Shown piece after piece: positions 1-64,000 of a stretch of DNA of 64,000 nucleotides (positions within the stretch are counted from its first letter, which is position 1; each line of letters opens with the position of its first letter). The notes beneath the pieces were generated by a model. That model was not told the DNA's origin. It worked only from the letters and a program-made list of their open reading frames with translations, and ran no database searches. This DNA comes from a candidate division CSSED10-310 bacterium. Lineage in GTDB: Bacteria; CSSED10-310; JAFGJC01. The stretch covers positions 1 through 64,000 of the forward strand of contig JAFGLW010000004.1 of NCBI GenBank assembly GCA_016927905.1, written 5' to 3'. The translations under genes and the position numbers were made by a program.

Positions 1-200
1 CCTATTGCACTGCATCGACTGTCATTTTGAGCGGATGTGAGAAATCTTTCCCTATTGCACTGCATCGACTGTCATTTTGAGCGGATGCGAGAAATCTTTC
101 CCTATTACACTGCATCGACTGTCATTTTGAGCGGATGCGAGAAATCTTTCCCTATTACACTGCATCGACTGTCATTTCGAGCGGATGCGAGAAATCTTTC
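1..200. repeat. Tandem direct repeat, 4 x 50 bp (unit cctattgcactgcatcgactgtcattttgagcggatgtgagaaatctttc). Units differ by 1-3 SNPs.
   Basis: Read directly. Units are at 1-50, 51-100, 101-150 and 151-200. Variant positions are g/a at unit position 7, t/c at position 28 and t/c at position 38. There are no unique spacers. Confidence 0.9.
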
Positions 201-320
201 CATATCTGAACCCGGTAAGATTTCTCCTCGTTCCGCTATTGACGGAACTCGTCGAAATGACACGGGGGACAGGTACCCGGCAAGATTTCTCGTCGCAGGC
301 TACTCGAAATGACATTTTAA
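201..320. repeat. Two inverted, spacing-variant partial copies of the 50-bp unit. Each has g[tc]aagatttctc, a 20-22-nt spacer, then ctcgaaatgaca.
   Basis: revcomp(gagaaatctt[tc]c)=g[ag]aagatttctc and revcomp(tgtcatttcgag)=ctcgaaatgaca. Both half-sites occur twice in 215-320 with a longer central spacer than in the forward units. Confidence 0.6.
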
Positions 321-805
321 CGATCACACATACCGATGAAAACAGATAGCCCTTACATTTTATTTTAATTTCCGTGATTCCCACGATTATGGGAGGTGTA
401 GTTGGTTGGAAATTCTTCAAATGGTTTTGGTGGGGACGTTTGAAGCGCTATGTTGGTGGAACCCGTGAGTACGGGCTAGATACCCACATGGGCCATCCAG
501 AAGTTAAGCGCCTATTGGAAAAGGGGTGGCAGATTCATTCAACAAAAAGTGTCCGGTATCCGTAGATACGGAAAATCTCTTCATCGGGCAAGTTGATCCT
601 GGTGGATATCAAAGCCAGCCATTCCCTGCGGGCGTTCCTAATTATGGGGAAACCTTACTTATAAATGAGTTTTTTTTATCGCAGGCGCAGCGGTCGGCGC
701 CACCCACGGTGTTTTCGATTTGCCCCCGGTATCTTCTAAAAACAACTGAAAAAAACAGGATTGACTAAACATTCGTCAATCGAAGGTCTGACCCCTTTCT
801 CTGAA

Positions 806-855
806 AACCGGTCCGTCATTACCCTTCTCCGTCCGGGAAATCCATTTTCTTTCAT
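806..855. repeat. Direct repeat copy 1 (aaccggtc[cgtc]attacccttctccgtccgggaaatccattttctttcat), left flank of the MazEF cassette.
   Basis: Near-identical to 2052-2098. Copy 1 carries a 4-nt insertion (cgtc) and one SNP. Confidence 0.8.
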
Positions 856-1069
856 CAGACTGCCTTGGCTGGAAGATTCCCACAGTACCGACCCGGTCAC
901 GGAGGGCCGGGTCACAAGAATGTGCTCTTTCAAAGGGAAAATGCCGGCAGAGACGCCTGCCTTCGCATTCTTTGGGTTTCTTAAACGAAGAAGCACAACT
1001 CATCGGAGCCGGGGGAACCTTCCCGATCATGCTCTACATAGGCATTTTTCAACTCGGAAAGACACCTGA

Positions 1070-1113
1070 AAACCCTCCCCCCGAAAGCGGCCGCTTTCGC
1101 CCGGGGAGGGTTT
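1070..1113. promoter_or_regulatory. Long GC-rich inverted repeat. An 18-bp perfect palindrome cgaaagcggccgctttcg is flanked by aaaccctcccc / ggggagggttt arms. Candidate operator or terminator stem-loop upstream of mazE.
   Basis: Perfect palindrome at 1082-1099. The outer arms at 1070-1080 and 1103-1113 are exact reverse complements. Confidence 0.5.
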
Positions 1114-1279
1114 GGGTGGGGGAGGCTTTGCGAAAAAATATAGAGACACCTTACATATCTCTGCGTAAGTCAGGACAGGATCGGGTGCCGGGAATGCAAT
1201 CGGCGAACCAAGCGTAAGCAAGGGTCTGACCTCTTTTTGCAGGAACAACGCTTGACAGAAATCCGGGGTGTGATTACAT

Positions 1280-1285
1280 TATAAT
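1280..1285 (+). promoter_or_regulatory. Candidate -10 hexamer TATAAT upstream of mazE. A TTGACA is present at 1252-1257, but 22 nt away.
   Basis: tataat at 1280-1285. RBS ggaggg at 1291-1296, followed by ATG 1304. Confidence 0.3.
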
Positions 1286-1303
1286 TACATGGAGGGTTTT
1301 GAC

Positions 1304-1561
1304 ATGAAGACTCGGATTGTCAAGATAGGTAATTCACAGGGCATTCGGATCCCGAAACCTATTTTGGACCAAACCGGTTTAAAAGAGGAAGTTGAGATTT
1401 CGATCGAGAATGATGCCCTGGTCATCCGTTCTCTCACCAGGGCGCGATCCGGATGGGATCAAATCTTCGCTGAAATGCGGGAGTGCGGAGATGACAACAT
1501 GCTGGATTCGATGGATGAACTGGATAATGAATTCGATGAGAAAGATTGGGAATGGAAGTAA
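1304..1561 (+). CDS. mazE: MazE/AbrB/SpoVT-family antitoxin.
   Basis: MKTRIVKIGNSQGIRIPKPILDQTGL... is the swapped-hairpin AbrB/MazE N-terminus. The C-terminal tail is acidic. It overlaps the downstream toxin gene by 16 nt. The track ORF starts at 1289; ATG 1304 has the better RBS. Confidence 0.75.
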   Translation: MKTRIVKIGNSQGIRIPKPILDQTGLKEEVEISIENDALVIRSLTRARSGWDQIFAEMRECGDDNMLDSMDELDNEFDEKDWEWK

Positions 1562-1875
1562 ATCGTTTCGATGTGTTTCTGGTGAATCTTGATCCGACCG
1601 TCGGGAGTGAGATACGGAAATCAAGACCATGCGTCATTATCTCACCCGATGAAATGAACCGGAATATCAGAACGGTGATCATCGCACCCATGACGACGAA
1701 AGGTCGAAATTATCCGACTCGTGTCAAAATCCGTTTTTCCGGAAAAACCGGGCAGGTTGTGCTTGACCAGATTCGAACCGTCGATAAATCAAGACTGGCA
1801 AAACATTTGGGGAGACTCAATCCCGGCCAGTGCGAAACGGTATTGGGAATTTTGCAGGAAATGTTTGCACCATAA
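1546..1875 (+). CDS. mazF: MazF/PemK-family mRNA interferase toxin.
   Basis: NRFDVFLVNLDPTVGSEIRKSRPCVIISPDEMN...VIIAPMTTKGRNYPTRVKI is the MazF/PemK/CcdB-fold signature. It is about 110 aa and is coupled to mazE. Confidence 0.8.
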   Translation: MGMEVNRFDVFLVNLDPTVGSEIRKSRPCVIISPDEMNRNIRTVIIAPMTTKGRNYPTRVKIRFSGKTGQVVLDQIRTVDKSRLAKHLGRLNPGQCETVLGILQEMFAP

Positions 1876-2050
1876 TGGAGTCGAACCTGCGCGCTCCCGG
1901 GGACTGTCCGGGGACACGTTCCGCTTCTCGGGCCGGGTGACTCCCGGCCCTGCGACTTCCGGAACATGTCCCCGCCGGTGACTATGGAGTGGCTGGTGGG
2001 TTTACCAGCACCCGGCACCTAGCCGACTGACAATCAGCGGTCGCATCCTC
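1876..2050 (-). other. Truncated tRNA-like structured-RNA fragment. The minus strand ends in ...GCGCGCAGGTTCGACTCCA, a T-arm that is cut in its 3' stem exactly at the mazF stop.
   Basis: The minus-strand sequence contains a T-loop consensus GGTTCGACTCC and several nested GC hairpins (ggccgggtgactcccggcc, gctggtaaacccaccagc). There is no 3' T-stem or acceptor strand, because the mazF coding sequence begins at that point. Confidence 0.35.
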
Positions 2051-2051
2051 G

Positions 2052-2098
2052 AACCGGTCATTACCCTTCTCCGTCCGGGAAATTCATTTTCTTTACAT
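2052..2098. repeat. Direct repeat copy 2, right flank of the MazEF plus tRNA-like segment.
   Basis: aaccggtcattacccttctccgtccgggaaattcattttctttacat matches 806-855. Confidence 0.8.
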
Positions 2099-2129
2099 AA
2101 CGAGTACGGGAAGGATACAATCAAAAGCA

Positions 2130-2444
2130 ATGAAGACGATTGAAATGATGGAAAAACACGTCGACAAGATCGTCGATCTCTGCAAACGGTTCAACGTGAG
2201 ACAGCTGGACCTGTTCGGATCCGCCAGCCGGGGGGGGTTCAGCCTGGAACAAAGCGATCTGGACTTCTTTGTCGAATTCAACTCGATGCCGCCGTCGGAA
2301 CACGCCGATTGCTATTTCAGGATGCTGGAAGCCCTGGAAGACATGTTTTCCCGTTCCATCGATCTGGTGGAAACCACCGCGGTGAAAAATCCTTATTTTT
2401 CAAAAATTGCCGAACAATCCCGAACAACCCTGTATGCGGCCTGA
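2130..2444 (+). CDS. mntA: MntA-type minimal nucleotidyltransferase, the antitoxin of a HepT/MntA module.
   Basis: LFGSASRGGFSLEQSDLDFFVEF contains the GSxxRG...DxD Pol-beta-type nucleotidyltransferase motif. It is about 104 aa and is coupled to a downstream HEPN gene. Confidence 0.8.
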   Translation: MKTIEMMEKHVDKIVDLCKRFNVRQLDLFGSASRGGFSLEQSDLDFFVEFNSMPPSEHADCYFRMLEALEDMFSRSIDLVETTAVKNPYFSKIAEQSRTTLYAA

Positions 2445-2700
2445 AATCAAAAAACTGCTGTATGATATCCACCGGGCAGCGGAGAATATAGTTGCATTTA
2501 CCGAAGGCGGAACCCTGGATGATTATCTGGACAACGCGCTCCTACGGTCCGGCGTGGAACACCAGTTTGAAATCATCGGTGAGGCTTTGAATCAGGCAGT
2601 CCGAATGGATTCTTCGCTGACGCCTGCACTGAGCACAGCCGAAGTGCTCGCAATGACTGGTGTCAGGGGGCACCGTGCAGAGCGGATAAAAATCGGATAA
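2434..2700 (+). CDS. hepT: HepT-like HEPN-domain toxin (DUF86).
   Basis: It overlaps the mntA stop (ATG 2434, TGA 2442-2444). It has an Rx4H HEPN motif (RSGVEH) and is about 88 aa. Confidence 0.7.
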   Translation: MRPEIKKLLYDIHRAAENIVAFTEGGTLDDYLDNALLRSGVEHQFEIIGEALNQAVRMDSSLTPALSTAEVLAMTGVRGHRAERIKIG

Positions 2701-2710
2701 TATCCGCCGC

Positions 2711-4855
2711 ATGGACCGTTTCCGCACGTCATACCGGCATCTGGTTCCCGTAATTGTGTTCTTCTGCGTCCTGCAGATCCTGCTGTTTGCGCCGCGGCTG
2801 AATTCCGACGGCGCCTACTATTTCGAATTCGTTCGTTCCCTGGTCATCCAGAACGACCTGAATTTCGATGACGAACGGGAGTTTTTCACCTGGGAATGGG
2901 TGCCCGTATTCCGCAACTATCTGCCGGGCGACTGGGACAATACCGGATATCCGCCCAACATCTTTTCCTTCGGTCCCGCCGCCGCCTGGCTGCCGGTCTA
3001 CCTTCTTGTTCACTGGTTCGTGCTGCTGGCGAACCATCTCGGGGCTTCGTTTTCGACGAACGGCTACAGCCTGTTGTACCGGTTTTTCCCCCTGCTTATG
3101 TCGCTGTTGTGCGGCCTGGCGGCCCTGTTCGCGATCGACCGGCTGGGGCGGGATGCCGGCTACCGGCCGCCGGACCGGGCGGCAGGACTTTTTCTGATGC
3201 TCGGGGCGTCCCACTGGCCCGCATTCATTTTCGTCACGCCGGCGTTTTCCCATTCCCTGAGCGTGCTGACGGTTTCGATATTTCTTCTGGCCTGGTACCG
3301 GTCTCGCGACGCCGGCTGGAACGGGAAGGGGTATGCCCTGTACGGCGTGCTGGGCGGTCTGGCCGTTCTGGCCAGATGGCAGAACCTGTTCTGCCTGGTT
3401 CTGCCGCTTCTGGATGCCGCAACCTCCCTCGTGTTTTCTCCAGACCGGCGCTCGTTTTTCCGGCGCTTTTTTCGCTGGACCATCTTCAGTGCAGCCCTAT
3501 TACTGACTGTATCCCCCCAGTTGATCGCCACATGGATCCTGTATGGCACGCCCGTCACCGATCCGCAGGGTGAAGGCGGCATGCTCTGGATGTCCCCCCG
3601 GATCCGGTTGATCCTGTTCGAGGGAATCAAGGGATTGTTCACCGTCAACCCGATCCTGCTGGTCGCCACATTGCTGATCCCGCTGATTTTCCGGAAAAAT
3701 CTCCGGCTGGGATGGGGATTGACCGTTCTGTTTGTCATCCAGCTTTATATCAACGCCGTCCGGCGGGACTGGGCCGGCGTGGGATTCGGCATGCGCCGCT
3801 TTTTGAATCTCGTGCCGGTGTTCGCCCTGGGTCTGACGGCGGGTTTCGATTGGCTCCGGACCCGGAGGCGGAAATTTGTCATCGGTTTATGCTGGACCGC
3901 CGGGATTGCCGCGATCGTCTGGAACCTTCTGTTGATGGCGCAATACTATTATTCCGAACTGGGCGCGCCCTGGACGACGTTCCCGCCGTCCGCCATGATC
4001 CGGAACCAGTTCACGGAAGCTCCCGCCCTGCTGGCAAAACTGGTCGGATCCGGCCTGTTCGCATCGGGTCTGCACGGCGATGCCGCCCATCTGATTCTCG
4101 CGGTCGCCGGGTTACTGCTAACCACCCTGATTATCGCCGTTTTCGTCCGTTTGCGACCGGCTGAACCGGCTCTCGACCGGTTATTTCGGCGTCTTCTGTC
4201 CGTCGCCGTGCTGTGGATCGCGGTTCTCGACGGGTGGCTGCTTCTGAGTGCCGGATCGGCGACGATGTTTCATGCGATTGAATTGCTGCCGGGACCACAT
4301 TTCGGAAGGCCGCGGCTGCTGAGGTTGAATGACGCTTCGGGATATCTGGGATTCCCCGGCGGCCTGGTGTTCGGCCCCGGGCCGCGGTTGTGCGTGATGG
4401 ATGTCCGGGCGGAGTATGTCCGGGACCAGTTCCTGGCGCTGGGACGTCTCGCTGTCGAACCGCACCGACCCTGCCGGAACGAAGCTCTCTGGCGATGCGA
4501 ATTTGCTGGACAATTCGACGCCCGCAGCCTGATACTCATCTCCAGGATCCCATCCGGGCCGGTTCCCGCCGGAACGGAGATCGCCGAAATCTCCGTGACC
4601 GATTCGACCGATCGCCGTCATGCATTCCCCGTACGGGCCGGATATGAAACCGGTTCCGGTATTGACAGCATGCGTTCATCCACAACCGACCGGTTGGTTC
4701 GGGACTATCCTGCCGTGAACCGGATGACGACAAACAATACCGCCGATTATCGCGTGACGTTCGATTGGAAGACATCCGTTTCAGTGCGTACACTGGAGAT
4801 CGCATTCCGCGGATATCCGGTCGTCTGGGAAATTCACGGCCTGGCGTTTCGATGA
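2711..4855 (+). CDS. Polytopic membrane protein, putative GT-C superfamily glycosyltransferase (ArnT/PMT-like), with a ~230-aa C-terminal soluble domain.
   Basis: There are about 12 predicted TM helices. NFDDEREFFTW in the first periplasmic loop resembles the DE motif of ArnT/PMT (GT39/GT83). Confidence 0.5.
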   Translation: MDRFRTSYRHLVPVIVFFCVLQILLFAPRLNSDGAYYFEFVRSLVIQNDLNFDDEREFFTWEWVPVFRNYLPGDWDNTGYPPNIFSFGPAAAWLPVYLLVHWFVLLANHLGASFSTNGYSLLYRFFPLLMSLLCGLAALFAIDRLGRDAGYRPPDRAAGLFLMLGASHWPAFIFVTPAFSHSLSVLTVSIFLLAWYRSRDAGWNGKGYALYGVLGGLAVLARWQNLFCLVLPLLDAATSLVFSPDRRSFFRRFFRWTIFSAALLLTVSPQLIATWILYGTPVTDPQGEGGMLWMSPRIRLILFEGIKGLFTVNPILLVATLLIPLIFRKNLRLGWGLTVLFVIQLYINAVRRDWAGVGFGMRRFLNLVPVFALGLTAGFDWLRTRRRKFVIGLCWTAGIAAIVWNLLLMAQYYYSELGAPWTTFPPSAMIRNQFTEAPALLAKLVGSGLFASGLHGDAAHLILAVAGLLLTTLIIAVFVRLRPAEPALDRLFRRLLSVAVLWIAVLDGWLLLSAGSATMFHAIELLPGPHFGRPRLLRLNDASGYLGFPGGLVFGPGPRLCVMDVRAEYVRDQFLALGRLAVEPHRPCRNEALWRCEFAGQFDARSLILISRIPSGPVPAGTEIAEISVTDSTDRRHAFPVRAGYETGSGIDSMRSSTTDRLVRDYPAVNRMTTNNTADYRVTFDWKTSVSVRTLEIAFRGYPVVWEIHGLAFR

Positions 4856-4971
4856 TCAGCCGGTGTCTTGAACAAAGCGAATGAAACGTCAACGGAGCGC
4901 GTATTCAAATCAGGGGGTTTGACCGATCATGATGGATTTTTTAGTCTGAAAAAAATTCGGGAGGTTGCAGT

Positions 4972-5499
4972 ATGAGTCAGGAAATCGAACCGAGAACACC
5001 GGGTAGGGAATTCACAATTCTGGAGACGATCGCCTGTGCGGTGCCCGGAGTCGCAGGGTATTTGAAGAAGGAGAAAGCCCGGGACAGCGATCAGCGGTAC
5101 CGGATGTTTCTGACGGATCGGCTGGCCGGAATTAAAACATCTCTCGAAACATTAAAACGGAGCCGGGTGGACGAATCCGTTCTGGAAGGTCTGGACCGGC
5201 TGGAACGACTCTGCCGGAAGCTGGATCGTGCGATGGATTCGCTCCGGTACGCTGCCCGGGGATATTCCGGAATGTTCGACGGGGTGAAGGTGCGGGAGCC
5301 GGAATTGAAGCGGCTGGAAGGGTATGATCATATGCTGGCCGGATTGATATCATCGATACACATTGCGTCGGGAAAACTGATTGCCGGGACCGGTGCATTC
5401 GGCGATGTCCGGTCCGGCGTGCAATCGATGGAAGACATGCTGGAGGAGTTGATTCATGCAATCGGGCAGCGCCGGCAGGTTCTGGAACATTTTGAGTGA
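4972..5499 (+). CDS. Hypothetical coiled-coil protein, first gene of the SPFH/Zn-ribbon operon.
   Basis: RBS gggaggttg lies before ATG 4972. The protein is helical and charged. Its stop overlaps the next gene's start region. Confidence 0.5.
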   Translation: MSQEIEPRTPGREFTILETIACAVPGVAGYLKKEKARDSDQRYRMFLTDRLAGIKTSLETLKRSRVDESVLEGLDRLERLCRKLDRAMDSLRYAARGYSGMFDGVKVREPELKRLEGYDHMLAGLISSIHIASGKLIAGTGAFGDVRSGVQSMEDMLEELIHAIGQRRQVLEHFE

Positions 5500-5516
5500 T
5501 GGAAGGGGGCACGAAA

Positions 5517-6500
5517 ATGTCTCAATTTATGGAAGTACTCGAATGGTTTGACGATACCGGCAAACAGATGGTGGTTCGGGTTCCGCAGGAGGGTTCGGCG
5601 GAAATCAAGTTCGGAGCGCAGCTGGTGGTGCGTGAAAACCAGGCCGCAGTCTTTTTCCGCGACGGTACAGCTCTGGACACGTTCGGACCGGGTCGGCATA
5701 CCCTGACGACGCAGAACATCCCGCTCCTGACCAAAGCGCTGGCGTTGCCGTTCGGCTTCAAGAGTCCATTCCGGATCGAAGTCGTTTTCGTCAACTGCAA
5801 GATATTCACCGACATGAAATGGGGGACGAAGGATCCGGTGACCTTCCGGGATTCCCAGCTTGGAATGGTCCGTCTGCGAGCTTTCGGGCGGTTCACGACC
5901 CGGATCAAGAATCCGATGCTCATGGTGAACACCCTGGTCGGAACCCAGGGCCTGTTCGCGACCGAATCCATCGAATCGTATCTCAAGGATATCATCGTCG
6001 CGCGCCTGAACGATCTTCTGGGGGAGACTCTGGTGTCGATACTGGACCTGCCCCGTAATTACGATGAACTGGGAGCGGCCGTCCGGACCCGCCTGATGGA
6101 CGATTTTTCGAAGTTTGGCCTGGAACTCCTGGATTTCTTCATCAGCGCCATCACGCCACCGCCCGAAGTGGAGCGGATGATCGACGAGCGGTCCGGCATG
6201 GCCGCGGTTGGAAATCTGGACGATTTTACGCGTTTCAAAGCGGCGAAGGCAATGGGTGATGCCGCATCCGGAAAGGGTGGCGACGGTGCCGGTGAAGGTG
6301 CGGCAGCCGGAATGGGACTGGGTGTCGGTGCCGGTCTGGGGATGATGATTCCCGGGATGATCCGGGGTGCGATGCAGCCGCAGAAAGGATCTCCCGGACC
6401 GCAAACCTCGGAGGGATTCTGCGGCAAATGTGGCGCAGCCCGGCGGCCGGGTGACCGGTTCTGCCCGCAGTGCGGCACGAAATACGACGACCGAGACTGA
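5517..6500 (+). CDS. SPFH/Band-7 family protein (PF13421-like, YdjI-type) with a Gly-rich linker and a C-terminal zinc ribbon.
   Basis: MSQFMEVLEWFDDTGKQMVVRVPQEGSAEIKFGAQLVVRENQAAVFFRDG...FRIEVVFVNCKIFTDMKWGT matches the YdjI-like SPFH family. The C-terminus is CGKCG...CPQCG. The track ORF starts at GTG 5496; ATG 5517 is preceded by the RBS ggaaggggg. Confidence 0.8.
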   Translation: MSQFMEVLEWFDDTGKQMVVRVPQEGSAEIKFGAQLVVRENQAAVFFRDGTALDTFGPGRHTLTTQNIPLLTKALALPFGFKSPFRIEVVFVNCKIFTDMKWGTKDPVTFRDSQLGMVRLRAFGRFTTRIKNPMLMVNTLVGTQGLFATESIESYLKDIIVARLNDLLGETLVSILDLPRNYDELGAAVRTRLMDDFSKFGLELLDFFISAITPPPEVERMIDERSGMAAVGNLDDFTRFKAAKAMGDAASGKGGDGAGEGAAAGMGLGVGAGLGMMIPGMIRGAMQPQKGSPGPQTSEGFCGKCGAARRPGDRFCPQCGTKYDDRD

Positions 6501-6505
6501 GCGGC

Positions 6506-7258
6506 ATGAAAATCGAATGCCCGGCATGCGCCGGTCCCGTGAACATCCTGCCGGATGACCGGTATCTTCGATGCGAACACTGCGATTCAACGATCCACGT
6601 CGAACTCGGCGAATCCCTGAGGCATACCACATTCAAATTGACCGTTCCGGAGGATCATCTGCGCGGTTTGATCGTCAGGGAATTGAAAGAACACGAACTG
6701 CATGAACCGGTATCAATTCGCTCGATCCGTCTCACTTATATTCCTTTCTGGAGATTCAAAACGGATCGAGAGATCCTTTACCGGCCGGCTGCAACCCTTG
6801 TGGAGCCGTTCTGGGACAACTATGTGCCCCGGTCCGGAGAACTTCAGTATTTCGATCCGACCGCGATCGGTCATGCCCAGTTGATCGATCCGGACATCTA
6901 CCTGGAATCCGCACTGGCAAAACTGTCGGATCCCGAGATCGCCGGTCAGGCGGACATGGAGCCGTCGCTTGTTTTCATCCCGTTTTACCGGATTGAGACC
7001 AGCTATGGGCGAACGGCGGTCGCCGTTTATGTTTCGGGTCACTCCGGTAGAATTTTTTTTGACAACCTGCCGCTCGCCCCGGCCATGATGATGAACCGTA
7101 ATCTTGCATTCACGGCGGGTATCGTGTTTTTTTCATATACTCTGGTCACGTATCTGTCGATCCGGTATACCGGGAACTTCCTGATGGTACTGCTGACAAA
7201 CCTGGTGCTTACAGCCGGACTTTACAGGCTTCTGATGAAAACGGTAATCAGGCGATGA
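6506..7258 (+). CDS. Zinc-ribbon membrane protein, paralog 1. It has an N-terminal CxxC-x17-CxxC ribbon, two [hydrophobic]4-P-[FIV]-[WY] motifs, and C-terminal TM helices.
   Basis: MKIECPACAGP...RCEHCDS, then LTYIPFWRF and SLVFIPFYRIE. The ATGA start overlaps the next gene. Confidence 0.55.
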   Translation: MKIECPACAGPVNILPDDRYLRCEHCDSTIHVELGESLRHTTFKLTVPEDHLRGLIVRELKEHELHEPVSIRSIRLTYIPFWRFKTDREILYRPAATLVEPFWDNYVPRSGELQYFDPTAIGHAQLIDPDIYLESALAKLSDPEIAGQADMEPSLVFIPFYRIETSYGRTAVAVYVSGHSGRIFFDNLPLAPAMMMNRNLAFTAGIVFFSYTLVTYLSIRYTGNFLMVLLTNLVLTAGLYRLLMKTVIRR

Positions 7259-8421
7259 TTCCGGTGCAGAAACTGAGTTGCATTCATTGCGGCGGCGCGC
7301 TGGCGCCGGCCCCGGGACAGAAGATCATCCGGTGCTCATACTGCCGGGGAAAAAACCTTTTGCTGCATGATTCGGATTTAGCCAGATACTGCGTCTCGAA
7401 CCGGCTGACCGCCGAAGACGTGCTGGACAGGGTCCGGACGACAATCGCCCGAACACGGGAACAACCCGCCGGACCGGCCGGGAAAATCCGCCTGATGCAG
7501 CCGCATCTTTTCTGGGTACCTTTCTACGAAATCAGCGGAACGAGACTGTCGCGGTTTCTAACGGACAAGTTGAAACAGGACGAAATCCCATTTTCGAATC
7601 TCCGCATGCGCCCGCCCACCCGCGATTGGGCTCCCGGAAGAACGATACAGCCCACATTCCGGGAACAGCTTTCCCGGGCTTCTCCCCATAAGACCATCCG
7701 GGACACCCGTGTGATCCTGGGCGATTTCGCCCTGGATGACCCTGCGGTAAATCTCCCGGAGTGGAATCTGAACCAAATCAAACTGTCCAGAACCCTTCGG
7801 GAAAACAGAGACTGTCCGCTCCAGCCGTTCAGTTTCCGCAGACTGCAGCGCGCGGGAACGGTTCTTCAACCGGACCAGTCTCCGCAGAAATTCGCACAGG
7901 CCCACACATACGTCATGACCGCCAGGACATTGCAGGACAGCCGCATCCTGGAACAGGAAATCAGTCTGGTTTATTATCCTGTCTGGCGGGTTCTTTACTC
8001 TTTTCGAAATGCCGCCTTACCGGTCATGGTGGACGGATTCACCGGGTCCATTCTGCACGCACGGCTGCCAATGAGTGAGACCTTCAGGATACTGGCGTTT
8101 CTGGGTGCAACCGGATCGCTCGGGTTCGGCCTGGGCGTCTTCCTGGCCTTGGCTGCCAGTTTGTGGAAACCATCCGAGATCATGATAAACCTGTTTGTAT
8201 TGATCGGCCTGTCCACGATGGCATTCGGTTTCCTTATTTTCGGAATTATGGCTTTTGCCTGGGTCCACCTGCGATATTCCGCGGAGATCATCATTCGGGG
8301 CGATCGCAGAGATATCCGGTTTGTCGGAAAAACCGGGAGTACGCTGCCCGAGCGATTGTTTGAAAAATTTGCCCGTTGGACGGGTGAGCGGATAACGAGA
8401 GGTCTTGAAAAACATGGCTGA
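7255..8421 (+). CDS. Zinc-ribbon membrane protein, paralog 2.
   Basis: CIHCGG...CSYCRG, then HLFWVPFYEI and SLVYYPVWRV. It has 3-4 C-terminal TM helices and is coupled on both sides. Confidence 0.55.
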   Translation: MIPVQKLSCIHCGGALAPAPGQKIIRCSYCRGKNLLLHDSDLARYCVSNRLTAEDVLDRVRTTIARTREQPAGPAGKIRLMQPHLFWVPFYEISGTRLSRFLTDKLKQDEIPFSNLRMRPPTRDWAPGRTIQPTFREQLSRASPHKTIRDTRVILGDFALDDPAVNLPEWNLNQIKLSRTLRENRDCPLQPFSFRRLQRAGTVLQPDQSPQKFAQAHTYVMTARTLQDSRILEQEISLVYYPVWRVLYSFRNAALPVMVDGFTGSILHARLPMSETFRILAFLGATGSLGFGLGVFLALAASLWKPSEIMINLFVLIGLSTMAFGFLIFGIMAFAWVHLRYSAEIIIRGDRRDIRFVGKTGSTLPERLFEKFARWTGERITRGLEKHG

Positions 8422-9067
8422 CCGCGCGGTCCGGATAGCAGCCTGTACATGCTCCCGGTGCGGCGCCGAACTGGATGGATTGGATAACGACCGGATTTTC
8501 ACCTGCCGGCGATGTTCAATCGGGTTCGACGTATTCACCGAACCCTTCCGTATCCATCCGATCCGGTTTGTCGAACCGGTGCTCCGGGAACCAGCTCCCC
8601 TGATCTATCTGCCGATCTGGCAGTTTCTCATTCGGGCGGAAATTCACGGAAATGATTCCTCCCGGTTGGAAAAAGCAAAAACCGTTTTGCCGGAAAGCCT
8701 GCTGGTCATCGCCTTCAAGATGCACGGCTGGTCGGTGTTCGGCAACCTGAATCTTCTGTATGCAAACCGGCGGGTCGACCTGAAATATGCGGAGGGTGTT
8801 TCCCGGCCGCTGGTGGGATGCAGGCGAACCGGCCTGGCAGCGCAAAGCCTGGTGGATTATATCCTTCTGGCTGCAATCGACAGGACGGTTGATGTAACCG
8901 GGCTGACGCTTGAGATACATACAGACCAGCTGCTGCTCCTGGGATACCCCTACTACGAGCTGGACAGCCGGCTGAAGGATGCCGTCAGCGGTGACGAATT
9001 CCGGTGTATCGCAGTCGACGACCTGGCTGAAATACGTGCAATCGAAGCCGGGACCTCGCGGGATTGA
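8414..9067 (+). CDS. Zinc-ribbon protein, paralog 3 (no TM region).
   Basis: CTCSRCGA...CRRCS, then LIYLPIWQFLI and LLLLGYPYYEL. The ATG start overlaps the upstream stop by 8 nt. Confidence 0.5.
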   Translation: MADRAVRIAACTCSRCGAELDGLDNDRIFTCRRCSIGFDVFTEPFRIHPIRFVEPVLREPAPLIYLPIWQFLIRAEIHGNDSSRLEKAKTVLPESLLVIAFKMHGWSVFGNLNLLYANRRVDLKYAEGVSRPLVGCRRTGLAAQSLVDYILLAAIDRTVDVTGLTLEIHTDQLLLLGYPYYELDSRLKDAVSGDEFRCIAVDDLAEIRAIEAGTSRD

Positions 9068-9164
9068 CTGTTTTCCCTTGCATCCGGTATCGATCCGGAG
9101 ACGATTATGTTTGAAAAAAGTCTGGTTTAGCAGTATACTCTGTCTGTTGCGGAAAGGGCCGAAT

Positions 9165-9758
9165 ATGATTGCCTTCAAATGCAGATATTGCGGAAAGTCA
9201 TACAGCTTTGAAATTTTGCCCATTCCGGATGAGGGGGCGGAATTCAAATGCGCCAAATGCGGTAAAAACAGCCGGCTCCTGAAACGCGGCAAGGTGGTGT
9301 TCTGTATTGGATCGGAGAATTCGGACGAGCTTGAGCAGAGCGCCACCATGGAACTGGCCGATTCCTATCAGTCCGCGGTCGAAGACGCGGTAGCCCCGGA
9401 GGAACTGGAATCCCGGCTGCGCGGCATGTACCCCGAGTTGCCTTACGACACGGAATTCAGGCTTGGTATCGTCAAGGGTCCCGATCAGGGAACGACGTTT
9501 ACCCTGACCAAACCGAGCGTCTCGATCGGCAAATCCGGATGCGACATAAACCTGGCCGACGGGAGAGTATCCAACAAGCACTGCCAGATAGAAATTTACG
9601 GCAATCAGATGATCGTTCTCCGGGATCTGCAAAGCGACGGGGGCACATATCGCAACAACTATCCGACGACCTTGACCTGTCTCCGGCCCGGAGACTCCCT
9701 GCAGATCGGCAACTCCGAGCTGATCCTGATTCAGGCACAGAAAAAACTGGCGAAATAA
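9165..9758 (+). CDS. Zinc-ribbon plus FHA-domain protein.
   Basis: N-terminal CRYCGK...CAKCGK, then an FHA core (VSIGKSGCDINLADGRVSNKHCQIEIYGNQMIVLRDLQSDGGTYRNN). RBS ggaaaggg lies before ATG 9165. Confidence 0.7.
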   Translation: MIAFKCRYCGKSYSFEILPIPDEGAEFKCAKCGKNSRLLKRGKVVFCIGSENSDELEQSATMELADSYQSAVEDAVAPEELESRLRGMYPELPYDTEFRLGIVKGPDQGTTFTLTKPSVSIGKSGCDINLADGRVSNKHCQIEIYGNQMIVLRDLQSDGGTYRNNYPTTLTCLRPGDSLQIGNSELILIQAQKKLAK

Positions 9759-9768
9759 CCTGTCGGGA

Positions 9769-10185
9769 TTAAGCGGAAAAAGCGCCGGCGGGTTCTTCCA
9801 GTGGCCGGCACGCCCCCACAGGACAGATTTCGGCGCATTTTCTGCAGGCGATGCACAGGGCGGGATCAATTTCGAAAAGAAGGTTTTCGGTAATCGCGTT
9901 GGTGGGACATTCCGGCAGGCATGATCCACAGGCGATACATTCCCCTGTGATGAAGTAGGGAATGCGGTCCCGGGGTATTTTCTCTTGATATTTCAGGAGA
10001 TTCACCTGGATTTTTGCCAGTTTGAAATTCCATTCCGCCCGGAGCGATTTCAGGGTGATCCTCAATTCATACAGAGAATTCCGGATTTCATCGATATCCT
10101 CCCCATTCCGGATTCGAGCCGTTCGGTTCACCAGTGCCATTACCAGGGCCACAACCGAAATGATCAAAATAACCGCCGTCCACAT
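9769..10185 (-). CDS. Membrane-anchored 2x[4Fe-4S] ferredoxin-domain protein.
   Basis: It has an N-terminal TM helix and two CxxCxxCxxxCP motifs (CIACGSCLPECP and CIACRKCAEICP). Confidence 0.7.
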   Translation of the reverse strand: MWTAVILIISVVALVMALVNRTARIRNGEDIDEIRNSLYELRITLKSLRAEWNFKLAKIQVNLLKYQEKIPRDRIPYFITGECIACGSCLPECPTNAITENLLFEIDPALCIACRKCAEICPVGACRPLEEPAGAFSA

Positions 10186-10297
10186 GTTTCAGCCTCCTCT
10201 CATGCCTGCAGGGAGTTCCCATGCAGGTTAAGACCTGTCATACTTTGAGTCAAGGGAAAAGGTGCGGCATAATGCGCTTTGAGCCGGTGACGGGAAA

Positions 10298-12055
10298 ATG
10301 GATCGATTCGTGAACCCAGCAGAAAAACCTTCCGGACTGCGAATGGCTGCATTCGTCGGTATGGGTATCGGTACGGGTGTGTTGAGGGGATGCATCGAGG
10401 CTTGGTTGATCGTGGCCCGGTATCCCTTTCGTCCAGGCGGAGATCGATTCATTGAATTGATGATTGAGTGCGCGGTTGCCTATGGACTGGCGGTGGGCAT
10501 ATCCGGCACGGTTCTGGCCTGGCTGATGTCGCGGGTGATCCGGCCCGGTCATCCCTGGAGATATCTCCTGCCTGTCGCATTCCTCGTGGCGATCGTGGCG
10601 ATTGATGTGGCCGGCTGGATCTCCGCACCGGTTTCGCCGGATCTCCTGACCGGGCCGGCACCGGTTTCGGACGGTTTCGCCGGTGACAATATCGTTCTCA
10701 TCACGCTGGACACCTGCCGGGCGGATCATCTACCCATGTACGGATACCCCCTGGCCAATACGCCCTCACTGGCCCGGCTCGCCCTGTGGGGCAGTGTCTT
10801 CCGGGACGCCGTAACCGCCATCCCGGTAACCACCCCATCCCATGTAACCCTCATGACCGGACTGGATCCCCCGGTTCACGGAAGCCGGTTTAATGCCGTT
10901 CCGTTCGAACTGCCGTTCCCGACCCTGGCCGGGGTTCTTTCCGGGCATGGATTGCTGACGGGCGCTTTCATCAGTGCTTTCCCGCTGATGGCAGATGTCT
11001 CGGGTTTACAAAAAGGGTTCACGGTCTATGAACAATTGCTCTGCCCAAGGAAACTGGATCCCCTGTTTTATCGCACGACCCTCATGAAACCTTTTCTGAA
11101 ATCCGGCCCGTTCCGGCCGGCGGAACGACCGGCCGATCAGGCGGTCGATGCCGCGCTGGCCTGGTGGAGCTCCGGCGGCAACCGGTCCCGGTTCACCTGG
11201 ATACATCTGTACGATCCGCACGCGCCCTATGAACCGCCCGAATTGTACCGGCGGATGTTTTCCGATTTCCCGAATGCGCCGGACATGCGGGTTGAAGACA
11301 TCCTGGCGATGAACAGCGGTCCGAATCCGCCGGATGACTTGACGGCGAAGCGTTATATCGAGTGTTATGACGGAGAAATCGCGTTTGCGGATCGGGCAAT
11401 CGGCCGGCTGCTGGGAGAGATTCAACGCCGGGGTGAAGCAGACAGGACATGGATCATCATAACCGCCGATCACGGTGAGAGCCTTGTGGAACATGACTAT
11501 TTCTTTTCCCACGGGGATCATCTTTATGACGTTTCGCTCAGGATTCCACTGGTTTTCTTTAAAAGAGACCGGATCCCCGCAGGGCGGATCCTTACGGGTG
11601 ATGTATCACTCGCGGATATCACGCCGACCCTGCTGAACCTGACAGGCATGATCGATGAGGCCCATCCCTGGAACGGCATGGATCTTACCGGCAGCCTGTT
11701 AGCGGGAGGTCGATTTCCGGAACGCAACATCTATCTTGAAACCGGTTCCGGCGTCTACATTCGGGCTCATGCTGCGCCGGATGCCGGTATCCGGAGAAAG
11801 ACCCGCGGTGTTCGGGCCGGCCCGGCAAAATACATCCTGGATCCGGACGGCCGTGGAAAACTATATCATCTCGGGATCGATCCGGGTGAAAATCACCCGA
11901 TTCATCCCGCCGGTGATGCGGTTGCCTGCCGGATGTCAGCCGATCTGGCGGATTATGTCCGCCGCCGGGAACTTCCCGGCCGGCATCCCCTGCACCTGCC
12001 TTCCCCGGAAACGGTTGACCGGCTGCGCGCATTGGGATATATCGACCCATCATGA
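10298..12055 (+). CDS. Alkaline-phosphatase-superfamily enzyme with an NPP/sulfatase-like fold. It has a Thr nucleophile motif T-T-P-S-H and 3-4 N-terminal TM helices.
   Basis: LITLDTCRADHLPMYGY (metal-site DxxRxD) and VTTPSHVTLMTGLDPPVHG. The TxPxH...TG...HG pattern is like NPP-type phosphodiesterases and unlike the CxPxR of sulfatases. Its stop overlaps the next start (ATGA). Confidence 0.7.
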   Translation: MDRFVNPAEKPSGLRMAAFVGMGIGTGVLRGCIEAWLIVARYPFRPGGDRFIELMIECAVAYGLAVGISGTVLAWLMSRVIRPGHPWRYLLPVAFLVAIVAIDVAGWISAPVSPDLLTGPAPVSDGFAGDNIVLITLDTCRADHLPMYGYPLANTPSLARLALWGSVFRDAVTAIPVTTPSHVTLMTGLDPPVHGSRFNAVPFELPFPTLAGVLSGHGLLTGAFISAFPLMADVSGLQKGFTVYEQLLCPRKLDPLFYRTTLMKPFLKSGPFRPAERPADQAVDAALAWWSSGGNRSRFTWIHLYDPHAPYEPPELYRRMFSDFPNAPDMRVEDILAMNSGPNPPDDLTAKRYIECYDGEIAFADRAIGRLLGEIQRRGEADRTWIIITADHGESLVEHDYFFSHGDHLYDVSLRIPLVFFKRDRIPAGRILTGDVSLADITPTLLNLTGMIDEAHPWNGMDLTGSLLAGGRFPERNIYLETGSGVYIRAHAAPDAGIRRKTRGVRAGPAKYILDPDGRGKLYHLGIDPGENHPIHPAGDAVACRMSADLADYVRRRELPGRHPLHLPSPETVDRLRALGYIDPS

Positions 12056-13413
12056 AAACGATCCTGATCAAGCCCTGCTGGTCTTATCCGGTCGATCCGG
12101 GAGATTCCACATACAACCGGAACTGGCCGCCGCTTTCCCTGCTGAACTGCGCCGCCCTGATGCGCCGGGAAGGATTGGACGCGGATGTTCTGGACGCCAA
12201 TGCCGAACGATTGAGCCCGGATGAAACCGCGAACCGAACGGAGGGATACGACAGGGTATTCGTCACGTCCGCCAGTCTGGACCGGTGGCAATGCCCGAAT
12301 CTCAGGATCGACTCCTTTCTCAAGACGGTTCATGCCATCCGGAAAAAGAATGTCTCCCTGCATGTCATGGGTACTCACGGAACCGTACGCTCCCGGCAGA
12401 TCCTGGATATCACGGGCGCTCAGACGGTCATCTGCGGGGAACCCGAGGACACGGTTCTGGATATCACCCGGGGTCTTGACCTGGAGGATATCCCGGGAAT
12501 CGTATTTTACCGGAATGGATCCTTCATCCGGAATCCGCCCCGTGAACCGCTCGATCTGGCGCAACTGCCGGTTCCAGCATACGATCTCGTCGACATCGGC
12601 CAATACTGCTATGAAGTCATGGGTGACCGGTTCGCGCTCCTGGAAGCCTCCCGCGGCTGTCCGTTCCAATGTATCTTCTGCGTCAAATCCATGTACGGCA
12701 ATGGATTCCGGGTCAAACCGGCTGCCCGGTTCATTCAGGAGATCGACGCCCTGATCGATGAGTTCCGCGCCAGGAATATTTATTTTATCGACCTGGAATT
12801 CACGGTGAACCGGAAACTGGTCGAAAATGTGTGCGATCATCTCATCAAACGGGGATCTCCAGTGAAATGGTGTTGTCAGACCCGAACCGATTCCGTGGAT
12901 ACCGAACTTTTGAAACACATGAAGAAAGCAGGATGCCAGATCGTTCATTTCGGCGTGGAAACGGGATCGGAGCGGATCCGGCAGACCCTTAAAAAGGGCA
13001 TCACCGCTCGCCAGGTCATCGAAGGCATGAAAGCCGCCCGGGAAGCCGGAATACAGACCGTCTGTTTCTTCCTGTTCGGTCTGCCCACGGAAACCAGAGA
13101 GGAGATGGAGGAGACCATCCGGTTTGCCAAGGTTCTGAATCCCACCTATGCATCATTTCATATCGCCCTTCCCTATCCGGGAACGGAGTTTTACGACATG
13201 GTGCAGGATGAACTGGGAACCGAACTGCTTCCTCCCGCATACACCGGGATGGTTTCATACGAGACACTGGAGAAGATAACCCGCCGGGCTTTCCGATCGT
13301 ACTACATGCGCCCGCGATATATCGCCGGCCGGTTGAAAGACCGGGATTTTTCAACTTTTTTCAGGCAGGCGAAGTTCTTCATGGTATATTTAAAAAACCG
13401 CTTGTGGAGCTAG
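12052..13413 (+). CDS. Cobalamin-binding radical SAM protein (class B).
   Basis: It has an N-terminal B12-binding Rossmann domain and a CxxxCxxC motif (GCPFQCIFC). It is about 450 aa. Confidence 0.8.
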   Translation: MKTILIKPCWSYPVDPGDSTYNRNWPPLSLLNCAALMRREGLDADVLDANAERLSPDETANRTEGYDRVFVTSASLDRWQCPNLRIDSFLKTVHAIRKKNVSLHVMGTHGTVRSRQILDITGAQTVICGEPEDTVLDITRGLDLEDIPGIVFYRNGSFIRNPPREPLDLAQLPVPAYDLVDIGQYCYEVMGDRFALLEASRGCPFQCIFCVKSMYGNGFRVKPAARFIQEIDALIDEFRARNIYFIDLEFTVNRKLVENVCDHLIKRGSPVKWCCQTRTDSVDTELLKHMKKAGCQIVHFGVETGSERIRQTLKKGITARQVIEGMKAAREAGIQTVCFFLFGLPTETREEMEETIRFAKVLNPTYASFHIALPYPGTEFYDMVQDELGTELLPPAYTGMVSYETLEKITRRAFRSYYMRPRYIAGRLKDRDFSTFFRQAKFFMVYLKNRLWS

Positions 13414-13416
13414 GGC

Positions 13417-14331
13417 ATGAAACAGGACGACGGTTATTTTAACACCAGACTGAGTTATGAACCCAGGCGGGACGTTGTCTGGAAAGCGATCGTTGAATAC
13501 CTGCAACGGTTTGTCCCGAACGACGCCCGGATTCTTGAGCTGGGTGCCGGTTACTGCTCCTTCATCAACCAGATCAAGGCTTCCGAAAAACACGCCCTTG
13601 ACATCTCCGCCATCACCCGGAAACATGCCGGAACCGATGTCAAAGTCTCCATTCAAAACTGCACGAATCTGGGTTCCTACCGGTCGAACATGTTCGACGC
13701 CGTTTTCTCCAGTTTCCTTTTCGAACATCTCTCCCGCGAAGATCTGGACCGGGTGATGAACCAGTTGAGGCGGATCATCCGGACCGGGGGTGTCCTGATC
13801 ACGATGTTACCCAACTACAAATATATCAGCCGGCACTATTTCGACGATTACACGCATCTCCAGGTGTTTTCCCATATCAGTTTCACCGATTATCTTTCTT
13901 CCCGGGGATTCGAACCGACCGAAGTGCAGGGTCGTTTCATCCCCTATACTTTCAAATCGAGACTTCCCAAATCCGCTTTTCTCACCCGAATCTATCTGCA
14001 TCTTCCCTGGCGCCCGTTCGCCGGCAATATGCTCGTGATCGCCCGCAACCCGGAATACAAGCCGTCTCAGCCGACCCGGCAGACATTCCGCAGGCATGTG
14101 GAAAGCCCGGCCGACCCGATCGCTCCCGCATCCATTCTCAAGGATGGACAACCGGATCCGAGCAGGATCCGGCGGTTTACGCCCAAACCGGACAAAAATG
14201 CGCCGTCTCAACCTGAGGGAAGAGACCGGCCCGGGCAGCATCAGGCCGCTCGATCCCGGCCTCGGTACAAACCCAATCGATCCCGCAATCCCCGGAAAAG
14301 AGCTTCCGGGAACCTGGATCCCGGAGAATAA
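13417..14331 (+). CDS. Class I SAM-dependent methyltransferase with a ~95-aa Arg/Pro-rich C-terminal extension.
   Basis: ILELGAGYCSF (GxGxG motif I). The MTase fold ends near residue 210, and a low-complexity basic tail follows up to stop 14331. The start lies 3 nt after the rSAM stop. Confidence 0.7.
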   Translation: MKQDDGYFNTRLSYEPRRDVVWKAIVEYLQRFVPNDARILELGAGYCSFINQIKASEKHALDISAITRKHAGTDVKVSIQNCTNLGSYRSNMFDAVFSSFLFEHLSREDLDRVMNQLRRIIRTGGVLITMLPNYKYISRHYFDDYTHLQVFSHISFTDYLSSRGFEPTEVQGRFIPYTFKSRLPKSAFLTRIYLHLPWRPFAGNMLVIARNPEYKPSQPTRQTFRRHVESPADPIAPASILKDGQPDPSRIRRFTPKPDKNAPSQPEGRDRPGQHQAARSRPRYKPNRSRNPRKRASGNLDPGE

Positions 14332-14332
14332 A

Positions 14333-16552
14333 TCAGAATTTTTCAGGGATGGCAGTCAGAACTTCCTGAGCGTTCCGATACCGATCGGCGGGATTTTTGG
14401 CAATCATTTTCATGGTGACGGTGTTCAGCCATTTTGGGACTTCCGGACGGATTTCCCGGGGAGTCGGCGGGATTTTCTCCAGCTGCTGCTCCAGAACTTC
14501 GTTGATGTCCGATCCCTGGAAAGGCATCTGGCCCGTGATCATCTCATACAGGGTGATACCCAGTGAATACAGATCGGACTGCACGGTCGCGGGATCTCCG
14601 TGAATCTGTTCCGGAGCGATATACTCGGGTGTTCCCCGGACCGTTTTGTCCCGTTCGACGTCACCGGATATCCTGGCGATACCGAAATCCACAATGGTCA
14701 CCCGTTCGTTTTCATCGATAAAAATATTCTGCGGTTTGATGTCCGAATGGACGAGTTTTTTCTGGTGGCTGTGGGAAAGCGCCGACAACACCTGTGCAAA
14801 AATTTTATTGATGGATGGAAAGGATAACCGCCCGGACTCCCGTAAAATGCTCTTCAAATCGCGGCCGTAAAGGTATTCCATGGAGACAAACCATAGATTA
14901 CCGGCACGGTTCAGATCATATATTTTGATGATGTTCGGATGCGCCAGCAACCGAGCCAGGGTGACCTCCCGCTTGACCATCTCGATCAGATCCGGATCGT
15001 AGGAATACTTGGGGCGGAGAATCTTCAGCGCGACGGCCAGATTCAATTCCCGGTCCGCAGCCCGGTAAACGATCCCCATTCCGCCCTTGCCCAGCAATTC
15101 AAGCAGTTCATATCGATTGTTGATGACCATCCCGATGGGTAATTCCCCCACTACGGTGTCGCTTTTCTCCGCATTGATCTCTTCGCTCATAGCCGCCAGC
15201 CAGTTCAGATACTGCCGGGCTTCCTTGTAATCCAGCCGGAGATTGACGATTTTCTGGAAAGCCTGGAGAGATTCATCGATGATGCCCTGGTCATAGAGAG
15301 CGCAGGCATATTCATAGATTAGGTCGATATTTTCATTGGATACGGGAAGATTCAGGACGCTGTCCACGTATTTTTTCCCGGTCTCGATTTTCCCCAGGCG
15401 GAAATAACATATCGCCAGCAGTTTCCGAACCGTTCCGGCGGATGGATGATCGTCCGGGACCCTCAGGAGCAGACGGAGCGCTTCGTCGTTCTCTCGGCTG
15501 TTCAGATGCAATTGGGCCGCCCGTGTGAAGTTTTGATTACGGATGTGAAGCTGGATGGCCTTCCCGACAAATCCCAGCTCATCGTATAGATTCGCCGCCG
15601 TTTCGATATTTCCGGCAAGTTCATACATCCGCGCGGCCTTTTCATAGTCACCAGCTCGGAAATACATCTCCGCCGCCAGCATGAAATCACTGACCTTCTC
15701 ATATCTTTCGGCAGCCAGATCGTATTTCCCTGCCTGCTCATAGTTTTCAGCCGCCAGAGACCAGTCGCACTGCTTATCTGCCATTTCGGCCGCCTTCAGA
15801 TGATCGCCCGATTCTCCCGATCTTTTCGCTTCCATCCGGATGGCCTGGCCATAACGGTTCAGCGCTTTCAACAGCCGGATGGACGCGTCCGTGTTTTCCG
15901 CCTGGTCGTAGCATTTCAACGCGGCTTCGGCTTGCCCGGCCTGCTCGTACAATTCCCCGGCCCGGTTCCAATCCCGGAACATTTCATGGATTTCCGCCGC
16001 CCTGACCAGGTTCGGAACCAGCCGCCAGGCTTCCGCAGCACGGAACAAAAGAATCCGGTGCTCCTTGTCGTCGATCCGGGGACCTCCGAATGAATGGGCG
16101 AGCGGACTCTCAAGCTCCGAAGCCTGTTCGAAACACACCGCCGCACTGCGATACATCCCCGCACTCATGTACAGTTCCGCCGCCCTCCGATATTCCATCT
16201 CCTTTTCCATCATCCGGGCAGCTTCCGAAACCACACCACTCTGCTCGAACATTTCAGCAGCATCCCGGAACCGTTTGGCCCGTTTATACATCATGGCCGC
16301 CTGGAAGGTATCGCCGGCCTGTCTGAGCAGATCCGCGGCATGCTTGAAATCGCCGATTTTCCCGTAATGCTCCGCCGCCTGATCGATCAACCCGACGCGT
16401 TCGCACAGTTTGGCAGCCTTCAGAAACAGGTTTTCCCTGACAAACAATTCGATCGCTTTTTCATGATCACCTGCCAGGACATAATATTCCGCCGCCCGGA
16501 GATATTCCTTCCTTCGCTCCAGTTTCCTGGCTTTTTTGATATAATCAGGCAC
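14333..16552 (-). CDS. Ser/Thr protein kinase with N-terminal TPR repeats.
   Basis: The C-terminal Hanks kinase has LGKGGMGIVYRA, HSDIKPQNIFI, DFGIAR and GTPEYIAPE. The N-terminus has about 10 TPR-like repeats. Confidence 0.85.
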   Translation of the reverse strand: MPDYIKKARKLERRKEYLRAAEYYVLAGDHEKAIELFVRENLFLKAAKLCERVGLIDQAAEHYGKIGDFKHAADLLRQAGDTFQAAMMYKRAKRFRDAAEMFEQSGVVSEAARMMEKEMEYRRAAELYMSAGMYRSAAVCFEQASELESPLAHSFGGPRIDDKEHRILLFRAAEAWRLVPNLVRAAEIHEMFRDWNRAGELYEQAGQAEAALKCYDQAENTDASIRLLKALNRYGQAIRMEAKRSGESGDHLKAAEMADKQCDWSLAAENYEQAGKYDLAAERYEKVSDFMLAAEMYFRAGDYEKAARMYELAGNIETAANLYDELGFVGKAIQLHIRNQNFTRAAQLHLNSRENDEALRLLLRVPDDHPSAGTVRKLLAICYFRLGKIETGKKYVDSVLNLPVSNENIDLIYEYACALYDQGIIDESLQAFQKIVNLRLDYKEARQYLNWLAAMSEEINAEKSDTVVGELPIGMVINNRYELLELLGKGGMGIVYRAADRELNLAVALKILRPKYSYDPDLIEMVKREVTLARLLAHPNIIKIYDLNRAGNLWFVSMEYLYGRDLKSILRESGRLSFPSINKIFAQVLSALSHSHQKKLVHSDIKPQNIFIDENERVTIVDFGIARISGDVERDKTVRGTPEYIAPEQIHGDPATVQSDLYSLGITLYEMITGQMPFQGSDINEVLEQQLEKIPPTPREIRPEVPKWLNTVTMKMIAKNPADRYRNAQEVLTAIPEKF

Positions 16553-16762
16553 GGGACAATATCCTCTTCAAACCGATGACCTTACAGCCGATCTCAGTAT
16601 TCTATCCGTTCGGGAAACTGATGACAATGATAGCGTGTCAGGCATTGGAAAAACAATTAGGGTGAACCACCCGGCCTGCCAGGGTCAGGATCGAACCGGA
16701 AAAGGAAATCGAAAGATGACGGATTGTCCGGTTGGGTGGGTTGGAGCTGTATTTCGGCGCTG

Positions 16763-18034
16763 TCAGGCAGCGATCGAGGTTCGACCGCCCATATAGGGAA
16801 CCAGAACATCCGGTATCCGCACCGAGCCGTCCGCCTGTTGATAAGTTTCAAAGATGGCGATCAGGGTGCGCGGCAAAGCCAGTCCCGAACCGTTCAGCGT
16901 ATGAACGAATTCGGGTTTCCCGCCTTTTTCCCTTCGAAATCTGATGTTCGCTCTTCTGGCCTGGAAATCCTCGAAATTGGAACACGAGCTGACTTCGAGC
17001 CATTCACTGCAGCCGGGCGCCCACATTTCGACATCGTACTTTTTCGATGCGACAAACGACAGATCCCCGGCACACATCTCGACAACCCGGTGGCAGATCT
17101 TCAGGTTCCGGCATACATCTTCCGCATCGGAAAGAAGACGCTCAAGCTCGTCATAGCTGGTCCGGGGATCGACAAACTTGACCATTTCGACCTTGTCGAA
17201 CTGGTGACCCCGTTTGATTCCGCGCACATCCCGCCCGGCGGACATTTTCTCGCGGCGGAAACAGGCGGTGAAAGCCGTATAGTATAAAGGCAGTATTCCC
17301 GGCTCAAAGATTTCGTCCGCATGCATGTTCGTAACGGGCACCTCAGCCGTGGGAATGAAATAAAAATCATCCTCATCGTCACGGTAGATGTTCTCGCCGA
17401 ACTTGGGAAGCTGGCCGGTTCCCACCATGCATTCGCGCTTGACCATGAACGGTGGATAGATTTCGGTATAACCGTGTTTTTGAACGTGCAGATCGAGCAT
17501 GAAGGCGGTGACGGCGCGTTGAAGTTGAGCGCCCGGACCCCTCAGAATATAAAACCGCGAGCCGGAGATCTTGACACCCCGCTCGAAATCGATGATTCCC
17601 AGCTTCTCGCAGATCTCCCAGTGCGGTTTCGGTTCAAAGTCGAAAACAGGCGTGTCCCCTTCGATCCGCACCACGATGTTCTCTTCCTCCGATGCGCCTT
17701 CCGGAACGGACTCATGCGGCATATTCGGGATCTGAAGCATCAGATCGTAAAGCATGCAGTCGGTTTTTTTGACTTCCAGATCCAGGGCGCTGATTTCATC
17801 GCCCACCCGGCGCATTTGAATAATCTTTTCGTTGCGCACTTCCGGATCTTTCTCCATGGATATTTCTTTGGATACCCGGTTCCGGCGGGCTTTCAACTCT
17901 TCGACCTGAACCAGCAGCTTTCTGCGGTGTTCATCCGCGGCCAGAATGTCATCCAGGGGAGCATCCGTGTGCAGGCGGTCGAGCGCTCTGCGGATCCGGT
18001 CGGGATCTTTACGCAGTATTCTGATATCCAGCAT
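16763..18034 (-). CDS. serS: Seryl-tRNA synthetase.
   Basis: [12 protein letters not shown]... has an N-terminal coiled-coil arm and a class II core. It is 423 aa. Confidence 0.9.
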
Positions 18035-18047
18035 GATGGCGTTCCTT

Positions 18048-18398
18048 TCAGGAGGTCATCGGACGGTTGCGCTCATCCACGCGGATGATTCTGGGGTGAT
18101 GCTCCCCTGATTCTTCCTCCGGCAGCCAGACGGTGGCCAGAATGATTACGAGATCACCCGGCATGAACCTGCGCGCCGCCGCTCCGTTCATGCAGATCTC
18201 CCCGGAACCGGTTTCGCCCGGCATGGCATAGGTCTCGATACGTTCGCCGTTGTTGATATTCAATACACTGACCATCTCGAAAGGCTGGATTCCCGCCATA
18301 TCCATCAGACTGCGGTCGATGGTGATGCTTCCTTCGTAGTGAAGATCGGCATCGGTCACGATCGCGCGATGTATTTTGCATTTCAACATCTTGTTCAT
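18048..18398 (-). CDS. panD: Aspartate 1-decarboxylase.
   Basis: [25 protein letters not shown]. It is 116 aa and has the pyruvoyl-dependent PanD signature. Confidence 0.9.
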
Positions 18399-18465
18399 TT
18401 CAACACCTCAAATTGTAAATCCTGCGCAGGACACGGATTTCGCAGGTTCCGGTCCCCGGAAAGAT

Positions 18466-19662
18466 CTACAGATCGCTGGTCATGATCAGGAGCGGTTTGG
18501 ACTCAAAGCTTTTGTAGTTCGGTCGCAGGCGCTTGGGATTGTAGTATTTTTCCACATCGACGACTTTTTTATGACTGGTGATGAGATCCAGCGGTACATC
18601 GTCGTACATGCCTTTCCGGATGCTGACCAGCCGCCCGCTCCGCCCCCTCAGAACCAGATCCAGCGCCAGATTGCCGAATGCGATGGGCACGATCGAATCC
18701 AGTGCATCCGGATCGCCGCATCTGACCAGATAGCCCAATCGCTGGTTTACCACGTTGATGGGTCGGTTGTTATTGTATGTCGGGGACAACTCCTTCAGTT
18801 TCTGCGAAATGATGTCTCCGATTCCACCCAGTTTCTTGTGACCGTAACTGTCGATCTCGTCGCTGGAGAAGACCATGTCTCCCCCCGAAAATGTCGCTCC
18901 CTCGGATACAATGACCACCGAATACCGGCTGGGGTTGCTGGAACGATCCTTTATGAGCAGCTCGGTGAGCAGGTGAATATCGAACGGGGATTCCGGGATG
19001 ACACACCGGTTGGCGGCACCGGCCAGCGTGGGCAGCAGGGCGGTGAATCCGGCATACCGTCCGAAAACTTCGATCACCAGGAATCGTTCGTGAGAACCGG
19101 CGGTAGTGCGCAGTGTATGGGTCATCTGGATGGTCCGGGTAACCGCGGTTGAGAATCCGAGACAGTAATCCGTTCCCGGAACGTCGTTATCCATGGTTTT
19201 GGGGATGCAGATGACATTCACGCCTTTGCCGGCCAGATGCGCCGCATAACTCAGCGTGTCGTCTCCCCCGATAGGAATCAAATAGTTGATATCGAGAAAA
19301 TCCAGGTTCTCGAGAACTTCCGGAGTCAAATCGTTCATTTCCCGGTTGTATTTCTCTGTCAAATGTTCCGGCACGTTGCACTTCGGCACATGACTGGGCC
19401 TGGTTCTGGAAGTGTGCAGAAATGTTCCGCCGGTCCGACCGATCTTGTTGACGGTGTCCCGGTTCAACTTGACATAGCAATCGCCGTTGTCCGCATGCTT
19501 GTCCCGCACCATCGACACCAGACCTTCCCATCCGCGCCGGATGCCGATGACGCTGTACCCTTCCTTGTTGGCCCGGATGGTGACCGCCCGGATAGCGGGA
19601 TTCAGACCGGGGACATCGCCGCCGCCGGTCAAGATTCCGATCGTTCCCTTTTTAGAGCTCAT
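18466..19662 (-). CDS. pfp: 6-phosphofructokinase, probably pyrophosphate-dependent.
   Basis: GILTGGGDVPGLN. GGDD (not GGDG) and PKTMDND (Lys in place of Gly124) are the residues used to distinguish PPi-PFK from ATP-PFK. Confidence 0.8.
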   Translation of the reverse strand: MSSKKGTIGILTGGGDVPGLNPAIRAVTIRANKEGYSVIGIRRGWEGLVSMVRDKHADNGDCYVKLNRDTVNKIGRTGGTFLHTSRTRPSHVPKCNVPEHLTEKYNREMNDLTPEVLENLDFLDINYLIPIGGDDTLSYAAHLAGKGVNVICIPKTMDNDVPGTDYCLGFSTAVTRTIQMTHTLRTTAGSHERFLVIEVFGRYAGFTALLPTLAGAANRCVIPESPFDIHLLTELLIKDRSSNPSRYSVVIVSEGATFSGGDMVFSSDEIDSYGHKKLGGIGDIISQKLKELSPTYNNNRPINVVNQRLGYLVRCGDPDALDSIVPIAFGNLALDLVLRGRSGRLVSIRKGMYDDVPLDLITSHKKVVDVEKYYNPKRLRPNYKSFESKPLLIMTSDL

Positions 19663-19699
19663 GGCATTCTCCTCTTGCGCACCAGATCAATACATCAAT

Positions 19700-20065
19700 T
19701 CAGGCGTCGATTTCAATGCCTTCCGAATCGAATTCCATGCCCAGCACAACCACTCCGAATCTTGCCTCCATGCGCCGGATCGTCGCCGGAATAGTCAGCG
19801 AATGGTTGTCAAGGGTCATGGTCATGTTCAAGGTTTCGCCGCTTTCCAGCGACGGCGCTTCCACCGGCTTGAACCGGATGGAAATCCCCTCCCGTGAAAC
19901 ATCCACAATCTCACCTCTGCAGACGATCGGGAAAAACACTTCCATTCCGGGTTCAACCGGTATCCGTTCGTGAATCCTGCGATTGCCGGGTTTTTTCTTT
20001 GAGGAAATGAGTTTCTCGATTCGCTCCCTGGGCCGATTCTCCGGTTCGTTGATATCCGATCTCAT
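19700..20065 (-). CDS. PilZ-domain protein (c-di-GMP receptor).
   Basis: RRIHERIP followed by DVSREGISI, which is the RxxxR...DxSxxG pattern. It heads the minus-strand pfp-panD-serS cluster. Confidence 0.65.
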   Translation of the reverse strand: MRSDINEPENRPRERIEKLISSKKKPGNRRIHERIPVEPGMEVFFPIVCRGEIVDVSREGISIRFKPVEAPSLESGETLNMTMTLDNHSLTIPATIRRMEARFGVVVLGMEFDSEGIEIDA

Positions 20066-20229
20066 GCCAGTCCTCCTGGAAATTTACTCCCGTATTATCT
20101 ATCATGTTCACCGGTAGAATGAAATGACCATCCGGAAAATCGGGGCACCGGTTTTTCAGGTGCGGAAAGAACCTCCCTTGGCAGCAAACTTGCTTGATAT
20201 CTTCCAAGGTATTTTCACCAGGAGGTGAC

Positions 20230-23200
20230 ATGATGGGTCATATTTGGATTCGATGGATTGCGTTGACGGTCTGTTGCCTGACCGCAGGACCGGTTCTGGC
20301 CGGTCAGGTCGGGGATCATCGCGCGGCTTATCAACGGGCTGTAGACGAAGCCTGCCAGGGCAGGACGGACGGATTGGCGATATACGTATCCGGCGATCCT
20401 CTGCCTGCGGGAGAGGAAATCAAAACCTGGAAGGGAATATTCCTGACTCTGGATACGGCGCAATGGCTGGTTTTTATCGATGAACATCCCGGCGCCAACT
20501 GGGAACATTCCTGCCGGTTTGTCCTGGTGGATCCCGGAACGGGAGTGGTCCGGATGACCCGGGGTACCCGGCCGCCGGAATGTCTGGGAGACATGATTCA
20601 CATGTCCGGTCCCGATATTCTCGGAGGAGAAAACGTGCGGCCCACTCTGAAATCCGCCCGGTCCCCGGCTGCACCCGCCGGCCGGTCGGTCGAGCATCTC
20701 TGGGCGGTGATTCTTTCGGGGGGAGCATCCCAGTACTCCAACTATCCCCGGTACTGGAACGACTGCTCCAGCATCTATACGACGCTGGTGAACGTATACG
20801 GGTACCTGGACGAAAACATTATCGTGGCTATTTCCGACGGAACCGATCCGGCCCCGGACCAGAGTAACGGGGGAAATTCCAATCCGGATCTGGACGGCGA
20901 CGGCGATGACGACATTATGTTCTCCTGTATCAAGACCAATCTGGACATTATTTTCGCCGATCTGGCAACCAACCTGACATCTCAGGATTCGCTGTTCATT
21001 TTCACCACCGATCACGGAAACGGCCAGCTTGGCGTACCGGGTCAACCGACCTCGATGAACCTGTGGAACGGGGAAGAAATCTGGGATTATGAATTCGCCG
21101 CCCTGATGGAGCCCATTCAATGCCGGGAATTCAATGTGGTGCTGGAACCCTGTTTTTCCGGTGGATTCGTCAATGACATCATCGAGATGAACTCGTCTGT
21201 TCCCCGGTCGGTGTCATCCGCGGCGAATGATCATGAATATTCATGGGCCATGGGTCCCGATTATATTTACGACACCTATGTGTTTCACTGGACGGCGGCG
21301 GTAACGGGAGAAGACGCTTTCGGGAATCCCGTAGACGCCGATACCAACATGGACGGCATCGTGGACATGTATGAAGCGTATGTTTACGCCGAGTTCATGG
21401 ATGACGATGACGAGCATCCCCAGTATGACGACTGGCCGGAGGGGTACGGTTCCACAACCAGTCTGTGGGGATCGGGACCGAATTCAGAGGGTGAAGTCAA
21501 GCTCGACCGAACGCTTTACAACTGTGACGATACCATCGAAATCACCGTGGAAGATCTCGATCTGGAAGGCCAAGGTACGCTGACCATCACCATCGATTCG
21601 ACTACCGAACCCGGCGGTGAATCCGTGATTTTGACCGAAACGGATACCGCGCATTTTGAAGGAACGATCGCCACGGGCACCGGGACCTCTTCACCCGACG
21701 GCATTCTCCAGGTCGATCACGGGGATTTCGTCACCGCAACCTATGAAGACGACAATTACGGCGGCCAGGGCCCCATGACACTTACCGATCAGTCGACCGT
21801 CGACTGCCTGGCTCCCGTCATTTCCAATGTCCATACCGACGATATGACCTATCAATCCGCTACGGTTTACTGGACCACCGACGAACCCGCAACGTCCCGC
21901 GTGGAATACGGAATCGACATGGGGCTGGGGACCGTGGTGGAATCGACCGAACCGGTGACCGACCATGCCGTCCTGATCACCGGGCTGGATGACTGCACAA
22001 CCTATTACTTCAAAGTGCTGTCCACCGACCAGGCCGGTAACCAGGCCGAAGACGATAACGGCGGTCTCATGTATTCCTTCCAGACCTGGGAAGTCGTCTA
22101 CCAGTTGAACGAAACCTTGGACTCCAATCCCGGATGGACCATATCGGGAGGTCAGTGGGCGTTCGGCCAGCCGACGGGCGGCGGCGGGGCCTACGGCGGT
22201 CCGGATCCCACCGGAGGATATACCGGCACCAACGTTTATGGCTACAACCTCAACGGCGATTACGCCAACAACATACCCGAATACAACCTGACCACCACCG
22301 TCATCGACTGTTCCGACGCCGAAGGCGTCATCTTTGGATTCCGGCGGTGGCTGGGCGTGGAACGTAATTTTTACGATCACGCCGCTGTCAGGATTTCCAC
22401 CGACGGATCCACCTGGACGACGATCTGGGCGAACCCGGATGCGGAAACGGCCGATACCGCCTGGGTCTATCAGGAATTCGACGTGTCGGCCTATGCCGAT
22501 CACCAGAGCACCGTCTATTTTCGGTGGGTGATGGGAACGACCGATGGCGGATGGACCTATTGCGGCTGGAATATCGACGATGTCATCGTGTACTACTCCA
22601 ATCCCTGCGGAGAACCGACGTCGACACCGCCGGCAACCTGCACACCGACCACGGTCCCCACCGGCACACCGCCGCCGGCCACCCATACACCGGCTCCCCC
22701 CACCCATACACCGGCTCCCCCCACCGACACACCGGCTCCCCCCACCGACACCCCGGTACCGCCAACCAACACGATGATTCCGACCAACACCCAGATTCCC
22801 ACATACACGTCCATGCCGCCGACCGACACCCCGGCCCCGCCGACCGACACACCGGTGCCGCCCACGGAGACGCCTTCCTTTGAAAAGGGGATGGTGCTCA
22901 TGCTGGATGATACGGACCTGACAGCGGGAGACCGGTTTTATCTGCACATGAACCTGAATAATCCCGAACCGGAAGCGTACCAGGCTGATGCGTACGTGCT
23001 GCTGGGTATATGGGGTGATTACTGGTTCTGGCCCAGCTGGATACATATGAGCCAGGGATTGGATTCACAAACGTACAGCATCCCCTCCGGAACCACACCC
23101 AAAGATCTTCTCGACTTCACATGGCCCGGCAATGTGGGACAGGCGGGCAATCTCGAATTCATCGGCTGCCTGTTCCGGCCCGGAAGCTGGAATATGATCG

Positions 23201-23235
23201 GCTCGGTTCAGTACATCAACTGGTCGTACCATTGA
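20230..23235 (+). CDS. Secreted legumain-like (C13, clan CD) cysteine peptidase. Order: peptidase domain, beta-sandwich domain, FN3-like domain, lectin-like domain, Pro/Thr linker, ~115-aa conserved C-terminal domain.
   Basis: It has a signal peptide (MMGHIWIRWIALTVCCLTAGPVLAG). FIFTTDHGNG and VLEPCFSGGF form the His-Gly/Cys dyad of legumain/GPI-transamidase. The PT linker ([13 protein letters not shown]...) is at 22615-22885. The C-terminal domain is shared with the ORF at 37578. Confidence 0.8.
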   Translation: MMGHIWIRWIALTVCCLTAGPVLAGQVGDHRAAYQRAVDEACQGRTDGLAIYVSGDPLPAGEEIKTWKGIFLTLDTAQWLVFIDEHPGANWEHSCRFVLVDPGTGVVRMTRGTRPPECLGDMIHMSGPDILGGENVRPTLKSARSPAAPAGRSVEHLWAVILSGGASQYSNYPRYWNDCSSIYTTLVNVYGYLDENIIVAISDGTDPAPDQSNGGNSNPDLDGDGDDDIMFSCIKTNLDIIFADLATNLTSQDSLFIFTTDHGNGQLGVPGQPTSMNLWNGEEIWDYEFAALMEPIQCREFNVVLEPCFSGGFVNDIIEMNSSVPRSVSSAANDHEYSWAMGPDYIYDTYVFHWTAAVTGEDAFGNPVDADTNMDGIVDMYEAYVYAEFMDDDDEHPQYDDWPEGYGSTTSLWGSGPNSEGEVKLDRTLYNCDDTIEITVEDLDLEGQGTLTITIDSTTEPGGESVILTETDTAHFEGTIATGTGTSSPDGILQVDHGDFVTATYEDDNYGGQGPMTLTDQSTVDCLAPVISNVHTDDMTYQSATVYWTTDEPATSRVEYGIDMGLGTVVESTEPVTDHAVLITGLDDCTTYYFKVLSTDQAGNQAEDDNGGLMYSFQTWEVVYQLNETLDSNPGWTISGGQWAFGQPTGGGGAYGGPDPTGGYTGTNVYGYNLNGDYANNIPEYNLTTTVIDCSDAEGVIFGFRRWLGVERNFYDHAAVRISTDGSTWTTIWANPDAETADTAWVYQEFDVSAYADHQSTVYFRWVMGTTDGGWTYCGWNIDDVIVYYSNPCGEPTSTPPATCTPTTVPTGTPPPATHTPAPPTHTPAPPTDTPAPPTDTPVPPTNTMIPTNTQIPTYTSMPPTDTPAPPTDTPVPPTETPSFEKGMVLMLDDTDLTAGDRFYLHMNLNNPEPEAYQADAYVLLGIWGDYWFWPSWIHMSQGLDSQTYSIPSGTTPKDLLDFTWPGNVGQAGNLEFIGCLFRPGSWNMIGSVQYINWSYH
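22615..22885 (+). repeat. Intragenic imperfect tandem repeats (about 15-24-bp periods) encoding the Pro/Thr linker.
   Basis: Reiterated cacaccggctccccccacc and ccgaccgacaccccggcc units. Confidence 0.7.
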
Positions 23236-23284
23236 GGACTTAATCGGGCATTTCAGCGGATGGGAATGCAAATGAACTGATTGA

Positions 23285-23310
23285 AGCGCGCCGCCGGCGC
23301 GCTTTTTTTT
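23285..23310 (+). terminator. Rho-independent terminator.
   Basis: agcgcgccg / ggcgcgct stem followed by T8, 50 nt after the peptidase stop. Confidence 0.65.
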
Positions 23311-23393
23311 AGCGAAGAAGATGTCGTTCGTCGGCCGGTATTGTATTATTGAACTCGAAGCGGACACGAAAGGATGTGACGGCATGGCCAGGT

Positions 23394-26275
23394 TGCGTTA
23401 CCCGGTGATCATGATTCTTGCCGCGGCGTTTATGCTGATTTCGATTTTGCCCGCATCCGGACAGTTTTTGTTCGATCCGGCATGGAACTGGCGATCGGTT
23501 GAAACGGAACATTTCAGGATTCATTACCCGGTCAATCTGGAATTCTGGACGCTGCGGACGGTCTCGAAGATGGAAGCCATTCACCGGGAGGTTACGGTCC
23601 TGGTCGGTTATGGAATAGAGCGGAAAGTGGATGTGCTGGTCATGGATCCGGCTGGGCAGCCGAACGGAATGGCCATGCCGTTTCTCGATTTCCCCCGGAT
23701 CATCCTGTGGGCGACATCCCCGGACCCGGAAATGCTGTTCGGCGGTCTAAGTGACTGGGGTGAACTGGTTTTCGCACACGAAGATGTGCATATCGTTCAT
23801 TTAAGCCGCCGGGCACGCAATGCCATGGAAAAGATAGTGAGTTTTTTACTGCCGATCGGTCCCCTGGCGCTGAAATCCCCCCTGTGGCTGGTGGAAGGAT
23901 TTGCCGTATTGAACGAAAGCGAGCTGACCGGGCGGGGCCGGTGCCGGAGCAGCCTGAGGGCGATGTTTCTCAGGCAGCTGGCCCTGGAAGGCAAACTTCC
24001 GGAATATTCCGGGTTGAACGGCGGGGATCCCTGGACCGGCCGTCGAATCCCGTACCTGGTCGGATCGGCATTCCTGGAATGGCTGAAAACGGAAAGCGGC
24101 AATCCGGACGCCTGCCTGCATCTGTTCAAGCGCATGTCCGCGCGGCAAAAACGGAGTTTCGTGGAGGCGTTCAGCGGCTTGTTTGAAGGGATGCCGGAAG
24201 ACCTGTATGACCGGTTCAAAGCCGAAACGATCGCCGAAGCATTCAAGATCGAGCAGTCGGTTGAAACGGTAGGACGGATCGAAGGTGACAAATGGGCCGA
24301 TTTCGAGGGCATGACCGGCCGGCCGGCGGTTTCTTTGGACGGATCGAAACTCGCGGTGATCCGCAGGGATCCCCCCAAACCGCTCCGGCTGGAAATCCTC
24401 AGCACATCGGAAACCGATCCAAAGAAAAAAGAAAAGAAAAAAGCACCGGATCCGGAGGATATCCCGGATAAAATGTGGAAACCTCCCGAAAGAAAGCAAA
24501 TTGCCGAATTCACTGCACGGAACGGCATTTATCCGAACGATCCCAGGTGGTTTCCGGACAACCGGTCGATCGTTTTCGATGCTGCGGCTGTCGGGCCGGA
24601 CAGCATGTTTCATTACGACCTGTACAGATGGAATATCGATACCGGAAATCTGGAGCGTTTGACGCGAAGCGAAGATCTGCATTCGGCGGATGTATCGCCG
24701 GACGGCAGCTGGCTGGCCGCCGTCCGCAGGCGGTCGGGCATGTCGTCGCTGGTCCGATTGGATCTGCGGACGCGCCGGGTATCCGAACTGATCGAACCCG
24801 CTCCGGACATATCCTGGGGTGCCCCCCGCATCTCTCCGGACGGCCGGAAATTAGCCGCAGCCTGCTGGGGCAGGGGGTTCAGCGAGATCCGGATTCTCGA
24901 TCTGGACACCGGTGCAGGTTCCCGAATATCCGGATTTGAACGGGATATCCTCGCGTTCCCGGCCTGGACCGGGGGGAACGGGCTTGTATATTCGACGGAT
25001 AACACCGGCATTTACAATCTGGAGTATTACGACTGCGAAAACAACCTGAAAAGGCAGTTGACCTTGACCACAAGCGGCATATTCAGCCCCGAACCCGATC
25101 CGGGACACCCGGGTAATCTCTATTATATCGCACCCGATTCAAAGGGATTCGACATCTATTATTTCTCCCCGGGCGATTCCGCCGTTCCGGATCTTCATCT
25201 TAACGGATTCTGTCCGGTGATGCCGCCGATGGATCCCGTTGAAATCCCGATTTACGAAACGCAGGAAATATCCCCCGGACTGCCGTACCGCCTGGGCCCG
25301 CGCCCGGAATTCGCATTCGCTTTCAGCGGCGGGTTGACACCTTCCGGAGACAGTATCGAACTGGGAATGAACGGCGGAGATGTTCTGGGCCGGCTGGGTT
25401 ATTCACTCATGGCCGCTTACGGATACTCAGGCGGAACAACCGGAGGATCGATGGAGGCGAGTTTAAAACGGTGGCCCATCGGTTTTTCGGCTGACCTGTT
25501 CTGGACCCGGTCGGAACCCAGCGAACAGGATGATTATCACCGGGTGACACCCCTGCTGGCTGACCGGAAAACGTACGGAATCAGCCTGGGATCCGACTGG
25601 TCGCGGATATTCCGGCTGGGATCGTTTGCGGCCAATGCCCGCGTGTTGACGGAACGGATCCGGCCGGAATCCGGCACCGATGATATATCCAAAAGCCTGA
25701 TCGGCTTGAGTTTCGATACGGTATCCCGGTTTTCATACGGCCATGCCGGGTTTTCAGCCGCCTTGAAAGGTGATTATCTTTCGGGGATGACTGACGGGGA
25801 ATATTGGAGTCAAGCCAGGCTGACCGGCAGAACGGCTCTGCGTTACCGCCATTTCATGTTCACGGCGCAAGCCGGAAAGGGAAAAACCTACGGGGATTTC
25901 TCTCCGACGGACGTTTTTCACCTGGGCGGATGGATATCTTCCGTGGAATCACCGATGGATCTGCATGGGCGGATACCGGTTGCCTATCTGCCGGCGGGCA
26001 TCCTGATCGGCCGGAACTTCGAGCAGCTGCGACTGGAGCTGGCACCGGATGCCGGAATCCCGTTCATGCTCTTCGCGGAATGCGCCCGGGTATGGTGCAA
26101 TACGGCAAAACCGGACCCGATCCGGGCGATCGGACTGGAACTTAATGGTGAAATCCCGCCGATATCTCTTTTGAAAATCCCGTCTACAAGCGTCCGTGCG
26201 GGGTTTGCCTATATCCTGGACGAGCCTTATGAAAACAAGTGGAAAGGATATATCGCCGTTTCGATCAGACCATGA
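23394..26275 (+). CDS. Large exported protein with an N-terminal HExxH-containing region, TolB-like beta-propeller repeats, and a C-terminal beta-barrel-like region. Putative outer-membrane protein.
   Basis: It has a signal peptide (MARLRYPVIMILAAAFMLISILPASG). The metal motif is FAHEDVHIVH. The repeats are DGSKLAV / SPDGSWLAAV / SPDGRKLAAA. The last ~380 aa show an alternating amphipathic pattern. Confidence 0.55.
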
Positions 26276-26291
26276 AGGGAAGGCGAAGGTC

Positions 26292-27260
26292 ATGAAATGG
26301 AACATATTGCTGTTTGCCATCTGGATCGCTTCCGCCGATGCCGGTTCAACCGATCCGCCCAGCCTGATTCCCTGCAGCGCGGAATCGGTTCCGAAACAGG
26401 CCGTCCCGGTTCAACCGGACTGGCTGGAAATGGGACCCGGCATTCTGAGCATGCTGAAGGAGGATTTCAGGGGAGTCAGTACAGTCCGTATTTCCATCGA
26501 CTCGAACCCGGAATCCGGCTCCGCCGCAGATCACCTGGTATTGTATTTTCAGCACCATCCGGTGTGGCTGATGAGTCCTTCCGGGGAATTCAATCCGGGA
26601 GCGGTATTGCTGTACGATCTGTCCGGTATCTCAGAATATCTGCGTCTTTTGCCGATCGATGTCTGGGACAGCCTGGTTTTCGCCTTGGAAAATCCGGATG
26701 ACCTGACCCTGTCGGCGATAACGGTGAAACACAACAATCAGACCATCCTGGACTGGAACGGAACCGCGACACTCACAGGGTCCGGAATTTCTCGACTCGA
26801 CATGGGTATTTCGATCCTGTCTTCAAAACTGTCTCAGTGCCCCGAGACACCGAATGGGATCGCATTCCGCGCGCTCCAGGAACTGGGCAAGGATGATGGC
26901 ACGAAATATGCCGATGAATCCCCGGGAGGCTGGTGCAGCGAATTCGCCGCCTGGGTCCTCCGCCACCACGGCTGGGATACCCCCGCCGGATCGATCGGAA
27001 GCCGGCATATGAGAGATTTCTTCTTAGGATATGACAGGCTGTTCGCCATCGAAGACGTATACAGTGGCGATTACACGATTCAGATGGGGGATTACCTGTC
27101 GATGTTCGACGGCGTCCACAGCGGATTGTTCCTTGCCTATCTGGGACCGCCCGGACCGCCCGGACCCGGCACACGGGTTCTCACCATCGAAGGGGGCAGC
27201 AGGGTCGAATTGTGCACCCGCTGTCTGGAAGATTTCGATCACATCGGGAACGCTCAGTAA
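26292..27260 (+). CDS. Secreted protein with a C-terminal CHAP/NlpC-P60-like papain-fold domain (tentative).
   Basis: It has a signal peptide (MKWNILLFAIWIASADA). GGWCSEFAAWVLRHHGW followed by a downstream DGVHSG resembles a CHAP Cys...His pair. Confidence 0.5.
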   Translation: MKWNILLFAIWIASADAGSTDPPSLIPCSAESVPKQAVPVQPDWLEMGPGILSMLKEDFRGVSTVRISIDSNPESGSAADHLVLYFQHHPVWLMSPSGEFNPGAVLLYDLSGISEYLRLLPIDVWDSLVFALENPDDLTLSAITVKHNNQTILDWNGTATLTGSGISRLDMGISILSSKLSQCPETPNGIAFRALQELGKDDGTKYADESPGGWCSEFAAWVLRHHGWDTPAGSIGSRHMRDFFLGYDRLFAIEDVYSGDYTIQMGDYLSMFDGVHSGLFLAYLGPPGPPGPGTRVLTIEGGSRVELCTRCLEDFDHIGNAQ

Positions 27261-27349
27261 ACCGACCGATACCGGAACTGCCGGAAATGGTATGTTTTGC
27301 CTGTCCCGGGTGGATTTCCCCCTCACCGGGAATTGACAAATCAAGGGAC

Positions 27350-29365
27350 ATGCGATTACTTTGGGTCCGAGATGAAGAGAAGATACCGGTTCCGCCGATC
27401 CGCGGCATTGGAAACGAACCGCCAGTGAAACTCGGACGACGGGCGTTTCTGGGAGGTATCCTGGCGACGGGCGCTGCCGGTGCCTTGGGTTGCACGCCGG
27501 GGCTTCTCAAAAAACGATCGAATCTCGTACTGATCACCGCGGACACGGTCCGAGCCCAAAGCATGTCGTGTTATGGTCACCCCCGGCTTACGTCCCCCTG
27601 CGCCGATCTGGCGGCTTCCCGGGGCGTGTTGTTCGAAAATGCATATTCCACATCGATATGCACGATGCCGGGACACGCTTCCATTTTCACGGGATTGTTT
27701 CCCGACCGGCACGGCGTCATCACAAATTATCGTCGATTAAAACGGAATATTCCGACCTTGGCCGAGATCCTTTCCCGGGAAGGATATACAACCGCAGCGT
27801 TTCTCGGAATCTGGATTCTGAACGAACCAGAAGGTATCGCAAGGGGATTTCAATATATCGACTGGAGTGAAACCGACCGGCCGTCACCCCTGAATGCGAT
27901 GCGCCGTTCCGGTGATTATATCGATCAGGTCATCGCTTTTTTGAAGCAGATGAAACGCCGGAAAGAACCTTTTTTTCTATGGGTTCATTCCTTCGATGCG
28001 CATGCGCCCTACATGCCGCCCGAACCCTTCGGATCGATGTATGTGAACCCGGATTTACCCACTGTGGACATTTTTCTGCTCATGCAGGGACTCCTGGAAA
28101 ACCTGAATGGCTATCGACCGGAATTCCCCAGGCCTTACATGGAATCGCAATACTTGGGGGAAATCCGATACTGGGACAGCAATTTCCAGAAGATTTTCGA
28201 GGTCATGCATGAATCCGGAAACCTGGCGGATACATTTCTGATTTATACTTCCGATCACGGTGAAAACATCGGTGAAAACGGCATTTACGGGCATGTGGAT
28301 TTGAACCAGCCGGTGATTCGAATTCCCCTGATTGCATGGCATCCGGACCGGCTCCCCGCCAAATCCGTTCGAACACCCGTGCAACAGACCGATCTGGTTC
28401 CAACGATACTGAATCTGCTGAAGATAGAATACAAACCGGATGATTTCGAGGGAATGGATTTAATGCCCCTGATCCTGGGTCGACATCCGGAGGATCTCCA
28501 CCGTCCGGTCTTTGTGATAAATTCCGGGTACAGCTCCGCATCGATTATCGATACGAGCTCGAATCTCAAAATCATTAAAAAACCGCTCATTGACTTTCCA
28601 TATCCGGATGAAGATATGATCTCGAAACAGAGCCATGCCGGTGAATTTATCGATTCGATTCAGAAGAACCGGTTTCGATGGCGTATCGTCAAAAAGAAAA
28701 ATCTCCTCAGTTTTTCCTTTTCAGGAGAAATCAAAATGGATCGTCCGGTCACCCGCGTGATGATTATGATTGTACGCCGGAATCCGGCCGGAAACCTGTC
28801 GGTCGACATGATATCGATGATTCCCAGGGAGTCCGCATTTTCCTTTTCCTATGAATTTCCTCGATACCAAGTTCCCCATCCGGTATCGGATTCCATTCCG
28901 TGCGATTACGTTTCGATGATTCCGACTTCCTCCGTCAAATATTCGTTATGGATGTTTGAATCGAGCGGAGATGCCGCATATGTATCTTCATGGTTTCAAT
29001 GCCTTGTCACCGATGAGAACGGAACGGTGCTTCATTTGAAGCCGGGCAGCCTTGACCGGATGATCCGGCTGAGCTCGGATGAAGATCAGCAATGGGGTCA
29101 CCAGTACGATCCAGGCCGGGATCCGAATGACCTGATGGCGCGTCTCAACCGGTTTTTGAACCGCAGGCGGGATATGACCTACCGGATCGATCAGCCGGAA
29201 TCGGGGATCGGCGATTTGCTGATTCTGCCTGCTTCAGAAGAATTCGAAACGGCGACACCCCGGGAAATCTACGATAAGTACCTGGAGATCCTGTCATTGG
29301 CCCCGAATAAGGACGTGTTCGAAAAGAACCGGCAACAACTCGAAAGTCTTGGATACATTTCCTGA
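27350..29365 (+). CDS. Alkaline-phosphatase-superfamily paralog 2, a Tat-exported lipoprotein, Thr-type motif T-M-P-G-H.
   Basis: It has a twin-arginine signal with lipobox (GRRAFLGGILATGAAGALGC). ITADTVRAQSM and STSICTMPGHASIFTGLFPDRHG. Confidence 0.7.
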   Translation: MRLLWVRDEEKIPVPPIRGIGNEPPVKLGRRAFLGGILATGAAGALGCTPGLLKKRSNLVLITADTVRAQSMSCYGHPRLTSPCADLAASRGVLFENAYSTSICTMPGHASIFTGLFPDRHGVITNYRRLKRNIPTLAEILSREGYTTAAFLGIWILNEPEGIARGFQYIDWSETDRPSPLNAMRRSGDYIDQVIAFLKQMKRRKEPFFLWVHSFDAHAPYMPPEPFGSMYVNPDLPTVDIFLLMQGLLENLNGYRPEFPRPYMESQYLGEIRYWDSNFQKIFEVMHESGNLADTFLIYTSDHGENIGENGIYGHVDLNQPVIRIPLIAWHPDRLPAKSVRTPVQQTDLVPTILNLLKIEYKPDDFEGMDLMPLILGRHPEDLHRPVFVINSGYSSASIIDTSSNLKIIKKPLIDFPYPDEDMISKQSHAGEFIDSIQKNRFRWRIVKKKNLLSFSFSGEIKMDRPVTRVMIMIVRRNPAGNLSVDMISMIPRESAFSFSYEFPRYQVPHPVSDSIPCDYVSMIPTSSVKYSLWMFESSGDAAYVSSWFQCLVTDENGTVLHLKPGSLDRMIRLSSDEDQQWGHQYDPGRDPNDLMARLNRFLNRRRDMTYRIDQPESGIGDLLILPASEEFETATPREIYDKYLEILSLAPNKDVFEKNRQQLESLGYIS

Positions 29366-29379
29366 ATTCGAGAACCGCT

Positions 29380-31017
29380 TTATTCTCCGGCAACAATTGC
29401 CTGAACATCGGCTTTGACTTCGCCGATGGGCTTGATATCGAATTTTTCGACCAGGACCTTGGCCACATTCGGTGAAAGAAATCCCGGCAGGGTCGGGCCC
29501 AGGCGGATTCCCTTGACTCCCAGATAAAGCAGCGCCAGAAGGACGGTGACGGCTTTCTGCTCGTACCATGCGATGTCGTAGGAGATCGGCAGATCGTTGA
29601 TGTCGTCCAAACCCAGAATCTCCTTCAGCTTCAAAGCCACCAGTGCCAGTGAATAGGAATCGTTGCACTGCCCGGCATCCAGAACTCGCGGAATCCCGTC
29701 GATCGCGCCCAGGTTCAGCTTGTTGTACCGGTATTTGGCGCATCCCGCGGTCAGGATAACGGTGTCCTCGGGCAGCGATTCGGCCACATCCGTGTAGTAA
29801 TTCCGGGTGGTATGGCGCCCATCACAACCGGCCATGACCACGAACCGCTTGATCGCCCCGGATTGAACCGCGGCCAGAATCTTGTCGGCCAGCGCCAGGA
29901 TCTGGTTGTGGGCGAATCCACCGGTGATTGTTCCCGATTCGATCTTTTGTGGGGGAGGAGATTTTTTCGCCAGCGCGATGATTCCAGAGAAATCCTTGGG
30001 TTCACCGTCGCTTCGATCCGGGATATGCCGGACTCCGGGATACCCCGTCTGGCCTGTCGTGAAGATACGGTCCCTGTAAGAATCCTTGACGGGAACGATG
30101 CAGTTGGTGGTCATGAGTATCGGACCGTTGAAGGTTTCGAACTCCTTCTGCTGTCTCCACCACGATCCGCCGTAGTTCCCGAAGAAATGGGAATATTTCT
30201 TGAAGGCGGGATAATAGTGTCCCGGGAGCATTTCGCCGTGAGTGTAAATATCCACTCCGGCACCCTCGGTCTGCCGCAGCAGTTCCTCCAGATCCTTCAG
30301 ATCGTGTCCGGACACCAGAATTCCCGGATTGGTGCCGACTCCGATATTGACGCGGGTGATTTCCGGATTCCCGTAGGTGGACGTGTTGGCCTTATCCAGA
30401 AGCGCCATGGTCTTGACAGCGATCTCCCCGGCATCCATGACCATCCGGACCATTTCATCGACCGGCAGATCCCTGGTTGTGGAAGCCAGACCCCGGATCA
30501 GAAACCGGTGGATGTCCGGATCCCGGTATCCCAGAACCGATGCATGGTGTGCATAGGCCGCAATTCCTTTCATTCCATAGATCAAAAGCTCCCGCAGCGA
30601 CCGGATATCTTCATCCGGAGTGGACAGGACACCGATATCGGCCGCCTTTGCCGGGTAATTAGAAATATCCCGGGGATTCCAGGTCACGGAATCGTGAAGA
30701 ATATCCCCACCCATCGTCAGCCCGGATTTCAGGCGGTTCCGAAGATCCAGACCCTGCTGAATCAACGCCGAAATTCTGGTTTCATCGAAATTCGCATTGG
30801 TAATGGTTGCAAACAAGGCTCCCGAAATAAACTCCCCGATCTCCCCCAGCCGGACGGGGTCCTCGGCAACCCGTTCCCCCACCAGGGCGATTCCCTTCAG
30901 TGTATGGATCAGAAGATCCTGCAGATTGGCGGTTTCTTCCGTCTTCCCGCAAACACCCCTCCGGGTGCAACCCCGGTTCCCGGCTGTTTCCTGGCATTGA
31001 TAACAGAACATGCTCAT
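29380..31017 (-). CDS. hcp: Hydroxylamine reductase / hybrid-cluster protein.
   Basis: [23 protein letters not shown] is the N-terminal Cys cluster. It is 545 aa. Confidence 0.9.
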
Positions 31018-31108
31018 GATTCATCCTCCTTTAACGTGGCATCAGTTTACCTTCCCAATTCGATTCACGCCACTTTTCAATTATATTGACGCGCTCATGC
31101 GGGTGACA

Positions 31109-31122
31109 TTGACTTAAGTCAA
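31109..31122. promoter_or_regulatory. Perfect CRP/FNR-type palindrome TTGACttaaGTCAA in the hcp/crp divergent intergenic region. Candidate HcpR operator.
   Basis: Exact 5-4-5 palindrome, 90 bp upstream of hcp and 35 bp upstream of the crp-family gene. Confidence 0.5.
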
Positions 31123-31155
31123 TTCGGATGGAAATCCACAGACCCGGATTCTATA

Positions 31156-31833
31156 ATGCCTTCGATGAATCTCGTAATGGTATTGAAAAGGTCGGATCTG
31201 TTCGCGGATGTGGGAGATTCCCATCTGAAGGCGATTTTGAGCGGCAGCCGGATGAGACATTATGAAAAGAACGACTTCATTTTTTTCGAAGGCGATGAAG
31301 GCAGCGCATTCTATCTTCTGGTGGAGGGTTCGGTAAAGCTGGCAAAATCCTCCGCAGACGGCCAGGAAACACTGGTCAAACTGGTCCGGCCGGGTGAAGT
31401 ATTCGCCGAGATCATTCTGTTTGAAAAAAGCGGCTATCCGGTCACCGCCGAATCCGCAGGGCCTTCGAAAGTCCTTGAAATATCCAGAAAACATTTCCTG
31501 ACGCTGCTCGACGACACCGGTTTCCGGAATGAATTCATCGCGCTGCTCATCCGCAGGCAGCGATATCTTGTAAACCGGATTCTGGTTCTGACGGCATATG
31601 ACGTGGAAGAACGTTTTTTCATGTTTTTACGGGAGCGATACGGAGCGCATCAAACCTATCGTATCGACGTATCCAAACAAGATATGGCGTCAGCCATCGG
31701 CACAATTCCGGAAACGTTTTCGCGAATGCTGAAACGGTTGAAAACAAATAAAACTCTTCGATGGACCGGCAAAACATTGCATCTGGCATCCGGGTTCTGG
31801 GAAAACCGCGAGGATCATGACCGAAAGGCATAA
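31156..31833 (+). CDS. Crp/Fnr-family transcriptional regulator, likely HcpR-type.
   Basis: It has a cNMP-binding-like beta-roll (FIFFEGDEGSAFYLLVEGSVKL) and a C-terminal HTH (MASAIGTIPETFSRMLKRL). It is divergent from hcp. Confidence 0.8.
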   Translation: MPSMNLVMVLKRSDLFADVGDSHLKAILSGSRMRHYEKNDFIFFEGDEGSAFYLLVEGSVKLAKSSADGQETLVKLVRPGEVFAEIILFEKSGYPVTAESAGPSKVLEISRKHFLTLLDDTGFRNEFIALLIRRQRYLVNRILVLTAYDVEERFFMFLRERYGAHQTYRIDVSKQDMASAIGTIPETFSRMLKRLKTNKTLRWTGKTLHLASGFWENREDHDRKA

Positions 31834-33685
31834 ACACGCTTTTTTACGAATCCCGATCATCTGGATCCTCATCTGGGCGGCCGGATGTTCCTCCCCGGAA
31901 CCCGGACCGTCCGGGTATCGCTTGACCCACCTTGTTCCATCATCCGATGAATGTCCCTTCAGATCTCTCGATCAATCTCCGAGCGAAAAAGACGGCGAAC
32001 CGGATTTCCCGGATTCCGAATGGGTTATTGCCCGGATCAAAGCGGGCGGCATAACCAGGAACGCCATGGTTCTGAGACCCGATCAACCACTGGAAATAAC
32101 GGCGGATACCCTCCATGACGCCCGTTTCCGGGCCAGCCTGGTCGCTCCGGTCGACAGCTCCAATTTAACCACCGATCTCCGGGTCCGAATCCGCACGGAA
32201 TCATCCGCTCAACCGGGAACCGCTGCGGAGCGCTGGGTTATAATGCCGCGGGATGCCGGTTCCGGATGGATTCCGGTGGATTTCGACCTGTCCGGACTGG
32301 GTCCGGGCGAAAAGACCCTTTGCATAACACTTGAAGGGTCCGGAATCAACAAATCCAACCTCCCGGTATTCATAGGCTCCCCGGTCATGATATCGGGGGA
32401 TCCCGATTCCAGGAAAACCAGTATCGTCATGATCCTGCTGGATTCCCTCCGTGCGGATCACCTGGGGTGCTACGGTTATCCGGAACCGGTCTCCCCGTTT
32501 ATCGACCGGCTCAGCCGGGGAAGCGTTCAATACATGGCTGCCAGATCGCCATGTTCCTGGACAATGCCGTCGGTGAACGCGCTGTTCACCGGCATCTATC
32601 CTTCACGGTACCAGTATATCGGCGATCCCATGAAGGAATTGCCGGACTCGATGGAATCCCTTGCGCAGGTGTTGTCCCGCAACGGTTATTTTGCCATCGG
32701 CATCAGCAGCAACTCGCTGATCGTTCCGGAACATGGATTCGACCGGGGTTTCGACGTGTTCGACGACACCAGTGTCCGCTACGGGCAGAAAAATTCGGCA
32801 ACACTCATGTACTCCCGTACCGTGGAACTCCTGAAAACATACCGGGATCTTCCTCTGTTTTTATATGTGCACTGCATGGATCCCCATGATCATTATGCGC
32901 CGCCCGGTCCCTTCCGCCACATGTTCGATCTGCCTGCCGGAGTGGCCCGGGATCTGATCATTCAGGGGGATTCCGGACAGCTCATGTCCCGGATCGAATC
33001 CGCCGGGGAGATTCCGCCAGATCGGGAGCAAACATCCTATCTGAACGCACTGTATTCGGGTGAGATCCGGTGTATGGATGCCATTGTCGAATGGATATTA
33101 AGAAAAATGCAGGATCTGGGCATGCACAGGGAACTGAACCTGATCGTGACCTCCGACCACGGTGAGGAATTCATGGATCACGGCAGACTTCAGCACGCCC
33201 GAACCCTGTATGAAGAATCCATCCGGATTCCACTCCTGATCTGGAAACGGGATCGGTTCCGGAGTTGCGATCTCGTGAGGGGACCGGTGTCATTGATCGA
33301 TCTGGTCCCGACCCTGATGTCCGCTGCAAACCTGGACATTCCGGAGGGAATCGACGGAGTGGACATCGGAAAGCCGGAGATTGTTCCACCGGAGAGAACC
33401 CTGTTCGCTCAGCTTCATGACCTGGACCGGCCGATAATTAGCTGGCGTGCGGCGATCCGGGGAAACTTGAAGGTCCTCCAGATCGGGAGCGCGCCCTTCC
33501 AATATTATCGACTGGACAGTGATCCGGGCGAGTTGTCGGCCGTTTCGGGCGATCCGGCCGGTTTCCACGCGCTGGCACAGGAGCTTGGGGCTCGATTGGA
33601 TGCGGAGCGGAACCTGCCGAGGGAATCCTGCCGGAACGATGAATATATCGAGCAGCAGTTGAAACGACTGGGATATATAAACTGA
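31817..33685 (+). CDS. Alkaline-phosphatase-superfamily paralog 3, a Sec lipoprotein, motif T-M-P-S-V.
   Basis: It has a lipobox (IWAAGCSS). MILLDSLRADHLGCYGY and RSPCSWTMPSVNALFTG. It overlaps the crp stop by 17 nt. Confidence 0.7.
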   Translation: MTERHKHAFLRIPIIWILIWAAGCSSPEPGPSGYRLTHLVPSSDECPFRSLDQSPSEKDGEPDFPDSEWVIARIKAGGITRNAMVLRPDQPLEITADTLHDARFRASLVAPVDSSNLTTDLRVRIRTESSAQPGTAAERWVIMPRDAGSGWIPVDFDLSGLGPGEKTLCITLEGSGINKSNLPVFIGSPVMISGDPDSRKTSIVMILLDSLRADHLGCYGYPEPVSPFIDRLSRGSVQYMAARSPCSWTMPSVNALFTGIYPSRYQYIGDPMKELPDSMESLAQVLSRNGYFAIGISSNSLIVPEHGFDRGFDVFDDTSVRYGQKNSATLMYSRTVELLKTYRDLPLFLYVHCMDPHDHYAPPGPFRHMFDLPAGVARDLIIQGDSGQLMSRIESAGEIPPDREQTSYLNALYSGEIRCMDAIVEWILRKMQDLGMHRELNLIVTSDHGEEFMDHGRLQHARTLYEESIRIPLLIWKRDRFRSCDLVRGPVSLIDLVPTLMSAANLDIPEGIDGVDIGKPEIVPPERTLFAQLHDLDRPIISWRAAIRGNLKVLQIGSAPFQYYRLDSDPGELSAVSGDPAGFHALAQELGARLDAERNLPRESCRNDEYIEQQLKRLGYIN

Positions 33686-33731
33686 AAATCAAGACGCAGC
33701 CGATGAACGGACACCGGCAGATCTGCCGGGA

Positions 33732-35132
33732 TTAAAATCTCGGGGCGATGATCCGGGTGGTCAACTGCACCACTTTCACCTTGGCGTAGTGGAACAGATA
33801 GGCAAAAGCCAGTCCGAGCGGCGATGATTTCGGTTCGGATATCCAGGCCAGCGGGATCAGGGTTGTCCACCGGAGTAAACCAGATATTCCGAACAGGACC
33901 TGTTCGGACTCAAGCGAAAAGTGTCCCATTTTCACCGGATCCGGCAGATACGCTCCCGAAAGAAGCATGGTGATCATCATGGCCACGCCCGAAACCGCGC
34001 CGAATATTCCGGAATAGATCTGCCGTTTGCCGTCCGGCGCCACCGCCAGGACGAAATTCATCGCGATGATTCCCGCACCCGACCACATGACGCCGGATGA
34101 TGCCGCTTCAAGATAAATCAGCCAGTATGTCTCGGGCGTGGCGAAGACCCAGATGATGGCATTCATCCCGCTCAGAAGAATCGCGATCTTCATGGCGGTC
34201 TTGTTCCCGACCCGGTCGATCAGGGAGCCCCAGGCTTTTAAAACGGTAAACGATGCGATGGTGCTGATGGTGCCGTAGATCTGCATGTCGATGAGTGACA
34301 TATGCAGCTTCTGGATCATAAACGGCTGCCAGAACGGCGACCCGACTCCCACTGCCAGCATCCACCAGGAACCATAGACCAGGAGCCATCTGAAATTTTT
34401 ATCTTTGAACGGCTCGCTCAGCATTTGCCATGAGCTGATATTTTCGACGCTCTTGGGCATTTCAGGCTGCCGGTTCAGCAAAATTAGCCCGATCACGCCT
34501 GCGAGCGCGGCGAGTGCAAAAATACCCAGAAATCCCACGGGCGGGAACTGCGCAGGGAAACGATCCGCCAGTCCAGCAAGATCCTTAAGATATCCGGTTA
34601 TCCCCGACCTTCCGGAATCAAACAGATCCACGATTCCTCCCAGGAGATACCCGGTGACGAGTCCGGCGACGAGAAGATACCTGGACCGCCAAGAGAAAAA
34701 CCGGCCGCGAATTTTAAACGGCACGATGTCGGATATCCAGGCGATCCAGGCATTCCCGCTGATCGCCTGGAATGTTGTGGCAATAAAAAACAGAAAAAGG
34801 AACAATTCCATGGCCTTGTCATGCGACATCACCAGTGCGGGAATACCATAGCAGACGGCCAGAAACCGGCCCCAGGCCGTCAGTTTCACAACGAATCGGC
34901 GCCGGGATGTCATCTTCTTGGTGAACAGGGCGCCCAGAGGCTGGAATATCTGGGAGATCTGACCGATCGCCGACAGGATGGCGAACTGAAACGGCGTCGC
35001 TCCCAGAAGAACGGCGAATTTGGTGATGAACATGCTGCCCGGAGCGGCCATGGAGGCGTATATCTGGGCGAACACACCTTCACCGATTGACAGCCGGAGG
35101 GTTTTTCTGAGAGCGGATTCAGCCGATTTCAT
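33732..35132 (-). CDS. MFS transporter.
   Basis: It has 12 TM helices, is 466 aa, and has an MFS-like topology. Confidence 0.75.
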   Translation of the reverse strand: MKSAESALRKTLRLSIGEGVFAQIYASMAAPGSMFITKFAVLLGATPFQFAILSAIGQISQIFQPLGALFTKKMTSRRRFVVKLTAWGRFLAVCYGIPALVMSHDKAMELFLFLFFIATTFQAISGNAWIAWISDIVPFKIRGRFFSWRSRYLLVAGLVTGYLLGGIVDLFDSGRSGITGYLKDLAGLADRFPAQFPPVGFLGIFALAALAGVIGLILLNRQPEMPKSVENISSWQMLSEPFKDKNFRWLLVYGSWWMLAVGVGSPFWQPFMIQKLHMSLIDMQIYGTISTIASFTVLKAWGSLIDRVGNKTAMKIAILLSGMNAIIWVFATPETYWLIYLEAASSGVMWSGAGIIAMNFVLAVAPDGKRQIYSGIFGAVSGVAMMITMLLSGAYLPDPVKMGHFSLESEQVLFGISGLLRWTTLIPLAWISEPKSSPLGLAFAYLFHYAKVKVVQLTTRIIAPRF

Positions 35133-35457
35133 GCGGTGAATCCTACGCCGCGCAATTTCAACTTACAACGCAAATTTTACTTCGCGAATCCTGCAATGAC
35201 GGAGAGTTTTGACGATAACGGCCAACATGAAGCACCGCCACATTTTAACTCCTTTCAATTCCCGGATGGCTTTCTTCAAACACGGTTTATTTCTTGGAAA
35301 CGATCCGGGCATCCGTCTGTTGGGCAAAAGTAATGCCAGATTTTTATCTGAAACGTCCGGACGATCGGAGCGTCATATAATCGCAGTGTTTGAGCCATGG
35401 GACAGGTTGCATGAAGAAAGCATTTTGATTACATAGAACTTCCAGGGAGGGTTTGAC

Positions 35458-36339
35458 ATGAAAATCCTGATATCCGATTCGTTCGATGCATCTCTGCCGG
35501 GAAAACTCGGCCGGTACGGCGAAGTGTTCGACGATCAGTCCCGCCTGCCCGAAGCGGACGTGGTTCTGGTGCGGTCGAAAACGAAGTGTACCCGGGAGTA
35601 TATCGACCGGGCACCCAATCTGAAGTTGATCATCCGAGGCGGGGTCGGTCTGGACAATGTGGATGTGGACTATGCGAAGTTGAAGGGGATCACCGTTCGG
35701 AACACGCCGGAGGCGTCCAGCATCGCCGTGGCGGAGCTGGCCATGGCGTTTCTGGTGTCCATTCCCAGCCTGTTGATTTCGGGGCACATGACCATGGTTC
35801 GGGGGGAATGGGCCAAGAAGGAGTTGAAACGGACAGAGTTGTACGGCAAGATCCTGGGGCTGGTGGGGATCGGCCGCATCGCCACCGAGGTGGCTGTCCG
35901 GGCCCGGGCGTTCGGGATGACGGTGATCGCCTACGACAAATTCATCCCGGAATCTCCCCATGCCGAAATGGTGACCTTCGAGGAATTGCTGACCCGGTCC
36001 GACTTCATCTCCCTGCACGTTCCCCTGACTCCCGAAACCGAGGGAATGATCAATGCAAAAACCATCGCCCGGATGAAACCGGGTATCGTTCTGGTCAACA
36101 CCGGCCGGAGTAAATGCGTGGTGGAGTCCGATATTGCGAATGCACTCAACTCCGGGCGCATGCGGGCTTTTGGAACCGACGTCTGGCATTCCGATCCACC
36201 CGAATGGGATACCTGCCCGCTGGTAAAGGCTCCCAATGTCTTCATGACACCCCATATCGGCGCTTCGACAAAGGAAAACCTGCTTCGCATCGGCGAGGTC
36301 ATCGACAGGATCATCGCCGATTTTGCCCGAGAGGAGTAA
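35458..36339 (+). CDS. serA: D-isomer-specific 2-hydroxyacid dehydrogenase, probably a short-form 3-phosphoglycerate dehydrogenase.
   Basis: It has an NAD Rossmann fold (GLVGIGRIATEVA) and a catalytic His/Glu/Arg arrangement. It lies immediately upstream of serC. Confidence 0.6.
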   Translation: MKILISDSFDASLPGKLGRYGEVFDDQSRLPEADVVLVRSKTKCTREYIDRAPNLKLIIRGGVGLDNVDVDYAKLKGITVRNTPEASSIAVAELAMAFLVSIPSLLISGHMTMVRGEWAKKELKRTELYGKILGLVGIGRIATEVAVRARAFGMTVIAYDKFIPESPHAEMVTFEELLTRSDFISLHVPLTPETEGMINAKTIARMKPGIVLVNTGRSKCVVESDIANALNSGRMRAFGTDVWHSDPPEWDTCPLVKAPNVFMTPHIGASTKENLLRIGEVIDRIIADFAREE

Positions 36340-36343
36340 CCGT

Positions 36344-37444
36344 ATGACACACCGGGTTTACTGTTTCAACGCCGGGCCGGCGGCGCTGCCCCTGCCCGTT
36401 TTGGAGGAGGTTCAGGCGGAGCTTCTGGATTACAATGGAACCGGAATGAGCGTGATGGAGCTGAGTCATCGGGGTCCGGATTATTCCGGGATCCACTCCG
36501 AAGCGCAGGTTCTGTTCCGGGAACTGCTCGGATTGAACGACGACTGGAAAGTCCTGTTCCTGTCCGGCGGGTCATCCACCCAGTTTTTTGCATTGCCTTA
36601 TAACATCCTGGAAAAAAACAAAACAGCGGATTACATCGTGACGGGATCCTGGTCGAAAAAAGCCGTGAAGGAGGCGAAACAGTTTGGAGCCGTGCATATC
36701 GCTCACGACGCCGCCGATGCCGACGGGAAATATTACTATATTCCCGGGCAGTCCCGGTTGAATCTCAATCCGGATGCCGCCTACCTTCATTTCACATCCA
36801 ACAACACCATCGCCGGCACCCAGTTCCGGACATTTCCCCAGGCCCCGCCGGGTGTATTCCTGGCCGCGGACATGTGCTCCGATCTGCTGTGGCGTAAATT
36901 CGATCCGGAACCGTTCGGGATTTTCTATGCCAGCGCTCAGAAGAATCTGGGGCCGTCCGGTGTGACCGTGGTGGCCGTCCGGAAAGAATTCCTGCAGCGG
37001 TGCCGGGACGATGTGCCCGCCATGGTCAGCTACAGGATTCATGCGGATAACGACTCGCTGTACAACACCCCGCCGACCTTTGCGGTGTACATCGCCGGCA
37101 AGGTTTTGAAATGGCTCGAATCAATCGGCGGGCTGGATGAAATGGAGCGGAGAAACCTGGAAAAGGCCGGAATGCTGTACCGGACGATCGACGCCGAACC
37201 GGAATTCTGGCGGACCCGGGTCCGCAGGGACAGCCGGTCGGTCATGAACGTGGTGTGGCGGATCCGTGATGATGAAGCACTTGAGAAACAGTTTGTTTCC
37301 GAAGCCGCTGCGGCCGGACTGGTCGGCTTGAAAGGCCACCGCTCAGTGGGCGGCATCCGTGCGTCCATTTACAATGCCGTGCCCCTGGAAGGCGTTCAGG
37401 CACTGGTTTCGTTCATGGATCAGTTCATTCAAAAGCATGGATAA
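36344..37444 (+). CDS. serC: Phosphoserine aminotransferase.
   Basis: YCFNAGPAALPLPVLEEVQAELLDYNGTGMSVMELSHRG is the SerC N-terminal signature. It is about 366 aa. Confidence 0.9.
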   Translation: MTHRVYCFNAGPAALPLPVLEEVQAELLDYNGTGMSVMELSHRGPDYSGIHSEAQVLFRELLGLNDDWKVLFLSGGSSTQFFALPYNILEKNKTADYIVTGSWSKKAVKEAKQFGAVHIAHDAADADGKYYYIPGQSRLNLNPDAAYLHFTSNNTIAGTQFRTFPQAPPGVFLAADMCSDLLWRKFDPEPFGIFYASAQKNLGPSGVTVVAVRKEFLQRCRDDVPAMVSYRIHADNDSLYNTPPTFAVYIAGKVLKWLESIGGLDEMERRNLEKAGMLYRTIDAEPEFWRTRVRRDSRSVMNVVWRIRDDEALEKQFVSEAAAAGLVGLKGHRSVGGIRASIYNAVPLEGVQALVSFMDQFIQKHG

Positions 37445-37577
37445 TTCATTTGCTCGTTTTTGCATCACCGGATTAATCGAAATAGCGGAAAAGTCCATCT
37501 CCTGACAGAGTGTTTGGCAGCGTTTTTGCTTCAAACAGTGGTATCGTGTGTATTTTGATCTGTTCAGGAGGTGGATT

Positions 37578-40500
37578 ATGGATCGCAACGGTTTGAAACA
37601 TACTGCTTTGACGGGATTGCTGATCCCGGTGGTATTGCTGTGGACCGCTTTTCCGGTTTATTCCGAAACAGTACGGGTGGCGGTTCCCGAGGTGAGCGGG
37701 TATTGTCTGGAGGATTTTGATGGAGGTCAGGTTCTGACTTTGCCCGGCTATGGCCGCGGGAACATCCCCGGAGAACCTCAGCTCCCCGCCAGAATTTTCG
37801 CGGTTGCCATCCCTCCAGGTGCGCGGGTTGATTCCGTCGATGTCCGTTCTTCTGAGACCGAGGTGCTTCCGGGCACTTTCATTATCGCTCCGAAACCGGT
37901 TCCCCGGCCGTTGAGCGGGGAAGAATCGAAGCGCGAGCTGGAAGCGAAACAGACGTTCATCGCACGTCAGAAGGAGATATACAGCCAGGATGAGCTGTTC
38001 CCCGGGCGGATCGGTGCCATCGTCAGGACGGCCGGATTCCGGAAATACAACCTGGTGGATGTCCGGATTTCTCCGGTTCAGTACCGACCGCAGTCGGGCG
38101 TTCTGATCCGTCACACCGGGATCATCATGGACGTGCACTACACTCCGGGCATCTTCCCGGTGAATCCGTCGGTCCTGACGGATTGGCAGCAGAGAATGGA
38201 GCGCCGGGCGGAGCAGATGATCCTGAATTATCAACAGGCGCAGCAGTGGTATCCCGAGGTTGCCCCGCAGCGAGGGTTGTATGAATTCGTGATCATCACC
38301 ACCGAAGATCTGGAAAGCTCCGTTTCGGATCTGGCAAACTGGGAAATCATCAAGGGGAAACCATCCAATGTGGTGACGGTGGAATGGATTTCCTCGACTT
38401 ATGCCGGAGTGGATCTGGCGCAGAAGATGCGGAATTTCCTGCTGGAGAAATATCCTTCCGGAGAATGGGGGATCGAAGATGTCTGCATGGCGGGTCATTA
38501 CGATGATGTGCCCATGCGCAGGATCGCCGATGATCCGGATACGGACCTGTATTTTGCCGAACTGTCGCTCCCGGACAATCAATCCTGGGACGCCAACTCC
38601 AACGGCCAGTATCTGGACAGCGGGGATAGCTGTGATTTTTACGCGGAGATCAATGTCGGGCGGATACCGTGGAGCGAGCCGGCGATCATGCAGCACATCT
38701 GCCAGAAATCCGTAGCCTACGAGATGACCGACGATCCCGCTTTCAAAAAGAACATTCTGCTCCTGGGATCCTATTTCTGGTCGGACACCGACAATGCGGT
38801 TCTGATGGAAGCCAAGGTGGATCAGGAATGGATGTCGGACTGGACCATGTTCCGGATGTACGAGAAAAACACCGATTATTTCTCTCCCTATCCATGCGAC
38901 ATGGAGCTGCTTCATGAAAATGCTGTGCCGGAATGGTCCACCGGGACCTATGCCTTCGTGAACTATGCCGGACACGGATCGTCGGTTTCATGCCATATCC
39001 TGGGCATCGGTCAGCCCGCATTCATCGAACACGTCGATTGCTCCCAGTTGAACGATGACTACCCTTCTATCGTGTTTGCCGACGCATGCAGCAACAGCGA
39101 AACCACCACCTCGACCAGCATTGGAAGAGAAATGCTGAAACAGGGTGCGGTGGGTTTCGTTGGATCGACCCGGATCGCCTACGGCTGTCCTGGATGGAGC
39201 GGTCCGGAAGACGGATCCAGCCAGTCTCTGGATTACTATTTCACGACCAGTGTCACGTCGGGGGAATACAGCCAGGGCGCAGCACTCCAGCGCGGCCTGC
39301 AGGAAGTATATCAGATGAACGGTTGGAATTATCCGGCGCTGGAAATGTGCGAATGGAGCCTGTGGGGGAATCCGGATCTGGGTGTGGCGTTTGCCCTGTC
39401 CAGCGACGGTACGGTGATGTTCGATAGGATGGTGTACATGCTGAACGACTCGGCGGTGATCACCGTCCGGGATCTGGATCTGGATGAAAATCCGGGTGTC
39501 CCGGATACCATCGACGTGGAAGTGAGTACGACCGGCGGCGATCTGGAAACCCTGACCCTGACCGAAACCGGCGGGTCCACCTATGTGTTCGAAAACAGCA
39601 TCACCGTTCAACCGGGATCACCGGTGACCGGCAATGGCATGATCGAGGTGAGTCATGGTGATGATATCCAGGTTATTTATATCGACGCCGATGACGGGCA
39701 TGGCGGTGTGAATGTTCCCAAGACGGCCGAAGCGGATGTCGACGGCGTACCCCCGGTGATCTCCGGAGTAACGGTGACGAATATCACCGAGGATTCCTTC
39801 ACGGTGGAATGGACGACGGACGAGGAATCCGACAGCGGGGTGACCTACGGCGAGGTCTCCCCGGATACGACCGTCAGCTCCGGAACCATGACCACCAACC
39901 ATTCGATTGCCGTCACGGATCTGGAACAGTGCACGGTTTATTACTTCTATGTCGAATCCAGGGATCGTGCCGGGAATGCGGCGGTGGACGACAACGGGGG
40001 TTCATACTATTCGCTCGAGACTTATATTCTGTTTGTTTCCCTGACTGCGGACATGGACGCCGATCCCGGATGGACCTACGAAGGTCAGTGGGCATGGGGT
40101 CAGCCAGCCGGATTGCAGGGTGATCCCCCGTCCGGATACACGGGAACGAATGTCGTCGGATACAACCTGAACGGTGAATATTCGGGGAATATGCCGGTGC
40201 GGTACGCAACCACCGGATCGTTCGACTGCACCGGGATGAGTGCAGTATATCTGGGATTCTGGCGGTGGCTCGGCGTTGAAAGCAACACCTGGGATCATGC
40301 CAGCATCCAGGTTTCGAATGATGGCGGATCGAGCTGGTCGACCGTCTGGGAAAATCCGGGATCGAGCATCAACGATCCGGACTGGACCTTTGTGGAGTAT
40401 GACATCTCGGACTGGGCGGCCGGACATGCCGACGTCAAACTGCGATGGGGCATGGGTCCGGCCGACGGGTACATCGAATACTGCGGATGGAACATCGATG

Positions 40501-42404
40501 ATGTGGTCATATCCAATGCCGTTCCCTGCAACCAGTCGATTCTGACCTACCAGAGCCACGTCATCGACGACTCCGCCGGAAACGGTGACGGGGAGATCAA
40601 CGGGGGTGAAACCATCGCCCTGTCGGTGACGCTGCAGAATATCGGCCTGGAGGCCACCGGGGTGGAAGCGGTGCTCAGTACCACCAATCCACACGTGACC
40701 ATCACGGTGAGTCACGCCGAATTTCCGGATATTCCCCAGAGCGGCGTTGGAACTTCCCTGACCGATTACGTGTTCGAGGTGAGCGAAGACGTTTCGGACG
40801 GCGAAGTGATCCCGTTCGAGCTGTCCTGGACCTGCACGGGCGCTTCCGGCCAGACCGGGTTTAACGATCTGATCGTCGCTCCGGGACTGGAATGGTATTC
40901 CTCGGTTGTTCTCGATCCCGTCGAAGGTGACGGAGACGGCGTCCTGGACCCGGGTGAAACCGCCCAGATCATGGTGACATTGTTCAACCGGGGACATGGA
41001 ACCGCTCACGATGTAATTGCCGATCTGACATCCAGCCACCCGCAGTACGTCACCATCGATGACGGCTCCGCGGATTTCCCGGATATGGAAGGTGAACGCT
41101 ATGGGACCAGCATTGCACCCCATTTTACGGTTACCGCCGATCCCGCCACACCCGATCACACCATCGTGACGTTCACTCTGGCCATCACGGGACAGAATTA
41201 TGCCACGGAGGATACTTTTGTTCTGGAAGTGACCGTATCGGATTTCATCTGCCGGTATGCCTGGGACCTGGACACCGATCCGGGCTGGACCTGTGAGAAT
41301 CAGTGGGCATGGGGCGTGCCGCTCGGACAGAGCGGCGATCCCACGTCGGGATACACCGGCGCCAACGTCTACGGATACAATCTGGCCGGGAACTACCCAC
41401 CCTTCCTTCCGGAAACATTTCTCACGTCGGAGGCCATCGACTGTTCCATGCTGAGCAGCGTGGAGGTGCGGTTCATGCGCTGGCTGGGGGTGGAAAGCGC
41501 ACAGTGGGATCATGCCTGTTTCCGGGTTTCCAACGACGGGTCGACCTGGTACACCATCTGGTCTCATACGGGCGAAACACTGCTCGACACCTCGTGGCAG
41601 AACATGTCGTACGACATTTCGGATTATGCCGACGGACAATCCGCCGTGTACCTGAGATGGGTCATGGGTGAATCGGATTCCTATGTTGAATATTTCGGCT
41701 GGAACCTGGACGATATCGAAATCTGGGCGGAAAGCGGCAATCCGGTGCCGACACACACGCCGGTGCCGCCCACGGCGACATCCATGCCGCCCACCGCAAC
41801 GCCGGTCATTCCCACCGCGACATCCATGCCGCCCACCGCAACGCCGGTCATTCCCACCGCGACATCGGCACCGCCCACGGATACACCCATTCCGCCGACC
41901 GATACACCCATTCCGCCGACCGATACACCCATTCCGCCGACCGATACTCCCGTTCCGCCGACCGATACTCCCGTTCCGCCGACTCACACGCCGGTGCCGC
42001 CCACCGCGACGCCGGTACCGCCGACCTCCACGCCGACGCCCGATCCCGGCATGACACTGATCATCGACGATGATTACCTGGAGCCCGGCGACATATTCCA
42101 TCTGCATTATTATCTTTACAATCCCGGGGTGGAAATGCGCACCCTGGATGCCTATATCCTGCTGGATGTCTACGGAGCGTACTGGTGTTATCCCGGATGG
42201 AATCACATCAGCATGGGACTGGATTACCTTCCCAACGTGCACATGAGTGCCGGGGCAACCATGCATGAGGACGTGTTCAGTTTCACCTGGGGCGACTACA
42301 ACGCCGGGGATTATCATGAGTTGTTCTTCTATGGGGCTGTGTTCGATGCGGGAACATTCGATATCTTCGGTGATTTCCAGATGATCGAGTGGGGATTCGA
42401 ATAG
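37578..42404 (+). CDS. Secreted gingipain-family (C25, clan CD) cysteine peptidase. Order: peptidase domain, beta-sandwich domain, FN3-like domain, 2x lectin-like domain, Pro/Thr linker, ~115-aa conserved C-terminal domain.
   Basis: It has a signal peptide ([29 protein letters not shown]). VNYAGHGS and VFADACSNS form the His/Cys dyad. The PT linker is at 41745-42050. The C-terminal domain aligns with that of the ORF at 20230. Confidence 0.8.
41745..42050 (+). repeat. Intragenic tandem repeats (24-bp units gaccgatacacccattccgccgacc x3-5 plus variants) encoding the PT linker.
   Basis: Exact reiteration is visible at 41881-42000. Confidence 0.75.
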
Positions 42405-42423
42405 AACAGGCAGAATTTGATTG

Positions 42424-42470
42424 CCGGCACGCAGTGTCTCAAGGCGCTGCGTGCCGGTTGCCTTTCCGGA
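42424..42470 (+). terminator. Candidate terminator hairpin (ccggcacgcag ... ctgcgtgccgg) followed by a T-rich tract.
   Basis: There is an 11-bp stem 20 nt after the stop. The T tract is interrupted (ttgcctttcc). Confidence 0.4.
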
Positions 42471-42524
42471 TTGTTTCCGTATAATGAAAAATAGTGCGGT
42501 TAACCCCGTTCGGAGGAGGTGTAT

Positions 42525-44933
42525 GTGAAGAAGATGATGTCCCCCTGGAATATAATGATCGTTTTCGGTGCAATTGTGTCTCTGATGTTTCCGGCAGATT
42601 CCGGCGCAGCGCTCAAGCCGAAGGTTGTTGATGTTGCCATGGAGCTGTCGACCCTGCATCCGGCGCTGAACGGCGAATACGCCGCGAATGTCCGGATCCG
42701 GGCGCAGGAAGATATTCCGGACCTGACTGTGGTTGTGGAACTTCCGCAACAGATTGAACTTGTATCGGATTCGGTAAAATGGTCCGGTTCGCTGGCTGCG
42801 GGGAATTCAATCGAATTGAAACCGGGAATCCGGATCGTATCCGAAGGCCGGTTTTCCATCCGCGTCCGGATCAGCACACCGGAAAACCGGGTGAGGGAAA
42901 CCTGGGAGCATCTGAATTTCATACTCGAAAACGGGCGGAACCAGGTGTCCGGAGAACCCTTTATCCGGATGGATCTGGATGCCGCCGCAACTCCGGAGGA
43001 ACGACAGGCTGTCACGCGGTTCAAGGCGGCGCACACCGAGATCATCGTGCAGCCGGCCGCCGGGAGATCTGCTCCCGCCAAATGGACCGCCACCATCACC
43101 GGCAAGGCGGAATACGTGGATGTGATGGGGAACAGTCACCCCATCCGCCTGGCCAAGATCCAGGTTTCCAATGAGGATCCCGATGCGCAGTATGCCGTTC
43201 TGGGAAGCAGCAACACGGGTTTTGACGGCACATTCACCATCCAGGCCGTCTGCCAGGAAGAAGGAATGATCCCGGATGTCCAGCTCAGAGTGTATTCCTC
43301 CCACCCGGACAATTTGTTCACCATGGTCTGCCCGTCCAAAACGGATCCGTTTTACACCCTGTTGTCCGATATCCGGGTCGACTGCCCGGCGGGAAACATC
43401 ACCATCAACGTGAAAACCGGCCAGCCCCAGTTGAATCAGACCAATGACGACGTGATCGCCCGGGCGTTCGCGGTCCTGGACGGGATGCTTCAGGCATACC
43501 TGGAAAGCTATGCCATCCGGGTCGCTGACGGGTACATGGATCCGGTGCGGTATATTGATACCGTGTTCCCGGCGAGCTCCTGTTACAATACAGGGGAGGA
43601 TTGTATCCAGATCGCCCATCTCGACTCCCAGGAATGGGACCTTGTTTATCACGAATTCTACCATTTCTTCTCGAGAGAAGCCGCCAAGACCAAGTTCAAT
43701 AACGGACCGGGCGGCGCGCATGACGGATCCAGCGCCATTCCGGATTATGGCAAGGACACAGGTATCCGGCTGGCCTGGGACGAGGGCATCGCGACGTTCA
43801 TGTCCATTACGACGCAGCTGGAGGATCGTTCCCGGAAGGACTGGGGTATTCCATGCCCGTCCATGCCATGTCTGGGAGACCGGAAGTATGAAGAGATCGA
43901 AGGGACGGCCTGGTCGATCGACCTGGAAACGGTGGGTCAGACACATCCTTACAGCGAGGGTTACGGGAGTGAATTCTCGGTGCTGGGAACGTTATATGAT
44001 CTGTGGGACGGAGACAGAGACGGTACCGATCTGCAGGGTGTCAACTGCAAGGATTATATCCAGCTTTCGCTTCACAGTATCTGGAAACTGTGGAATACCG
44101 GGGACTGGGATGACGTCAGCAAATTTTATGCCTATGTGAGCAGTATTTTAATGGGAGCCGACGCCAATCTCGTTCCGATGTTTTCCTGCCCGTTCGCCAT
44201 GAACCACATCGCTCCCATGGCCTACGATCCCAGAGAAGGCGACATGCTCAGCCGCTCCCAGTGTCCCACCTTTACATGGGCACCCTATGGCGATTCCACT
44301 CCGGGTTATTTCAATGATGAGTTTATACTGGGAATTTTTAAGGGTGGACTCTCATATACCAATATCGTTTTTGCCAAATTCGATCTTAAAACGACCAGCT
44401 GGACTCCCACAAAGGATGAATGGGAAGCCATCACGCATGGCGCTACCAACTCAACCCGGTACTACTGGTACGTCATGGGATGGAACACCCAGATTCCCAG
44501 GACACCGCCCAGCAATGTCGGGATGACGGCATTTATCAGCAACGCACACAGTTTTGTTCTGCGGCCCAACATCTATGCCCAGGGAATGATGGGGTGCCAG
44601 GACAAGGATCCCGCGCTTTTCTTCAGCGGGATCCCTCTGGAGATCAACCCGGATTCCAACGAATATCCGTTCCACGGGTCGGGCGCCGGAAAAGACTATG
44701 ACGGAGATCCCATCTATTTCATTCTCGACGGCAAATTCATCCTGAGCCAGTCAATGGTTCGAGTGGATATCGAAATGTACAGTGATCCCGGTTATACAAC
44801 ACATATTCGAACGGACCGGGCTGAAGCATACTCCTGGAACGAATGGTTCTACGACTTCGCCTGCGATCTGATCCGGGACACCACCGCCGGCTGCCGACCC
44901 ATATGGTTTGCGGTGAAATTCGCCGATCACTGA
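42525..44933 (+). CDS. Secreted hypothetical protein with a HExxH motif (possible zincin-like metallopeptidase).
   Basis: It has a signal peptide. The motif is VYHEFYHFF, followed by WDEGIATF. The start is ambiguous (GTG 42519, GTG 42525 or ATG 42534). Confidence 0.5.
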   Translation: MKKMMSPWNIMIVFGAIVSLMFPADSGAALKPKVVDVAMELSTLHPALNGEYAANVRIRAQEDIPDLTVVVELPQQIELVSDSVKWSGSLAAGNSIELKPGIRIVSEGRFSIRVRISTPENRVRETWEHLNFILENGRNQVSGEPFIRMDLDAAATPEERQAVTRFKAAHTEIIVQPAAGRSAPAKWTATITGKAEYVDVMGNSHPIRLAKIQVSNEDPDAQYAVLGSSNTGFDGTFTIQAVCQEEGMIPDVQLRVYSSHPDNLFTMVCPSKTDPFYTLLSDIRVDCPAGNITINVKTGQPQLNQTNDDVIARAFAVLDGMLQAYLESYAIRVADGYMDPVRYIDTVFPASSCYNTGEDCIQIAHLDSQEWDLVYHEFYHFFSREAAKTKFNNGPGGAHDGSSAIPDYGKDTGIRLAWDEGIATFMSITTQLEDRSRKDWGIPCPSMPCLGDRKYEEIEGTAWSIDLETVGQTHPYSEGYGSEFSVLGTLYDLWDGDRDGTDLQGVNCKDYIQLSLHSIWKLWNTGDWDDVSKFYAYVSSILMGADANLVPMFSCPFAMNHIAPMAYDPREGDMLSRSQCPTFTWAPYGDSTPGYFNDEFILGIFKGGLSYTNIVFAKFDLKTTSWTPTKDEWEAITHGATNSTRYYWYVMGWNTQIPRTPPSNVGMTAFISNAHSFVLRPNIYAQGMMGCQDKDPALFFSGIPLEINPDSNEYPFHGSGAGKDYDGDPIYFILDGKFILSQSMVRVDIEMYSDPGYTTHIRTDRAEAYSWNEWFYDFACDLIRDTTAGCRPIWFAVKFADH

Positions 44934-45092
44934 AAACCGGACGAACGATCCCGGATCTCCGTGCCCTGTTCATCCGCCTTTTGATCATGTAATTTTGCAT
45001 CGTATCACAGCAACCATCAAAACCAATGTTGATCGGCCGGCCGGTCCGGGTTTACCATTCCGTCAGATGACTCGATTCCCGGCGATCCCGAC

Positions 45093-46442
45093 ATGAAATG
45101 TGAAAAACTGTTTGTCCAACTGGCAGCGCTGTTCGGTGTGCTGTTTGCCCTGATCACGCCCCCTTTCCAGGTCCCGGACGAAGGGGCACATTTCCGGAGA
45201 AGCTATATTACTTCCGAACTCAAAATCTTCGAATACCGGGATCGGGGATGCGTCGGTCATGACCTTCCGAGATCCGTGATCGCCGTTTCGGACGAGTTCC
45301 ACGAAGCGCTGGCTTTCAAGCCGTCGGCCAAGATACACCCCGGAAGGATTTTTGAAAGCCTGAACACCCCGCTCGATCCCGGCATCAGGATGTTCTGCTG
45401 CTTTCCCAATACCGCCGTTTACACGCCCCTGGTCTACCTGCCCCAGGCCGCCGGGATCCTGATCGGGCGCTGTTGTTCGCTGTCTCCACTGATTCTGATG
45501 TACCTGGCACGCCTGCTCAATCTCACCGTTTGGATGATTCTGGTTGCCACTGCAATCCGGATCACACCCGTCGGGAAATGGGTGTTCTTCTTCCTGGGGC
45601 TGATGCCCATGACCCTGTTCGAGGCGGCCTCCGTCTCCGCCGACAGCCTGACCATCGGCAGCTCCTTTATTTACACCGCATTTCTTCTCAGGAGCAGCCT
45701 GGAGGATACACCGGTGCGGTGGAAATGGTTTGCGGTTCTGATACCGCTGACACTGATACAGCTGCTGGTCAAACAGGGATATATACTTCTGACCGGACTG
45801 ATTTTCATGATACCGGCCGGCCGGTTCGGGTCGATTCGGAAATATCTCGTCTTCACCGGTTCCTATCTGGCGGGTTCATTCGCCGTGGTCAAGACCTGGT
45901 CCGTCCAGATCCGCGATATCTCCCCGCCGCCCGAGGATGTCTTCCCGCCCGAGCAGATACGCCATATCCTCTCCGGCTGGAATATCCTTCCCGAAGTTTT
46001 CCTAAATACACTGGACCGCCATTTCCTCCCATATGTCAAGAGCTTCGTCGGGACACTCGGCTGGCTGGATACCCATCTCAATACGTCCTTTATCTATTTC
46101 TACCTCGCGATTCTAATACTGGCCTCTCTGATCAAACCAGGGACATCATCCGGGCTGAGATTCCGGCACAAAGCGCTCATGGCAACGGTGCTGTGCGCCA
46201 GCACTTTTATGATATTCGTCGTGCTGTATATCCGGTGGACACCCCCGAAACTGCCGATCATCTCCGGCCTGCAGGGTCGGTATTTCATTCCACTGGCCCC
46301 GCTGTTCTTCATGCTGTTTTCCAGCAGCAGGGTCGGTATCGCTACGGACTCGAAATGGGTGTCGCCGGCGGCTGAAATCATCTCGATCCTGTCGCTGGGT
46401 TATGCTCTCGGCGTTATCGTGATGCGATACTATATAATTTAA
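45093..46442 (+). CDS. Polytopic membrane protein, DUF2142/GT-C-like.
   Basis: PPFQVPDEGAHFRRSY is a DExxHF-like motif after TM1. It has about 10 TM helices. Confidence 0.45.
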   Translation: MKCEKLFVQLAALFGVLFALITPPFQVPDEGAHFRRSYITSELKIFEYRDRGCVGHDLPRSVIAVSDEFHEALAFKPSAKIHPGRIFESLNTPLDPGIRMFCCFPNTAVYTPLVYLPQAAGILIGRCCSLSPLILMYLARLLNLTVWMILVATAIRITPVGKWVFFFLGLMPMTLFEAASVSADSLTIGSSFIYTAFLLRSSLEDTPVRWKWFAVLIPLTLIQLLVKQGYILLTGLIFMIPAGRFGSIRKYLVFTGSYLAGSFAVVKTWSVQIRDISPPPEDVFPPEQIRHILSGWNILPEVFLNTLDRHFLPYVKSFVGTLGWLDTHLNTSFIYFYLAILILASLIKPGTSSGLRFRHKALMATVLCASTFMIFVVLYIRWTPPKLPIISGLQGRYFIPLAPLFFMLFSSSRVGIATDSKWVSPAAEIISILSLGYALGVIVMRYYII

Positions 46443-46536
46443 ATATCAGAATTTCGAATCAAAGTTCGTCTTTAGGGTTGATAATTAACAGAAAATAATG
46501 TATATTAAAATTGTCGGGTTTTTCCGACGGGGAGAA

Positions 46537-47829
46537 ATGAAAGTGAAGAAACGCGGGAAAATCGGGATATTTTATGTTGCGGTCATGCTTCAGATTTCGG
46601 TTCTGACGGGACCGGGTTTTGCCGGGGAAGTGATTGATGATCCCCGGTTTCTGGCGGAACGGGCGGTGGATGTCAACCCTTCGCTGCATTCGGTCCGGGA
46701 ACGAATTCGGGCGTTGGAATATGAGGCGGATTCGGTCGAGATATTCAGGGATCCGGTCATTTCGCTGGAGTACAGCAATGTGCCGGTCGATTCGTTCGCG
46801 ATGGGCGATTCGCCCATGACCGGGATTCAGTTTTCGATCCGGCAGACGCTCCCTTTCCCCGGGAAGAACGACCGCAGGCGGGATGTGGCAGCAGTCAAGA
46901 CAGAGGCATGGGGATATCAACTGGATGAGCAGCAGAACATGCTCCGGGCTGCCGTGGAGAAAGCTTATTGGAACCTGACGCTGACGCGGCAGCTGCGAGC
47001 CATTACGGAGCGGCATGTCGAGCTTGTCGGGCAGCTGATCGACACCGTCAGGTTCAAGTACCAGATCGGGAAAGTCGAGCAACACGAGTTGTTACGGATG
47101 GAACTGCTCCGCAAGATGCTCCGCGACGATCTTGCCGATTATGATCTCCGGGAGCGGCAGTTGACGGCGGAGATCAACGGAGTGCTGCACCGTGCTGCAG
47201 ACGTCAATATCGGAACTCCCGCCGATGCCGCCCCGGTTGCGCCGCTGTCCGATCCCTCCCGGATGCATGAGGTTTTCCGGAAAAATCGACCTTTGCTGGC
47301 GCAGCTTCAAACGAACGTGGACATTCACCGGAAATCGGCTGATTTGGCTGAAATGGATCGCTGGCCGGATCTGACGGTCATGGGTGGTTATCGGGTACGG
47401 ACCGAAAGCGGAATGGATCCCGGTACGGATTTCATCACGGTGGGCGTTTCCATTCCGATACCCTTTGATTTTAAGCATCGATATGCCGCGATGCGTGAAG
47501 ATCATGCGACTCAGGCGGCTGCGGCTCAAATGGAATATGATGCGGCGGTCGACCGGATTGCTACGGAGCTTGAGGTTGCGCTTGCGGCCTGGGAACGCGC
47601 TTATCAGAAGACGGAATTATACAGATCGATTCTGATTCCGGAAGCGGAAAAAACTCTCAAGGCCGCGATGACGGCGTACCAGTCGGATCTCGCGGATTTT
47701 TCCTCCCTGTACCAGTCGGAACTCCAGTTGCTGGAGTTCGACCGGTCGGTCACCGAGGCCGGGATTCAGACCCGGATCCAGCGGGTCACCGTTGCGGCGT
47801 TGATCGGACGGGATCCGCAGATGCGATAA
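46537..47829 (+). CDS. TolC-family outer-membrane efflux protein (CusC/CzcC-like).
   Basis: It has a signal peptide and two coiled-coil/beta-barrel repeats. It is the first gene of an RND operon. Confidence 0.75.
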   Translation: MKVKKRGKIGIFYVAVMLQISVLTGPGFAGEVIDDPRFLAERAVDVNPSLHSVRERIRALEYEADSVEIFRDPVISLEYSNVPVDSFAMGDSPMTGIQFSIRQTLPFPGKNDRRRDVAAVKTEAWGYQLDEQQNMLRAAVEKAYWNLTLTRQLRAITERHVELVGQLIDTVRFKYQIGKVEQHELLRMELLRKMLRDDLADYDLRERQLTAEINGVLHRAADVNIGTPADAAPVAPLSDPSRMHEVFRKNRPLLAQLQTNVDIHRKSADLAEMDRWPDLTVMGGYRVRTESGMDPGTDFITVGVSIPIPFDFKHRYAAMREDHATQAAAAQMEYDAAVDRIATELEVALAAWERAYQKTELYRSILIPEAEKTLKAAMTAYQSDLADFSSLYQSELQLLEFDRSVTEAGIQTRIQRVTVAALIGRDPQMR

Positions 47830-47841
47830 GGAGCATTCAAT

Positions 47842-49227
47842 ATGAACTGGAAAAAAGATACCATTTATCCTGAAACCATCCGGATATGCATGGTTTTCCT
47901 GTTTCTGACCGTCGGAATTATCCTGCCGTCCGGCACCGCCGGTCTGATGGACGGGGATGCAGTGTATACCTGTCCCATGCATCCGGAGATATTACGGGAG
48001 CAGCCGGGTTCCTGTCCCATTTGTGGAATGGATCTGGTTGAGGCTGCGGATCGAGAGCTGCACACCCCGGACTTTGACGTTTTGATCGATCCGGTGGTGG
48101 TGCAGAACATGGGTGTCCGGCTCGAACACGTGAAACGCGGCTCAATCCACCGGGATGTCCGGGCTCTGGGTGAAGTCGAGGTAGCTGAAGATGAGATCTC
48201 CGTGGTCAATCTGCGTTATTCCGGGTGGATCGAGAAAATATATGTGGATGAGACCGGTCAGGAAGTAAAGAAGGGTGATCCGCTGTTCAGCATATATTCT
48301 CCGGATCTGGTTGCGACCTTGAAGGAATATCTTCTGGCCGTGAACACCCGCGGTGCGGACAGTGAATTTGCCAGATCGGCCGCCGGCCGGTTGAATTTCT
48401 GGAACATCCCGGAATCGGTGCTGAAACGAGTCATCAAGAACCAGACGGTTGACCGAACCCTGACCATTATCTCCCCGGGCAGCGGTTATATCCTGCACAA
48501 GGATGTGGTTGAAGGCACGAAAGTGAACGAGGGAAGGGATCTGTACCGGATCGGTAATTTGAAGAAGATCTGGGTTGCGGCGGAGGTTTACGAATTCGAT
48601 GCGCCGTGGATCCGGATCGGCCAGAAAGCCGACATGGAACTGCCGTTTCAGCAGGGCCGGCATTGGGACGGCGTGGTCAGCACCATCTACCCGACGCTGA
48701 ACAAGATCAGCCGAACTCTGACCGTGCGGCTTGAATATCAGAATCCGGGTGTGGAATTGAAACCGGGGATGTTCGCGACCGTCCGAATCCATGCACAGGA
48801 AAAAGACAATGCTCTGGTGATTCCGACTGAAGCCATCATTCGTTCCGGGGAACGCCAGATCGTCTTCGTTGCAAAGGAACTGGGCCGGTATGAACCGCGG
48901 GAGATCATTACGGGTCTGACCGGCAGCGGTCACATCAGCGAAGTCCTTTCCGGATTGACCGAGGGTGAAGCGGTGGTGATTTCCGGCCAGTTTCTGCTCG
49001 ATTCCGAATCACAGTTGCAGGAAGCCATCCGGAAATTCACCGCTTCAGGCCTGCAGGTCGGGAGGCCTGTCCCGGAGAAGGCTTCACACGAACAGATGCA
49101 ACTTGAGTATGCGGCAATGGATGCTCCAGAAGCAGTTTACACCTGCCCGATGCATTCTCAGATCGTTCAATCCGAACCGGGAAACTGCCCCATCTGCAGG
49201 ATGGAGCTGGTCGAAAGAACCCGCTGA
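47842..49227 (+). CDS. Heavy-metal RND membrane-fusion protein (CusB/CzcB-like) with metal-binding CPMHP...CPICGM domains at both termini.
   Basis: YTCPMHPEILREQPGSCPICGMDL is at the N-terminus and YTCPMHSQIVQSEPGNCPICRMEL at the C-terminus. A biotinyl-lipoyl/beta-barrel MFP core lies between them. Confidence 0.8.
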   Translation: MNWKKDTIYPETIRICMVFLFLTVGIILPSGTAGLMDGDAVYTCPMHPEILREQPGSCPICGMDLVEAADRELHTPDFDVLIDPVVVQNMGVRLEHVKRGSIHRDVRALGEVEVAEDEISVVNLRYSGWIEKIYVDETGQEVKKGDPLFSIYSPDLVATLKEYLLAVNTRGADSEFARSAAGRLNFWNIPESVLKRVIKNQTVDRTLTIISPGSGYILHKDVVEGTKVNEGRDLYRIGNLKKIWVAAEVYEFDAPWIRIGQKADMELPFQQGRHWDGVVSTIYPTLNKISRTLTVRLEYQNPGVELKPGMFATVRIHAQEKDNALVIPTEAIIRSGERQIVFVAKELGRYEPREIITGLTGSGHISEVLSGLTEGEAVVISGQFLLDSESQLQEAIRKFTASGLQVGRPVPEKASHEQMQLEYAAMDAPEAVYTCPMHSQIVQSEPGNCPICRMELVERTR

Positions 49228-49261
49228 AGCGTCATGAAACCCGCCGAATGAGGGATCCGTC

Positions 49262-52200
49262 ATGATAAACTGGATCATCGAAATCTGTGTCCGGAACCGG
49301 TTCTTTGTGCTGATCGTCACCGCAATCGTCATCGCAGCAGGTGTCTGGGCCATGTTGGATACGCCGGTGGACGCCATTCCCGACCTGTCCGACGTGCAGG
49401 TGATTCTGTTCACGGAATATCCGGGTCAGGCACCGCAGGTCGTGGAGGATCAGGTGACGTATCCATTGACCACCGCCATGCTCTCCGTGCCGTACGCCCG
49501 GACCGTGCGGGGATATTCCTTCTTTGGATTTTCAATGGTGTACATCATCTTCGAGGATGGAACCGACCTGTACTGGGCCCGGTCCCGGGTGCTGGAATAT
49601 TTGAATTTCGTCCAGACGCGGCTACCCAAGGACGCCGTGCCTCAACTGGGTCCGGACGCGACCGGGGTCGGCTGGGTTTACATCTATACGCTGACATCCG
49701 ACCGGCACGACCTGGCGCAGCTCAGGTCCATCCAGGACTGGTACCTGCGGTACGAACTCATGAGTCTTCAGGGAGTTGCTGAGGTCGCCTCAGCCGGTGG
49801 ATTCGTCAAGCAGTATCAGGTGGAAGTAGATCCGGAAAAACTGAGGGCTTACGGTTTGAGTCTCAAAATGGTCAACACGGCGATCAAACGATCCAACATC
49901 GACACCGGCGGACGGCTGCTGGAAATGGGTGAAACGGAATACATGGTGCGGGGCAAGGGATACATCACCTCAATCCGAGACCTGGAAACCATTCCGATCG
50001 GAGTGGAGATGGAGACGCACACACCCATCATGCTGTCCCAGGTGGCGAACATCCAGACCGGCCCGGAAATCCGCCGGGGCATCATCGAGATGAACGGCCG
50101 GGGCGAAGCGGTATCCGGGATCGTGGTCATCCGGTCCGGGGAAAACGCCCTGGAAGTCATCCGGGGGGTCAGGGACCGTTTGGAAGACCTGAAAGCCGGC
50201 TTGCCGGAAGGCGTCACCGTTCACACATCCTACGACCGCTCGAATCTGATCCTGAGATCCATTGATACACTGGTCGAAAAACTGATGCTGGAGATGGCCG
50301 TGGTTGCACTGATCATCCTCATCTTCCTGCTCCATTTTCGCTCTTCCCTTGTGGTTATTTTCACTCTACCGGTGGGAGTTCTGATCAGTTTCCTGATCAT
50401 GAAATGGATGGGGATCAACGCCAACATCATGAGCATTGGAGGGATCGCCATTGCCATCGGCGTCATGGTGGACGCGTCCGTGGTCATGGTGGAAAACCTC
50501 CACAAACACCGGGAACGCGAGCCCGACAGCTCCCAGATTGACCTGGTGATACGGTCCGCCCGGGAGGTTGGACCGGCTTTGTTTTTTTCGCTCCTGATCA
50601 TAACGGTCAGCTTCCTGCCGGTATTCACACTGGAACAGCAGGAGGGGAGATTATTCAAACCGCTGGCTTTTACCAAAACCTTCGCCATGGCCGCGTCCGC
50701 GGTTCTGGCCATCACCGTCATTCCGGTCCTGATGTTCTATTTCGTGCGGGGGAAGGTGTTGCGTGAATCGCGGAATCCGCTGAGCCGATTCTTCATACGG
50801 ATTTATCAACCGGTGATCCATTTTGTTCTGAGGTTCCCGGTCCTGACCGTTGTCCTGGCTCTTGTGGTCATGCTGGCCACCTGGATTCCATTCAGTCGGC
50901 TGGGGTCGGAGTTCATGCCGCCCCTGAATGAAGGGGATTTGCTTTACATGCCAACCACTCCGCCGGGAATCAGCGTCACCAAGGCCAGGGAACTGCTTCA
51001 ACAGACCGACAAGTTGATCGCCGATCATCCCCAGGTCACCCATGTGCTGGGGAAGATCGGCCGGGCGGATACGGCGACCGATCCGGCTCCACTGTCGATG
51101 ATCGAGACGACCATTATCCTGACGCCGGAGAAAAACTGGCCGGACGGCAAAACGATCGAAGACATCATCCGGGAACTCGATGCAAGGATCCAGTTTCCGG
51201 GCCTGACCAACGCCTGGACCATGCCAATCAAAACCAGAACCGATATGCTGGCTACCGGCATCAAAACACCCGTGGGTATCAAGCTGATGGGCGACAATCT
51301 GGAGCAGTTGTCGGAACTGGGACAGCGGATCGAAGCGGTGATCCGGGAGCTGCCGGACACGCAATCGGTCTATGCGGAACGAGTCACGGGTGGGAATTTC
51401 ATCGACATTGAGATCCGCCGCGAGGACGCGGCGCGCTTCGGGTTGACGGTCGAAGATGTTCAGGAGGTGGTGCGGAGCGCTATCGGCGGGATGAACGTGA
51501 GTTGGGCGGTGGAAGCCCTGGAACGGTATCCGATTAATGTCCGGTATCCGCGGGAACTGCGGTCCGATATCGAACAGTTCAGGCATATCGCCATTCAGAC
51601 TCCCATGGGTCATGCGGTGCCGTTGGCCCATGTGGCCGATGTCCGGATCGTCAAGGGTGCACCGATGATCAGGAGTGAGAATGCCCGGCGGACCGCCTGG
51701 ATCTATATCGATCTCAAAACTCAGGATGTGGGCGGGTATGTCGCACGGGCGAAACAGGCGGTCATGGACCGGGTGGACCTGCCGGAAGGCATGTCGCTGA
51801 TCTGGTCCGGCCAGTATGAGTATATGGAACGGGCCGCCCGGCGCCTGCGCATCATCGTTCCGTTGACCCTGGCAGTCATATTCCTGCTGCTGTATGTCCA
51901 TTTCCGGGACATTACCGAGAGTTTCATTGTGATGACCACCCTGCCATTCGCTCTCGTGGGCGGTGTCTGGATTATGTTTGTCAGCGGGTACAACCTGTCC
52001 GTAGCCGTTGCAGTCGGTTTCATCGCACTGGCGGGTTTGGCCGCGGAAACCGGCGTAGTGATGTTGGTATTCCTGGACGAAGTATATACGAGGTGGCGCA
52101 GGGAGAACCGGCTGCGCACCGTGCAGGATTTGAAACAGGTGATCGTGGAAGGTGCCGTGGACCGGGTCCGCCCGAAACTAATGACCGTGGCCACCACCGT

Positions 52201-52360
52201 GATTGGATTACTGCCCATCATGTTCGGAACCGGGACCGGGACGCGGATCATGCAGCGGATTGCTGCTCCGATGGTCGGCGGATTGATCTCGTCGACGATC
52301 CTGACCTTGGTGATTCTCCCGGCTGTTTACTTTCTCTGGCGACAACGCCTGATCCGCTAA
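49262..52360 (+). CDS. Heavy-metal efflux RND transporter, CusA/CzcA family.
   Basis: It is 1032 aa with a 12-TM RND topology and HME-family-like blocks. Confidence 0.9.
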   Translation: MINWIIEICVRNRFFVLIVTAIVIAAGVWAMLDTPVDAIPDLSDVQVILFTEYPGQAPQVVEDQVTYPLTTAMLSVPYARTVRGYSFFGFSMVYIIFEDGTDLYWARSRVLEYLNFVQTRLPKDAVPQLGPDATGVGWVYIYTLTSDRHDLAQLRSIQDWYLRYELMSLQGVAEVASAGGFVKQYQVEVDPEKLRAYGLSLKMVNTAIKRSNIDTGGRLLEMGETEYMVRGKGYITSIRDLETIPIGVEMETHTPIMLSQVANIQTGPEIRRGIIEMNGRGEAVSGIVVIRSGENALEVIRGVRDRLEDLKAGLPEGVTVHTSYDRSNLILRSIDTLVEKLMLEMAVVALIILIFLLHFRSSLVVIFTLPVGVLISFLIMKWMGINANIMSIGGIAIAIGVMVDASVVMVENLHKHREREPDSSQIDLVIRSAREVGPALFFSLLIITVSFLPVFTLEQQEGRLFKPLAFTKTFAMAASAVLAITVIPVLMFYFVRGKVLRESRNPLSRFFIRIYQPVIHFVLRFPVLTVVLALVVMLATWIPFSRLGSEFMPPLNEGDLLYMPTTPPGISVTKARELLQQTDKLIADHPQVTHVLGKIGRADTATDPAPLSMIETTIILTPEKNWPDGKTIEDIIRELDARIQFPGLTNAWTMPIKTRTDMLATGIKTPVGIKLMGDNLEQLSELGQRIEAVIRELPDTQSVYAERVTGGNFIDIEIRREDAARFGLTVEDVQEVVRSAIGGMNVSWAVEALERYPINVRYPRELRSDIEQFRHIAIQTPMGHAVPLAHVADVRIVKGAPMIRSENARRTAWIYIDLKTQDVGGYVARAKQAVMDRVDLPEGMSLIWSGQYEYMERAARRLRIIVPLTLAVIFLLLYVHFRDITESFIVMTTLPFALVGGVWIMFVSGYNLSVAVAVGFIALAGLAAETGVVMLVFLDEVYTRWRRENRLRTVQDLKQVIVEGAVDRVRPKLMTVATTVIGLLPIMFGTGTGTRIMQRIAAPMVGGLISSTILTLVILPAVYFLWRQRLIR

Positions 52361-52449
52361 GCCCAAATCAATCCCGAGATGAGTATCTTCTCCGGGAATT
52401 TCGATGCGAACCATCCGGTTGACAATGCGAGGTTCACCGGAAACGGTTT

Positions 52450-54405
52450 CTACCGGGATCGAATCGTGTTTTCGCCCAGGTCAGGATTGCAGATTGATGT
52501 CGTGAAAACGTCCTTGTCAATGCGTTCCAGGCACCGCCAGCCCGCCCGCTTCAAAAATTTTTCAACCGCTTCAATTTCGGATTCGAATACGAAACAATAG
52601 ACTTCATCATCTTTTTTGATCCGTATGCGGTCACCGACCAGCGAGAGCCGTTTATGCCTGCGGACGGCGGCTGCGACCAATCCGGTTCCCTTGTAATCGG
52701 CCGTCAAAGCACCGCTTTCGATTTCCCCGGAAGACTCGGTCCCGTATTGCCATCTTTGCATGTGAACCTGTTTCAGGTTGAAACGGCGGTTCCACAAGTC
52801 CACATCAACCGGCCTTCCGAAGGCGAGTTCGGCGCCGGCTTTGTGCAGCATATCGACGGTCAGAGATGCCGAAACGCTTTTCAGGGCGGTCCACAGGGAG
52901 ACCGTTTTGGTTTCCTCCTTGACTTTTTGGATAAAAAGGTAATTCACTTCGTCATTTGCGGTCAGAGCAAGGGCACCCCGCCGGGTGTCAATTTCAGCCC
53001 GAAGCAGATTCGTAGCCTGGAGGCCGTTGCCATAAATAACGCGAGTGCAATCGGTTTCCGCAGCCCTGCAATTATCCGCATTGGAATCGATAAAGACGAC
53101 TTCCTGACCATCTTCCTTGAACAATTTGGCCAGCCCGCGAGCCAGGGAGTTTGCCCCCAGAAAAACCCATCCGGTCTGGCTGGGGCGTCTCAGGCCCAGG
53201 ATCCCGGCCACGAAGCCGCCTGTCAGGCCTGCGAACACGACGGTCACGGCGATCACCAAAAAAACCAGCGCTCGCAGCTCGTAACCCCCGGACATCCCCT
53301 TCTCGGTAAAAGCGGCGGCAAAAAATGAAGCCACAGCCGCCGCCACAATCCCCCGGGGGCCGATCCAGGCGATGAAAACCCGCTCTTTCCAGCCCAGACT
53401 CGAGAATCCCGTTCCGGCCAGCACGGCCGCCGGACGGACCAGGAACATCAGGATCAGCACGACGGCCACCGCCGGCCAGCCCAGACCGATGATGTGGTCC
53501 ATACGCACATCGGCTGCCAGCAGCACGAAAAGCATGCCGATCAATAAAACGGTCAACTCTTCCTTGAATTCCACCAGTTGCCGCAAGGCATCCTTGCAGA
53601 AGTTGCCGATGACGATGCCGGCCATGACGACGGCGGCGATGCCGCTTTCCGGAAACATCAGATTGCTGCACTGAAAAAGCGCTAGTATGACGGCCAGCGT
53701 AAATACATTTTCAGTTCCTTTCGGAATCAACCGCCGGAGTTTAAAAAGAAAGAGCAGCACCGTTCCGACAATTCCGCCGATCAGGGCACCGAAACCAAGA
53801 CGGGAAATGACATACCATGTCCAGACCAGCAGAGTGTCTTGGGCTGGGTTGAGTGCGGCTTCCAGGGCTACCGTGGCGACAACCGCCCCGAGAGCGTCAA
53901 TCAGGACACCTTCAGCTTCCAGCACATCAGCCACCGAACTTTTTATTTTCAACCGTTTTAAAAGCGGATTGATCACCGTAGGTCCGGTCACCATCACCAA
54001 TGTGCCGAAAAGAAACGCGCTTTTCCATGACCAGTGCATGATCTGATACACTGCGGTTGCAGCTCCGATCACCGTCACGAATCCGCCCAGGAGAATCAGC
54101 TGGCGGATTGAACGCTGTGTTCGTTTCAGTCGGCCGAATTTCAGATTGATCCCGCCTTCAAAAAGAATGACGGCCACGGCGAACCCGGTCAGGATCTGCA
54201 GCCCGGGACCGAGAGTTTCCGGCCGAATCAATCCTGCACCGTCCGGCCCGAAAACAACTCCGGCAGCCAGCAGAATGACGATGCCCGGAATCCGAAGATG
54301 ATAAGCCAGGGATTGGGAAATCATACCCAGGGCCAACGCCAGCGCAATGGTCAGTCCCGGATTATTCAAAATGACCAGATCCATCAAAAACATCTCACCT
54401 GCCAC
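52450..54405 (-). CDS. CPA1-type cation/proton antiporter (NhaP-like) with a C-terminal RCK (TrkA-N/TrkA-C) domain.
   Basis: It has an N-terminal 12-13-TM antiporter domain. The C-terminus has a Rossmann-like motif VFLGANSLARGLA and a TrkA-C-like tail. Confidence 0.75.
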   Translation of the reverse strand: MAGEMFLMDLVILNNPGLTIALALALGMISQSLAYHLRIPGIVILLAAGVVFGPDGAGLIRPETLGPGLQILTGFAVAVILFEGGINLKFGRLKRTQRSIRQLILLGGFVTVIGAATAVYQIMHWSWKSAFLFGTLVMVTGPTVINPLLKRLKIKSSVADVLEAEGVLIDALGAVVATVALEAALNPAQDTLLVWTWYVISRLGFGALIGGIVGTVLLFLFKLRRLIPKGTENVFTLAVILALFQCSNLMFPESGIAAVVMAGIVIGNFCKDALRQLVEFKEELTVLLIGMLFVLLAADVRMDHIIGLGWPAVAVVLILMFLVRPAAVLAGTGFSSLGWKERVFIAWIGPRGIVAAAVASFFAAAFTEKGMSGGYELRALVFLVIAVTVVFAGLTGGFVAGILGLRRPSQTGWVFLGANSLARGLAKLFKEDGQEVVFIDSNADNCRAAETDCTRVIYGNGLQATNLLRAEIDTRRGALALTANDEVNYLFIQKVKEETKTVSLWTALKSVSASLTVDMLHKAGAELAFGRPVDVDLWNRRFNLKQVHMQRWQYGTESSGEIESGALTADYKGTGLVAAAVRRHKRLSLVGDRIRIKKDDEVYCFVFESEIEAVEKFLKRAGWRCLERIDKDVFTTSICNPDLGENTIRSR

Positions 54406-54455
54406 AGTATAGCCGTGCGGGTTTCGACAATCTACAATTTACAGTGTCCGCGGGA

Positions 54456-57400
54456 TTACTTTATGGACGCGGCAGCCAGGTGGCGTTTGAGCTGCAGCAC
54501 CGTGACGTCCGGATCGACCATGAGCCGTTCCGGCTCGAAATCACACGCGATTAAAAGCTCCAAGGATTCCCCGGCACCCGGCCGGGCGGTGATGCGGGAT
54601 TCCCGGTACCCCGGAACGGATTCGCCGGTGTCGTCACTGAACCGTTTGCCTGCCGTTGCGGCGATATCCACCGATATCTCCCCGGTGCCGGCGTTGGTCA
54701 GTCGGAATCGAATCCACCATTTATCATCGCCCCGGTTCGATTCCACCGCGTCGATCCGGTATTCCGGCAGGGCTGTATCGAAGAAAAACTGCGCGACAAA
54801 CCGGTCGAATTCGCCGGAATCGGGCGCATACCTTTTTAAAAATTCGACGAAATCCTGAAGAGCGGGGTGGTCCGGTCCATCCCGGTAGGCCAGGATGAAA
54901 TCCCGGATCCCCGTCAGAGCGTTCTCCCGACCCATCAGATTCAACATCATCCAGTAAATCCATGCGGATCGGTTGTAGGTCACGGTGTTGTCCCCAGGCC
55001 GGCTCCCGTCCACCTTCACCAGAGGCCGCTCGGAATCCTTCTGCCGGTTTTCGCCGTAATCGTGTTCCAGCCGCCGGCAGAATTCCATCCGGGCGTAATC
55101 GCCTTTCACCTGATCAAACAGCAGTATCGACGAGAAATTGGCCATCCCCTCCAGAAAGACGTTCCCGCCGGGACCCTTGCCCGACATCAGGATGTTGGCC
55201 CACCATTGGTGCGCGATTTCGTGGGCGGCCACGAAAAACGCCACCTGAGTTCTGGGATCGTCTTTGGCCAGGAATCCCAGCGCTTCTGAAAACGTGATGT
55301 TGGTGGGAAATCCCTGGGCATAATAAGCCAGACCGGGAAACTCGCTGATCTTCAATTCACCCCAGGGATACGGCATGAACCAGTCGGAATAATATTTTCG
55401 CGCCGCGTCCATCGCCTGGCCGATCACCTCGACATTATAACCGTGACCGGGATGATAATACAGCGCCGTGCCGTCGCCTTTCCGGACATCCCAACGGCCG
55501 GCGACAATGTTGAAAAACCGGACCGGGCAATCGGTTATCCAATGATACACGGCCCGGTCGTTTTCAATACGGCGGTTCTTCAACATTCCCACGGAATTGG
55601 CTGTGTATTCAACGGGCAACTCGACCCGGATATCAGTTGTGAACGGCCGGTTCGGCCCGATGAACGGTCCGGTAATCCCCTCATAATAATCGTCCGGGTA
55701 TACCTTCGCATCATAACGGTTGTCTTCATCGATCCCGACTTCCTCATGAAATCCCAGATCCGGGACAAATTCCGGATTGAACGATGTCAGGACGACTCCC
55801 GACGGCAGAATGAATTCACGCGATCCCCCTCCGTTTCGGGTGATTCCCCCGGGCATGATTCCCTCATAAGTGAACCCCAGCAGGATCGTTTCGCCGGACG
55901 CCATCGCCTGCACCGGAGTGAATACATATAGGTTTGACCGGTTCTCCGGTTCATACGGTTTCCCGGCCAGCGTCCACGCCAGATTGCTCCAGTCCGGTCC
56001 GCCGGTCACCGGAAACCGGCGGAGCGGTTTATCGCTGGGATTGATCAGGCGATAAGTTCCGCTGACTGCAAAGCCTCTCGTTTCAGGATACAGCTCCACG
56101 TCCAGATCGACGTGGGCGATGTCCGGAACAGGGGTATCTTTCCAGGTCGCCAGGTTATGCCGCCAGTAGTCTTTTTCCGCCTTTTCCCGGACGCTGCCCT
56201 GAAATCCGGTCCCGACTTCGTGGAACAGGACGATCCCGGCAGCGAGCGGGATAATCATGAACGGGATCAGCGTTGCAGCCAGCCGCAGCAGAACCGGGAA
56301 TTGCAGCCGGTTCAACCGTCCGGAGGCATCCGGTGTTCGACGCTCGAACAGCTTGACGGCCAGGACGGTGAACAGAACCGCGAGCCCCAGAATCATTATG
56401 CGGTTCAGGACCAGAGCGTACCGGTCCATCTCCAGCACTCCCATGTCGCTCCATTGCAGCACCTTCCACAGATTCCAGTTGCCGACCCAGTTCATATGTC
56501 CCGTCGCCTGCCGGTACCCGGTGAAGATCAGAACCGACAGGCAGACGGCGTAAGTCGAATAGCGGTTGCGTGTTGCGGAATACACCACCATGGCGAATGC
56601 GGACCATGCGACGAAGGTGGGAAACAGCAGCAGGCCCCAGACAACCGCGAACGGTTTGATCTCAACCGGCACCCGACCCTGAACCAGGATCGCAGTGATA
56701 CCGACAACCAGAAATACCAGGACGATCAGGACACCGACCAGGCCGTTGGCGGCGGCTTTCCCGGACAGAACGGCGAAGTTGCCCACGGGAGAAGCTCGGT
56801 ATACCGGAGCCAGCCCGGTGGCTTTTTCCCTGCGGGCGGATTCGACCATGTAGAACATCAGAAGCAGGCAGACGGTCAGGGTCAGGGGTTCCATGGAATT
56901 GACTGCGAACAATCCGGATGTGGTCAGAAGCGGGGTATCCATCGGGCCGACCGACGTCATGGCATCGGAAAACGCGTTCAATAGGATGATCGGCACGAAC
57001 AGATACAGACCGGCACTGAATAGCAGCTCCCGGAGTTCGACCCGGACGATAGCGGGGAAAGTCTCAAAAAATGAAGGCGTACGGCCGGTCATTCCCAGTT
57101 CGCCCAGGGGGCGGTACGCCGCGGCCGGCTGAGTGGTCCGGATCGTCTCGGAGCCGTTATATCCCGGCGGGTTGCGCCTTTTCAGACTCCATGATTTCGA
57201 TCGCCTCAACACCCGGCCGAAATGAAACTGGCTGAGACCGATGGCGGCGAATCCCAGAACCGTGAACAGGATCCGATTGCCAATGATGATGCCGTCCATC
57301 GGCACCCGGGAATGGTTGTAAAATTGAGTGCCCTGATCGACCTTGATCCAGGTTTGAGACAACCACCGCAGACCAGCCGGATCGCTGAGCATCAACATTC

Positions 57401-58055
57401 GGTCAATCCGGATATCCAACCATGACGGGGACCACTCCCACAGAAAAAAGAGGGTGACGGAGAGAATGATAACCGGAAGGAAGAACAGGAGGCGGGAGTT
57501 CCGAGTCCACTCCCCCATCAGGAAGGTCAACCCGGTTATGAAAAAGATGACCGGCAGCCCGAAAATGACTGCCGGGCGAATGTAATGAGCGGCCTGGAAC
57601 GGGCCGAAAAATTCAATGTTTTCGGTATGGGGAACGGCATGATTGAAAAACATCGAGGCCGAAACCTGGACCGACAGAACAATCAGGAACACCGCCACGA
57701 CCGCCAGAGCTTTGCCCCAGACATATTCCGAGGGTTTAAGCGGTGTTGAATGAAGCAGCTCGGTTATTTTTTGTTCATCGTCCCGGATGACCGACAGACC
57801 GGCTGTAACGGAAATGAAAAAGATGTAAAGGATGAAAATCAGGACGGCATCGAAGAATGCATTGGAAAACTCCGATGTAATCCAGGCTTTTGTTCCGCCG
57901 ATTTCAGCATCTCCGGATGCCACCACACGGACATTTCCTTTGGAAATACCGAATCCGATGAACAGGACCAGCAGAATCATGATCCAGAAGAACGGACGCC
58001 GGACATTTTGGGACAGCTCGCGCCGGAACACGCTGAAAAACCGGATTCGGTTCAT
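54456..58055 (-). CDS. Fusion protein: ABC-2 family permease (N-terminal, multi-TM) plus an M1-like gluzincin aminopeptidase domain (C-terminal).
   Basis: It has about 12 TM helices in the first ~600 aa. HEIAHQWW-x19-E (LEGMANF) is an HExxH-x18/19-E gluzincin motif. It is 1199 aa and coupled to the ATPase below. Confidence 0.7.
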   Translation of the reverse strand: MNRIRFFSVFRRELSQNVRRPFFWIMILLVLFIGFGISKGNVRVVASGDAEIGGTKAWITSEFSNAFFDAVLIFILYIFFISVTAGLSVIRDDEQKITELLHSTPLKPSEYVWGKALAVVAVFLIVLSVQVSASMFFNHAVPHTENIEFFGPFQAAHYIRPAVIFGLPVIFFITGLTFLMGEWTRNSRLLFFLPVIILSVTLFFLWEWSPSWLDIRIDRMLMLSDPAGLRWLSQTWIKVDQGTQFYNHSRVPMDGIIIGNRILFTVLGFAAIGLSQFHFGRVLRRSKSWSLKRRNPPGYNGSETIRTTQPAAAYRPLGELGMTGRTPSFFETFPAIVRVELRELLFSAGLYLFVPIILLNAFSDAMTSVGPMDTPLLTTSGLFAVNSMEPLTLTVCLLLMFYMVESARREKATGLAPVYRASPVGNFAVLSGKAAANGLVGVLIVLVFLVVGITAILVQGRVPVEIKPFAVVWGLLLFPTFVAWSAFAMVVYSATRNRYSTYAVCLSVLIFTGYRQATGHMNWVGNWNLWKVLQWSDMGVLEMDRYALVLNRIMILGLAVLFTVLAVKLFERRTPDASGRLNRLQFPVLLRLAATLIPFMIIPLAAGIVLFHEVGTGFQGSVREKAEKDYWRHNLATWKDTPVPDIAHVDLDVELYPETRGFAVSGTYRLINPSDKPLRRFPVTGGPDWSNLAWTLAGKPYEPENRSNLYVFTPVQAMASGETILLGFTYEGIMPGGITRNGGGSREFILPSGVVLTSFNPEFVPDLGFHEEVGIDEDNRYDAKVYPDDYYEGITGPFIGPNRPFTTDIRVELPVEYTANSVGMLKNRRIENDRAVYHWITDCPVRFFNIVAGRWDVRKGDGTALYYHPGHGYNVEVIGQAMDAARKYYSDWFMPYPWGELKISEFPGLAYYAQGFPTNITFSEALGFLAKDDPRTQVAFFVAAHEIAHQWWANILMSGKGPGGNVFLEGMANFSSILLFDQVKGDYARMEFCRRLEHDYGENRQKDSERPLVKVDGSRPGDNTVTYNRSAWIYWMMLNLMGRENALTGIRDFILAYRDGPDHPALQDFVEFLKRYAPDSGEFDRFVAQFFFDTALPEYRIDAVESNRGDDKWWIRFRLTNAGTGEISVDIAATAGKRFSDDTGESVPGYRESRITARPGAGESLELLIACDFEPERLMVDPDVTVLQLKRHLAAASIK

Positions 58056-58957
58056 CGGGATGTCTTCCCTGAAACGGGTCGTTCAGCGGCAGCGCGGGCC
58101 ATCAGGGCCAGGTAGGCGTCCTCCAGTGTCGGAGTGGTTTCCTGAAAACCCGCCGGCGGATCCATTGCGGGACTGTAGACCCGGAGGTGGTTTGTTCCCT
58201 GGATCAGCATGGCCTTGGTGACGCAGTGGGTTGTTTCGATGTCCCGGAGCCGGCCGTTGTCGGCGGTTCCCTCGAATATCCGGCCCTTCAGGGTTTCCCG
58301 GGCTTCGGAAGGCGTCGTCAATGCAATCAGCCGCCCGTTCCGGATCACGGCGAATTTTGAACATAATACGGCGACATCTTCGACGATGTGGGTGGAGAGA
58401 AGAACGATTCGGTCTTCCGCGAGTTCCGCAAGAATGCGGTAAAATCGCAGCCTCTCCTCCGGATCCAGGCCGGCGGTGGGTTCATCCACAACGATGATGC
58501 TCGGATCGCCGGCAATCGCCTGGGCGACTCCCAGCCGCTGCCGCATCCCGCCGGAATAACCCTTGATCCTGCGCCGGGCGGCGAATGTCAGATTGACGCG
58601 GCCCAGGAGATCCCGGGTCAACTCCTCGATCCCGCCGGGAGCGCTGATGCCTTTGAGTTTCAGCAGAAAGACCAGCATCGCCTCTCCGGTCAGATTCGGA
58701 TAGAACCCGAATTCCTGGGGGAGATATCCCAGACGGTGCCGGATGGAATCCGGGTTCCGGACGATGTCGGCACCGTCGAAAAATACCTGTCCGGACGTCG
58801 GTTCCAGCAGGCCGGCGATAATGCGCATCAGGGTGGTCTTTCCGGCGCCGTTGGGACCCAGAAGTCCGAACATTCCGTTTTCGATCTGCAGGTCAATACC
58901 CTGCAATGCCGCCACAGGACCGGGATATACTTTCACCAGATTCCGTATTTCGAGCAT
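58052..58957 (-). CDS. ABC transporter ATP-binding protein.
   Basis: It has Walker A (GPNGAGKTT), the signature LSGGMRQR, and Walker B (IIVVDEP). It overlaps the permease start (ATGA). Confidence 0.9.
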   Translation of the reverse strand: MLEIRNLVKVYPGPVAALQGIDLQIENGMFGLLGPNGAGKTTLMRIIAGLLEPTSGQVFFDGADIVRNPDSIRHRLGYLPQEFGFYPNLTGEAMLVFLLKLKGISAPGGIEELTRDLLGRVNLTFAARRRIKGYSGGMRQRLGVAQAIAGDPSIIVVDEPTAGLDPEERLRFYRILAELAEDRIVLLSTHIVEDVAVLCSKFAVIRNGRLIALTTPSEARETLKGRIFEGTADNGRLRDIETTHCVTKAMLIQGTNHLRVYSPAMDPPAGFQETTPTLEDAYLALMARAAAERPVSGKTSR

Positions 58958-59181
58958 AATGGCCCCCCTTTTCCATTCGGTTCCCCAAACAGTTGCGATC
59001 GACTCGGAGTCGTGCCAATATCAGGTCATACGCCCCGAAACGATAAAATGTTCATTCCCCCTTCCCCGGCGATCCGGCCCTTGCGGAATCCGTAGCATAC
59101 CATCTTTTTTGATCTCGATATTGGATTTTTCTATAATAAATCTCAGTGAGAACATCATTGAGGTGTTTCGGCATTTGACGG

Positions 59182-61668
59182 ATGAACGATGAACAGGTGA
59201 GACGGAATTCGAAGGAACCCTGGGAACCCGGCAGAATAATTCTCAACAGTTTCACCGTTGAGAAGGTTCTGGGTATCGGCGGGATGTCCACGGTCTACCT
59301 TGTCCGGCGACTGTCGGATGATGCGCTGTTTTCCCTGAAGGCTGTGCAGACGGACTATCTGAATCTCGATGGAACCCGGCAGGACTTTTTCCGGGAACTC
59401 CGGACCTGGATCGATCTGCCGGAATACCCGAATATCACCCAATGCCGCTTCTTTAAAACCATCGACAAAAGCCTGGGTATTTTCGCCGAATACGTTGATG
59501 GAGGGACACTGCGGCTTTGGATTGACACACGGAAACTGACCGATCTGGAACGTATTCTGGATGTGATGATTCAATGCGCCGGCGGATTGCAGGTTGCGCA
59601 CGATGCCGGAGTGATCCATCAGGATGTCAAGCCCACCAATATTTTGATGACTTCCAAAGGCGTTCCCAAGATCACCGATTTCGGTATCGCCAGCATCATG
59701 GGTTCCGGGAGGGGTGTGGCGGGAGAATCCGACGGCGAAATACGCCAGAGCGCAGCGCTGGGTTATACACTGGAGTATTGTTCTCCCGAGCAGTTCAATC
59801 ACCGGGAACTGGACCATCGGACGGATATCTGGAGTTTCGGGGTGGTGATGATGGAGATGCTGACGGGCAAGCCTATCACGCCGCACGGTTACTTGGCCGG
59901 CGAAGCGCTCCAGTACGATTTGACCGAAGATGCGGATCAATCGTTTCCCGGTATTCCGGATCCCATGAAACAGGTACTGAACATGTGCCTGAAAAAAGAT
60001 CCCACCCAGAGATGGAACAGTTTTAATGAACTGGGAGAATCCCTGCGGTACGTTTATTATTATGAAATCGGCAAGGAATACAACCAGCCTGTTTATGAGA
60101 TCCGGCAGGCGGTCTCCGACAGCAAGCCTTTTATGATCCGCAAGACGATTACCGGGGTGAACTGGGACGATCCCATGGAATGGTTGAATCAGGCGGAGTC
60201 CATCTCAGGTGAAACCCTGTCCGTGGCCGATGACTTCGCAAATCAGCGCCCGGTATCCCGGACTTCCCGAGCGCTGGCCGATCTGCAGATGTATGAAACC
60301 GCACAGGAACTCTTCCAGCGGGTGATCCGGGACGGGAACCGGGATATTGAAGTGGATTTCGCCCGGCTGCTTTTAAACAAGGCCCTGATTCAGGAAAGCC
60401 TGTCCGACTGGAAAGGTGCGATCGAGACACGCAATCGTGCGGTGAAAATCCTTGAATCACAGGTTTACGGCGGCGCTCATCCGGATCTGATCAATTATCT
60501 CGCCGGAATCTATCTCAACCAGGGATGGGCGCTGATCCGGACAGGAGAAATCGAGAACGGGATCAAATGGTATGACAAGGCTTTGAGTATCCGGGAACAC
60601 CTTACCGAGCGGCATGAAGATCCGGAAATTTATTTTGATCTTGCCAAGGTATACATGAACAAGGGTTTCGCGCGGTGCAGGCAGAAAAACTCCAAACTCG
60701 CACAGGAAAACTTCGACCGGGCGGAATACATACTTAAATTTTTAATCCACCAGTGCGGGATCCCCGATCATTATAGAACTCTGGCGATTTTCTATATGAA
60801 CCGGGCTGTCGCTTCGAAAAAACTGGCTCGACCGAAGGAAATTCTGAAATGGTTCGAGAAAGCCGGTGAAATCGCTCGGAACATGGAGGGATTTGATTAT
60901 CAATCGCGGGATATCCATTTCATCAGCACCTATTATTTGAACCGGGCCGAGATCGCACGCGATTTCGGCGGGGATCAGGAATCCATCCGGTATTTCGACA
61001 AGGCGATCCAGATGCTGGAATATGGGATATACCAGGAGGAAAACCGGGGACTGTTGAGCGAACTGGCATCCGCGTATGCCGGCAAAGCTCAGACTTTTTC
61101 GGGGCTGGGCAGGTTCCAGGACGCAATGACCCACGTGAACGAAGCCATCCGGATCCGGGAACGGCTCCTGGGGCAGGAGGGCCGGGAGGAACAGGCGGAT
61201 GACCTGTCCAAAATGTACCAGAGCAAGGCATTCATTTATATCAATAAAGGTGAAATCCCGGAGGCGGTCCGATTTTTCGACAAATCCATCCAGATGCTGA
61301 AATGGTTGATCGAACAAAACGGGCAGATCCAGCTTCGGGAATACCTTTCAAAGGCATATCTGCACCTGGCGGCACTCTATCGGGATCAGGAAGAATTCGC
61401 AGATGTCATTCAGATGTTCGATCCGGCGATCGATATTCTGAAACATCTGGTATACCAGGAAAACCGCAGGGACCTTCTGCTGGAGTATGCGAACGCGGTA
61501 TGCCGCCGGGCGGAAGCATGGATGAAAACCGGGAATCTCCAGAATGCCCGGCGGGACGCAAAGGAAGGGATGATGCTGCTGCAGCTGGAATATAAACGCA
61601 CCCGGAATATCGAGGTGGCACAATCGATCAACTGGGTCAAACTGTCCCTGGGAAGTCTCCTGAAATAA
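59182..61668 (+). CDS. Ser/Thr protein kinase with C-terminal TPR repeats.
   Basis: LGIGGMSTVYLV, HQDVKPTNILM and DFGIAS, followed by ~450 aa of TPR-like repeats. Confidence 0.8.
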   Translation: MNDEQVRRNSKEPWEPGRIILNSFTVEKVLGIGGMSTVYLVRRLSDDALFSLKAVQTDYLNLDGTRQDFFRELRTWIDLPEYPNITQCRFFKTIDKSLGIFAEYVDGGTLRLWIDTRKLTDLERILDVMIQCAGGLQVAHDAGVIHQDVKPTNILMTSKGVPKITDFGIASIMGSGRGVAGESDGEIRQSAALGYTLEYCSPEQFNHRELDHRTDIWSFGVVMMEMLTGKPITPHGYLAGEALQYDLTEDADQSFPGIPDPMKQVLNMCLKKDPTQRWNSFNELGESLRYVYYYEIGKEYNQPVYEIRQAVSDSKPFMIRKTITGVNWDDPMEWLNQAESISGETLSVADDFANQRPVSRTSRALADLQMYETAQELFQRVIRDGNRDIEVDFARLLLNKALIQESLSDWKGAIETRNRAVKILESQVYGGAHPDLINYLAGIYLNQGWALIRTGEIENGIKWYDKALSIREHLTERHEDPEIYFDLAKVYMNKGFARCRQKNSKLAQENFDRAEYILKFLIHQCGIPDHYRTLAIFYMNRAVASKKLARPKEILKWFEKAGEIARNMEGFDYQSRDIHFISTYYLNRAEIARDFGGDQESIRYFDKAIQMLEYGIYQEENRGLLSELASAYAGKAQTFSGLGRFQDAMTHVNEAIRIRERLLGQEGREEQADDLSKMYQSKAFIYINKGEIPEAVRFFDKSIQMLKWLIEQNGQIQLREYLSKAYLHLAALYRDQEEFADVIQMFDPAIDILKHLVYQENRRDLLLEYANAVCRRAEAWMKTGNLQNARRDAKEGMMLLQLEYKRTRNIEVAQSINWVKLSLGSLLK

Positions 61669-61723
61669 ATAAAACCGCAGGTGAGCCGCCGGTGGTTTTC
61701 CGGGTCGCCGGATCGGTTTTGCA

Positions 61724-63088
61724 CTACCGGATCAGCGCGTTGTAAACGAGTTCCACAACCGCCTGTATCTCCACACCCAGCTTGTATTTTTTTGACAATT
61801 CAATCAATTGATCTGCGCAATTGTGGCAGGGTGTCGCCACTATTTTCGCACCCGTGGCGCGGATCTGATCCGCCTTGATTTTGCCGGAGGCTACCCGGAC
61901 ATCACCGAATTCGCTCATGGAAAGCATCCCGCCGCCTCCCCCGCAACAGAAATTGTTTTCCCGGTTGGGGGTCATTTCAACAAAATCCCCTACGGTGCGC
62001 CGGAGAATTCTTCGCTGCGGATCGACGATTCCGCCCAGTCGTACAAGATTGCAGGGATCGTGAAGGGTTGTGCGTTCGGGATTCATGGTCGGATCCACTC
62101 GAATACGCCCGGCCCGGATGAATTCATCCAAAAGCTCTATCACACTGCGGATGGAAACGGGATATTCCTGTCCGATCCAATGCGGGCCTTCCCAACGAAA
62201 CGATCGATACCCATGTCCACACTCGGACAGTATGATTTCCTTCACATTCAGAGAAACGGCTTCTTCGATCACACGCCGGGTCAATTCAGTGGCGGCGGGT
62301 GTATCGCCCGCATAGAACCCGTAGTTTGTCACATCAAACCAGCGACTCGACAGCGTCCAGCTGGCACCGGCAGCGTGAAATACTCCGGCTGCGGACAGCA
62401 GAGAAAGCGGAAAAAATTTGATCTCCCGGGGATTGATCAAATAGAGAAAATCCTTGCCCGGTTGATCGATCGGAATTTCGATCGATGGATCTTTCATTTC
62501 CATTTTCAGATCTTCCGCCAGCCAATCCAGTGTGGACAGGATTTCCTCCCGCGGAATCGCCATCTGATTGCCGGTTTGAATCTGGTTGTCGACTGTTCTC
62601 TGGAGTCCTTCCGGGACCTGCCGAACCGCGGCGCACATCTTTCTCCCGATCCGGATGATTTCTCGCAAGTCGATACCCACCGGGCATTGAAGCGTACAAC
62701 GACCGCATGCCGTACACCGCCCGTAAACGGCATCCGAAATTTTTCGCAAGACATCCTGCGTCAGTTCCCCGTTCTTGACAAAACGCGAAAACAGCCGACC
62801 CGACAACGTGTGCCGACGGCGAATATATCGGGTGATTTCGGAGAATTTCTGCGCTGGAATGTTTTCCAGCTTCGGTTCGGCAAGATAGATGTGACAGGTA
62901 TCGGCACAAAAACCGCAATGCATGCATGCTGTTGCATGCATGATCCCAAGTCCCTGAATCGCACGCGCCACCACGTCCTCTGCTCCGGTTAAACTTGGGG
63001 AATCCCCGGATCGACCGGGCCCGGGATCCGGATTGCGCTTTTTCATCTTGACCGGCTTGTATGACATATATCGGCTTCCCGTTGTCAA
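61724..63088 (-). CDS. Fe-S oxidoreductase, HdrD/DsrK/GlpC-like, with two [4Fe-4S] motifs and two CCG domains.
   Basis: CMHCGFCADTCHIY and CTACGRCTLQCPVGI. The CCG-like motifs are DPCNLVRLGG and FCCGGGGGML. Confidence 0.75.
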   Translation of the reverse strand: MTTGSRYMSYKPVKMKKRNPDPGPGRSGDSPSLTGAEDVVARAIQGLGIMHATACMHCGFCADTCHIYLAEPKLENIPAQKFSEITRYIRRRHTLSGRLFSRFVKNGELTQDVLRKISDAVYGRCTACGRCTLQCPVGIDLREIIRIGRKMCAAVRQVPEGLQRTVDNQIQTGNQMAIPREEILSTLDWLAEDLKMEMKDPSIEIPIDQPGKDFLYLINPREIKFFPLSLLSAAGVFHAAGASWTLSSRWFDVTNYGFYAGDTPAATELTRRVIEEAVSLNVKEIILSECGHGYRSFRWEGPHWIGQEYPVSIRSVIELLDEFIRAGRIRVDPTMNPERTTLHDPCNLVRLGGIVDPQRRILRRTVGDFVEMTPNRENNFCCGGGGGMLSMSEFGDVRVASGKIKADQIRATGAKIVATPCHNCADQLIELSKKYKLGVEIQAVVELVYNALIR

Positions 63089-63089
63089 T

Positions 63090-63806
63090 TCAGTGCCTCT
63101 GTAATCTTGATAACGGCACGGTCAGTATTGTGTGGACCAGGTTACTGCTCGGAAACAAGGCGAAAACCAGATTTGCACAAAGCACATGTATGATCAAAAG
63201 AATCGAATGACCCGCATCACCGCTCTGTATGACATCCGGAACAACCGGGTGAAAGGTTGTCAGTCCGGAAAGAAATATTCGATAATCGGCTACACTCATC
63301 GTGGAATATCCGTACAGACTTCTGGCCAGATTCATCTGGCTTCCGGATAAGACGGTCAGAATGAGCAGGATCAATATATAGTAATCGGACGGTTCGGACA
63401 TTTCGCGAATGGGGGAGTGAAATCGCCGGAACAGAAAAAACGAAAGATTCACGAGAAGAACCAATCCGATAAAACCAGCGCCCAGGAAGATTTCGTGCGG
63501 CACAATCTGAAGACATTCTGAGTGTCCGATCAGTTCGATGTGCCCGGCTATAAGAAACAGGAATGTGATGTGAAACAGAATCAACAGAAACCACTGTACC
63601 GGATGCGTTTTGATTATTTTCAAAAAGAGCAGGGATTCAACAAGCGAACCCCAAAATTTGGGTCTTTTTTCCGGACCCACCGATCCGGCCAGCGAAATCC
63701 TCAATCCGCTCACGACGCGGACGATATGCCATGACAAGCTGAAAATAAAAATCGCCGTACAGGCGTAGGTCATGGGAATCAAAACGAAGTAAACGACCGC
63801 TGCCAT
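63090..63806 (-). CDS. NarI/HdrE/DsrM-like integral membrane b-type cytochrome subunit.
   Basis: It has 5-6 TM helices with conserved His residues in the helices (WHIVRV, HITFLF, GHIELIGH, HVLCANLV). It sits 1 nt from the start of the HdrD-like gene. Confidence 0.55.
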   Translation of the reverse strand: MAAVVYFVLIPMTYACTAIFIFSLSWHIVRVVSGLRISLAGSVGPEKRPKFWGSLVESLLFLKIIKTHPVQWFLLILFHITFLFLIAGHIELIGHSECLQIVPHEIFLGAGFIGLVLLVNLSFFLFRRFHSPIREMSEPSDYYILILLILTVLSGSQMNLARSLYGYSTMSVADYRIFLSGLTTFHPVVPDVIQSGDAGHSILLIIHVLCANLVFALFPSSNLVHTILTVPLSRLQRH

Positions 63807-63832
63807 AGGTGTCAGGATGTCACAGGTTCAGA

Positions 63833-64000
63833 CGCATCCATCGGGTTTGGGAAGTCCGGCCACCCGACACGCGCCGCGTGCCGGACCGGAGGTAAACAGC
63901 TTGTAAATCTGTCGGACGCCTACACCGACATCGCTGCAGATGAGCCGCACTGCAGGCGCCAGGTCGTGTTCCAGCCAGTAGTTCCGTATAAAATTCACGA
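63833..64000 (-). CDS. Partial ORF (C-terminal fragment, truncated by the window edge), Cys-rich.
   Basis: The frame ...DLAPAVRLICSDVGVGVRQIYKLFTSGPARGACRVAGLPKPDGCV* is open to the window edge and is co-directional with the Hdr-like pair. Confidence 0.3.

Follow-up and report, generated by a model that had tools for sequence, protein, structure and literature searches.

How did a mazEF toxin-antitoxin (TA) pair come to lie between two near-identical direct repeats of about 45 bp, with a second TA module directly downstream, in a bacterium of the candidate division CSSED10-310? The initial annotation had seen the cassette as a candidate mobile insertion or integration scar fused to a truncated tRNA-like element. 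We examined the locus in its window, by which we mean the whole 64-kb stretch of DNA analyzed, and compared it with loci from other genomes (given L numbers). The features to which the argument refers are the following.

806 to 852, no strand: direct repeat, left copy, 47 nt, with an extra CGTC at 814-817
853 to 1247, no strand: left spacer, non-coding, strongly structured, no homologue in the collections searched
1248 to 1303, plus strand: mazEF promoter/operator, from a promoter scan and the left limit of DNA homology to other mazEF modules
1304 to 1561, plus strand: mazE antitoxin gene, 85 aa (PF04014, E 6e-9; NCBI MBN1355092.1)
1552 to 1875, plus strand: mazF toxin gene, 107 aa (PF02452, E 5e-32)
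1876 to 1893, plus strand: conserved mazEF 3' flank, TGGAGTCGAACCTGCGCG; homology to L002, L003 and L004 stops at 1893
1894 to 2051, no strand: right spacer, GC-rich, hairpin-rich, no homologue
2052 to 2094, no strand: direct repeat, right copy, 43 nt
2092 to 2121, plus strand: predicted mntA promoter (TTTACA, 18-nt spacer, TACAAT; promoter scan)
2130 to 2444, plus strand: mntA-type nucleotidyltransferase antitoxin gene, 104 aa (PF01909, PF18765; PADLOC PDC-S09)
2434 to 2700, plus strand: hepT-type toxin gene, truncated, 88 aa, ending 10 nt before a conserved gene for a 714-aa protein

The mazEF module and the repeat-bounded unit

The domain matches listed above confirm the mazE-mazF pair between the repeats. 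An AbrB/MazE-type antitoxin gene is followed in one operon by a PemK/MazF toxin gene, the arrangement that characterizes type II MazEF, and the start of mazF overlaps the end of mazE by 10 nt. The predicted promoter consists of a -35 box TTGACA (1252-1257) and a -10 box TACATT (1275-1280), followed by the Shine-Dalgarno sequence GGAGG (1291-1295), and it contains twin ATTACAT boxes at 1273-1279 and 1284-1290; the layout TTGACA...ATGTAATTACA is also present at other mazEF loci. In domain content, in the overlap of the genes and in the autoregulatory-looking twin operator, the pair resembles chromosomal type II MazEF modules (PemK/MazF with AbrB-type MazE), from which it shows no notable difference. 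The family is large and widespread, with at least 7981 MazF homologues at E<=1e-20 (8000 candidates scored). Among the matches listed, the closest MazEF homologue is 91% identical, and many others, from cyanobacteria, Desulfobacterota, Chloroflexota, Nitrospirota and other groups, are 65-80% identical.

DNA homology to other loci ends on the left at 1248-1252 (L003, L005, L006), and comparison with five independent loci in other contexts sets the limits of the module at 1248/1251 and 1893. Judged by this homology, the portable mazEF module is 1248-1893, which does not match the 1.24-kb unit bounded by the repeats (806-2094). The unit is bigger than at most other loci and contains about 550 nt of unexplained non-coding DNA.

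The non-coding stretch of about 450 bp with a large palindrome, described earlier as preceding mazE, is confirmed at 448 nt. Within it, a long palindrome or hairpin spans 1063-1118, and its 11-nt arms (1070-1080, 1103-1113) match perfectly; with T-runs on both strands, it resembles a bidirectional terminator. The fold z-score of the left spacer is -3.8, and neither Pfam in all reading frames nor a similarity search with TA proteins found a supported open reading frame in 853-1303. In the right spacer, a 15-bp stem (1909-1923 with 1960-1974) surrounds a GGGCCGGG/CCCGGCCC stem, and fold z-scores for this region are -3.9 on the plus and -2.9 on the minus strand; this spacer probably either came along from the donor as flanking DNA or forms a 3' UTR structure. 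Blastn found no homologue of either spacer in 129 fetched loci, plasmids or phages. Decayed remnants of TA or other genes were also considered for 1-1300 and 1876-2130, where tblastn with four TA proteins and six-frame Pfam searches were negative.

The direct repeats around the cassette are likewise genuine. The copies at 806-852 and 2052-2094 share 42 of 43 bases and differ by a 4-nt indel, whose context, AACCGGTC[CGTC]ATTACCC, allows the extension to these limits from a gapless core of 38 nt (815-852 against 2057-2094, 37 of 38 identical). A 27-mer from the repeat occurs exactly twice in the 64-kb window, as against no occurrence in 100 shuffles. The repeat is non-coding in the window, lacks both internal dyad symmetry and tRNA-like sequence, and could not form a hairpin by itself. 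A 22-mer from it has no match in two large public collections of genome and metagenome contigs, from which the source genome is evidently missing. A separate 21-nt similarity between 778-798 and 1216-1236 (GGTCTGACC) was judged to be at chance level. At its very start (1-205), the window carries a 50-bp tandem array.

The two copies could in principle be members of a short dispersed family of REP- or MITE-like repeats, lying by chance on either side of the cassette, and a genome-wide repeat had indeed been raised as a caveat. The repeat search of the source genome covered the 64-kb window alone, and the region has other repeats, including the tandem array. Yet there are just two copies in those 64 kb, both in direct orientation and within 1.3 kb of each other, and the missing hairpin potential and the empty database searches speak against such a family as well, which makes this explanation very unlikely.

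The sequence downstream of mazF

The annotated tRNA-like fragment was said to start exactly at the mazF stop codon, and it carried the idea that the cassette had entered a structured-RNA gene by site-specific integration or capture. The motif behind this idea, GGTTCGACTCC, does exist on the minus strand at 1877-1887, immediately past the stop codon, but a fragment of an RNA gene in 1876-2050 finds no support. In the whole window, ARAGORN detects neither a tRNA nor a tmRNA. Rfam yields no match at gathering thresholds and, with permissive filters (E<=10) in 600-2300, only a chance match to a eukaryotic pRNA (E 5.7). No cloverleaf is present upstream of the T-loop-like motif.

Comparison with other genomes points to a different origin of the motif. 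Its core, AGTCGAAC..GCGCG on the plus strand (1879-1893), falls within the mazEF 3' flank. Eight of the eleven motif bases (AGTCGAAC) and the following GCGCG are conserved in the 3' flanks of the closest mazEF modules (L002, L003 and L004), where the minus strand reads TGTTCGACTGG and is not T-loop-like. No broken tRNA follows mazF, and the T-loop-like motif lies within the 3' flank of the mazEF module itself.

The competing view, that a tRNA- or tmRNA-like gene received the cassette by capture or integration and that the minus strand of 1876-2050 is its truncated remnant, can appeal not only to the motif but also to the stable folding of the region and to a stretch of the minus strand at about 2063-2036 (GGGTAATGACCGGTTCGAGGATGCGA) that, read by eye, loosely resembles the 5' end of a tmRNA. 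However, the T-stem is unable to form, and 185 nt without a tag reading frame fit a tmRNA poorly. Together with the negative ARAGORN and Rfam searches and the homology of the core to mazEF flanks, these points largely refute the view, to which we attach hardly any credence. Since there is no disrupted tRNA-like gene, and the repeat holds no tRNA-like sequence either, the footprint is neither that of tRNA integration nor that of capture in an RNA gene.

Genomic context and bracketing repeats at other mazEF loci

The second TA module, annotated as mntA/hepT directly downstream, is present, but only half of it is intact. MntA is complete, while HepT matches only positions 1-68 of the 120 positions of its Pfam profile and, in alignment, lacks the catalytic RNxxxHxY found in intact homologues of 116-118 aa, and the toxin is therefore truncated. 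The HEPN toxin with Rx4HxY that characterizes MntA/HepT modules was thus not found. The locus is a small TA cassette, part of a TA islet that is decaying in a member of a rare candidate phylum.

Several observations bear on whether the cassette is a newcomer. Distant relatives (L008-L012) keep the gene for the 714-aa protein and all of the downstream gene order, and upstream of this gene they carry different genes, without any TA module. The 714-aa protein is 51-55% identical to its counterparts in these relatives, and the best homologue of a neighbour reaches 55%. An identical arrangement in distant relatives, which would suggest an ancient fixed configuration, was not found. (A set of 39-aa Logan proteins that clustered with the 714-aa protein, and were considered as strain variants, look unrelated in sequence.) The suggested comparison of local base composition shows a low GC content of 44-57% over 1-2700, as against 52-65% (mostly 55-65%) downstream. 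Moreover, highly similar mazEF modules occupy unrelated contexts in other contigs. The low GC content, the TA-free relatives and the similar modules elsewhere uphold the insertion part of the original reading, though not the tRNA-type footprint, and the conclusion that the mazEF cassette is a secondary insertion of accessory DNA is supported.

The right copy of the repeat reaches into the mntA promoter, its final three bases doubling as the first three of the -35 hexamer predicted there. The 45-mer could therefore be an A/T-rich upstream part (UP-like or operator) of the mntA promoter that was duplicated locally, with the second copy now driving or regulating a transcript, absent from the annotation, that would run from about 855 up to the terminator-like palindrome (1063-1118). 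The direct contact with the -35 box speaks for this explanation, as does the highly structured 250-nt region that follows the left copy and ends in a strong hairpin. However, the promoter scan shows no good pair of -35 and -10 boxes downstream of the left copy, and 853-1250 contains no RNA family or conserved open reading frame. Local duplication also leaves unexplained why a foreign mazEF is bracketed, in a geometry that recurs elsewhere, and we consider it quite unlikely. The related idea that the right repeat is part of the mntA module was set aside, as the closest MntA relatives are just 53% identical and their upstream DNA is not comparable.

The recurrence emerged from a survey for bracketing repeats of at least 30 nt at 80 mazEF loci from many phyla and at 247 control positions of identical geometry. 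Direct repeats bracket 14 of the mazEF loci but only 6 of the control positions, and five of these six control matches come from a single pair of tandem paralogues. Flanking direct repeats are thus a recurrent, non-random feature of the mazEF family to which the window's module belongs. The repeats are 34-334 nt long and differ in sequence between loci. At 8 of the 14 loci they proved to be the end portions, 34-334 nt long, of host genes next to the module (AlaDH/PNT, radical SAM, OmpR-type regulator, MFS, RelA/SpoT, an epimerase beside a SpoU methylase, holA, and an unannotated HTH-like open reading frame). A base-by-base comparison for five upstream genes places the end of the repeat at the stop codon or a few nucleotides past it, and at most of the other loci the distal repeat starts 6-35 nt past the mazF stop. 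At two loci (L099 and L092), 25 of 30 differences between the copies fall on third codon positions and the distal copy retains frame and stop codon, a largely synonymous pattern that looks as though one of the copies had a different lineage as its source. About 6 of 39 fetched MntA loci also have bracketing repeats. Upstream open reading frames of 400-500 aa were considered as IS200/IS605 (TnpB) passengers and turned out, by Pfam, to be housekeeping genes.

The survey also bears on the possibility that the duplicated 45-mer is an assembly artefact, produced when strain variants were wrongly joined from short metagenomic reads. The source is indeed a metagenome-assembled genome from short reads, and the contig (and window) begins in a tandem repeat, where assemblies break; the Logan contig begins at position 148. 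But this contig, from a second assembly (presumably of the same sample), has the identical arrangement, the copies are not identical k-mers, a substitution and a 4-nt indel setting them apart, and the same geometry is seen at loci from several assemblies with SPAdes-, MEGAHIT- and other-style contig labels. An artefact is highly improbable.

Could the repeats be the attL and attR sites of a small integrative element or cassette that is not autonomous and relies on a tyrosine or serine recombinase encoded outside it? The accessory DNA does lie between near-identical direct repeats, the window starts only 800 nt upstream, so that a recombinase could lie beyond it, and at one other locus (L003) tandem mazEF modules are found about 1.2 kb from a tRNA-Ala gene. 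However, no recombinase or transposase domain is annotated in the unit or downstream in the 11.7 kb read around it, and the repeat has neither internal dyad symmetry nor tRNA-like sequence. The repeats of other genomes, which vary in length and sequence and are the ends of different host genes where examined, argue against one dedicated site. In our view, attachment sites are an unlikely explanation.

Genomic islands integrate at the 3' end of tRNA, tmRNA or protein genes, and their attL/attR repeats restore the gene end. The window resembles such islands in that direct repeats flank accessory DNA, and the other mazEF loci resemble them in that the repeat is the 3' end of a gene. In contrast to islands, the mazEF units have no integrase, measure just 0.75-1.7 kb, and have diverse targets and variable repeat lengths, and the repeat in the window corresponds to no tRNA and to no end of a coding sequence.

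TA cassettes of sedentary chromosomal integrons and CALINs offer another parallel: they are also small, bear promoters and share one orientation, and consecutive cassettes are separated by repeated sequence. At its 3' end such a cassette has an attC site, made up of inverse R''/R' cores and an imperfect hairpin of 60-140 nt. Inspection of both strands of 1876-2100 revealed no RYYYAAC...GTTRRRY pair and no bulged hairpin of 60-140 nt, and the two TCGAACC boxes (1881-1887 and 2049-2055) share one orientation instead of being inverted. There is no intI among the genes called in the 11.7 kb, and two copies of the repeat in 64 kb do not make an integron array. The long bracketing repeats at other loci, also considered as attC sites, proved to be fragments of neighbouring genes; unlike the repeats of integron cassettes, they are host gene ends.

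A proposed insertion with target duplication

Together, these results suggest a model in which a 1.24-kb, mazEF-bearing unit was inserted upstream of the mntA promoter by host recombination, with duplication of about 45 bp of target; we give this model about an even chance of being right. We infer that the repeat is a duplicated target, and we likewise infer in what order the events took place and by which route the DNA recombined. An mntA-hepT pair would already have been in place, and the foreign DNA would have entered directly upstream of its promoter. It would have consisted of the mazEF module (1248-1893, with promoter, operator, genes and about 18 nt of 3' flank) and about 395 plus about 158 nt of non-coding DNA. 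On insertion, the target would have been duplicated, leaving one copy (806-852) at the left edge of the insert and the other (2052-2094) still abutting the mntA -35 box, so that the antitoxin promoter would have been left intact. The likely route would be host recombination, either by a single crossover of a circularised fragment with a homologous stretch or by homology- or microhomology-assisted joining of incoming DNA. An addictive TA pair would then favour its own retention.

Insertion with long target duplication was reportedly described for restriction-modification gene complexes by Nobusato et al. in Gene in 2000. It is documented for restriction-modification systems (Furuta, Abe and Kobayashi, NAR 2010, PMC2853133; PMC3874152), in studies for which the empty site is the defining evidence. 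Measured by the criteria of Furuta et al. (2010), the window has both genes inside the repeats, an insert of less than 20 kb (1.24 kb), no other mobility gene, and a direct repeat of more than 30 bp (43 and 47 nt). An empty site, in which a related genome has the repeat once between the same flanks, did not turn up among distant relatives (best neighbour homologue 55% identical) or in the two contig collections searched with the 22-mer. The parallel extends to the nature of the cargo, an addictive two-gene module, to variable repeats of more than 30 bp and to the absence of transposase, integrase and terminal inverted repeats. The published repeats often extend across the start or stop of a gene and so leave the target intact (PMC2853133), a trend that a right copy ending in the predicted mntA -35 hexamer fits. 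The cargo differs, however, being a type II TA pair in the window and restriction-modification genes in the published cases. DNA double-strand breakage has been proposed as the common driver of restriction-modification insertions (PMC2853133); as the mazEF toxin is a predicted RNase, this driver is inapplicable here. In the searchable literature we found no account of this mode of insertion for TA modules.

For the locus itself, the analysis chiefly corrects the earlier reading: it has neither a broken tRNA or tmRNA gene nor any mark of an integrase-type island. The locus is an ordinary insertion scar.

The wider pattern of repeats around mazEF, which matches the footprint that Kobayashi's group reported around restriction-modification systems, is so far only a lead. 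[quoted passage not shown] Judging by the codon-position pattern at L099 and L092, one of the duplicated gene-end copies may, at least sometimes, be xenologous. If this proposal is true, the mazEF module travels with a piece of a previous host's gene and integrates by homology, and the 45-bp repeat in the window marks one such insertion, beside the promoter of another TA module. The life cycle described for restriction-modification systems as insertion with long target duplication would then extend to RNase TA pairs, by a mechanism independent of DNA cleavage by the cargo. If confirmed against empty sites in complete genomes, it would provide a concrete, testable route for the spread of TA modules that have no recombinase, a route of host recombination and addiction rather than of a DNA break made by the cargo.

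The mazEF unit and its repeats

Two near-identical direct repeats, described in the initial annotation as some 45 bp long, do enclose mazEF in the window, and the non-coding DNA with a large palindrome and the mazE-mazF pair that it placed between them are equally real, as is the second TA module behind them, whose hepT is, however, truncated.

806-852, left copy of the direct repeat
853-1247, non-coding stretch with a long palindrome at 1063-1118 and A/T runs at its sides
between this stretch and mazE, predicted sigma-70-like mazEF promoter with twin ATTACAT boxes
1304-1561, mazE (Pfam E 6e-9)
1552-1875, mazF (Pfam E 5e-32)
1876-2051, GC-rich, hairpin-rich segment 3' of mazF, up to the right copy
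2052-2094, right copy of the direct repeat
2092-2097, TTTACA of the predicted mntA promoter, overlapping the end of the right copy
2130-2444, mntA, 3' of the right copy
2434-2700, hepT, truncated (88 aa)

The gapless core of the repeat (815-852 versus 2057-2094) is identical at 37 of 38 positions, and the full extent is reached with a 4-nt indel (AACCGGTC[CGTC]ATTACCC). A 27-mer from the repeat occurs exactly twice in the 64-kb window and in none of 100 shuffles. Since the copies differ by the indel and one substitution, the duplication appears to be of some age. A dispersed repeat family and an assembly artefact are less likely alternatives; each fits fewer observations than insertion of the unit between the copies.

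In the closest mazEF modules, found on unrelated contigs (L002, L003 and L004), DNA homology to the window runs from the promoter (1248-1251) to 1893, 18 nt past the mazF stop codon; MazF is 91% identical in L002 and 86% in L003 and L004, and the contexts are unrelated. A motif directly 3' of the stop, AGTCGAAC(A/CT)GCGCG, is kept among these modules (window 1876-1893, L002 447-464, L003 2870-2891) and might act as a terminator or a processing site, or as a recombination end. L002 and L003 have about 90 nt of further 3' flank in common. L003 has a small TA islet beside a tRNA gene (271-2869): behind the tRNA-Ala come an aminoglycoside-phosphotransferase-like gene and a tandem pair of mazEF modules.

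The sequence downstream of mazF

Capture of the cassette in a tRNA or structured-RNA gene had been proposed from a truncated tRNA-like fragment after mazF, where GGTTCGACTCC stands on the minus strand at 1877-1887. ARAGORN calls neither tRNA nor tmRNA in the window, Rfam gives no match at gathering thresholds, and permissive Rfam filters (E<=10, 600-2300) return only a chance match to a eukaryotic RNA. The T-stem at the motif cannot close, and no cloverleaf lies ahead of it. After mazF, the window (TAATGG-AGTCGAAC-CTGCGCG) aligns with the three closest modules (TGATCC-AGTCGAAC-ACGCGCG), so that, of the 11 “T-loop” bases, 8 fall in the conserved 3' flank of the mazEF module; on the minus strand, those modules carry TGTTCGACTGG at the same site, and this is no T-loop. 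Capture in an RNA gene is thus essentially refuted. The interpretation of the cassette as a mobile insertion stands, but the insertion was not into an RNA gene, as the tRNA-like fragment is not real.

The segment at 1894-2051 (158 nt) folds stably (z-score -3.9 on the plus strand, -2.9 on the minus strand); it matches no RNA family, and no homologue turned up in plasmids, phages or any of the 129 fetched loci. Two more GGTTCGANTCC matches, at 13906-13916 (-) and 54734-54744 (+), bring the number in the window to 3, against 0.3 expected by chance; ARAGORN calls neither a tRNA.

The mntA-hepT neighbour and the genomic setting

The older TA module is decaying, with mntA intact: hepT is cut to 88 aa, of 120 profile positions it matches the first 68 only, and it is missing the catalytic-region RNxxxHxY that intact homologues of 116-118 aa have. 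The hepT stop codon is 10 nt short of the start of a conserved gene for a 714-aa membrane protein. The position of the right copy at the mntA promoter would also suit a duplicated promoter-upstream element, a reading that fits fewer observations than insertion.

The source is a MAG of candidate division CSSED10-310 (NCBI proteins MBN1355092-96), a phylum described from Zodletone Spring MAGs. Homologues of the 714-aa protein are at most 55% identical. The gene is kept in three relatives (L008, L010/L011 and L012), and downstream gene order is largely kept where the contig runs past it (L010/L011, L012); upstream of it, these relatives have other genes and no TA modules. The same arrangement was not found in distant relatives. 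The comparison of local GC proposed in the initial annotation places 1-2700 (44-57%) below the rest (52-65%, mostly 55-65%). The context of the locus is accessory DNA. MazF homologues of 65-78% identity occur in cyanobacteria, Planctomycetota, Desulfobacterota, Chloroflexota, Nitrospirota, Acidobacteriota and others, and the mazEF module has therefore been widely exchanged. The 90%-identity cluster of the 714-aa protein (2711-4855) also lists five 39-aa Logan proteins of apparently unrelated sequence, probably a clustering artefact of the database.

The window opens with a tandem array (1-205; 50-bp unit, 4.1 copies, 97% identity), followed by low-GC DNA without supported genes. Assemblies probably break at this array, because the window begins within it and position 148 is the first one in the Logan contig. 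The last unit of the array pairs with inverted partial copies 3' of it in a long hairpin (151-330; z-score -5.8). Without spacers, the array was rejected as a CRISPR; it might be a type III TA-like antitoxin array. Between the array and the left repeat, two overlapping small ORFs of 63 and 80 aa (374-768), without a match in Pfam or PADLOC, may be genes or one frameshifted gene. Farther on, two arrays with 21-nt units rich in CCGAC/CCCAC (22636-22874 and 41748-42055) most likely encode Pro/Thr-rich repeats in two large proteins.

Bracketing repeats at other loci and a possible history

In 83 mazEF loci, the DNA ahead of mazE was compared with that behind mazF, over at most 1.3 kb on each side, and plus/plus repeats were counted if they bracketed the module and reached 30 nt; three artefacts were dropped. 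Of the remaining 80 loci, 14 have such repeats; among 247 control positions of the same geometry 6 do, five of the six control matches coming from one pair of tandem paralogues. Flanking direct repeats are therefore not peculiar to the window. The 14 loci (L066, L067, L072, L078, L092, L099, L109, L115, L116, L117, L120, L127, L128 and L130) come from many phyla, with mazEF at roughly 1750-2320 in each and repeats of 34-334 nt, 85-97% identical, about 0.3-1.3 kb to either side. Most distal copies begin 6-35 nt past the mazF stop and most proximal copies end 50-180 nt ahead of mazE, in agreement with the module limits from homology. At L116 (a Nitrospirota MAG), elements of about 100 nt with inverted ends (GGAATGACACCCGTGC...GCACGGGTCCCATTCC) surround mazEF and HTH-like ORFs (287-412, 415-495, 2708-2834); they may be REP- or MITE-like.

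The repeats are not one common site. For 8 of the 14 loci, their source could be identified as the terminal 34-334 nt of a gene adjoining the module.

Source genes of the bracketing repeats
alanine dehydrogenase/PNT
B12-radical SAM protein
OmpR-type regulator
MFS transporter
RelA/SpoT
epimerase adjoining a SpoU methylase
holA
start of an unannotated HTH-like ORF (by reading of its translation)

Base-by-base checks of five upstream genes put the end of the repeat at the stop codon or a few nt past it. The copies differ by codon position 1/1/11 in L099 (10 synonymous codon changes, 1 non-synonymous) and 1/2/14 in L092 (12 and 4), with frame and stop codon intact in the distal fragment of both. 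Since these third-position differences exceed the roughly 45% that we estimate for in situ decay of a dead copy, they suggest that one copy is foreign and arrived with the module from another lineage; the other loci give a mixed picture.

About 6 of 39 fetched MntA loci also have bracketing repeats. Direct repeats of 26-105 nt often lie on both sides of metagenomic MntA(-HepT) loci (L020/L021, L034, L037, L040, L024), for instance at 285-387 versus 936-1040 in L020 and 1957-1995 versus 2929-2967 in L040, where the proximal copy lies directly upstream of mntA, like the right copy in the window.

A site-specific att scar, left by a recombinase encoded outside the window, would account for flanking repeats and is possible, but it is disfavoured: the 11.7 kb of sequence surveyed around the unit contains no recombinase, the repeat has no dyad symmetry, and the repeats at other loci are diverse. 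The bracketing geometry matches insertion with long target duplication, described for restriction-modification systems (Nobusato et al., 2000; Furuta et al., 2010, PMC2853133). There the duplications are long and variable (about 100 bp), mobility genes are missing, translation starts or stops are often spanned so that the target gene survives, and DNA breakage by the restriction enzyme is suspected to be involved (PMC2853133). The window shows what three of the four published criteria describe, namely both genes inside the insert, a small insert without mobility genes and a repeat longer than 30 bp; the fourth is an empty site in a relative (PMC2853133). In the literature covered, which is incomplete, we met no account of TA modules inserting in this way. 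DNA breakage by the cargo cannot be the driver here, since MazF is an RNase.

We suggest that the mntA-hepT module already stood upstream of the 714-aa gene when a 1.2-kb fragment, mazEF with part of its former surroundings, inserted immediately ahead of the mntA -35 box. This would have duplicated about 45 bp of target and so left the mntA promoter whole; an insertion silencing the antitoxin would be lethal while HepT is active. The 3' part of hepT would have been lost later. The fragment could have entered by a single crossover of a circular form sharing the 45-mer, or by homology- or microhomology-assisted joining of linear DNA. The wider pattern of repeats around mazEF merits a proper comparative study.

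Follow-up and report, generated by a model that had tools for sequence, protein, structure and literature searches.

Membrane homeostasis in bacteria depends centrally on SPFH/flotillin-like proteins and the Psp response. To our knowledge, the YdjI branch has been studied in B. subtilis only, where its role is hard to separate from that of PspA. The B. subtilis pspA-ydjGHI operon (pspA-samGHI), a sigma-W envelope stress system, was checked at its locus and has the order PspA-YdjG-YdjH(TPM)-YdjI. In that organism the soluble YdjI is brought to the membrane by YdjG and YdjH, with YdjH rather than YdjG proposed as the direct anchor, while signalling by SamGH is restrained by SamI and is ascribed mainly to SamH (PMC8581546; bioRxiv 10.64898/2026.02.06.704340).

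The window analysed here is a 64,000-nucleotide stretch from an uncultured MAG of candidate division CSSED10-310. Six open reading frames at positions 4972-9758, all on the plus strand, had been predicted to form one translationally coupled operon resembling pspA-ydjGHI. The features are as follows.

4972..5499, plus strand: gene 1, a soluble four-helix-bundle protein of 175 aa (new conserved family)
5517..6500, plus strand: gene 2, a soluble YdjI-type SPFH protein of 327 aa, alternative ATG at 5499 (Pfam, BLASTP, orthologue alignment)
6506..7258, plus strand: P1, a YdjG-like protein of 250 aa (alignment, AF2, hhalign)
7255..8421, plus strand: P2, a YdjG-like paralog of 388 aa (hhalign, phmmer, hydrophobic windows)
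8414..9067, plus strand: P3, a divergent soluble paralog of 217 aa (hhalign, alignment)
9165..9758, plus strand: gene 6, a zinc ribbon-linker-FHA protein of 197 aa, started by the gene caller at TTG 9111 (Pfam)

The most likely true starts were 5517, 6506, 8414 and 9165, with the longest-ORF starts disfavoured. Gene 1 is separated from the SPFH gene by a 17-nt spacer, or overlaps it by 1 nt if the ATG at 5499 serves as the start, and a 5-nt spacer lies between the SPFH gene and P1. The P1 stop and P2 start overlap as ATGA at 7255-7258 and the end of P2 overlaps the start of P3 by 8 nt at 8414-8421. These overlaps are genuine but join genes 3-5 only. Gene 6 starts at TTG 9111 or ATG 9165 and is not translationally coupled, because a gap of 43-97 nt, depending on the start, precedes it. 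Paired CxxC...CxxC motifs were found in the five successive genes 2-6, as anticipated, and the family alignments (P1, P2, P3 and the FHA protein) each showed invariant or almost invariant zinc-ribbon cysteines.

The gene 2 product was confirmed as an SPFH protein of the YdjI type, with matches to Band_7_1 (PF13421, E 1.6e-66, 224 bits against a cut-off of 24), PF01145 (3.5e-14, 53.7 bits against a cut-off of 23.6) and Zn_Ribbon_1 (1.5e-6). Its BLASTP alignment to B. subtilis YdjI ran end-to-end (27% identity, 324 aa, E 1e-30), and the two proteins share a Band_7_1 domain (~5595-6203 in gene 2), a linker rich in Gly and Met and a zinc ribbon at the C-terminus (~6417-6482 in gene 2). A search for TM segments in the gene 2 product found none, and both SPFH proteins are soluble. 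Close relatives were present in at least 565 species-level genomes.

P1 has its zinc ribbon at the N-terminal end (6518-6583) and a TM helical hairpin at the C-terminal end (7079-7249). Two conserved beta-hairpins mark the core domain, one bearing YIPFW (6737-6751) and the other FIPFY (6974-6988). The AF2 model (pLDDT 94.2) has the zinc ribbon, an alpha/beta core and the TM helical hairpin at residues 192-248, and a search for a solved homologue of the core fold returned none. Residues C23, C26, P80 and P159 were invariant in the alignment of the P1 family (184 representatives). P2 has a zinc ribbon (7279-7344) and both hairpin motifs separated by a long insert, followed by two TM segments (~8089-8274, hydrophobic windows 279-340) and a conserved cytoplasmic tail. 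In P3 the zinc ribbon (8450-8515) is accompanied by a first hairpin with LIYLPIW, the C-terminal part is distinct and ends in G-x-P-[FY]-[YF], and TM segments were not found. The predicted TM helices at the ends of P1 and P2 were thus borne out, by the AF2 hairpin and the hydrophobic windows respectively, and TM segments are confined to these two among the cassette proteins. In each P protein the predicted hydrophobic-P-[FIV]-[WY] motif was conserved in its two copies, with invariant prolines at P80/P159 in P1, P89/P242 in P2 and P67/P179 in P3.

Profile comparison by hhalign placed the P1 family with the YdjG family (98.5%, E 1.8e-15, 218 columns), as it did P2 (98.2%, E 2.9e-14), and B. subtilis YdjG, with the query sequence verified against the B. 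subtilis entries and the YdjG locus, directly matched P2 orthologues in phmmer down to 9.8e-9. Judged by these sequence comparisons, P1 and P2 are homologues of YdjG/SamG. The profiles likewise mark P2 as an evident paralog of P1 (99.9%, E 6.9e-32, P2 against the P1 family) and P3 as a remote, divergent and soluble one, with similarity to the P1 family limited to the zinc ribbon and first hairpin (96.9%, E 1.7e-10). The paralogy proposed for all three is therefore firm for P1 and P2 and more distant for P3. The triplication is ancient and widespread rather than peculiar to this genome, with P1, P2 and P3 forming separate orthologous groups in distant phyla.

Gene 1, initially described as a coiled-coil protein, is instead a new conserved four-helix-bundle family with the sequence motifs PGxxGY..E..R..D...R and RGYSGxFD. 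Likeness to PspA/Vipp1 or to YdjH was ruled out by hhalign (0.2% against PspA and 0.1% against YdjH). The protein aligned with LIMLP_15305 (NCBIfam NF047596), a Leptospira hypothetical protein family itself without known function, over 142 of 175 positions (E 9.5e-9) of a profile of equal length but scored 35.4 bits against an equivalog cut-off of 210, and is a distant relative only.

The neighbourhood was followed in a census of 80 related SPFH loci drawn from a wide range of phyla. Gene 1 was located upstream of the SPFH gene in 71 of 79 census loci, and the five genes occurred in identical order in the unrelated contexts of L004, L006, L008 and L090. Gene 1, SPFH, P1, P2 and P3 are therefore co-conserved across phyla and constitute a real conserved operon in many bacterial phyla, while gene 6 falls outside this cassette, its FHA protein having orthologues in loci L001-L003 only. 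The six-gene operon of the original prediction was sound in its same-strand arrangement, with a conserved core that does not include its last member. The downstream partner was counted in the 52 loci with sufficient downstream sequence, where a single TM-less P1/2::P3 fusion was the commonest variant (~21/52) and the P1-P2-P3 triplet was present in 12, while 17 had no P-family gene near the SPFH gene. Since these 17 loci lack P genes nearby, and P1-P2-P3 stand in L003, L091 and L092 without a neighbouring gene 1 - SPFH pair, the two sub-modules are separable, which weighs against the reading favoured below.

The genes flanking the cassette elsewhere include MutS, RNase Y/YmdB, ExoVII and GAPDH/PGK/TIM. 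This housekeeping context argues against an anti-phage or abortive-infection system in which the SPFH-zinc ribbon complex senses infection and gene 1 encodes a membrane-disrupting effector, as does the absence of P2 homologues from 72,556 plasmids and 50,697 phages. Such a role would be in keeping with the toxin-antitoxin pairs directly upstream of the cassette in the window, with a 1093-aa N6_Mtase/Eco57I-like gene between the SPFH gene and P1 in L008, and with a sub-threshold Pfam Rx_N match (0.017). The six proteins had no meaningful PADLOC or PHROG match, with only chance-level zinc-ribbon matches in PADLOC-DB v2 (E >= 0.013), the Rx_N score was far under its cut-off and the four-helix bundle is a generic fold. 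A defence function is considered very improbable.

The cassette and pspA-ydjGHI have in common the type of soluble SPFH protein and a protein of the YdjG/SamG type, which combines a zinc ribbon at the N-terminus, a core with two conserved PFW-type hairpins and a C-terminal TM region, and in both the genes are tightly packed in one operon. The proposed resemblance holds to this extent but does not extend to PspA or YdjH: no PspA/IM30 gene was present in the operon or in the 80 related loci, none of the six proteins had a TPM match, and phmmer found no YdjH homologue within +/-7 kb at the 80 loci. Two of the four Bacillus components are thus missing here and in all 80 loci, which counts against the reading preferred below. 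The cassette also differs in gene order, in that the SPFH gene precedes the YdjG-like genes instead of following them, and in having three paralogs of YdjG, of which two have TM hairpins and the third is soluble. Each of the three carries one zinc ribbon instead of two, the constant partner is the new gene 1 protein, and the cassette is present in many non-Firmicute phyla. HflK/C-FtsH, QmcA/YbbK-NfeD and FloA/FloT-NfeD likewise have an SPFH scaffold gene beside small membrane partners, with large membrane oligomers expected, but the SPFH protein of the cassette is Band_7_1 (PF13421) rather than a classical Band_7 subfamily, has no TM segment or hairpin of its own and is partnered by zinc-ribbon YdjG-like proteins rather than NfeD or a protease.

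On balance, and by a modest preference, the cassette of gene 1, SPFH, P1, P2 and P3 probably gives rise to an SPFH complex at the membrane, acting as a scaffold or in surveillance, that is of the YdjG/YdjI (SamG/SamI) type and would be independent of PspA and YdjH. By analogy with B. subtilis, P1 and P2 would tether the oligomeric SPFH protein at the cytoplasmic face of the membrane, and P3, whose counterparts elsewhere are often fused to a TM-less P1/2-like module, would be a soluble adaptor. Gene 1, which would fill the operon slot of the Bacillus PspA, may by the same analogy regulate the SPFH assembly or be its client. Tethering through TM segments cannot be general, because the YdjG-like partner of the commonest variant has none.

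It is also conceivable, if doubtful, that P1-P3 are a membrane-integral stress sensor or transducer, perhaps a transcriptional one acting through TFIIB-type zinc ribbons or the FHA protein, with SPFH and gene 1 only a brake as proposed for SamI on SamGH. That model of SamI, the annotation of YdjG relatives as TFIIB-type zinc-ribbon proteins and the retention of P1-P2-P3 apart from gene 1 - SPFH in L003, L091 and L092, with the FHA gene staying along in L003, all agree with a sensor, but the P proteins have no DNA-binding domain beyond one zinc ribbon, which often serves protein contacts, SamH as the main signalling component of the Bacillus model is missing and no conserved output domain or regulator adjoins the cassette.

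Gene 6 encodes a zinc ribbon (~9180-9260), a linker and an FHA domain (~9519-9710) that matched Pfam FHA (PF00498) at 1.1e-11 and 45.5 bits, above the cut-off of 20.7, as well as Yop-YscD_cpl (7.8e-14). Its best NCBIfam matches were FhaB/FipA and OdhI (~1e-10 to 1e-11), and it likewise has the C-terminal FHA domain of the FhaB/FipA and OdhI/GarA adaptors of Ser/Thr-kinase pathways, but it scores far under the equivalog cut-offs and has a zinc ribbon as its N-terminus. The canonical pThr-contacting residues of FHA domains are Gly-Arg, Ser-x-x-His and Asn. At what we take from general knowledge of the family to be these positions, S136 and H139 were invariant across the three orthologues, while in all three GR is replaced by GK (K123) and S-x-N-G by S-[DTN]-[GF]-G, leaving the Asn not conserved. 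The phospho-Thr reader attached to the operon in the original prediction has an FHA fold but a pocket that may be non-canonical, in which Lys in place of Arg might still bind phosphate.

Two Ser/Thr kinases were found elsewhere in the window (14333-16552, minus strand, and 59182-61668, plus strand), as predicted, and the zinc ribbon-FHA protein may link the P1-P3 module to kinase signalling, which is the weakest step of the proposal. Gene 6 is a lineage-specific neighbour in CSSED10-310, and the chance is not far short of even that it, and by extension the kinases, is unrelated to the cassette, an independently transcribed gene that local synteny has kept in place in a single lineage. The gap before gene 6 contains a sigma-70-like match (9111-9139), which fits this explanation, as do the lack of FHA in all cassettes outside L001-L003, the synteny that the flanking genes also show in that lineage and the altered Arg and Asn. 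Promoter-like matches were no more numerous than in shuffled sequence, though. Gene 6 also shares its strand with the cassette and follows a gap in which no terminator-like site was found, has an N-terminal zinc ribbon resembling its upstream neighbours and is kept beside P3 in L003 despite the absence of gene 1 and the SPFH gene there.

A bolder reading, which we regard as speculative, is that gene 1-SPFH and the YdjG-like proteins are a distinct, widespread and never-studied membrane-surveillance machine. The YdjI-type scaffold would recruit a four-helix bundle, rather than an ESCRT-III/PspA protein, as effector or client, and P1, P2 and P3 would form a hetero-oligomeric platform, membrane-anchored as the triplet and soluble in the fused form, that in CSSED10-310 would be wired through FHA to Ser/Thr kinases.

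That the partner is in some loci a triplet anchored by TM segments and in others a fusion lacking them constrains any mechanism. The orthologous groups P1, P2 and P3 and the new gene 1 family now allow hypothetical proteins to be named. The pairing of YdjI with YdjG is much older and wider than the Firmicutes; in most cases neither PspA nor YdjH accompanies it, and it has a constant partner of its own in the gene 1 family. The cassette thus offers a naturally PspA-free setting in which to study the action of the SPFH-YdjG module alone.

Six open reading frames lie on the forward strand between positions 4972 and 9758 of the window, which comes from a metagenome-assembled genome (MAG) of candidate division CSSED10-310. 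The most likely gene starts were chosen from a reading of the junctions and from orthologue comparison.

Genes of the six-gene region
4972-5499, + strand: gene 1, four-helix-bundle protein of 175 aa, ribosome-binding site GGAGG
5517-6500, + strand: SPFH gene, YdjI-type protein of 327 aa (ATG 5499, a 1-nt overlap with the gene 1 stop, used by a gene caller)
6506-7258, + strand: P1, zinc-ribbon paralog of 250 aa
7255-8421, + strand: P2, zinc-ribbon paralog of 388 aa
8414-9067, + strand: P3, zinc-ribbon paralog of 217 aa
9165-9758, + strand: gene 6, zinc-ribbon-FHA protein of 197 aa (TTG 9111 used by a gene caller)

The ATGA overlap of P1 and P2 (7255-7258) and the 8-nt overlap of P2 and P3 (8414-8421) were exactly as originally predicted. 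Short spacers lie between gene 1 and the SPFH gene (17 nt) and between the SPFH gene and P1 (5 nt). The gap from P3 to the FHA gene is 43-97 nt, with a sigma-70-like match at 9111-9139, a class of match that was no commoner than in shuffled sequence, and the promoter scan returned nothing above the shuffled-sequence expectation. A CxxC...CxxC pair is present in each of genes 2-6, as had been noted, and TM-like segments among the six proteins occur in P1 and P2 only.

Two toxin-antitoxin pairs, MazE/PemK and nucleotidyltransferase/HepT-like, are located at ~1304-2700 (coordinates from gene calls on an identical Logan contig, offset 147), just upstream of a gene for a 714-aa polytopic membrane protein (2711-4855) with a sub-threshold Glyco_transf_22 (Alg9-like) match. 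The latter lies directly upstream of the cassette in the window's lineage only (relatives L002 and L003). Converging on the FHA gene, and in the same position in both relatives, is a minus-strand gene (9769-10185) for a 138-aa protein with an N-terminal TM, a helical linker and two 4Fe-4S motifs. Three sulfatase-superfamily genes (10298-12055, 27212-29365 and 31817-33685) were found, the first encoding N-terminal TM segments and lying ahead of genes for a B12-binding radical SAM protein and a methyltransferase, surroundings which resemble an envelope or lipid-modification neighbourhood. Predicted proteases of the Peptidase_C13 (20194-23235, 1013 aa) and gingipain-like Peptidase_C25 (37548-42404, 1618 aa with a propeptide) types are also encoded.

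Searches of Pfam, NCBIfam, PADLOC and PHROGs gave no meaningful match for gene 1, P1, P2 or P3, apart from a distant match of gene 1 to the Leptospira LIMLP_15305 family (35 bits, cut-off 210). A word-indexed search with P1 returned P1 alone, and relatives were therefore gathered by an exhaustive HMMER search of cluster representatives, which identified 184 homologues, most of ~250 aa with a full-length match and all named "hypothetical protein". In an alignment of 53 members C23, C26, P80 and P159 were invariant and C5, C8, W82, G181 and P189 nearly so, so that the zinc ribbon and the two [hydrophobic]-P-F-W/Y motifs of the original prediction fall on conserved positions. The AlphaFold2 (AF2) model of P1 built from that alignment was confident (pLDDT 94.2, pTM 0.81). 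It shows a zinc ribbon of four strands, an alpha/beta core whose two long beta-hairpins bear the two motifs (strands 69-85/90-94 and 152-167/170-177), and a helical TM hairpin at the C-terminus (192-248). The proposed paralogy of P1 and P2 is clear (profile-profile 99.9%, E 6.9e-32, 212 columns), although a large insertion follows the first hairpin in P2. The claim that P3 is a third paralog held for the ribbon and the first hairpin (96.9%, E 1.7e-10), but no relation was found beyond those parts.

Kinship of these proteins to B. subtilis YdjG was also supported. The YdjG query matched one database entry at 100% identity and B. subtilis entries at 99%, its ends agree with the published ydjG primers, and its genomic locus has the order PspA (PF04012), YdjG, TPM_phosphatase (YdjH), Band_7_1 plus zinc ribbon (YdjI). 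The YdjG family profile matched the P1 family over the stretch that begins with the second YdjG ribbon and includes the TM (98.5%, E 1.8e-15, 218 columns) and also P2 (98.2%, E 2.9e-14), and B. subtilis YdjG matched P2 orthologues directly in phmmer, down to 9.8e-9. YdjG itself has been described as two zinc ribbons, an uncharacterised YpeB-related or NTF2-like domain and a TM (Ravi et al., PMC11237479). The SPFH protein matched Band_7_1 (PF13421; 1.6e-66) with a C-terminal Zn_Ribbon_1, and aligned with YdjI over 324 residues at 27% identity (E 1e-30), the Gly/Met-rich linker and terminal ribbon included. Its C-terminal tail is modular among orthologues (L004:6980-7990 against window 5517-6500, L006 and L008), where the same linker is followed by one, two or four zinc ribbons, or by a SHOCT domain instead.

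The analogy to pspA-ydjGHI stood for two of the four components but did not extend to gene 1. The gene 1 family consists of proteins of 164-177 aa from the window's lineage, Methylomirabilota/Rokubacteria and others, with two sharply conserved motifs, one close to the N-terminus (PGxxGY..E..R..D...R) and one mid-protein (RGYSGxFD), and its AF2 model has four long helices (pLDDT 81.7). A PspA/Vipp1 identity for this protein, raised in the original prediction, found no support: PspA, Vipp1 and ESCRT-III were absent from Pfam scans of 19 members and from a profile search of PDB sequences. In hhalign comparisons B. subtilis PspA (0.2%) and YdjH (0.1%) were both rejected as counterparts.

The order gene 1, SPFH, P1, P2, P3 recurs in unrelated contexts, with orthology checked, so that the expected neighbourhood conservation was borne out. 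The cassette is flanked by MutS and glycosyltransferase genes in L004, by RNase Y/YmdB and ExoVII in L006, and by GAPDH/PGK/TIM and DAGK in L090. The genes are closely packed in these loci too, and P2 and P3 also overlap in L002, L003, L008 and L090. At L008 the cassette is intact apart from a gene for a 1093-aa protein between the SPFH gene and P1 (L008:4669-7950), with weak N6_Mtase/Eco57I matches and a type IIG restriction-modification-like character. This methyltransferase-like insert, the toxin-antitoxin pairs upstream in the window and a similarity between gene 1 and four-helix bundles that target membranes hint weakly at a defence system; however, checks against PADLOC, PHROGs, plasmids and phages were all negative, and the neighbourhoods elsewhere are housekeeping. 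L002 is syntenic and carries all six genes. In the close relative L003 (L003:5838-11398) P1-P2-P3-FHA is kept without gene 1 or the SPFH gene at the locus, and the gene for the 714-aa membrane protein stops 18 nt before P1. On the short contigs L091 and L092 P1-P2 follows unrelated genes.

When GTDB species were scanned with one genome each, at least 565 SPFH relatives were found, the best 80 of which (50-66% identity) formed the census set and came from Thermodesulfobacteriota, Methylomirabilota, Acidobacteriota, Nitrospirota, Chloroflexota, Clostridia, Binatota, Gemmatimonadota and others. In HMM scans of this set, gene 1 was directly upstream of the SPFH gene in 71 of 79 loci. Downstream partners were counted where 3.6 kb or more of downstream sequence was available, in 52 loci: twelve had the P1-P2-P3 triplet, 21 (about 40%) had a single protein of ~440-580 aa (most 480-530) instead of the three P genes, 17 lacked a P-family gene and two were ambiguous. 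In the single protein a TM-less P1/P2-like N-terminal half (zinc ribbon and two hairpins) is fused to a full P3-like C-terminal half, an arrangement found in L010, L015, L016, L020, L030, L034, L037 (e.g. L037:3812-5317) and others; these loci therefore have no predicted membrane anchor. The triplication, originally taken as particular to this genome, is instead an ancient and widespread arrangement. Clustering of downstream ORFs yielded no common alternative partner in loci without P genes, an apparent cluster being due to shadow ORFs inside the SPFH gene. In five loci (L047, L066, L071, L076 and L087; some Blastocatellia, Clostridia and others) gene 1 and the SPFH gene are ~1.2 kb apart, implying an extra gene between them, and no P-family gene follows. 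Homologues of PspA and YdjH, and orthologues of the FHA gene, were not found in any of the 80 loci.

Gene 6 encodes an above-threshold FHA domain, with an MJ0042/Zn_ribbon_4-like ribbon at the N-terminus. FHA orthologues were confined to the window's lineage, and the gene, originally counted in the operon, is not a member of the conserved cassette. In L003, whose locus has neither gene 1 nor the SPFH gene, it still adjoins P3, and any association that the FHA gene may have would therefore be with the P module. In the three orthologues Gly-Lys replaces the canonical Gly-Arg and the S-x-N-G loop has no conserved Asn; Ser-x-x-His is retained (window 9165-9758: K123, S136, H139, G159-G160). Judged from these residues, the domain may be atypical or non-phospho-dependent. 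Two Ser/Thr kinases with fused TPR repeats (14333-16552, - strand, and 59182-61668, + strand) are encoded in the window, their domain orders being opposite (TPR-kinase and kinase-TPR), and nothing ties them to the operon.

The cassette observation was real and well made, and no description of this cassette was found in the searchable literature. Its homology, architecture and co-conservation are established, and it is a distant relative of the B. subtilis ydjGHI module that lacks PspA and YdjH. In B. subtilis, YdjI is soluble, depends on YdjG and YdjH for the membrane and afterwards recruits PspA (PMC8581546), YdjH is the proposed direct anchor and signaller (PMC8581546; bioRxiv 10.64898/2026.02.06.704340), and SamI (YdjI) is proposed to restrain signalling by a SamG-SamH membrane complex (2026 preprint, bioRxiv 10.64898/2026.02.06.704340). 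A serious alternative wires the same parts differently, with P1-P3 as the sensor and the SPFH protein and gene 1 as the brake. The scaffold reading that we favour is limited by the TM-less fusion variant, the separable sub-modules and the lack of YdjH. By analogy with Bacillus, we infer interactions among the cassette proteins and a stress function, in which P1 and P2 would anchor an oligomeric SPFH scaffold on the cytoplasmic face of the membrane, P3 would be a soluble adaptor and gene 1 would be a constant client or regulator.

Follow-up and report, generated by a model that had tools for sequence, protein, structure and literature searches.

What might a sulfatase-like enzyme, a radical SAM (rSAM) enzyme and a SAM methyltransferase (MT) accomplish together, when their genes follow one another on a single strand? 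The question arises in a MAG of candidate division CSSED10-310, of which we analyzed a 64-kb stretch, here called the window. The features that concern us are these:

10298..12055, + strand: gene 1, sulfatase-like enzyme (ORF, 585 aa)
12052..13413, + strand: gene 2, rSAM enzyme (ORF, 453 aa)
13417..14331, + strand: gene 3, SAM methyltransferase, MT (ORF, 304 aa)
9769..10185, - strand: ferredoxin-like protein (ORF with Fer4 Pfam matches), divergent from the trio
10245..10273, + strand: sigma-70-like promoter match TTGAGT-17-CATAAT, 5' of gene 1 in an intergenic region of 112 nt

Public gene calls place an alternative start of gene 1 at 10343, giving 570 aa. Upon re-reading the sequence we recover the three ORFs and the two junctions of the original prediction: genes 1 and 2 overlap in ATGA (tcATGAaa, with ATG at 12052-12054 and TGA at 12053-12055), and gene 2 ends in TAG at 13411-13413, followed by GGC and the ATG of gene 3 at 13417, a gap of 3 nt. 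The sigma-70-like match is weak evidence of a promoter, since the number of promoter matches in the 112-nt region is not above that in shuffled sequence.

The trio had been read as a coupled operon that should be syntenic in relatives, and comparison with other genomes bears this out. All 18 related loci that we examined show the order sulfatase-like gene, rSAM, MT. This order, always with 4-nt overlaps or short gaps, is present in ten of ten loci from CSSED10-like genomes, at identities of 57-67% for the rSAM, 34-49% for the sulfatase-like enzyme and 52-72% for the MT; in four metagenome loci; in L168 and L169; and in four distant loci (L082, L084-L086) whose flanks are unrelated. These distant loci add two B12-type rSAM genes, so that the extended clusters hold up to three, and in L082 and L086 the sulfatase-like gene lies between two rSAM genes. 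Long ORFs, strong domain matches, and 18 other loci that retain the gene order, the strand and the tight junctions place the trio beyond chance. It is a real, conserved and uncharacterized operon, and most likely a co-translated module. We found no account of this three-gene combination in the literature, in keeping with the earlier remark that it was not known as a described pathway.

One might still suppose that gene 1 encodes a scavenging phosphodiesterase or phosphatase, co-transcribed by happenstance with biosynthetic genes. Its family is indeed large (over 3,400 homologues, with many TPR-repeat fusions), and two further paralogues lie in the window, distant from any rSAM. But neither the order of the trio nor the overlap of stop and start codons is lost where gene 1 identity is down to 34-49%, or in lineages with wholly different flanks. 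Moreover, a three-helix domain in which charged residues are conserved is common to the trio-associated orthologues of gene 1, whereas the ten most distant homologues in its alignment have a single N-terminal hydrophobic segment or none. We give the happenstance reading hardly any weight.

The protein encoded by gene 1 matches Sulfatase (PF00884, 132 bits) and, in part, Phosphodiest (PF01663, 43 bits) in Pfam. The metal-site and TTPSH…TG…HG motifs noted previously are present, as DTCRAD (138-143), TTPSHVTLMTG (178-188), PPVHGS (191-196) and DHG (391-393); the catalytic domain, at about aa 130-585, contains D138, T139, T178, H182, N199, H303, D306, H308, D391 and H392, and an LGY motif stands at the C-terminal end. 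Thr178 and His182 occupy the place where the Cys/Ser…Arg formylglycine motif would be. Both are invariant in alignment A2 (24 sequences), and T-x-x-x-H occurs in 116 of the 120 best homologues, so that the enzyme is not a formylglycine sulfatase, as had been argued.

The companion claim, that the enzyme is NPP-like, applies to the nucleophile motif only. NPP-type phosphodiesterases (PF01663; PDB 2GSN) do share with gene 1 the T-x-P-x-H…TG motif and the D-T-x-R-x-D metal site, but only residues ~132-201 align with them, and the remaining fold is of the sulfatase type. The best Foldseek matches of its AF2 model (pLDDT 87) are S1 sulfatases and phosphonate monoester hydrolases (PMHs). These enzymes (PDB 4UPH, 2VQR, 9IHK, 6G60) have in common with gene 1 the fold and the residues that bind metal and substrate (D138, D391, H392 and N199); gene 1 differs from them in having Thr178 for Cys/Ser and His182 for the Arg of C/S-x-P-x-R, in its three-helix membrane domain, and in having no FGE or anSME partner. 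Judged by sequence and model, then, gene 1 encodes an alkaline-phosphatase-superfamily enzyme with an S1-sulfatase/PMH fold and a predicted Thr nucleophile. We know of no Thr-type enzyme with the S1-sulfatase fold whose substrate is known.

The model places long helices at residues 12-41, 48-80 and 93-108, and the conservation of R30, E34, Y62 and D103 within them argues for a functional, substrate-binding membrane domain. Relatives of gene 1, including the two window paralogues, carry a single Sec, lipoprotein or Tat signal ahead of the catalytic domain. From these export signals and the three helices we predict an N-in topology with the catalytic domain outside, that is, probably in the periplasm. 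The predicted layout resembles that of superfamily members that transfer phospho-groups at the membrane (LtaS, EptA/MCR, OpgB and PptA): an N-terminal membrane domain precedes an extracytoplasmic PF00884 domain, and a Thr nucleophile takes a phospho-alcohol from a lipid and passes it to an acceptor in the envelope. Gene 1 differs from this group in having three helices where their membrane domains have five, in its NCBIfam scores (15-23 bits, where the cutoffs are about 500-1,200), and in a catalytic domain nearer to true sulfatases and PMHs.

Which reaction does the rSAM catalyze? Gene 2 encodes an N-terminal B12-binding-like Rossmann domain (28.3 bits, below the Pfam cutoff of 32.1), a Radical_SAM domain (98.5 bits) with the cluster motif C203-x3-C207-x2-C210, and an RWQCP motif whose W79, C81 and P82 are invariant in alignment A1. 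Pfam detects neither a SPASM or other auxiliary-cluster domain nor a RiPP-recognition domain, and residues 388-453 are without Cys. The class-B architecture of the original prediction, as opposed to that of an anSME, is upheld, with cobalamin as a putative cofactor only: the B12 match is under threshold, and AprD4, the closest homologue, binds none. Its best NCBIfam match is HpnJ, over the full length (182 bits; cutoff 577), and ApyD is second; the nearest relatives are HpnJ, ApyD, BchE and AprD4 (134 bits; cutoff 500). On sequence grounds the rSAM falls in no characterized family. Sequence matches in the PDB are AprD4 and MgmA/QCMT, and the AF2 model (pLDDT 89) matches AprD4 (TM 0.76), followed by MgmA, TsrM, OxsB, CysS and TokK. 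Three of the four nearest relatives (HpnJ, BchE and AprD4) are non-methylating, and HpnJ and AprD4 act on sugars. As to whether the rSAM clusters with a known non-methylating family, it lies nearest to such families and is a member of none, a result that leans against methylation.

The original prediction had moved from class B to methylation of P or unactivated C, in the manner of PhpK and Fom3 on phosphonates; together with the MT and a phosphodiesterase-like enzyme, the rSAM could furnish an envelope lipid or glycan with a phosphonate or a methylated phospho-head group. The architecture is consistent with this, as are the cobalamin-dependent methylases MgmA/QCMT, TsrM, CysS and TokK among the structural neighbors and the NPP-like Thr/His motif of gene 1. 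But the scores for PhpK (106 bits; cutoff 600) and Sden_1168 (84 bits; cutoff 575) both lie below those of all four nearest relatives; the PepM signature EDKx5NS is found in no frame of the 64-kb window; and at other loci the rSAM and MT families are partnered by glycosyltransferase genes and not by phosphonate genes. Phosphonate chemistry finds no support here, and we consider it very unlikely.

Those partner genes are drawn from loci whose proteins are 40-50% identical to the window's, and specificity may differ over such distances. Homologues of the rSAM at 43-50% identity occur in Acidobacteriota, anammox Planctomycetota, Desulfobacterales, Aenigmarchaeota and CPR. Among 70 loci outside the trio clade, a GT2 gene lies within 300 nt of the rSAM family in 49 and within 4 kb in 53, GT-C membrane proteins (PF10131, PMT_2) are nearby in 20, and PEMT/ICMT membrane methyltransferases in 11; GT4, SDR epimerase and Wzx genes are also found near it. 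The partner GT2s score best against Dol-P hexose transferase, ArnC, AglJ and PgfS, in every case below curated cutoffs. For the MT family, at 40-51% identity, 55 of 80 metagenome loci have a GT2 no more than 4 kb away (31/39 where the locus spans at least 5 kb). In Pleurocapsa the MT is flanked by a PMT_2 GT-C and a GT2, and in three loci (L121, L145, L159) the MT family is paired with a sulfatase-like gene. Two multi-TM sulfatase-like proteins have similar company: rSAM–GT2–PMT_2–AsnB–Wzx–sulfatase-like–GT4 for P0137 and sulfatase-like–GT4–PMT_2 for P0139. The GT2s found with the rSAM family are of a different subfamily from those found with the MT family, and so the two associations do not define one common substrate. 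The recurrence of all three families in glycan-assembly clusters makes an envelope lipid or glycan target plausible, as originally proposed. Neither a GT2 nor a clear GT-C gene adjoins the trio at any locus that bears it, a point against a lipid-linked sugar as substrate; where other clusters have the GT2 and GT-C, the trio has a Thr-type phosphoesterase.

The same neighborhoods bear upon the possibility that the rSAM and MT modify the sulfatase-like protein before export, or some other protein or peptide, as anSME does with sulfatases and MgmA/Mmp10 with methyl-coenzyme M reductase. Gene 1 overlaps the start of the rSAM gene and is enclosed by two rSAM genes in L082 and L086; the second-best NCBIfam match, ApyD, is peptide-modifying, and the second-closest solved structure, MgmA, is protein-modifying. 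Against these points, the rSAM family has its GT2 in 49/70 loci, and only one of the 70 contains a sulfatase-like gene within 4 kb; no precursor-peptide gene is conserved (a 58-aa ORF occurs in L084 only); and the rSAM lacks both a SPASM and a RiPP-recognition domain. We therefore regard protein maturation as highly improbable.

The target might instead be the core of a membrane lipid. The rSAM, and the additional rSAMs of the extended clusters, would then methylate or cross-link alkyl or isoprenoid chains, like HpnP/HpnR and the GDGT and ladderane enzymes, and remodeling of the head group would fall to the MT and the Thr-type phosphoesterase. Many lipid-modifying rSAMs are of class B (PMC13459092). 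Up to three B12-type rSAMs occur in the extended clusters, the family is found in Acidobacteriota and anammox bacteria, and the rSAM matches a ladderane-type lipid B12-rSAM (109 bits) and HpnR (74 bits). Every lipid-family score is far under its cutoff, however, GT2 genes and not lipid-synthesis genes are the dominant neighbors, and the family extends to DPANN archaea and CPR bacteria, which largely lack lipid synthesis. This reading seems to us unlikely.

We prefer, tentatively and at somewhat less than an even chance, a reading in which the cassette tailors a membrane-bound envelope sugar or head group, most likely on polyprenyl phosphate or another lipid. The reading draws upon the conserved trio, upon the sugar substrates of HpnJ and AprD4, two of the nearest characterized relatives of the rSAM, upon the GT2 and GT-C partners of the rSAM and MT families elsewhere, upon the glycan-cluster neighbors of multi-TM sulfatase-like homologues, and upon the predicted outer location and conserved membrane helices of the gene 1 product. 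From the genes, their motifs and folds, their conserved coupling and the genomic company of each family, we infer a substrate, a chemistry for each step, a topology and an order of steps. At the cytoplasmic face, the rSAM would abstract H from the sugar, and an AprD4/HpnJ-type deoxygenation or rearrangement would follow; cobalamin-dependent C-methylation is less likely. The class I MT would then methylate the same intermediate on a hydroxyl, carboxyl or amino group, and the basic tail would tether this enzyme to the membrane. After flipping, Thr178 of the three-helix enzyme would attack the phosphoester of the carrier-linked product at the outer face, and the phospho-linked group would be moved to an envelope acceptor, or released.

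Known systems offer partial parallels to such sugar tailoring. AprD4, the radical SAM 1,2-diol dehydratase of apramycin (PDB 6FD2), is the best solved match to the rSAM (E 5e-27, TM 0.76 over the full length) and resembles it in size (~455 aa), in domain order (Rossmann-like at the N terminus, then the rSAM barrel), and in acting on a sugar, as we propose for the rSAM. The two are only 22% identical, however, and AprD4 does not bind cobalamin, acts on a soluble aminoglycoside, and belongs to an antibiotic gene cluster, a context unrelated to that of the trio. HpnI is a GT2 in the formation of the hopanoid cyclitol-ether head group. In the HpnJ and calditol synthase (Cds) systems, a sugar is placed on a membrane lipid and is then subject to a proposed rSAM ring contraction (PMC13459092). 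The juxtaposition of the rSAM family with GT2 genes parallels this logic, but no neighboring GT2 matches HpnI, no hopanoid genes are nearby, and the trio itself is without a GT2. The neighborhoods of the rSAM and MT families also resemble three-component periplasmic glycosylation (a GtrB/ArnC-type GT2, a flippase and a GT-C), for which we found no radical SAM partner of the GT2 in the literature. For tailoring at the level of the carrier, our comparators are ArnD, DprE1/E2, AglP and MoeK5; precedents include AglP, a SAM MT whose substrate is a Dol-P-linked glycan, and MoeK5, a B12-rSAM to which the C-methylation of a lipid-linked sugar is assigned.

Gene 3 matches Methyltransf_11/23/25/12 in Pfam and has a class I SAM-dependent core (about aa 1-215) with LELGAGYC and a YFDDYTH motif that is invariant in alignment A3. 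Homologues across many phyla are 205-240 aa long, and orthologues in the trio clade 213-379 aa. The tail (aa ~216-304, nt ~14062-14328) is basic, Pro/Arg-rich, lineage-specific and probably disordered.

The divergent gene at 9769..10185 encodes an N-terminal hydrophobic helix and two [4Fe-4S] ferredoxin motifs. Its product is a candidate electron donor for the rSAM and a possible member of the cassette. The gene is missing from the distant trio loci L082 and L084-L086; its position and orientation are kept in L002, L003, L007, L009, L010, L168 and L169.

The genes considered here are listed below with their coordinates and strands.

Genes of the cassette, its surroundings and the paralogues of its first gene
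2711-4855, forward strand, 714-aa protein about 5.4 kb upstream of the cassette
5496-9067, forward strand, upstream operon
8979-9758, forward strand, zinc-ribbon/FHA-domain protein
9769-10185, reverse strand, 138-aa ferredoxin-type protein
10298-12055, forward strand, sulfatase-like enzyme of the cassette, 585 aa
12052-13413, forward strand, radical SAM enzyme of the cassette, 453 aa
13417-14331, forward strand, SAM methyltransferase of the cassette, 304 aa
14333-16552, reverse strand, TPR and Ser/Thr kinase protein
27212-29365, forward strand, first sulfatase-like paralogue
31817-33685, forward strand, second sulfatase-like paralogue

The window sequence confirms that the three cassette genes are coupled, as originally predicted. 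At the first junction, tcATGAaa, the ATG of the radical SAM gene at 12052 overlaps the TGA at 12053-12055, and at the second, TAG-GGC-ATG, only 3 nt separate the radical SAM stop from the methyltransferase start. Genes on the opposite strand lie on both sides, for the ferredoxin and for the kinase, the latter being convergent, with its stop codon 1 nt from that of the methyltransferase. Since both flanks are of opposite strand, the trio forms a compact three-gene operon. An Rfam search of the whole window revealed no riboswitch or other RNA upstream of the cassette, and scans for promoters and terminators produced no more matches than the shuffled background.

Such an arrangement might reflect nothing more than chance co-transcription, and the evidence that bears on this alternative is the arrangement of the same genes elsewhere. 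Synteny in relatives had been named beforehand as a point on which the original prediction might fail, and it was clearly found. A scan of the genome collection with the radical SAM query returned 80 loci. In all ten of the closest (L002-L011) the sulfatase-like, radical SAM and methyltransferase genes occur in the same order and on the same strand, with identities of 57-67% for the radical SAM enzyme, 34-49% for the sulfatase-like enzyme and 52-72% for the methyltransferase. Four more distant loci (L082 and L084-L086; radical SAM 53-55%, methyltransferase 50-55%) retain the trio between unrelated flanks, and four metagenome loci (L088-L091) have the same trio arrangement. At two further loci (L168 and L169) the block composed of the forward FHA gene, the reverse ferredoxin gene, the forward trio and the reverse TPR-kinase gene is kept, while the outer flanks differ.

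The distant loci also place the trio in a wider context. In L082 and L086 the order is BamD-like protein, B12-type radical SAM (474 aa), sulfatase-like enzyme, radical SAM (453/455 aa), methyltransferase (216/221 aa), B12-type radical SAM (476/497 aa) and a large TPR protein; in L084 and L085 it is sulfatase-like enzyme, radical SAM, methyltransferase, B12-type radical SAM (~490 aa) and TPR protein. Both arrangements show 4-nt overlaps at junctions. The two additional radical SAM genes are missing beside the trio of the window, which looks like the core of a larger cluster holding up to three B12-type radical SAM enzymes. In these extended cassettes the BamD-like protein is a lipoprotein, and the TPR protein, of ~750 aa, is followed by a bactofilin.

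The first protein of the cassette matches the Pfam Sulfatase model (PF00884) at 132 bits, together with a partial match to Phosphodiest (PF01663) at 43 bits that covers only residues 133-195. It contains the motifs DTCRAD (138-143), TTPSHVTLMTG (178-188), PPVHGS (191-196) and DHG (391-393); the DxxRxD metal site and the T-T-P-S-H...TG...HG pattern are thus present as claimed. Across 24 aligned homologues the formylglycine position is always Thr (T178) and the motif-Arg position always His (H182); D138, T139, N199, H303, D306, H308, D391 and H392 are likewise invariant. Among the 120 best database homologues the motif is readable in 116, all of which carry T-x-x-x-H, and C/S...R occurs in none. 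We therefore reject a formylglycine sulfatase motif, in agreement with the original prediction: T178-T-P-S-H182 replaces C/S-x-P/A-x-R.

The enzyme had further been typed as NPP-like, a description that holds for its nucleophile but not for its scaffold. The nucleophile motif (TTPSHVTLMTG) and the D-T-x-R-x-D metal site (DTCRAD) are those of the NPP/PF01663 group. In sequence searches, however, the solved structures nearest to the enzyme are those of S1 sulfatases and phosphonate monoester hydrolases (4UPI, E 2.5e-20; 9IHK; 4UPL; 2VQR; 4UPH), and the NPP chains in the PDB give no full-length match, aligning at residues ~109-201 only. In an AF2 model (pLDDT 87, pTM 0.90), the catalytic domain is preceded by three long helices (12-41, 48-80 and 93-108). 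When this model is compared with the PDB by Foldseek, each of the top 50 matches is an S1 sulfatase or a phosphonate monoester hydrolase, at a target-normalised TM of 0.59-0.73, and none of those 50 is an NPP. In fold, and in the metal ligands D138, D391, H392 and N199, the enzyme agrees with the S1 sulfatases.

A match to the EptA/MCR/YejM families is rejected, at 15-23 bits versus cutoffs of ~500-1,200. A membrane organisation of the LtaS, EptA and OpgB kind is possible, the enzyme having three helices, with conserved R30, E34 and D103, and a Thr nucleophile; transfer from a lipid donor would be putative. The charged or polar residues R30, E34, Y62 and D103, which lie in the helices, are conserved in 11 of 11 orthologues, which suggests that the membrane domain does more than anchor the protein. 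In more distant relatives the catalytic domain directly follows one Sec-type or lipoprotein-type signal, and the two paralogues in the window likewise carry signals, Tat/lipobox on one and lipobox on the other. Given these export signals and a helix count that is odd, we place the catalytic domain of the cassette enzyme most probably in the periplasm.

Of the paralogues themselves, the first (PF00884, 162 bits) combines a leader that is both twin-arginine-like and lipobox-like with the nucleophile-site sequence T-M-P-G-H. In the second (PF00884, 134 bits) the leader is lipoprotein-like and that site reads T-M-P-S-V, with Val instead of His/Arg; its gene is preceded by one for a Crp-family regulator (31156-31833).

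The second protein of the cassette matches Radical_SAM (PF04055) at 98.5 bits, and its cluster motif C203, C207, C210 (CxxxCxxC) is invariant in the family. Pfam finds no SPASM domain, and there is no Cys after residue 338; therefore the enzyme is not an anSME, as had been foreseen. This result bears on the alternative that the radical SAM enzyme matures the sulfatase-like protein with which it is coupled, or another protein. Maturation of the anSME type is rejected, since the one enzyme lacks SPASM and the other lacks C/S-x-P-x-R, and the adjacent radical SAM enzyme is not the FGE or SPASM-type anSME partner of an S1 sulfatase. Its scores against curated families are as follows.

NCBIfam scores of the radical SAM enzyme and curated cutoffs, in bits
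HpnJ (TIGR03471): 182.6, cutoff 577.6
ApyD: 170.7, cutoff 750
BchE: 159, cutoff 481
AprD4 (NF033070): 134.5, cutoff 500
TIGR04295: 133, cutoff 400
Ladderane-type lipid radical SAM: 109, cutoff 360
PhpK (TIGR04479): 106, cutoff 600
MgmA/QCMT family: 105.5, cutoff 360
NF038361 (PhpK/Fom3-type test): 84, cutoff 575

Membership in the HpnJ, AprD4, BchE, ApyD, PhpK and ladderane families is rejected, given scores so far below the cutoffs. Two rival readings can be considered at this point. One is modification of a lipid core, for which a ladderane-type family does appear among the matches, at the score listed; there are no hopanoid genes among the annotated neighbours of the cassette. The other is the phosphonate or phospho-head-group reading, which the original prediction had raised by way of PhpK and Fom3. 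The PhpK/Fom3-type families are among those matched far below cutoff, no PepM signature (EDKx5NS) occurs in any frame of the 64-kb window, nor does the window contain a second radical SAM gene, and a phosphonate context is rejected within the window.

The closest solved chains by sequence are AprD4 (6FD2, E 5e-27) and 9CCB, the MCR glutamine methylase MgmA/QCMT. An AF2 model (pLDDT 89) superposes best on AprD4, over its full length and with a TM of 0.76, followed by the cobalamin-binding enzymes MgmA, TsrM, OxsB, CysS and TokK. According to a 2026 review (PMC12931638), AprD4 binds no cobalamin despite its Rossmann-like N-terminal domain. The predicted assignment to class B therefore stands in part: the CxxxCxxC motif and the radical SAM barrel are present, but the B12-binding domain (PF02310) scores 28.3 bits, under its gathering score of 32.1, and the fold is nearest to that of the non-cobalamin AprD4. 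We call the architecture class-B-like, and regard cobalamin use and methyl transfer as predictions. The step from class B to methylation of C or P is weakened, because three of the four nearest characterised relatives, HpnJ, BchE and AprD4, do not methylate; HpnJ and AprD4 act on sugars. In the N-terminal Rossmann-like domain lies an RWQCP motif (window 12286-12297, residues 79-82), whose W79, C81 and P82 do not vary among the 19 bacterial and archaeal family members aligned.

The third protein exceeds the cutoffs of four Pfam models (PF08241, PF13489, PF13649 and PF08242) and has a conserved SAM-binding loop, LELGAGYC, in the alignment (GxGxG test), so that it is a SAM methyltransferase, as proposed, of class I. 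Its family is widespread, with proteins of ~215 aa, and is marked by an invariant YFDDYTH. The window protein ends in a basic, low-complexity tail of ~90 residues, rich in Pro, Arg and Ser (14062-14328). Orthologues within the trio clade vary from 213 to 379 aa because the tail varies, and homologues outside the clade are without it; the tail may serve as a membrane attachment.

Outside the trio clade, at 43-50% identity, the radical SAM family extends to Bryobacterales, Solibacter, Paludibaculum, anammox Planctomycetota, Desulfobacterales, Aminicenantes, Aenigmarchaeota, Woesearchaeota and a CPR bacterium. We counted its neighbours by tblastn at 70 loci outside the clade, with attention to glycosyltransferases (GT2, GT4, GT-C).

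Genes near the radical SAM family, 70 loci outside the trio clade
Small GT2 within 300 nt: 49 of 70
Small GT2 within 4 kb: 53 of 70
GT-C membrane protein (PF10131 'PTPS_related', PMT_2): 20 of 70
PEMT/ICMT-type membrane methyltransferase: 11 of 70

Genes for GT4, SDR epimerase and Wzx also occur nearby. The best matches of the GT2 proteins, all below cutoffs, are dolichyl-phosphate hexose transferase, ArnC, AglJ and PgfS. Pairs of GT2 and radical SAM genes were seen among loci L012-L081, which represent many phyla of bacteria and archaea, for example in Paludibaculum fermentans (L072), Kuenenia stuttgartiensis (L080) and an Aenigmatarchaeota genome (L012). For the methyltransferase family (loci L092-L167 and L087), 55 of 80 metagenome loci have a GT2 within 4 kb; among loci of at least 5 kb the figure is 31 of 39. 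This GT2 often lies directly downstream; an SDR epimerase sometimes precedes, and an SDR epimerase/dehydratase gene is near the methyltransferase in 13 of these loci. In Pleurocapsa the order is PMT_2 (GT-C), methyltransferase, GT2. The GT2 proteins of the two families belong to different subfamilies; we therefore reject a common GT2 partner and distinguish two separate GT2-coupled modules. Two sulfatase-like homologues with several transmembrane helices have similar company, in the orders B12-type radical SAM, GT2, PMT_2, Asn synthase, Wzx, sulfatase-like enzyme, GT4 (P0137) and sulfatase-like enzyme, GT4, PMT_2 (P0139). A sulfatase-like gene also shares a locus with the radical SAM gene in L019, L022 and L048, and adjoins the methyltransferase gene in L121, L145 and L159. 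All three families are thus members of gene neighbourhoods for envelope-glycoconjugate assembly on lipid carriers.

We tentatively read the cassette as a module that may tailor a membrane-bound envelope sugar or head group, and infer the chemistry of every step from the genes, folds, motifs, coupling and neighbourhoods observed. The radical SAM enzyme would first perform radical chemistry on a sugar at the cytoplasmic face, with deoxygenation or rearrangement of the AprD4/HpnJ type favoured over C-methylation. The methyltransferase would then methylate the intermediate. In Acidobacteriota the radical SAM family is accompanied by an integral-membrane PEMT/ICMT-type methyltransferase, in the trio clade by the soluble one of the cassette; this suggests that the radical SAM reaction goes along with methylation of a membrane-associated substrate. 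After flipping, the Thr-type enzyme would process a phosphoester of the product at the outer face, by transfer or hydrolysis.

The main weakness of the envelope-sugar reading concerns the sugar donor: at every trio-bearing locus, the genes next to the trio include no GT2 and no clear GT-C. By tblastn, no GT2 or GT-C is found inside the window, the sole hint being a sub-threshold match of the 714-aa protein to Glyco_transf_22 (GT-C; 22.6 bits, cutoff 23.8). This candidate is rejected as a trio-linked GT-C since it is not consistently kept near the trio: L169 has a 730-aa protein at the equivalent position, alike in size and position, and L168 has none, with a YfhO-type GT-C ~6 kb downstream instead. 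A bolder joint reading, which we consider improbable, makes the Thr-type enzyme a new periplasmic transferase in the place of the GT-C, and the radical SAM family a widespread and so far undescribed carrier-sugar tailoring enzyme. Thr178 would then attack the phosphodiester of a polyprenyl-phosphate sugar that the radical SAM enzyme has tailored and that has been methylated, placing sugar-1-phosphate on an acceptor in the envelope, and the radical SAM family would tailor lipid-carrier-linked sugars across Bacteria and Archaea, including the DPANN and CPR lineages.

Each part of the cassette belongs to a known superfamily and to no characterised family, and the whole would be a case of envelope glycan or lipid tailoring by radical SAM, methyltransferase and alkaline-phosphatase-superfamily enzymes. 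In the open-access literature, where absence is no proof, we found no description of the trio, of a Thr-type family with the S1-sulfatase fold, or of a radical SAM partner in GtrB/ArnC-type glycosylation systems, the GT2-radical SAM pair included. The cassette, real and conserved though unexplained, opens the way to two larger families that are unstudied. If our reading is right, it draws attention to three unstudied subjects. The first is a large enzyme family with an S1-sulfatase fold, more than 3,400 homologues, and Thr for formylglycine in every readable motif among the best 120. Many of its members are fused to C-terminal TPR repeats, and most relatives are annotated as 'sulfatase' or 'arylsulfatase A-like', a label that is probably wrong for the Thr-type family. 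The second is an HpnJ/AprD4-like radical SAM family that commonly adjoins a Dpm1/ArnC-like GT2, in Acidobacteriota, anammox bacteria, Desulfobacterales, DPANN archaea and CPR bacteria. This adjacency hints that carrier-linked sugars undergo radical chemistry; for three-component glycosylation systems, such chemistry is to our knowledge undescribed. The third is the YFDDYTH methyltransferases, a distinct small family that is also GT2-coupled. The practical benefit would lie in improved annotation, perhaps also in new sugars of the envelope or new biomarkers for lineages of anoxic sediments.

The surroundings of the cassette show some further regularities. The ferredoxin-type protein combines a hydrophobic helix at its N-terminus with a helical linker and two 4Fe-4S motifs; its gene, divergent from the trio, keeps its position and orientation in at least 7 CSSED10-like loci and is absent from the distant trio loci, and it may be the reductant of the radical SAM enzyme. 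The FHA and TPR-kinase genes, which flank ferredoxin and trio and hold their positions in L168 and L169, may place the cassette under phospho-signalling control. In the upstream operon, a gene for an SPFH/Band-7 protein with a zinc ribbon is followed by genes for three proteins without Pfam match that have Cys-x2-Cys zinc-ribbon-like N-termini and, in two of the three, hydrophobic C-terminal segments. For one of these genes (7255-8421), homologues lie close to the cassette in L002, L003 and L010.

What the first reader, a model, noticed from the sequence alone, without database searches (positions are those of the whole stretch)
20230..23235. Two peptidases of different families (C13 legumain-like and C25 gingipain-like) carry the same accessory-domain cassette.
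Beyond the catalytic domains, the two proteins share four features in the same order. The first is a beta-sandwich domain (...DLDLEGQGTLTITIDSTTEPGG... versus ...[24 protein letters not shown]...). The second is an FN3-like domain (APVISNVHTDDMTYQSATVYWTTDEP... versus [26 protein letters not shown]...). The third is a lectin-like domain (DPGWT..GQWA.GQP...YTGTNV.GYNLNG...RWLGVE...D.A...S.DG.SW...W), present once in the C13 protein and twice in the C25 protein. The fourth is the PT linker followed by the C-terminal domain. This points to modular shuffling of a cargo cassette onto different catalytic heads. Legumain-type enzymes are uncommon in bacteria.
Basis: seen in the sequence. Interest (0 to 1): 0.6.

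Follow-up and report, generated by a model that had tools for sequence, protein, structure and literature searches.

The report
Shared tail cassette on secreted peptidases
Two secreted cysteine proteases of an uncultured bacterium carry the same string of non-catalytic domains behind different catalytic heads; this is ordinary domain shuffling, except that the last domain belongs to a large, uncatalogued family that looks like a lineage-specific surface-sorting or anchoring tag.

Summary
Protein A (window 20230-23235, C13 legumain-like) and protein B (37578-42404, C25 gingipain-like, outside the finding's coordinates) share an ordered cassette of globular domains. BLASTP gives 43% identity over 405 aa (E=7e-83) and 45% over 384 aa (E=3e-65), and each module is significant on its own.

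The modules, in order:
- an Ig-like domain homologous to the Nitrosopumilus S-layer protein repeats
- FN3
- a choice-of-anchor J (MAM-like) domain
- a heptad Pro/Thr linker
- a 115-aa C-terminal β-sandwich (CTD)

B has an extra insert of two Ig-like repeats plus a second choice-of-anchor J copy.

The same cassette sits behind S8 heads, and part of it behind M14 heads, in related metagenomic proteins. In other phyla the block ends in dockerin or a T9SS sorting domain, and choice-of-anchor J alone also precedes SLH repeats. Modular shuffling is therefore supported, and it is a known pattern.

The C13 head family is common in prokaryotes, not rare.

The CTD is the new element. It has no Pfam, NCBIfam or PDB relative. 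It gives 2,284 representative clusters, nearly always at the extreme C-terminus, on very diverse cargo. It was found only in candidate division CSSED10-310 and allied MAGs. Its role as a sorting or anchoring tag is inferred, not shown.

The parts
20230..20304 (+). Protein A: probable start (ATG) and signal peptide (MMGHIWIRWIALTVCCLTAGPVLAG)
   Evidence: Read by inspection of the translation. The database copy P0006 starts at this ATG. No signal-peptide predictor was run.
20305..20697 (+). Protein A: N-terminal extension before the catalytic domain, function unknown (possible prodomain)
   Evidence: It is conserved together with the C13 domain in homologues, which cover 86-100% of the 413-aa head. 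It has no Pfam match.
20698..21468 (+). Protein A: Peptidase C13 (legumain-like) catalytic domain. Catalytic His274 is at 21013-21015 and Cys320 at 21151-21153 (TTG numbering).
   Evidence: Pfam PF01650, E=1e-10, above the gathering score. TDHGN and LEPCFSGG align with the His and Cys motifs of legumains 6azt and 4d3x. Codons verified.
21484..21807 (+). Protein A: Ig-like beta-sandwich of the N. maritimus S-layer-protein repeat type
21814..22089 (+). Protein A: FN3-like domain (purple-acid-phosphatase N-terminal type)
   Evidence: Pfam Pur_ac_phosph_N (E=2e-4) and fn3 (E=0.046) are both below the gathering score. Homologues pass it (P0011 31.1 bits, P0175 27 bits). It is 49% identical to the B copy, E=1e-20.
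22102..22611 (+). Protein A: choice-of-anchor J / MAM-like domain
   Evidence: NCBIfam NF038128, 36.7 bits against a cutoff of 30. Pfam InhA-like_MAM, 27.4 bits against a cutoff of 26.9.
22618..22878 (+). Protein A: Pro/Thr-rich linker (heptad PPTDTPx)
   Evidence: 65% P+T over 90 aa. Encoded by 21-bp tandem repeats at 22656-22862.
22879..23235 (+). Protein A: C-terminal beta-sandwich domain (CTD) of an uncurated family, plus stop codon
   Evidence: No Pfam or NCBIfam match. AF2 pLDDT 98.1. The family has 2,284 representative clusters.
37578..37664 (+). Protein B: probable start (ATG, residue 11 of the GTG ORF) and signal peptide
   Evidence: Read by inspection of the translation.
37728..38141 (+). 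Protein B: Propeptide_C25
   Evidence: Pfam PF08126, E=1.7e-8, above the cutoff.
38286..39377 (+). Protein B: Peptidase C25 (gingipain-like) catalytic domain. His476 is at 38973-38975 and Cys514 at 39087-39089.
   Evidence: Pfam PF01364, E=1.8e-29. The head profile hits RgpB 1cvr with E=6.7e-55. GHGS and ACxNG align, and His and Cys are invariant in the family alignment.
39402..39746 (+). Protein B: S-layer-type Ig-like beta-sandwich
   Evidence: It is a member of alignment A6, which hits 8c8k. It is 39% identical to the A copy.
39753..40025 (+). Protein B: FN3-like domain
   Evidence: Pfam fn3 E=3.4e-5 and Pur_ac_phosph_N E=3.3e-5, both just below the cutoff.
40026..40532 (+). Protein B: choice-of-anchor J / MAM-like domain, copy 1
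   Evidence: Pfam Reelin_subrepeat-B, 27.6 bits against a cutoff of 27, and InhA-like_MAM, 24.4 bits. It is 49% identical to A's copy, E=1e-48.
40533..41255 (+). Protein B: insert of two tandem ~120-aa Ig-like repeats, absent from A
   Evidence: The two halves are 38% identical, E=3e-12. There are local NCBIfam matches to segments of the myxobacterial secreted peptidases TIGR03900 and NF038112. The same unit precedes choice-of-anchor J in M14 and other C25 proteins. The Ig-like fold is inferred and was not modelled.
41256..41747 (+). Protein B: choice-of-anchor J / MAM-like domain, copy 2
   Evidence: 55% identical to copy 1 and 52% to A's copy.
41748..42041 (+). Protein B: Pro/Thr-rich linker
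   Evidence: 65% P+T over 104 aa. Encoded by 21- and 42-bp tandem repeats at 41764-42035.
42042..42404 (+). Protein B: C-terminal beta-sandwich domain (CTD), same family as in A, plus stop codon
   Evidence: 39% identical to A's CTD, E=4e-22.

Best explanation
A and B are Sec-exported, multidomain cysteine endopeptidases of an uncultured diderm bacterium, most likely of candidate phylum CSSED10-310. Each has a clan-CD catalytic head (C13 in A, C25 with its propeptide in B). Behind the head lies a homologous non-catalytic tail:
1. an S-layer-type Ig domain
2. FN3
3. a choice-of-anchor J (MAM-like jelly roll) domain
4. in B only, two Ig-like repeats plus a second choice-of-anchor J copy
5. a flexible Pro/Thr heptad linker
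6. a 115-aa Ig-like C-terminal domain (CTD)

The tail is a lineage-wide module set that has been recombined onto several peptidase heads: C25 most often, and also C13, S8 and M14.

Most likely mechanism: the Ig/FN3 domains act as rigid spacers, choice-of-anchor J binds a substrate or a surface ligand, the PT linker is a stalk, and the CTD is a generic sorting and surface-retention tag. It would then play the role that T9SS sorting domains, dockerins or SLH repeats play on homologous proteins in other phyla. The enzymes would be displayed on or near the cell surface for extracellular protein degradation.

Shown: the homology and order of the modules, intact catalytic dyads, recurrence of the cassette on other heads, the positional constraint of the CTD and the diversity of its cargo.

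Inferred: export, surface display, the roles of the individual domains, and the sorting/anchoring role of the CTD.
For: - Module-by-module homology between A and B. Family assignments.
- Catalytic His and Cys are conserved in both heads.
- The full cassette follows C25, C13 and S8 heads, and a partial cassette follows M14.
- The C13+cassette gene is conserved with SerRS-PFK synteny in two other MAGs, at 55-57% identity.
- CTD family: 2,284 representative clusters at E<=1e-3. The domain ends within 5 residues of the C-terminus in 145 of 152 top hits and in 44 of 44 ORFs in the genomic loci. A P/T/S-rich linker lies upstream in 57 of 109.
- CTD cargo includes C25, beta-helix, PMP repeats, LTD, FG-GAP, HINT, CotH, M14, endonuclease I and Kelch.
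- Slot equivalence: the same three-domain block ends in Dockerin_1 in other lineages, and choice-of-anchor J alone precedes Por_Secre_tail/FlgD_ig, Dockerin_1 or SLH.
- The window encodes proteins that look, by inspection, like TolC-, HlyD- and AcrB-type efflux components. The phylum is predicted to be Gram-negative (PMC8248873).
Against: - There is no experimental or machinery evidence. No secretion, sortase-like or receptor gene is linked to CTD genes. The recurrent neighbours are only two-component regulators and Ser/Thr kinases.
- About 5% of family members carry the CTD internally, in three copies, or alone behind a signal peptide (P0045, P0060, P0072, P0005). That is odd for a pure export signal.
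- Signal peptides were judged by eye only.
- The FN3 Pfam scores of A and B themselves are below the gathering thresholds.
- Assignment of the window to CSSED10-310 rests on best named hits and on the distribution of the CTD family, not on marker genes.
Confidence: 0.7

Rival explanations
1. The CTD is a non-covalent binding or assembly module, like a dockerin, SLH repeat or carbohydrate-binding module. It would attach already-secreted enzymes to a cell-surface polymer, an S-layer or a scaffold protein, and would not be a signal recognised by a secretion or sorting machine.
For: - Homologous cassettes in other lineages end in dockerin or SLH, which are binding modules.
- Stand-alone CTD proteins with their own signal peptide exist (P0005, the 137-aa ORF in L019), as does a three-copy protein (P0045).
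- The core is strongly conserved and aromatic-rich (YWxWPSW, F.WP).
Against: - The strict extreme-C-terminal, single-copy placement (145 of 152 and 44 of 44) is tighter than is usual for carbohydrate-binding modules.
- No cohesin-like partner or repeated receptor was seen near CTD genes.
- In a diderm the proteins still need a route across the outer membrane, which this reading leaves unexplained.
Confidence: 0.3
2. The CTD is a highly divergent type IX secretion system (T9SS) C-terminal sorting domain, and A and B are T9SS cargo like the gingipains.
For: - It is an Ig-like beta-sandwich at the extreme C-terminus of diverse signal-peptide-bearing cargo, including many gingipain-family peptidases.
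- Related choice-of-anchor J proteins and C13 heads in other phyla carry Por_Secre_tail.
Against: - No match to Por_Secre_tail, FlgD_ig or the NCBIfam T9SS models, even at E up to 1-5.
- hhalign of the CTD profile against a profile of ten genuine T9SS tails gives a probability of 2%.
- The domain is about 115 aa with 8 strands, against roughly 75-aa Pfam models.
- The lineage is placed next to Acidobacteriota (PMC8248873), outside the Bacteroidota/FCB group where T9SS is established (general knowledge).
- Whether the genomes contain T9SS machinery was not tested.
Confidence: 0.12
3. The resemblance between A and B is trivial: low-complexity PT linker only, a recent duplication or gene conversion, or an assembly chimera.
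For: Both proteins contain PPTDTPx heptad linkers encoded by 21-bp tandem repeats, which are prone to misassembly.
Against: - Each globular module is independently significant at 39-52% identity, which is far from recent.
- Orthologues of both architectures exist in independent MAGs, one set with conserved synteny.
- AF2 models of two modules are confident.
Confidence: 0.01

Closest known systems
Gingipains RgpB and Kgp of Porphyromonas gingivalis (peptidase family C25; T9SS cargo)
   Same: B has the Propeptide_C25 plus Peptidase_C25 architecture. Its profile hits RgpB with E=6.7e-55, and the catalytic His and Cys align. As in gingipains, the catalytic domain is followed by an Ig-like domain and other non-catalytic domains, and the protein ends in a beta-sandwich C-terminal domain.
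   Different: The accessory domains differ: an S-layer-type Ig domain, FN3 and choice-of-anchor J, instead of the IgSF domain (RgpB) or IgSF plus haemagglutinin/adhesin domains (Kgp). A long PT linker is present. The C-terminal domain is not a T9SS sorting domain by sequence or by profile.
Prokaryotic C13 (legumain-like) peptidases with PKD or T9SS tails
   Same: A's head, including its N-terminal extension, is 40-67% identical to at least 379 clusters from bacteria and archaea that carry Pfam Peptidase_C13. The His and Cys motifs align with those of eukaryotic legumains.
   Different: The usual tail (PKD, with or without Por_Secre_tail or FlgD_ig) is replaced by the lineage's peptidase cassette. 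There is no legumain-type C-terminal LSAM prodomain. Specificity for Asn/Asp has not been tested.
Choice-of-anchor J domain proteins (NCBIfam NF038128; related to the InhA-like MAM domain)
   Same: The lectin-like module of A scores above the curated cutoff. As the family name implies, homologues carry alternative C-terminal anchors: a T9SS tail, dockerin or SLH. Their heads are often peptidases (M28, C1, M14, C25).
   Different: Here the anchor slot is filled by an uncurated domain family. The module is also embedded in a fixed Ig-FN3-choice-of-anchor-J block and can be duplicated together with a two-Ig insert.
Nitrosopumilus maritimus S-layer protein NmSLP (PDB 8c8k)
   Different: It is a single copy used as a spacer behind a peptidase head in a bacterium, not an array that builds an archaeal S-layer lattice.
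Cellulosomal enzymes (catalytic head, PT linker, C-terminal dockerin)
   Same: The overall logic is the same: diverse secreted enzymes share a C-terminal module after a Pro/Thr linker. Some homologues of the cassette do end in Dockerin_1.
   Different: The CTD is a beta-sandwich, not an EF-hand-type dockerin. No cohesin-like partner was identified.

Membership tests
Peptidase family C13 (legumain), clan CD | Match to the family profile above the curated threshold | tested here: met
   Pfam PF01650: 38.6-42 bits against a cutoff of 22.8, E=1e-10.
Peptidase family C13 (legumain), clan CD | Catalytic His (H-G) and Cys (A/P-C) dyad in order | tested here: met
   TDH274GN and LEPC320FSGG align with the His and Cys motifs of 6azt and 4d3x. 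Codons verified.
Peptidase family C13 (legumain), clan CD | Cleavage after Asn/Asp | not testable with these tools
   This needs enzymology. The S1 pocket residues were not analysed.
Peptidase family C25 (gingipain), clan CD | Match to the catalytic and propeptide profiles above the thresholds | tested here: met
   PF01364: 103.6 bits (cutoff 23). PF08126: 34.3 bits (cutoff 22). The profile hits RgpB 1cvr with E=6.7e-55.
Peptidase family C25 (gingipain), clan CD | Catalytic His and Cys | tested here: met
   YAGH476GS aligns with RgpB NYTGHGS, and FADAC514SN with FDVACVNG. Both residues are invariant in alignment A7.
Choice-of-anchor J domain (NF038128) | Score above the curated NCBIfam cutoff | tested here: met
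   The copy in A scores 36.7 bits against a cutoff of 30. The two copies in B were not scored separately with NCBIfam, but they are 49-52% identical to A's copy and hit the related Pfam InhA-like_MAM and Reelin_subrepeat-B models.
Fibronectin type III domain | Score above the Pfam gathering threshold | tested here: inconclusive
   A: fn3 14.4 bits and Pur_ac_phosph_N 22.3 bits. B: fn3 24.4 bits and Pur_ac_phosph_N 24.8 bits. All are below the cutoffs of 25 and 30. Orthologous copies pass them (P0011 31.1, P0175 27.0 and 30.0). No structure was modelled for this module.
NmSLP-type Ig-like repeat (PDB 8c8k) | Sequence-profile and fold match to the solved repeats | tested here: met
T9SS C-terminal sorting domain (Por_Secre_tail PF18962 / TIGR04183; FlgD_ig-like) | Sequence or profile similarity to the family | tested here: not met
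   No Pfam or NCBIfam hit at permissive E-values. hhalign of CTD profile A4 against T9SS tail profile A8 gives a probability of 2%.
T9SS C-terminal sorting domain (Por_Secre_tail PF18962 / TIGR04183; FlgD_ig-like) | Presence of T9SS machinery (SprA, PorV, PorU, GldKLMN) in the same genome | not tested
   Only 64 kb of this genome and about 290 kb of related loci were available. None of the neighbours examined were T9SS genes.
Dockerin type I | Duplicated Ca-binding EF-hand-like helical module (Pfam PF00404) | tested here: not met
   No Pfam hit. The AF2 model is all-beta with eight strands.
Sortase / exosortase-type C-terminal signals (LPXTG, PEP-CTERM and similar) | Short motif followed by a hydrophobic helix and a basic tail at the C-terminus | tested here: not met
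   Both proteins end in a beta-strand of the globular CTD (…YINWSYH, …MIEWGFE) with no hydrophobic helix. No NCBIfam sorting-signal model matched.

The most novel reading that the evidence does not exclude
The 115-aa C-terminal beta-sandwich (core motif D-x-Y-[ILV]-LLDVYGxYWxWPSW … F.WP..G.A.GL.FYGA) is the recognition tag of a protein-sorting or surface-attachment pathway that has not been described. On this reading the pathway is specific to the rare candidate phylum CSSED10-310 and its allies. It would be comparable in scope to the T9SS CTD or PEP-CTERM systems, and it would mark the whole surface-displayed or secreted proteome of that lineage, including peptidases, beta-helix and PMP adhesins, nucleases and HINT toxins.
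Probability: 0.3. Interest if true: 0.65.

Novelty: new variant of a known kind. Interest (0 to 1): 0.4.

Why it matters
Shared cassettes on secreted proteases are a familiar theme, so the two-protein observation alone adds little.

The CTD family is the more useful result. It gives a sequence handle on the probable secreted and surface proteome of an uncultured, rarely sampled phylum. Any protein ending in this domain is a candidate exoprotein.

It also points to either a new sorting or anchoring system or a new surface receptor. Both could be found by phylogenetic profiling once complete genomes exist.

There is a practical consequence as well. Gene callers often start at the conserved Met that follows the PT linker, which creates about 110-aa orphan proteins in databases. 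A curated model of the CTD would correct many annotations.

Tried and rejected
- An exact look-up of protein A's source contig found nothing on record.
- The first genome scan, with the 55-sequence CTD alignment, failed because no stretch was conserved enough. A 9-sequence alignment worked, but it used one narrow pattern, so the per-genome counts are lower bounds.
- The AFDB Foldseek library was unavailable.
- Single-sequence PDB searches gave nothing meaningful for B's head, B's middle insert or A's choice-of-anchor J module. A profile was needed for the C25 head.
- The CTD profile has no PDB sequence relative.
- The search for a conserved partner gene next to CTD genes, by all-against-all clustering of 247 ORFs from 32 loci, found only histidine kinase plus sigma-54 response regulator pairs and Ser/Thr kinase-TPR genes. 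These are generic regulators.
- I tried to place the window phylogenetically through shared housekeeping genes with the named CSSED10-310 loci. No such genes overlapped. SerRS and PFK tie the window only to two unnamed MAGs, at about 75% identity.
- I considered whether the 'SLWG' shared at the head/cassette junction marks a relic of a C25 head in A. It is not conserved in the C13 relative P0011, which has SLGG, so I dropped the idea.
- The per-module identity matrices hint at mosaic histories. A's choice-of-anchor J is 71% identical to that of the S8 protein P0014 but 56% to that of its C13 relative, whereas its Ig domain and CTD are closest to the C13 relative. With 12-15 sequences of unknown genome origin this is suggestive only.
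Full report
**What is there**

The finding's coordinates hold one ORF. Protein A runs from 20194 (TTG) or, more likely, 20230 (ATG) to 23235 on the + strand. The second protein named in the finding lies elsewhere. Protein B runs from 37548 (GTG) or 37578 (ATG) to 42404 on the + strand.

Pfam assigns Peptidase_C13 to A (E=1e-10, above the gathering score). It assigns Propeptide_C25 plus Peptidase_C25 to B (E=1.8e-29).

Both catalytic dyads are intact.
- In A, TDH274GN and LEPC320FSGG align with the His and Cys motifs of solved legumains.
- A profile of B-type heads hits gingipain R (1cvr) at E=6.7e-55. GHGS and ACxNG align, and His and Cys are invariant in the family alignment.
- By inspection, both proteins begin with plausible signal peptides.

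**Checking the observation**

BLASTP of A against B gives 43% identity over 405 aa (E=7e-83) and 45% over 384 aa (E=3e-65). Each module was also tested alone against the six-frame window:
- beta-sandwich: 39%, E=3e-10
- FN3: 49%, E=1e-20
- lectin-like: 49-52%, about E=1e-48, matching two sites in B
- C-terminal domain: 39%, E=4e-22

No further copy of any module exists in the window. The similarity is therefore in globular domains, in the same order, and far beyond chance.

The linkers are about 65% Pro+Thr heptads (PPTDTPx) and are encoded by 21-bp tandem repeats.

It consists of two tandem repeats (38% identical, E=3e-12) between the two lectin-like copies.

**What the modules are**

2. The FN3 call rests on sub-threshold Pfam matches in A and B. 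Orthologous copies pass the threshold.
3. The lectin-like domain is NCBIfam choice-of-anchor J (36.7 bits against a cutoff of 30). It is related to the InhA-like MAM domain.

**The CTD is a large family with the behaviour of a sorting or anchoring tag**

- A 7-sequence profile searched against 1.84 billion representative proteins gave 2,284 hits at E<=1e-3 and 1,487 at E<=1e-10.
- In 145 of the top 152 hits the domain ends within five residues of the C-terminus. In 44 of 44 CTD-bearing ORFs found in genomic loci it is terminal.
- About half of the hits have a P/T/S-rich linker just upstream. Most full-length members start with signal-peptide-like N-termini.
- The cargo is very diverse: C25 peptidases, beta-helix and PMP repeats, lamin-tail, FG-GAP, HINT, PKD, CotH, M14, endonuclease I and Kelch.
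- Many of the 110-aa 'proteins' in the databases are miscalled fragments that start at a conserved Met after the linker.
- A pattern-limited scan of one genome per species found 27 loci. All were in MAGs named candidate division CSSED10-310 or in unnamed MAGs, with one to six loci per genome. CTD genes were often in pairs.
- The closest named relatives of A's head and cassette are all CSSED10-310 proteins, for example MBN1296225.1 at 67% identity.

**Shuffling**

Among CTD-family proteins the full cassette follows many C25 heads, with 0, 1 or 2 copies of the (two-Ig + choice-of-anchor J) insert. It also follows C13 heads (A, P0011, and orthologues in L008 and L009) and an S8 subtilase (P0014). 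A partial cassette follows M14 carboxypeptidases.

The C13+cassette gene is conserved at 55-57% identity, with SerRS-PFK-C13 synteny, in two other MAGs. The fusion is therefore old and inherited.

The C13 head family itself is widespread. It has at least 379 clusters in bacteria and archaea, usually as C13+PKD and sometimes with a T9SS tail. What is specific to this lineage is the tail, and the head is not rare.

Outside this lineage the Ig-FN3-choice-of-anchor-J block ends in dockerin or in a short Cys/Trp tail. Choice-of-anchor J alone precedes Por_Secre_tail/FlgD_ig, Dockerin_1 or SLH repeats, on M28, C1, M14 and C25 heads. The CTD thus occupies the slot that known sorting or anchoring modules fill elsewhere.

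**How it most likely works**

The proteins are probably exported by Sec and then displayed at or near the cell surface.
- The Ig and FN3 domains would act as spacers.
- Choice-of-anchor J would act as a binding module.
- The PT heptads would act as a stalk.
- The CTD would act as the tag that directs or retains the protein.

Homology, order, recurrence and positional constraint are shown. Export, display and the role of each domain are inferred.

**Rival readings of the CTD**

- It may be a binding module of the dockerin, SLH or carbohydrate-binding type. Stand-alone and multi-copy CTD proteins favour this reading.
- No dedicated machinery gene is linked to CTD genes. The recurrent neighbours are two-component regulators and Ser/Thr kinases.

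**Verdict**

As a phenomenon it is ordinary: secreted peptidases that exchange accessory and anchor domains, built from domain families that are mostly already catalogued.

The part worth following is the C-terminal domain. It is uncurated, abundant, specific to one lineage and placed like a sorting or anchoring signal. Its function remains an inference.

Noticed in passing
window 42519-44933 (+): An 804-aa ORF immediately downstream of protein B. It has a signal-peptide-like N-terminus and an HEFYH (HExxH) motif but no Pfam match. It may be an unclassified secreted metallopeptidase.
   Followed up: partly
window 23321-26275 (+): A 984-aa ORF immediately downstream of protein A. It has an HEDVH (HExxH) motif near residue 150 and PD40 beta-propeller repeats. 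It may be a metallopeptidase-propeller protein. It is not conserved downstream of the C13 orthologues in L008 and L009.
   Followed up: partly
P0165-P0172, P0176-P0179, P0188 (hits): In another lineage the same Ig-FN3-choice-of-anchor-J block, several times behind C25 heads, ends in a conserved tail of about 25 aa, 'DGFETGDCxMWS…', instead of a CTD. This may be another short C-terminal signal, or the stub of a further domain.
   Followed up: no
L001 10001-10375; L002 6199-6573; L019 11118-11528: Stand-alone CTD proteins of 124-137 aa, with their own signal peptide and no cargo. P0005 lies next to a Ser/Thr kinase-TPR gene. That gene is 28% identical over its full length to window 59182-61668.
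   Followed up: partly
P0001-P0004 and many ~110-aa database entries; L003 477-1280, L004 3-1028: Gene callers start at the conserved Met of the 'GMxL' motif just after the PT linker. This yields orphan proteins of about 110 aa, although the true ORFs continue upstream through the linker.
   Followed up: yes
L008/L009 8556-10963; L020/L024 7075-10808; L019 7643-9301: A histidine kinase and a sigma-54-dependent response regulator recur just downstream of CTD-bearing genes in five loci from three MAGs. They may regulate the exoprotein genes.
   Followed up: partly
window 10298-12055, 27212-29365, 31817-33685 (+): Three sulfatase-family genes (Pfam Sulfatase), together with a B12-binding radical SAM gene (12052-13413). 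The neighbourhood is rich in degradative exoenzymes.
   Followed up: partly
window 54456-58055 (-): A 1199-aa ORF with a multi-pass membrane N-terminal half and a C-terminal region containing HEIAHQWW, an M1-aminopeptidase-like motif seen by eye. It follows an ABC ATPase-like ORF (58052-58957). No family search was run on either.
   Followed up: no
window 21691-23046 (-) and 40002-42749 (-): Long antisense ORFs (451 and 915 aa) overlap the cassette-coding regions. They are rich in Gly and Arg. They are most likely artefacts of the repetitive, GC-rich PT-linker and domain coding sequence, not genes.
   Followed up: no
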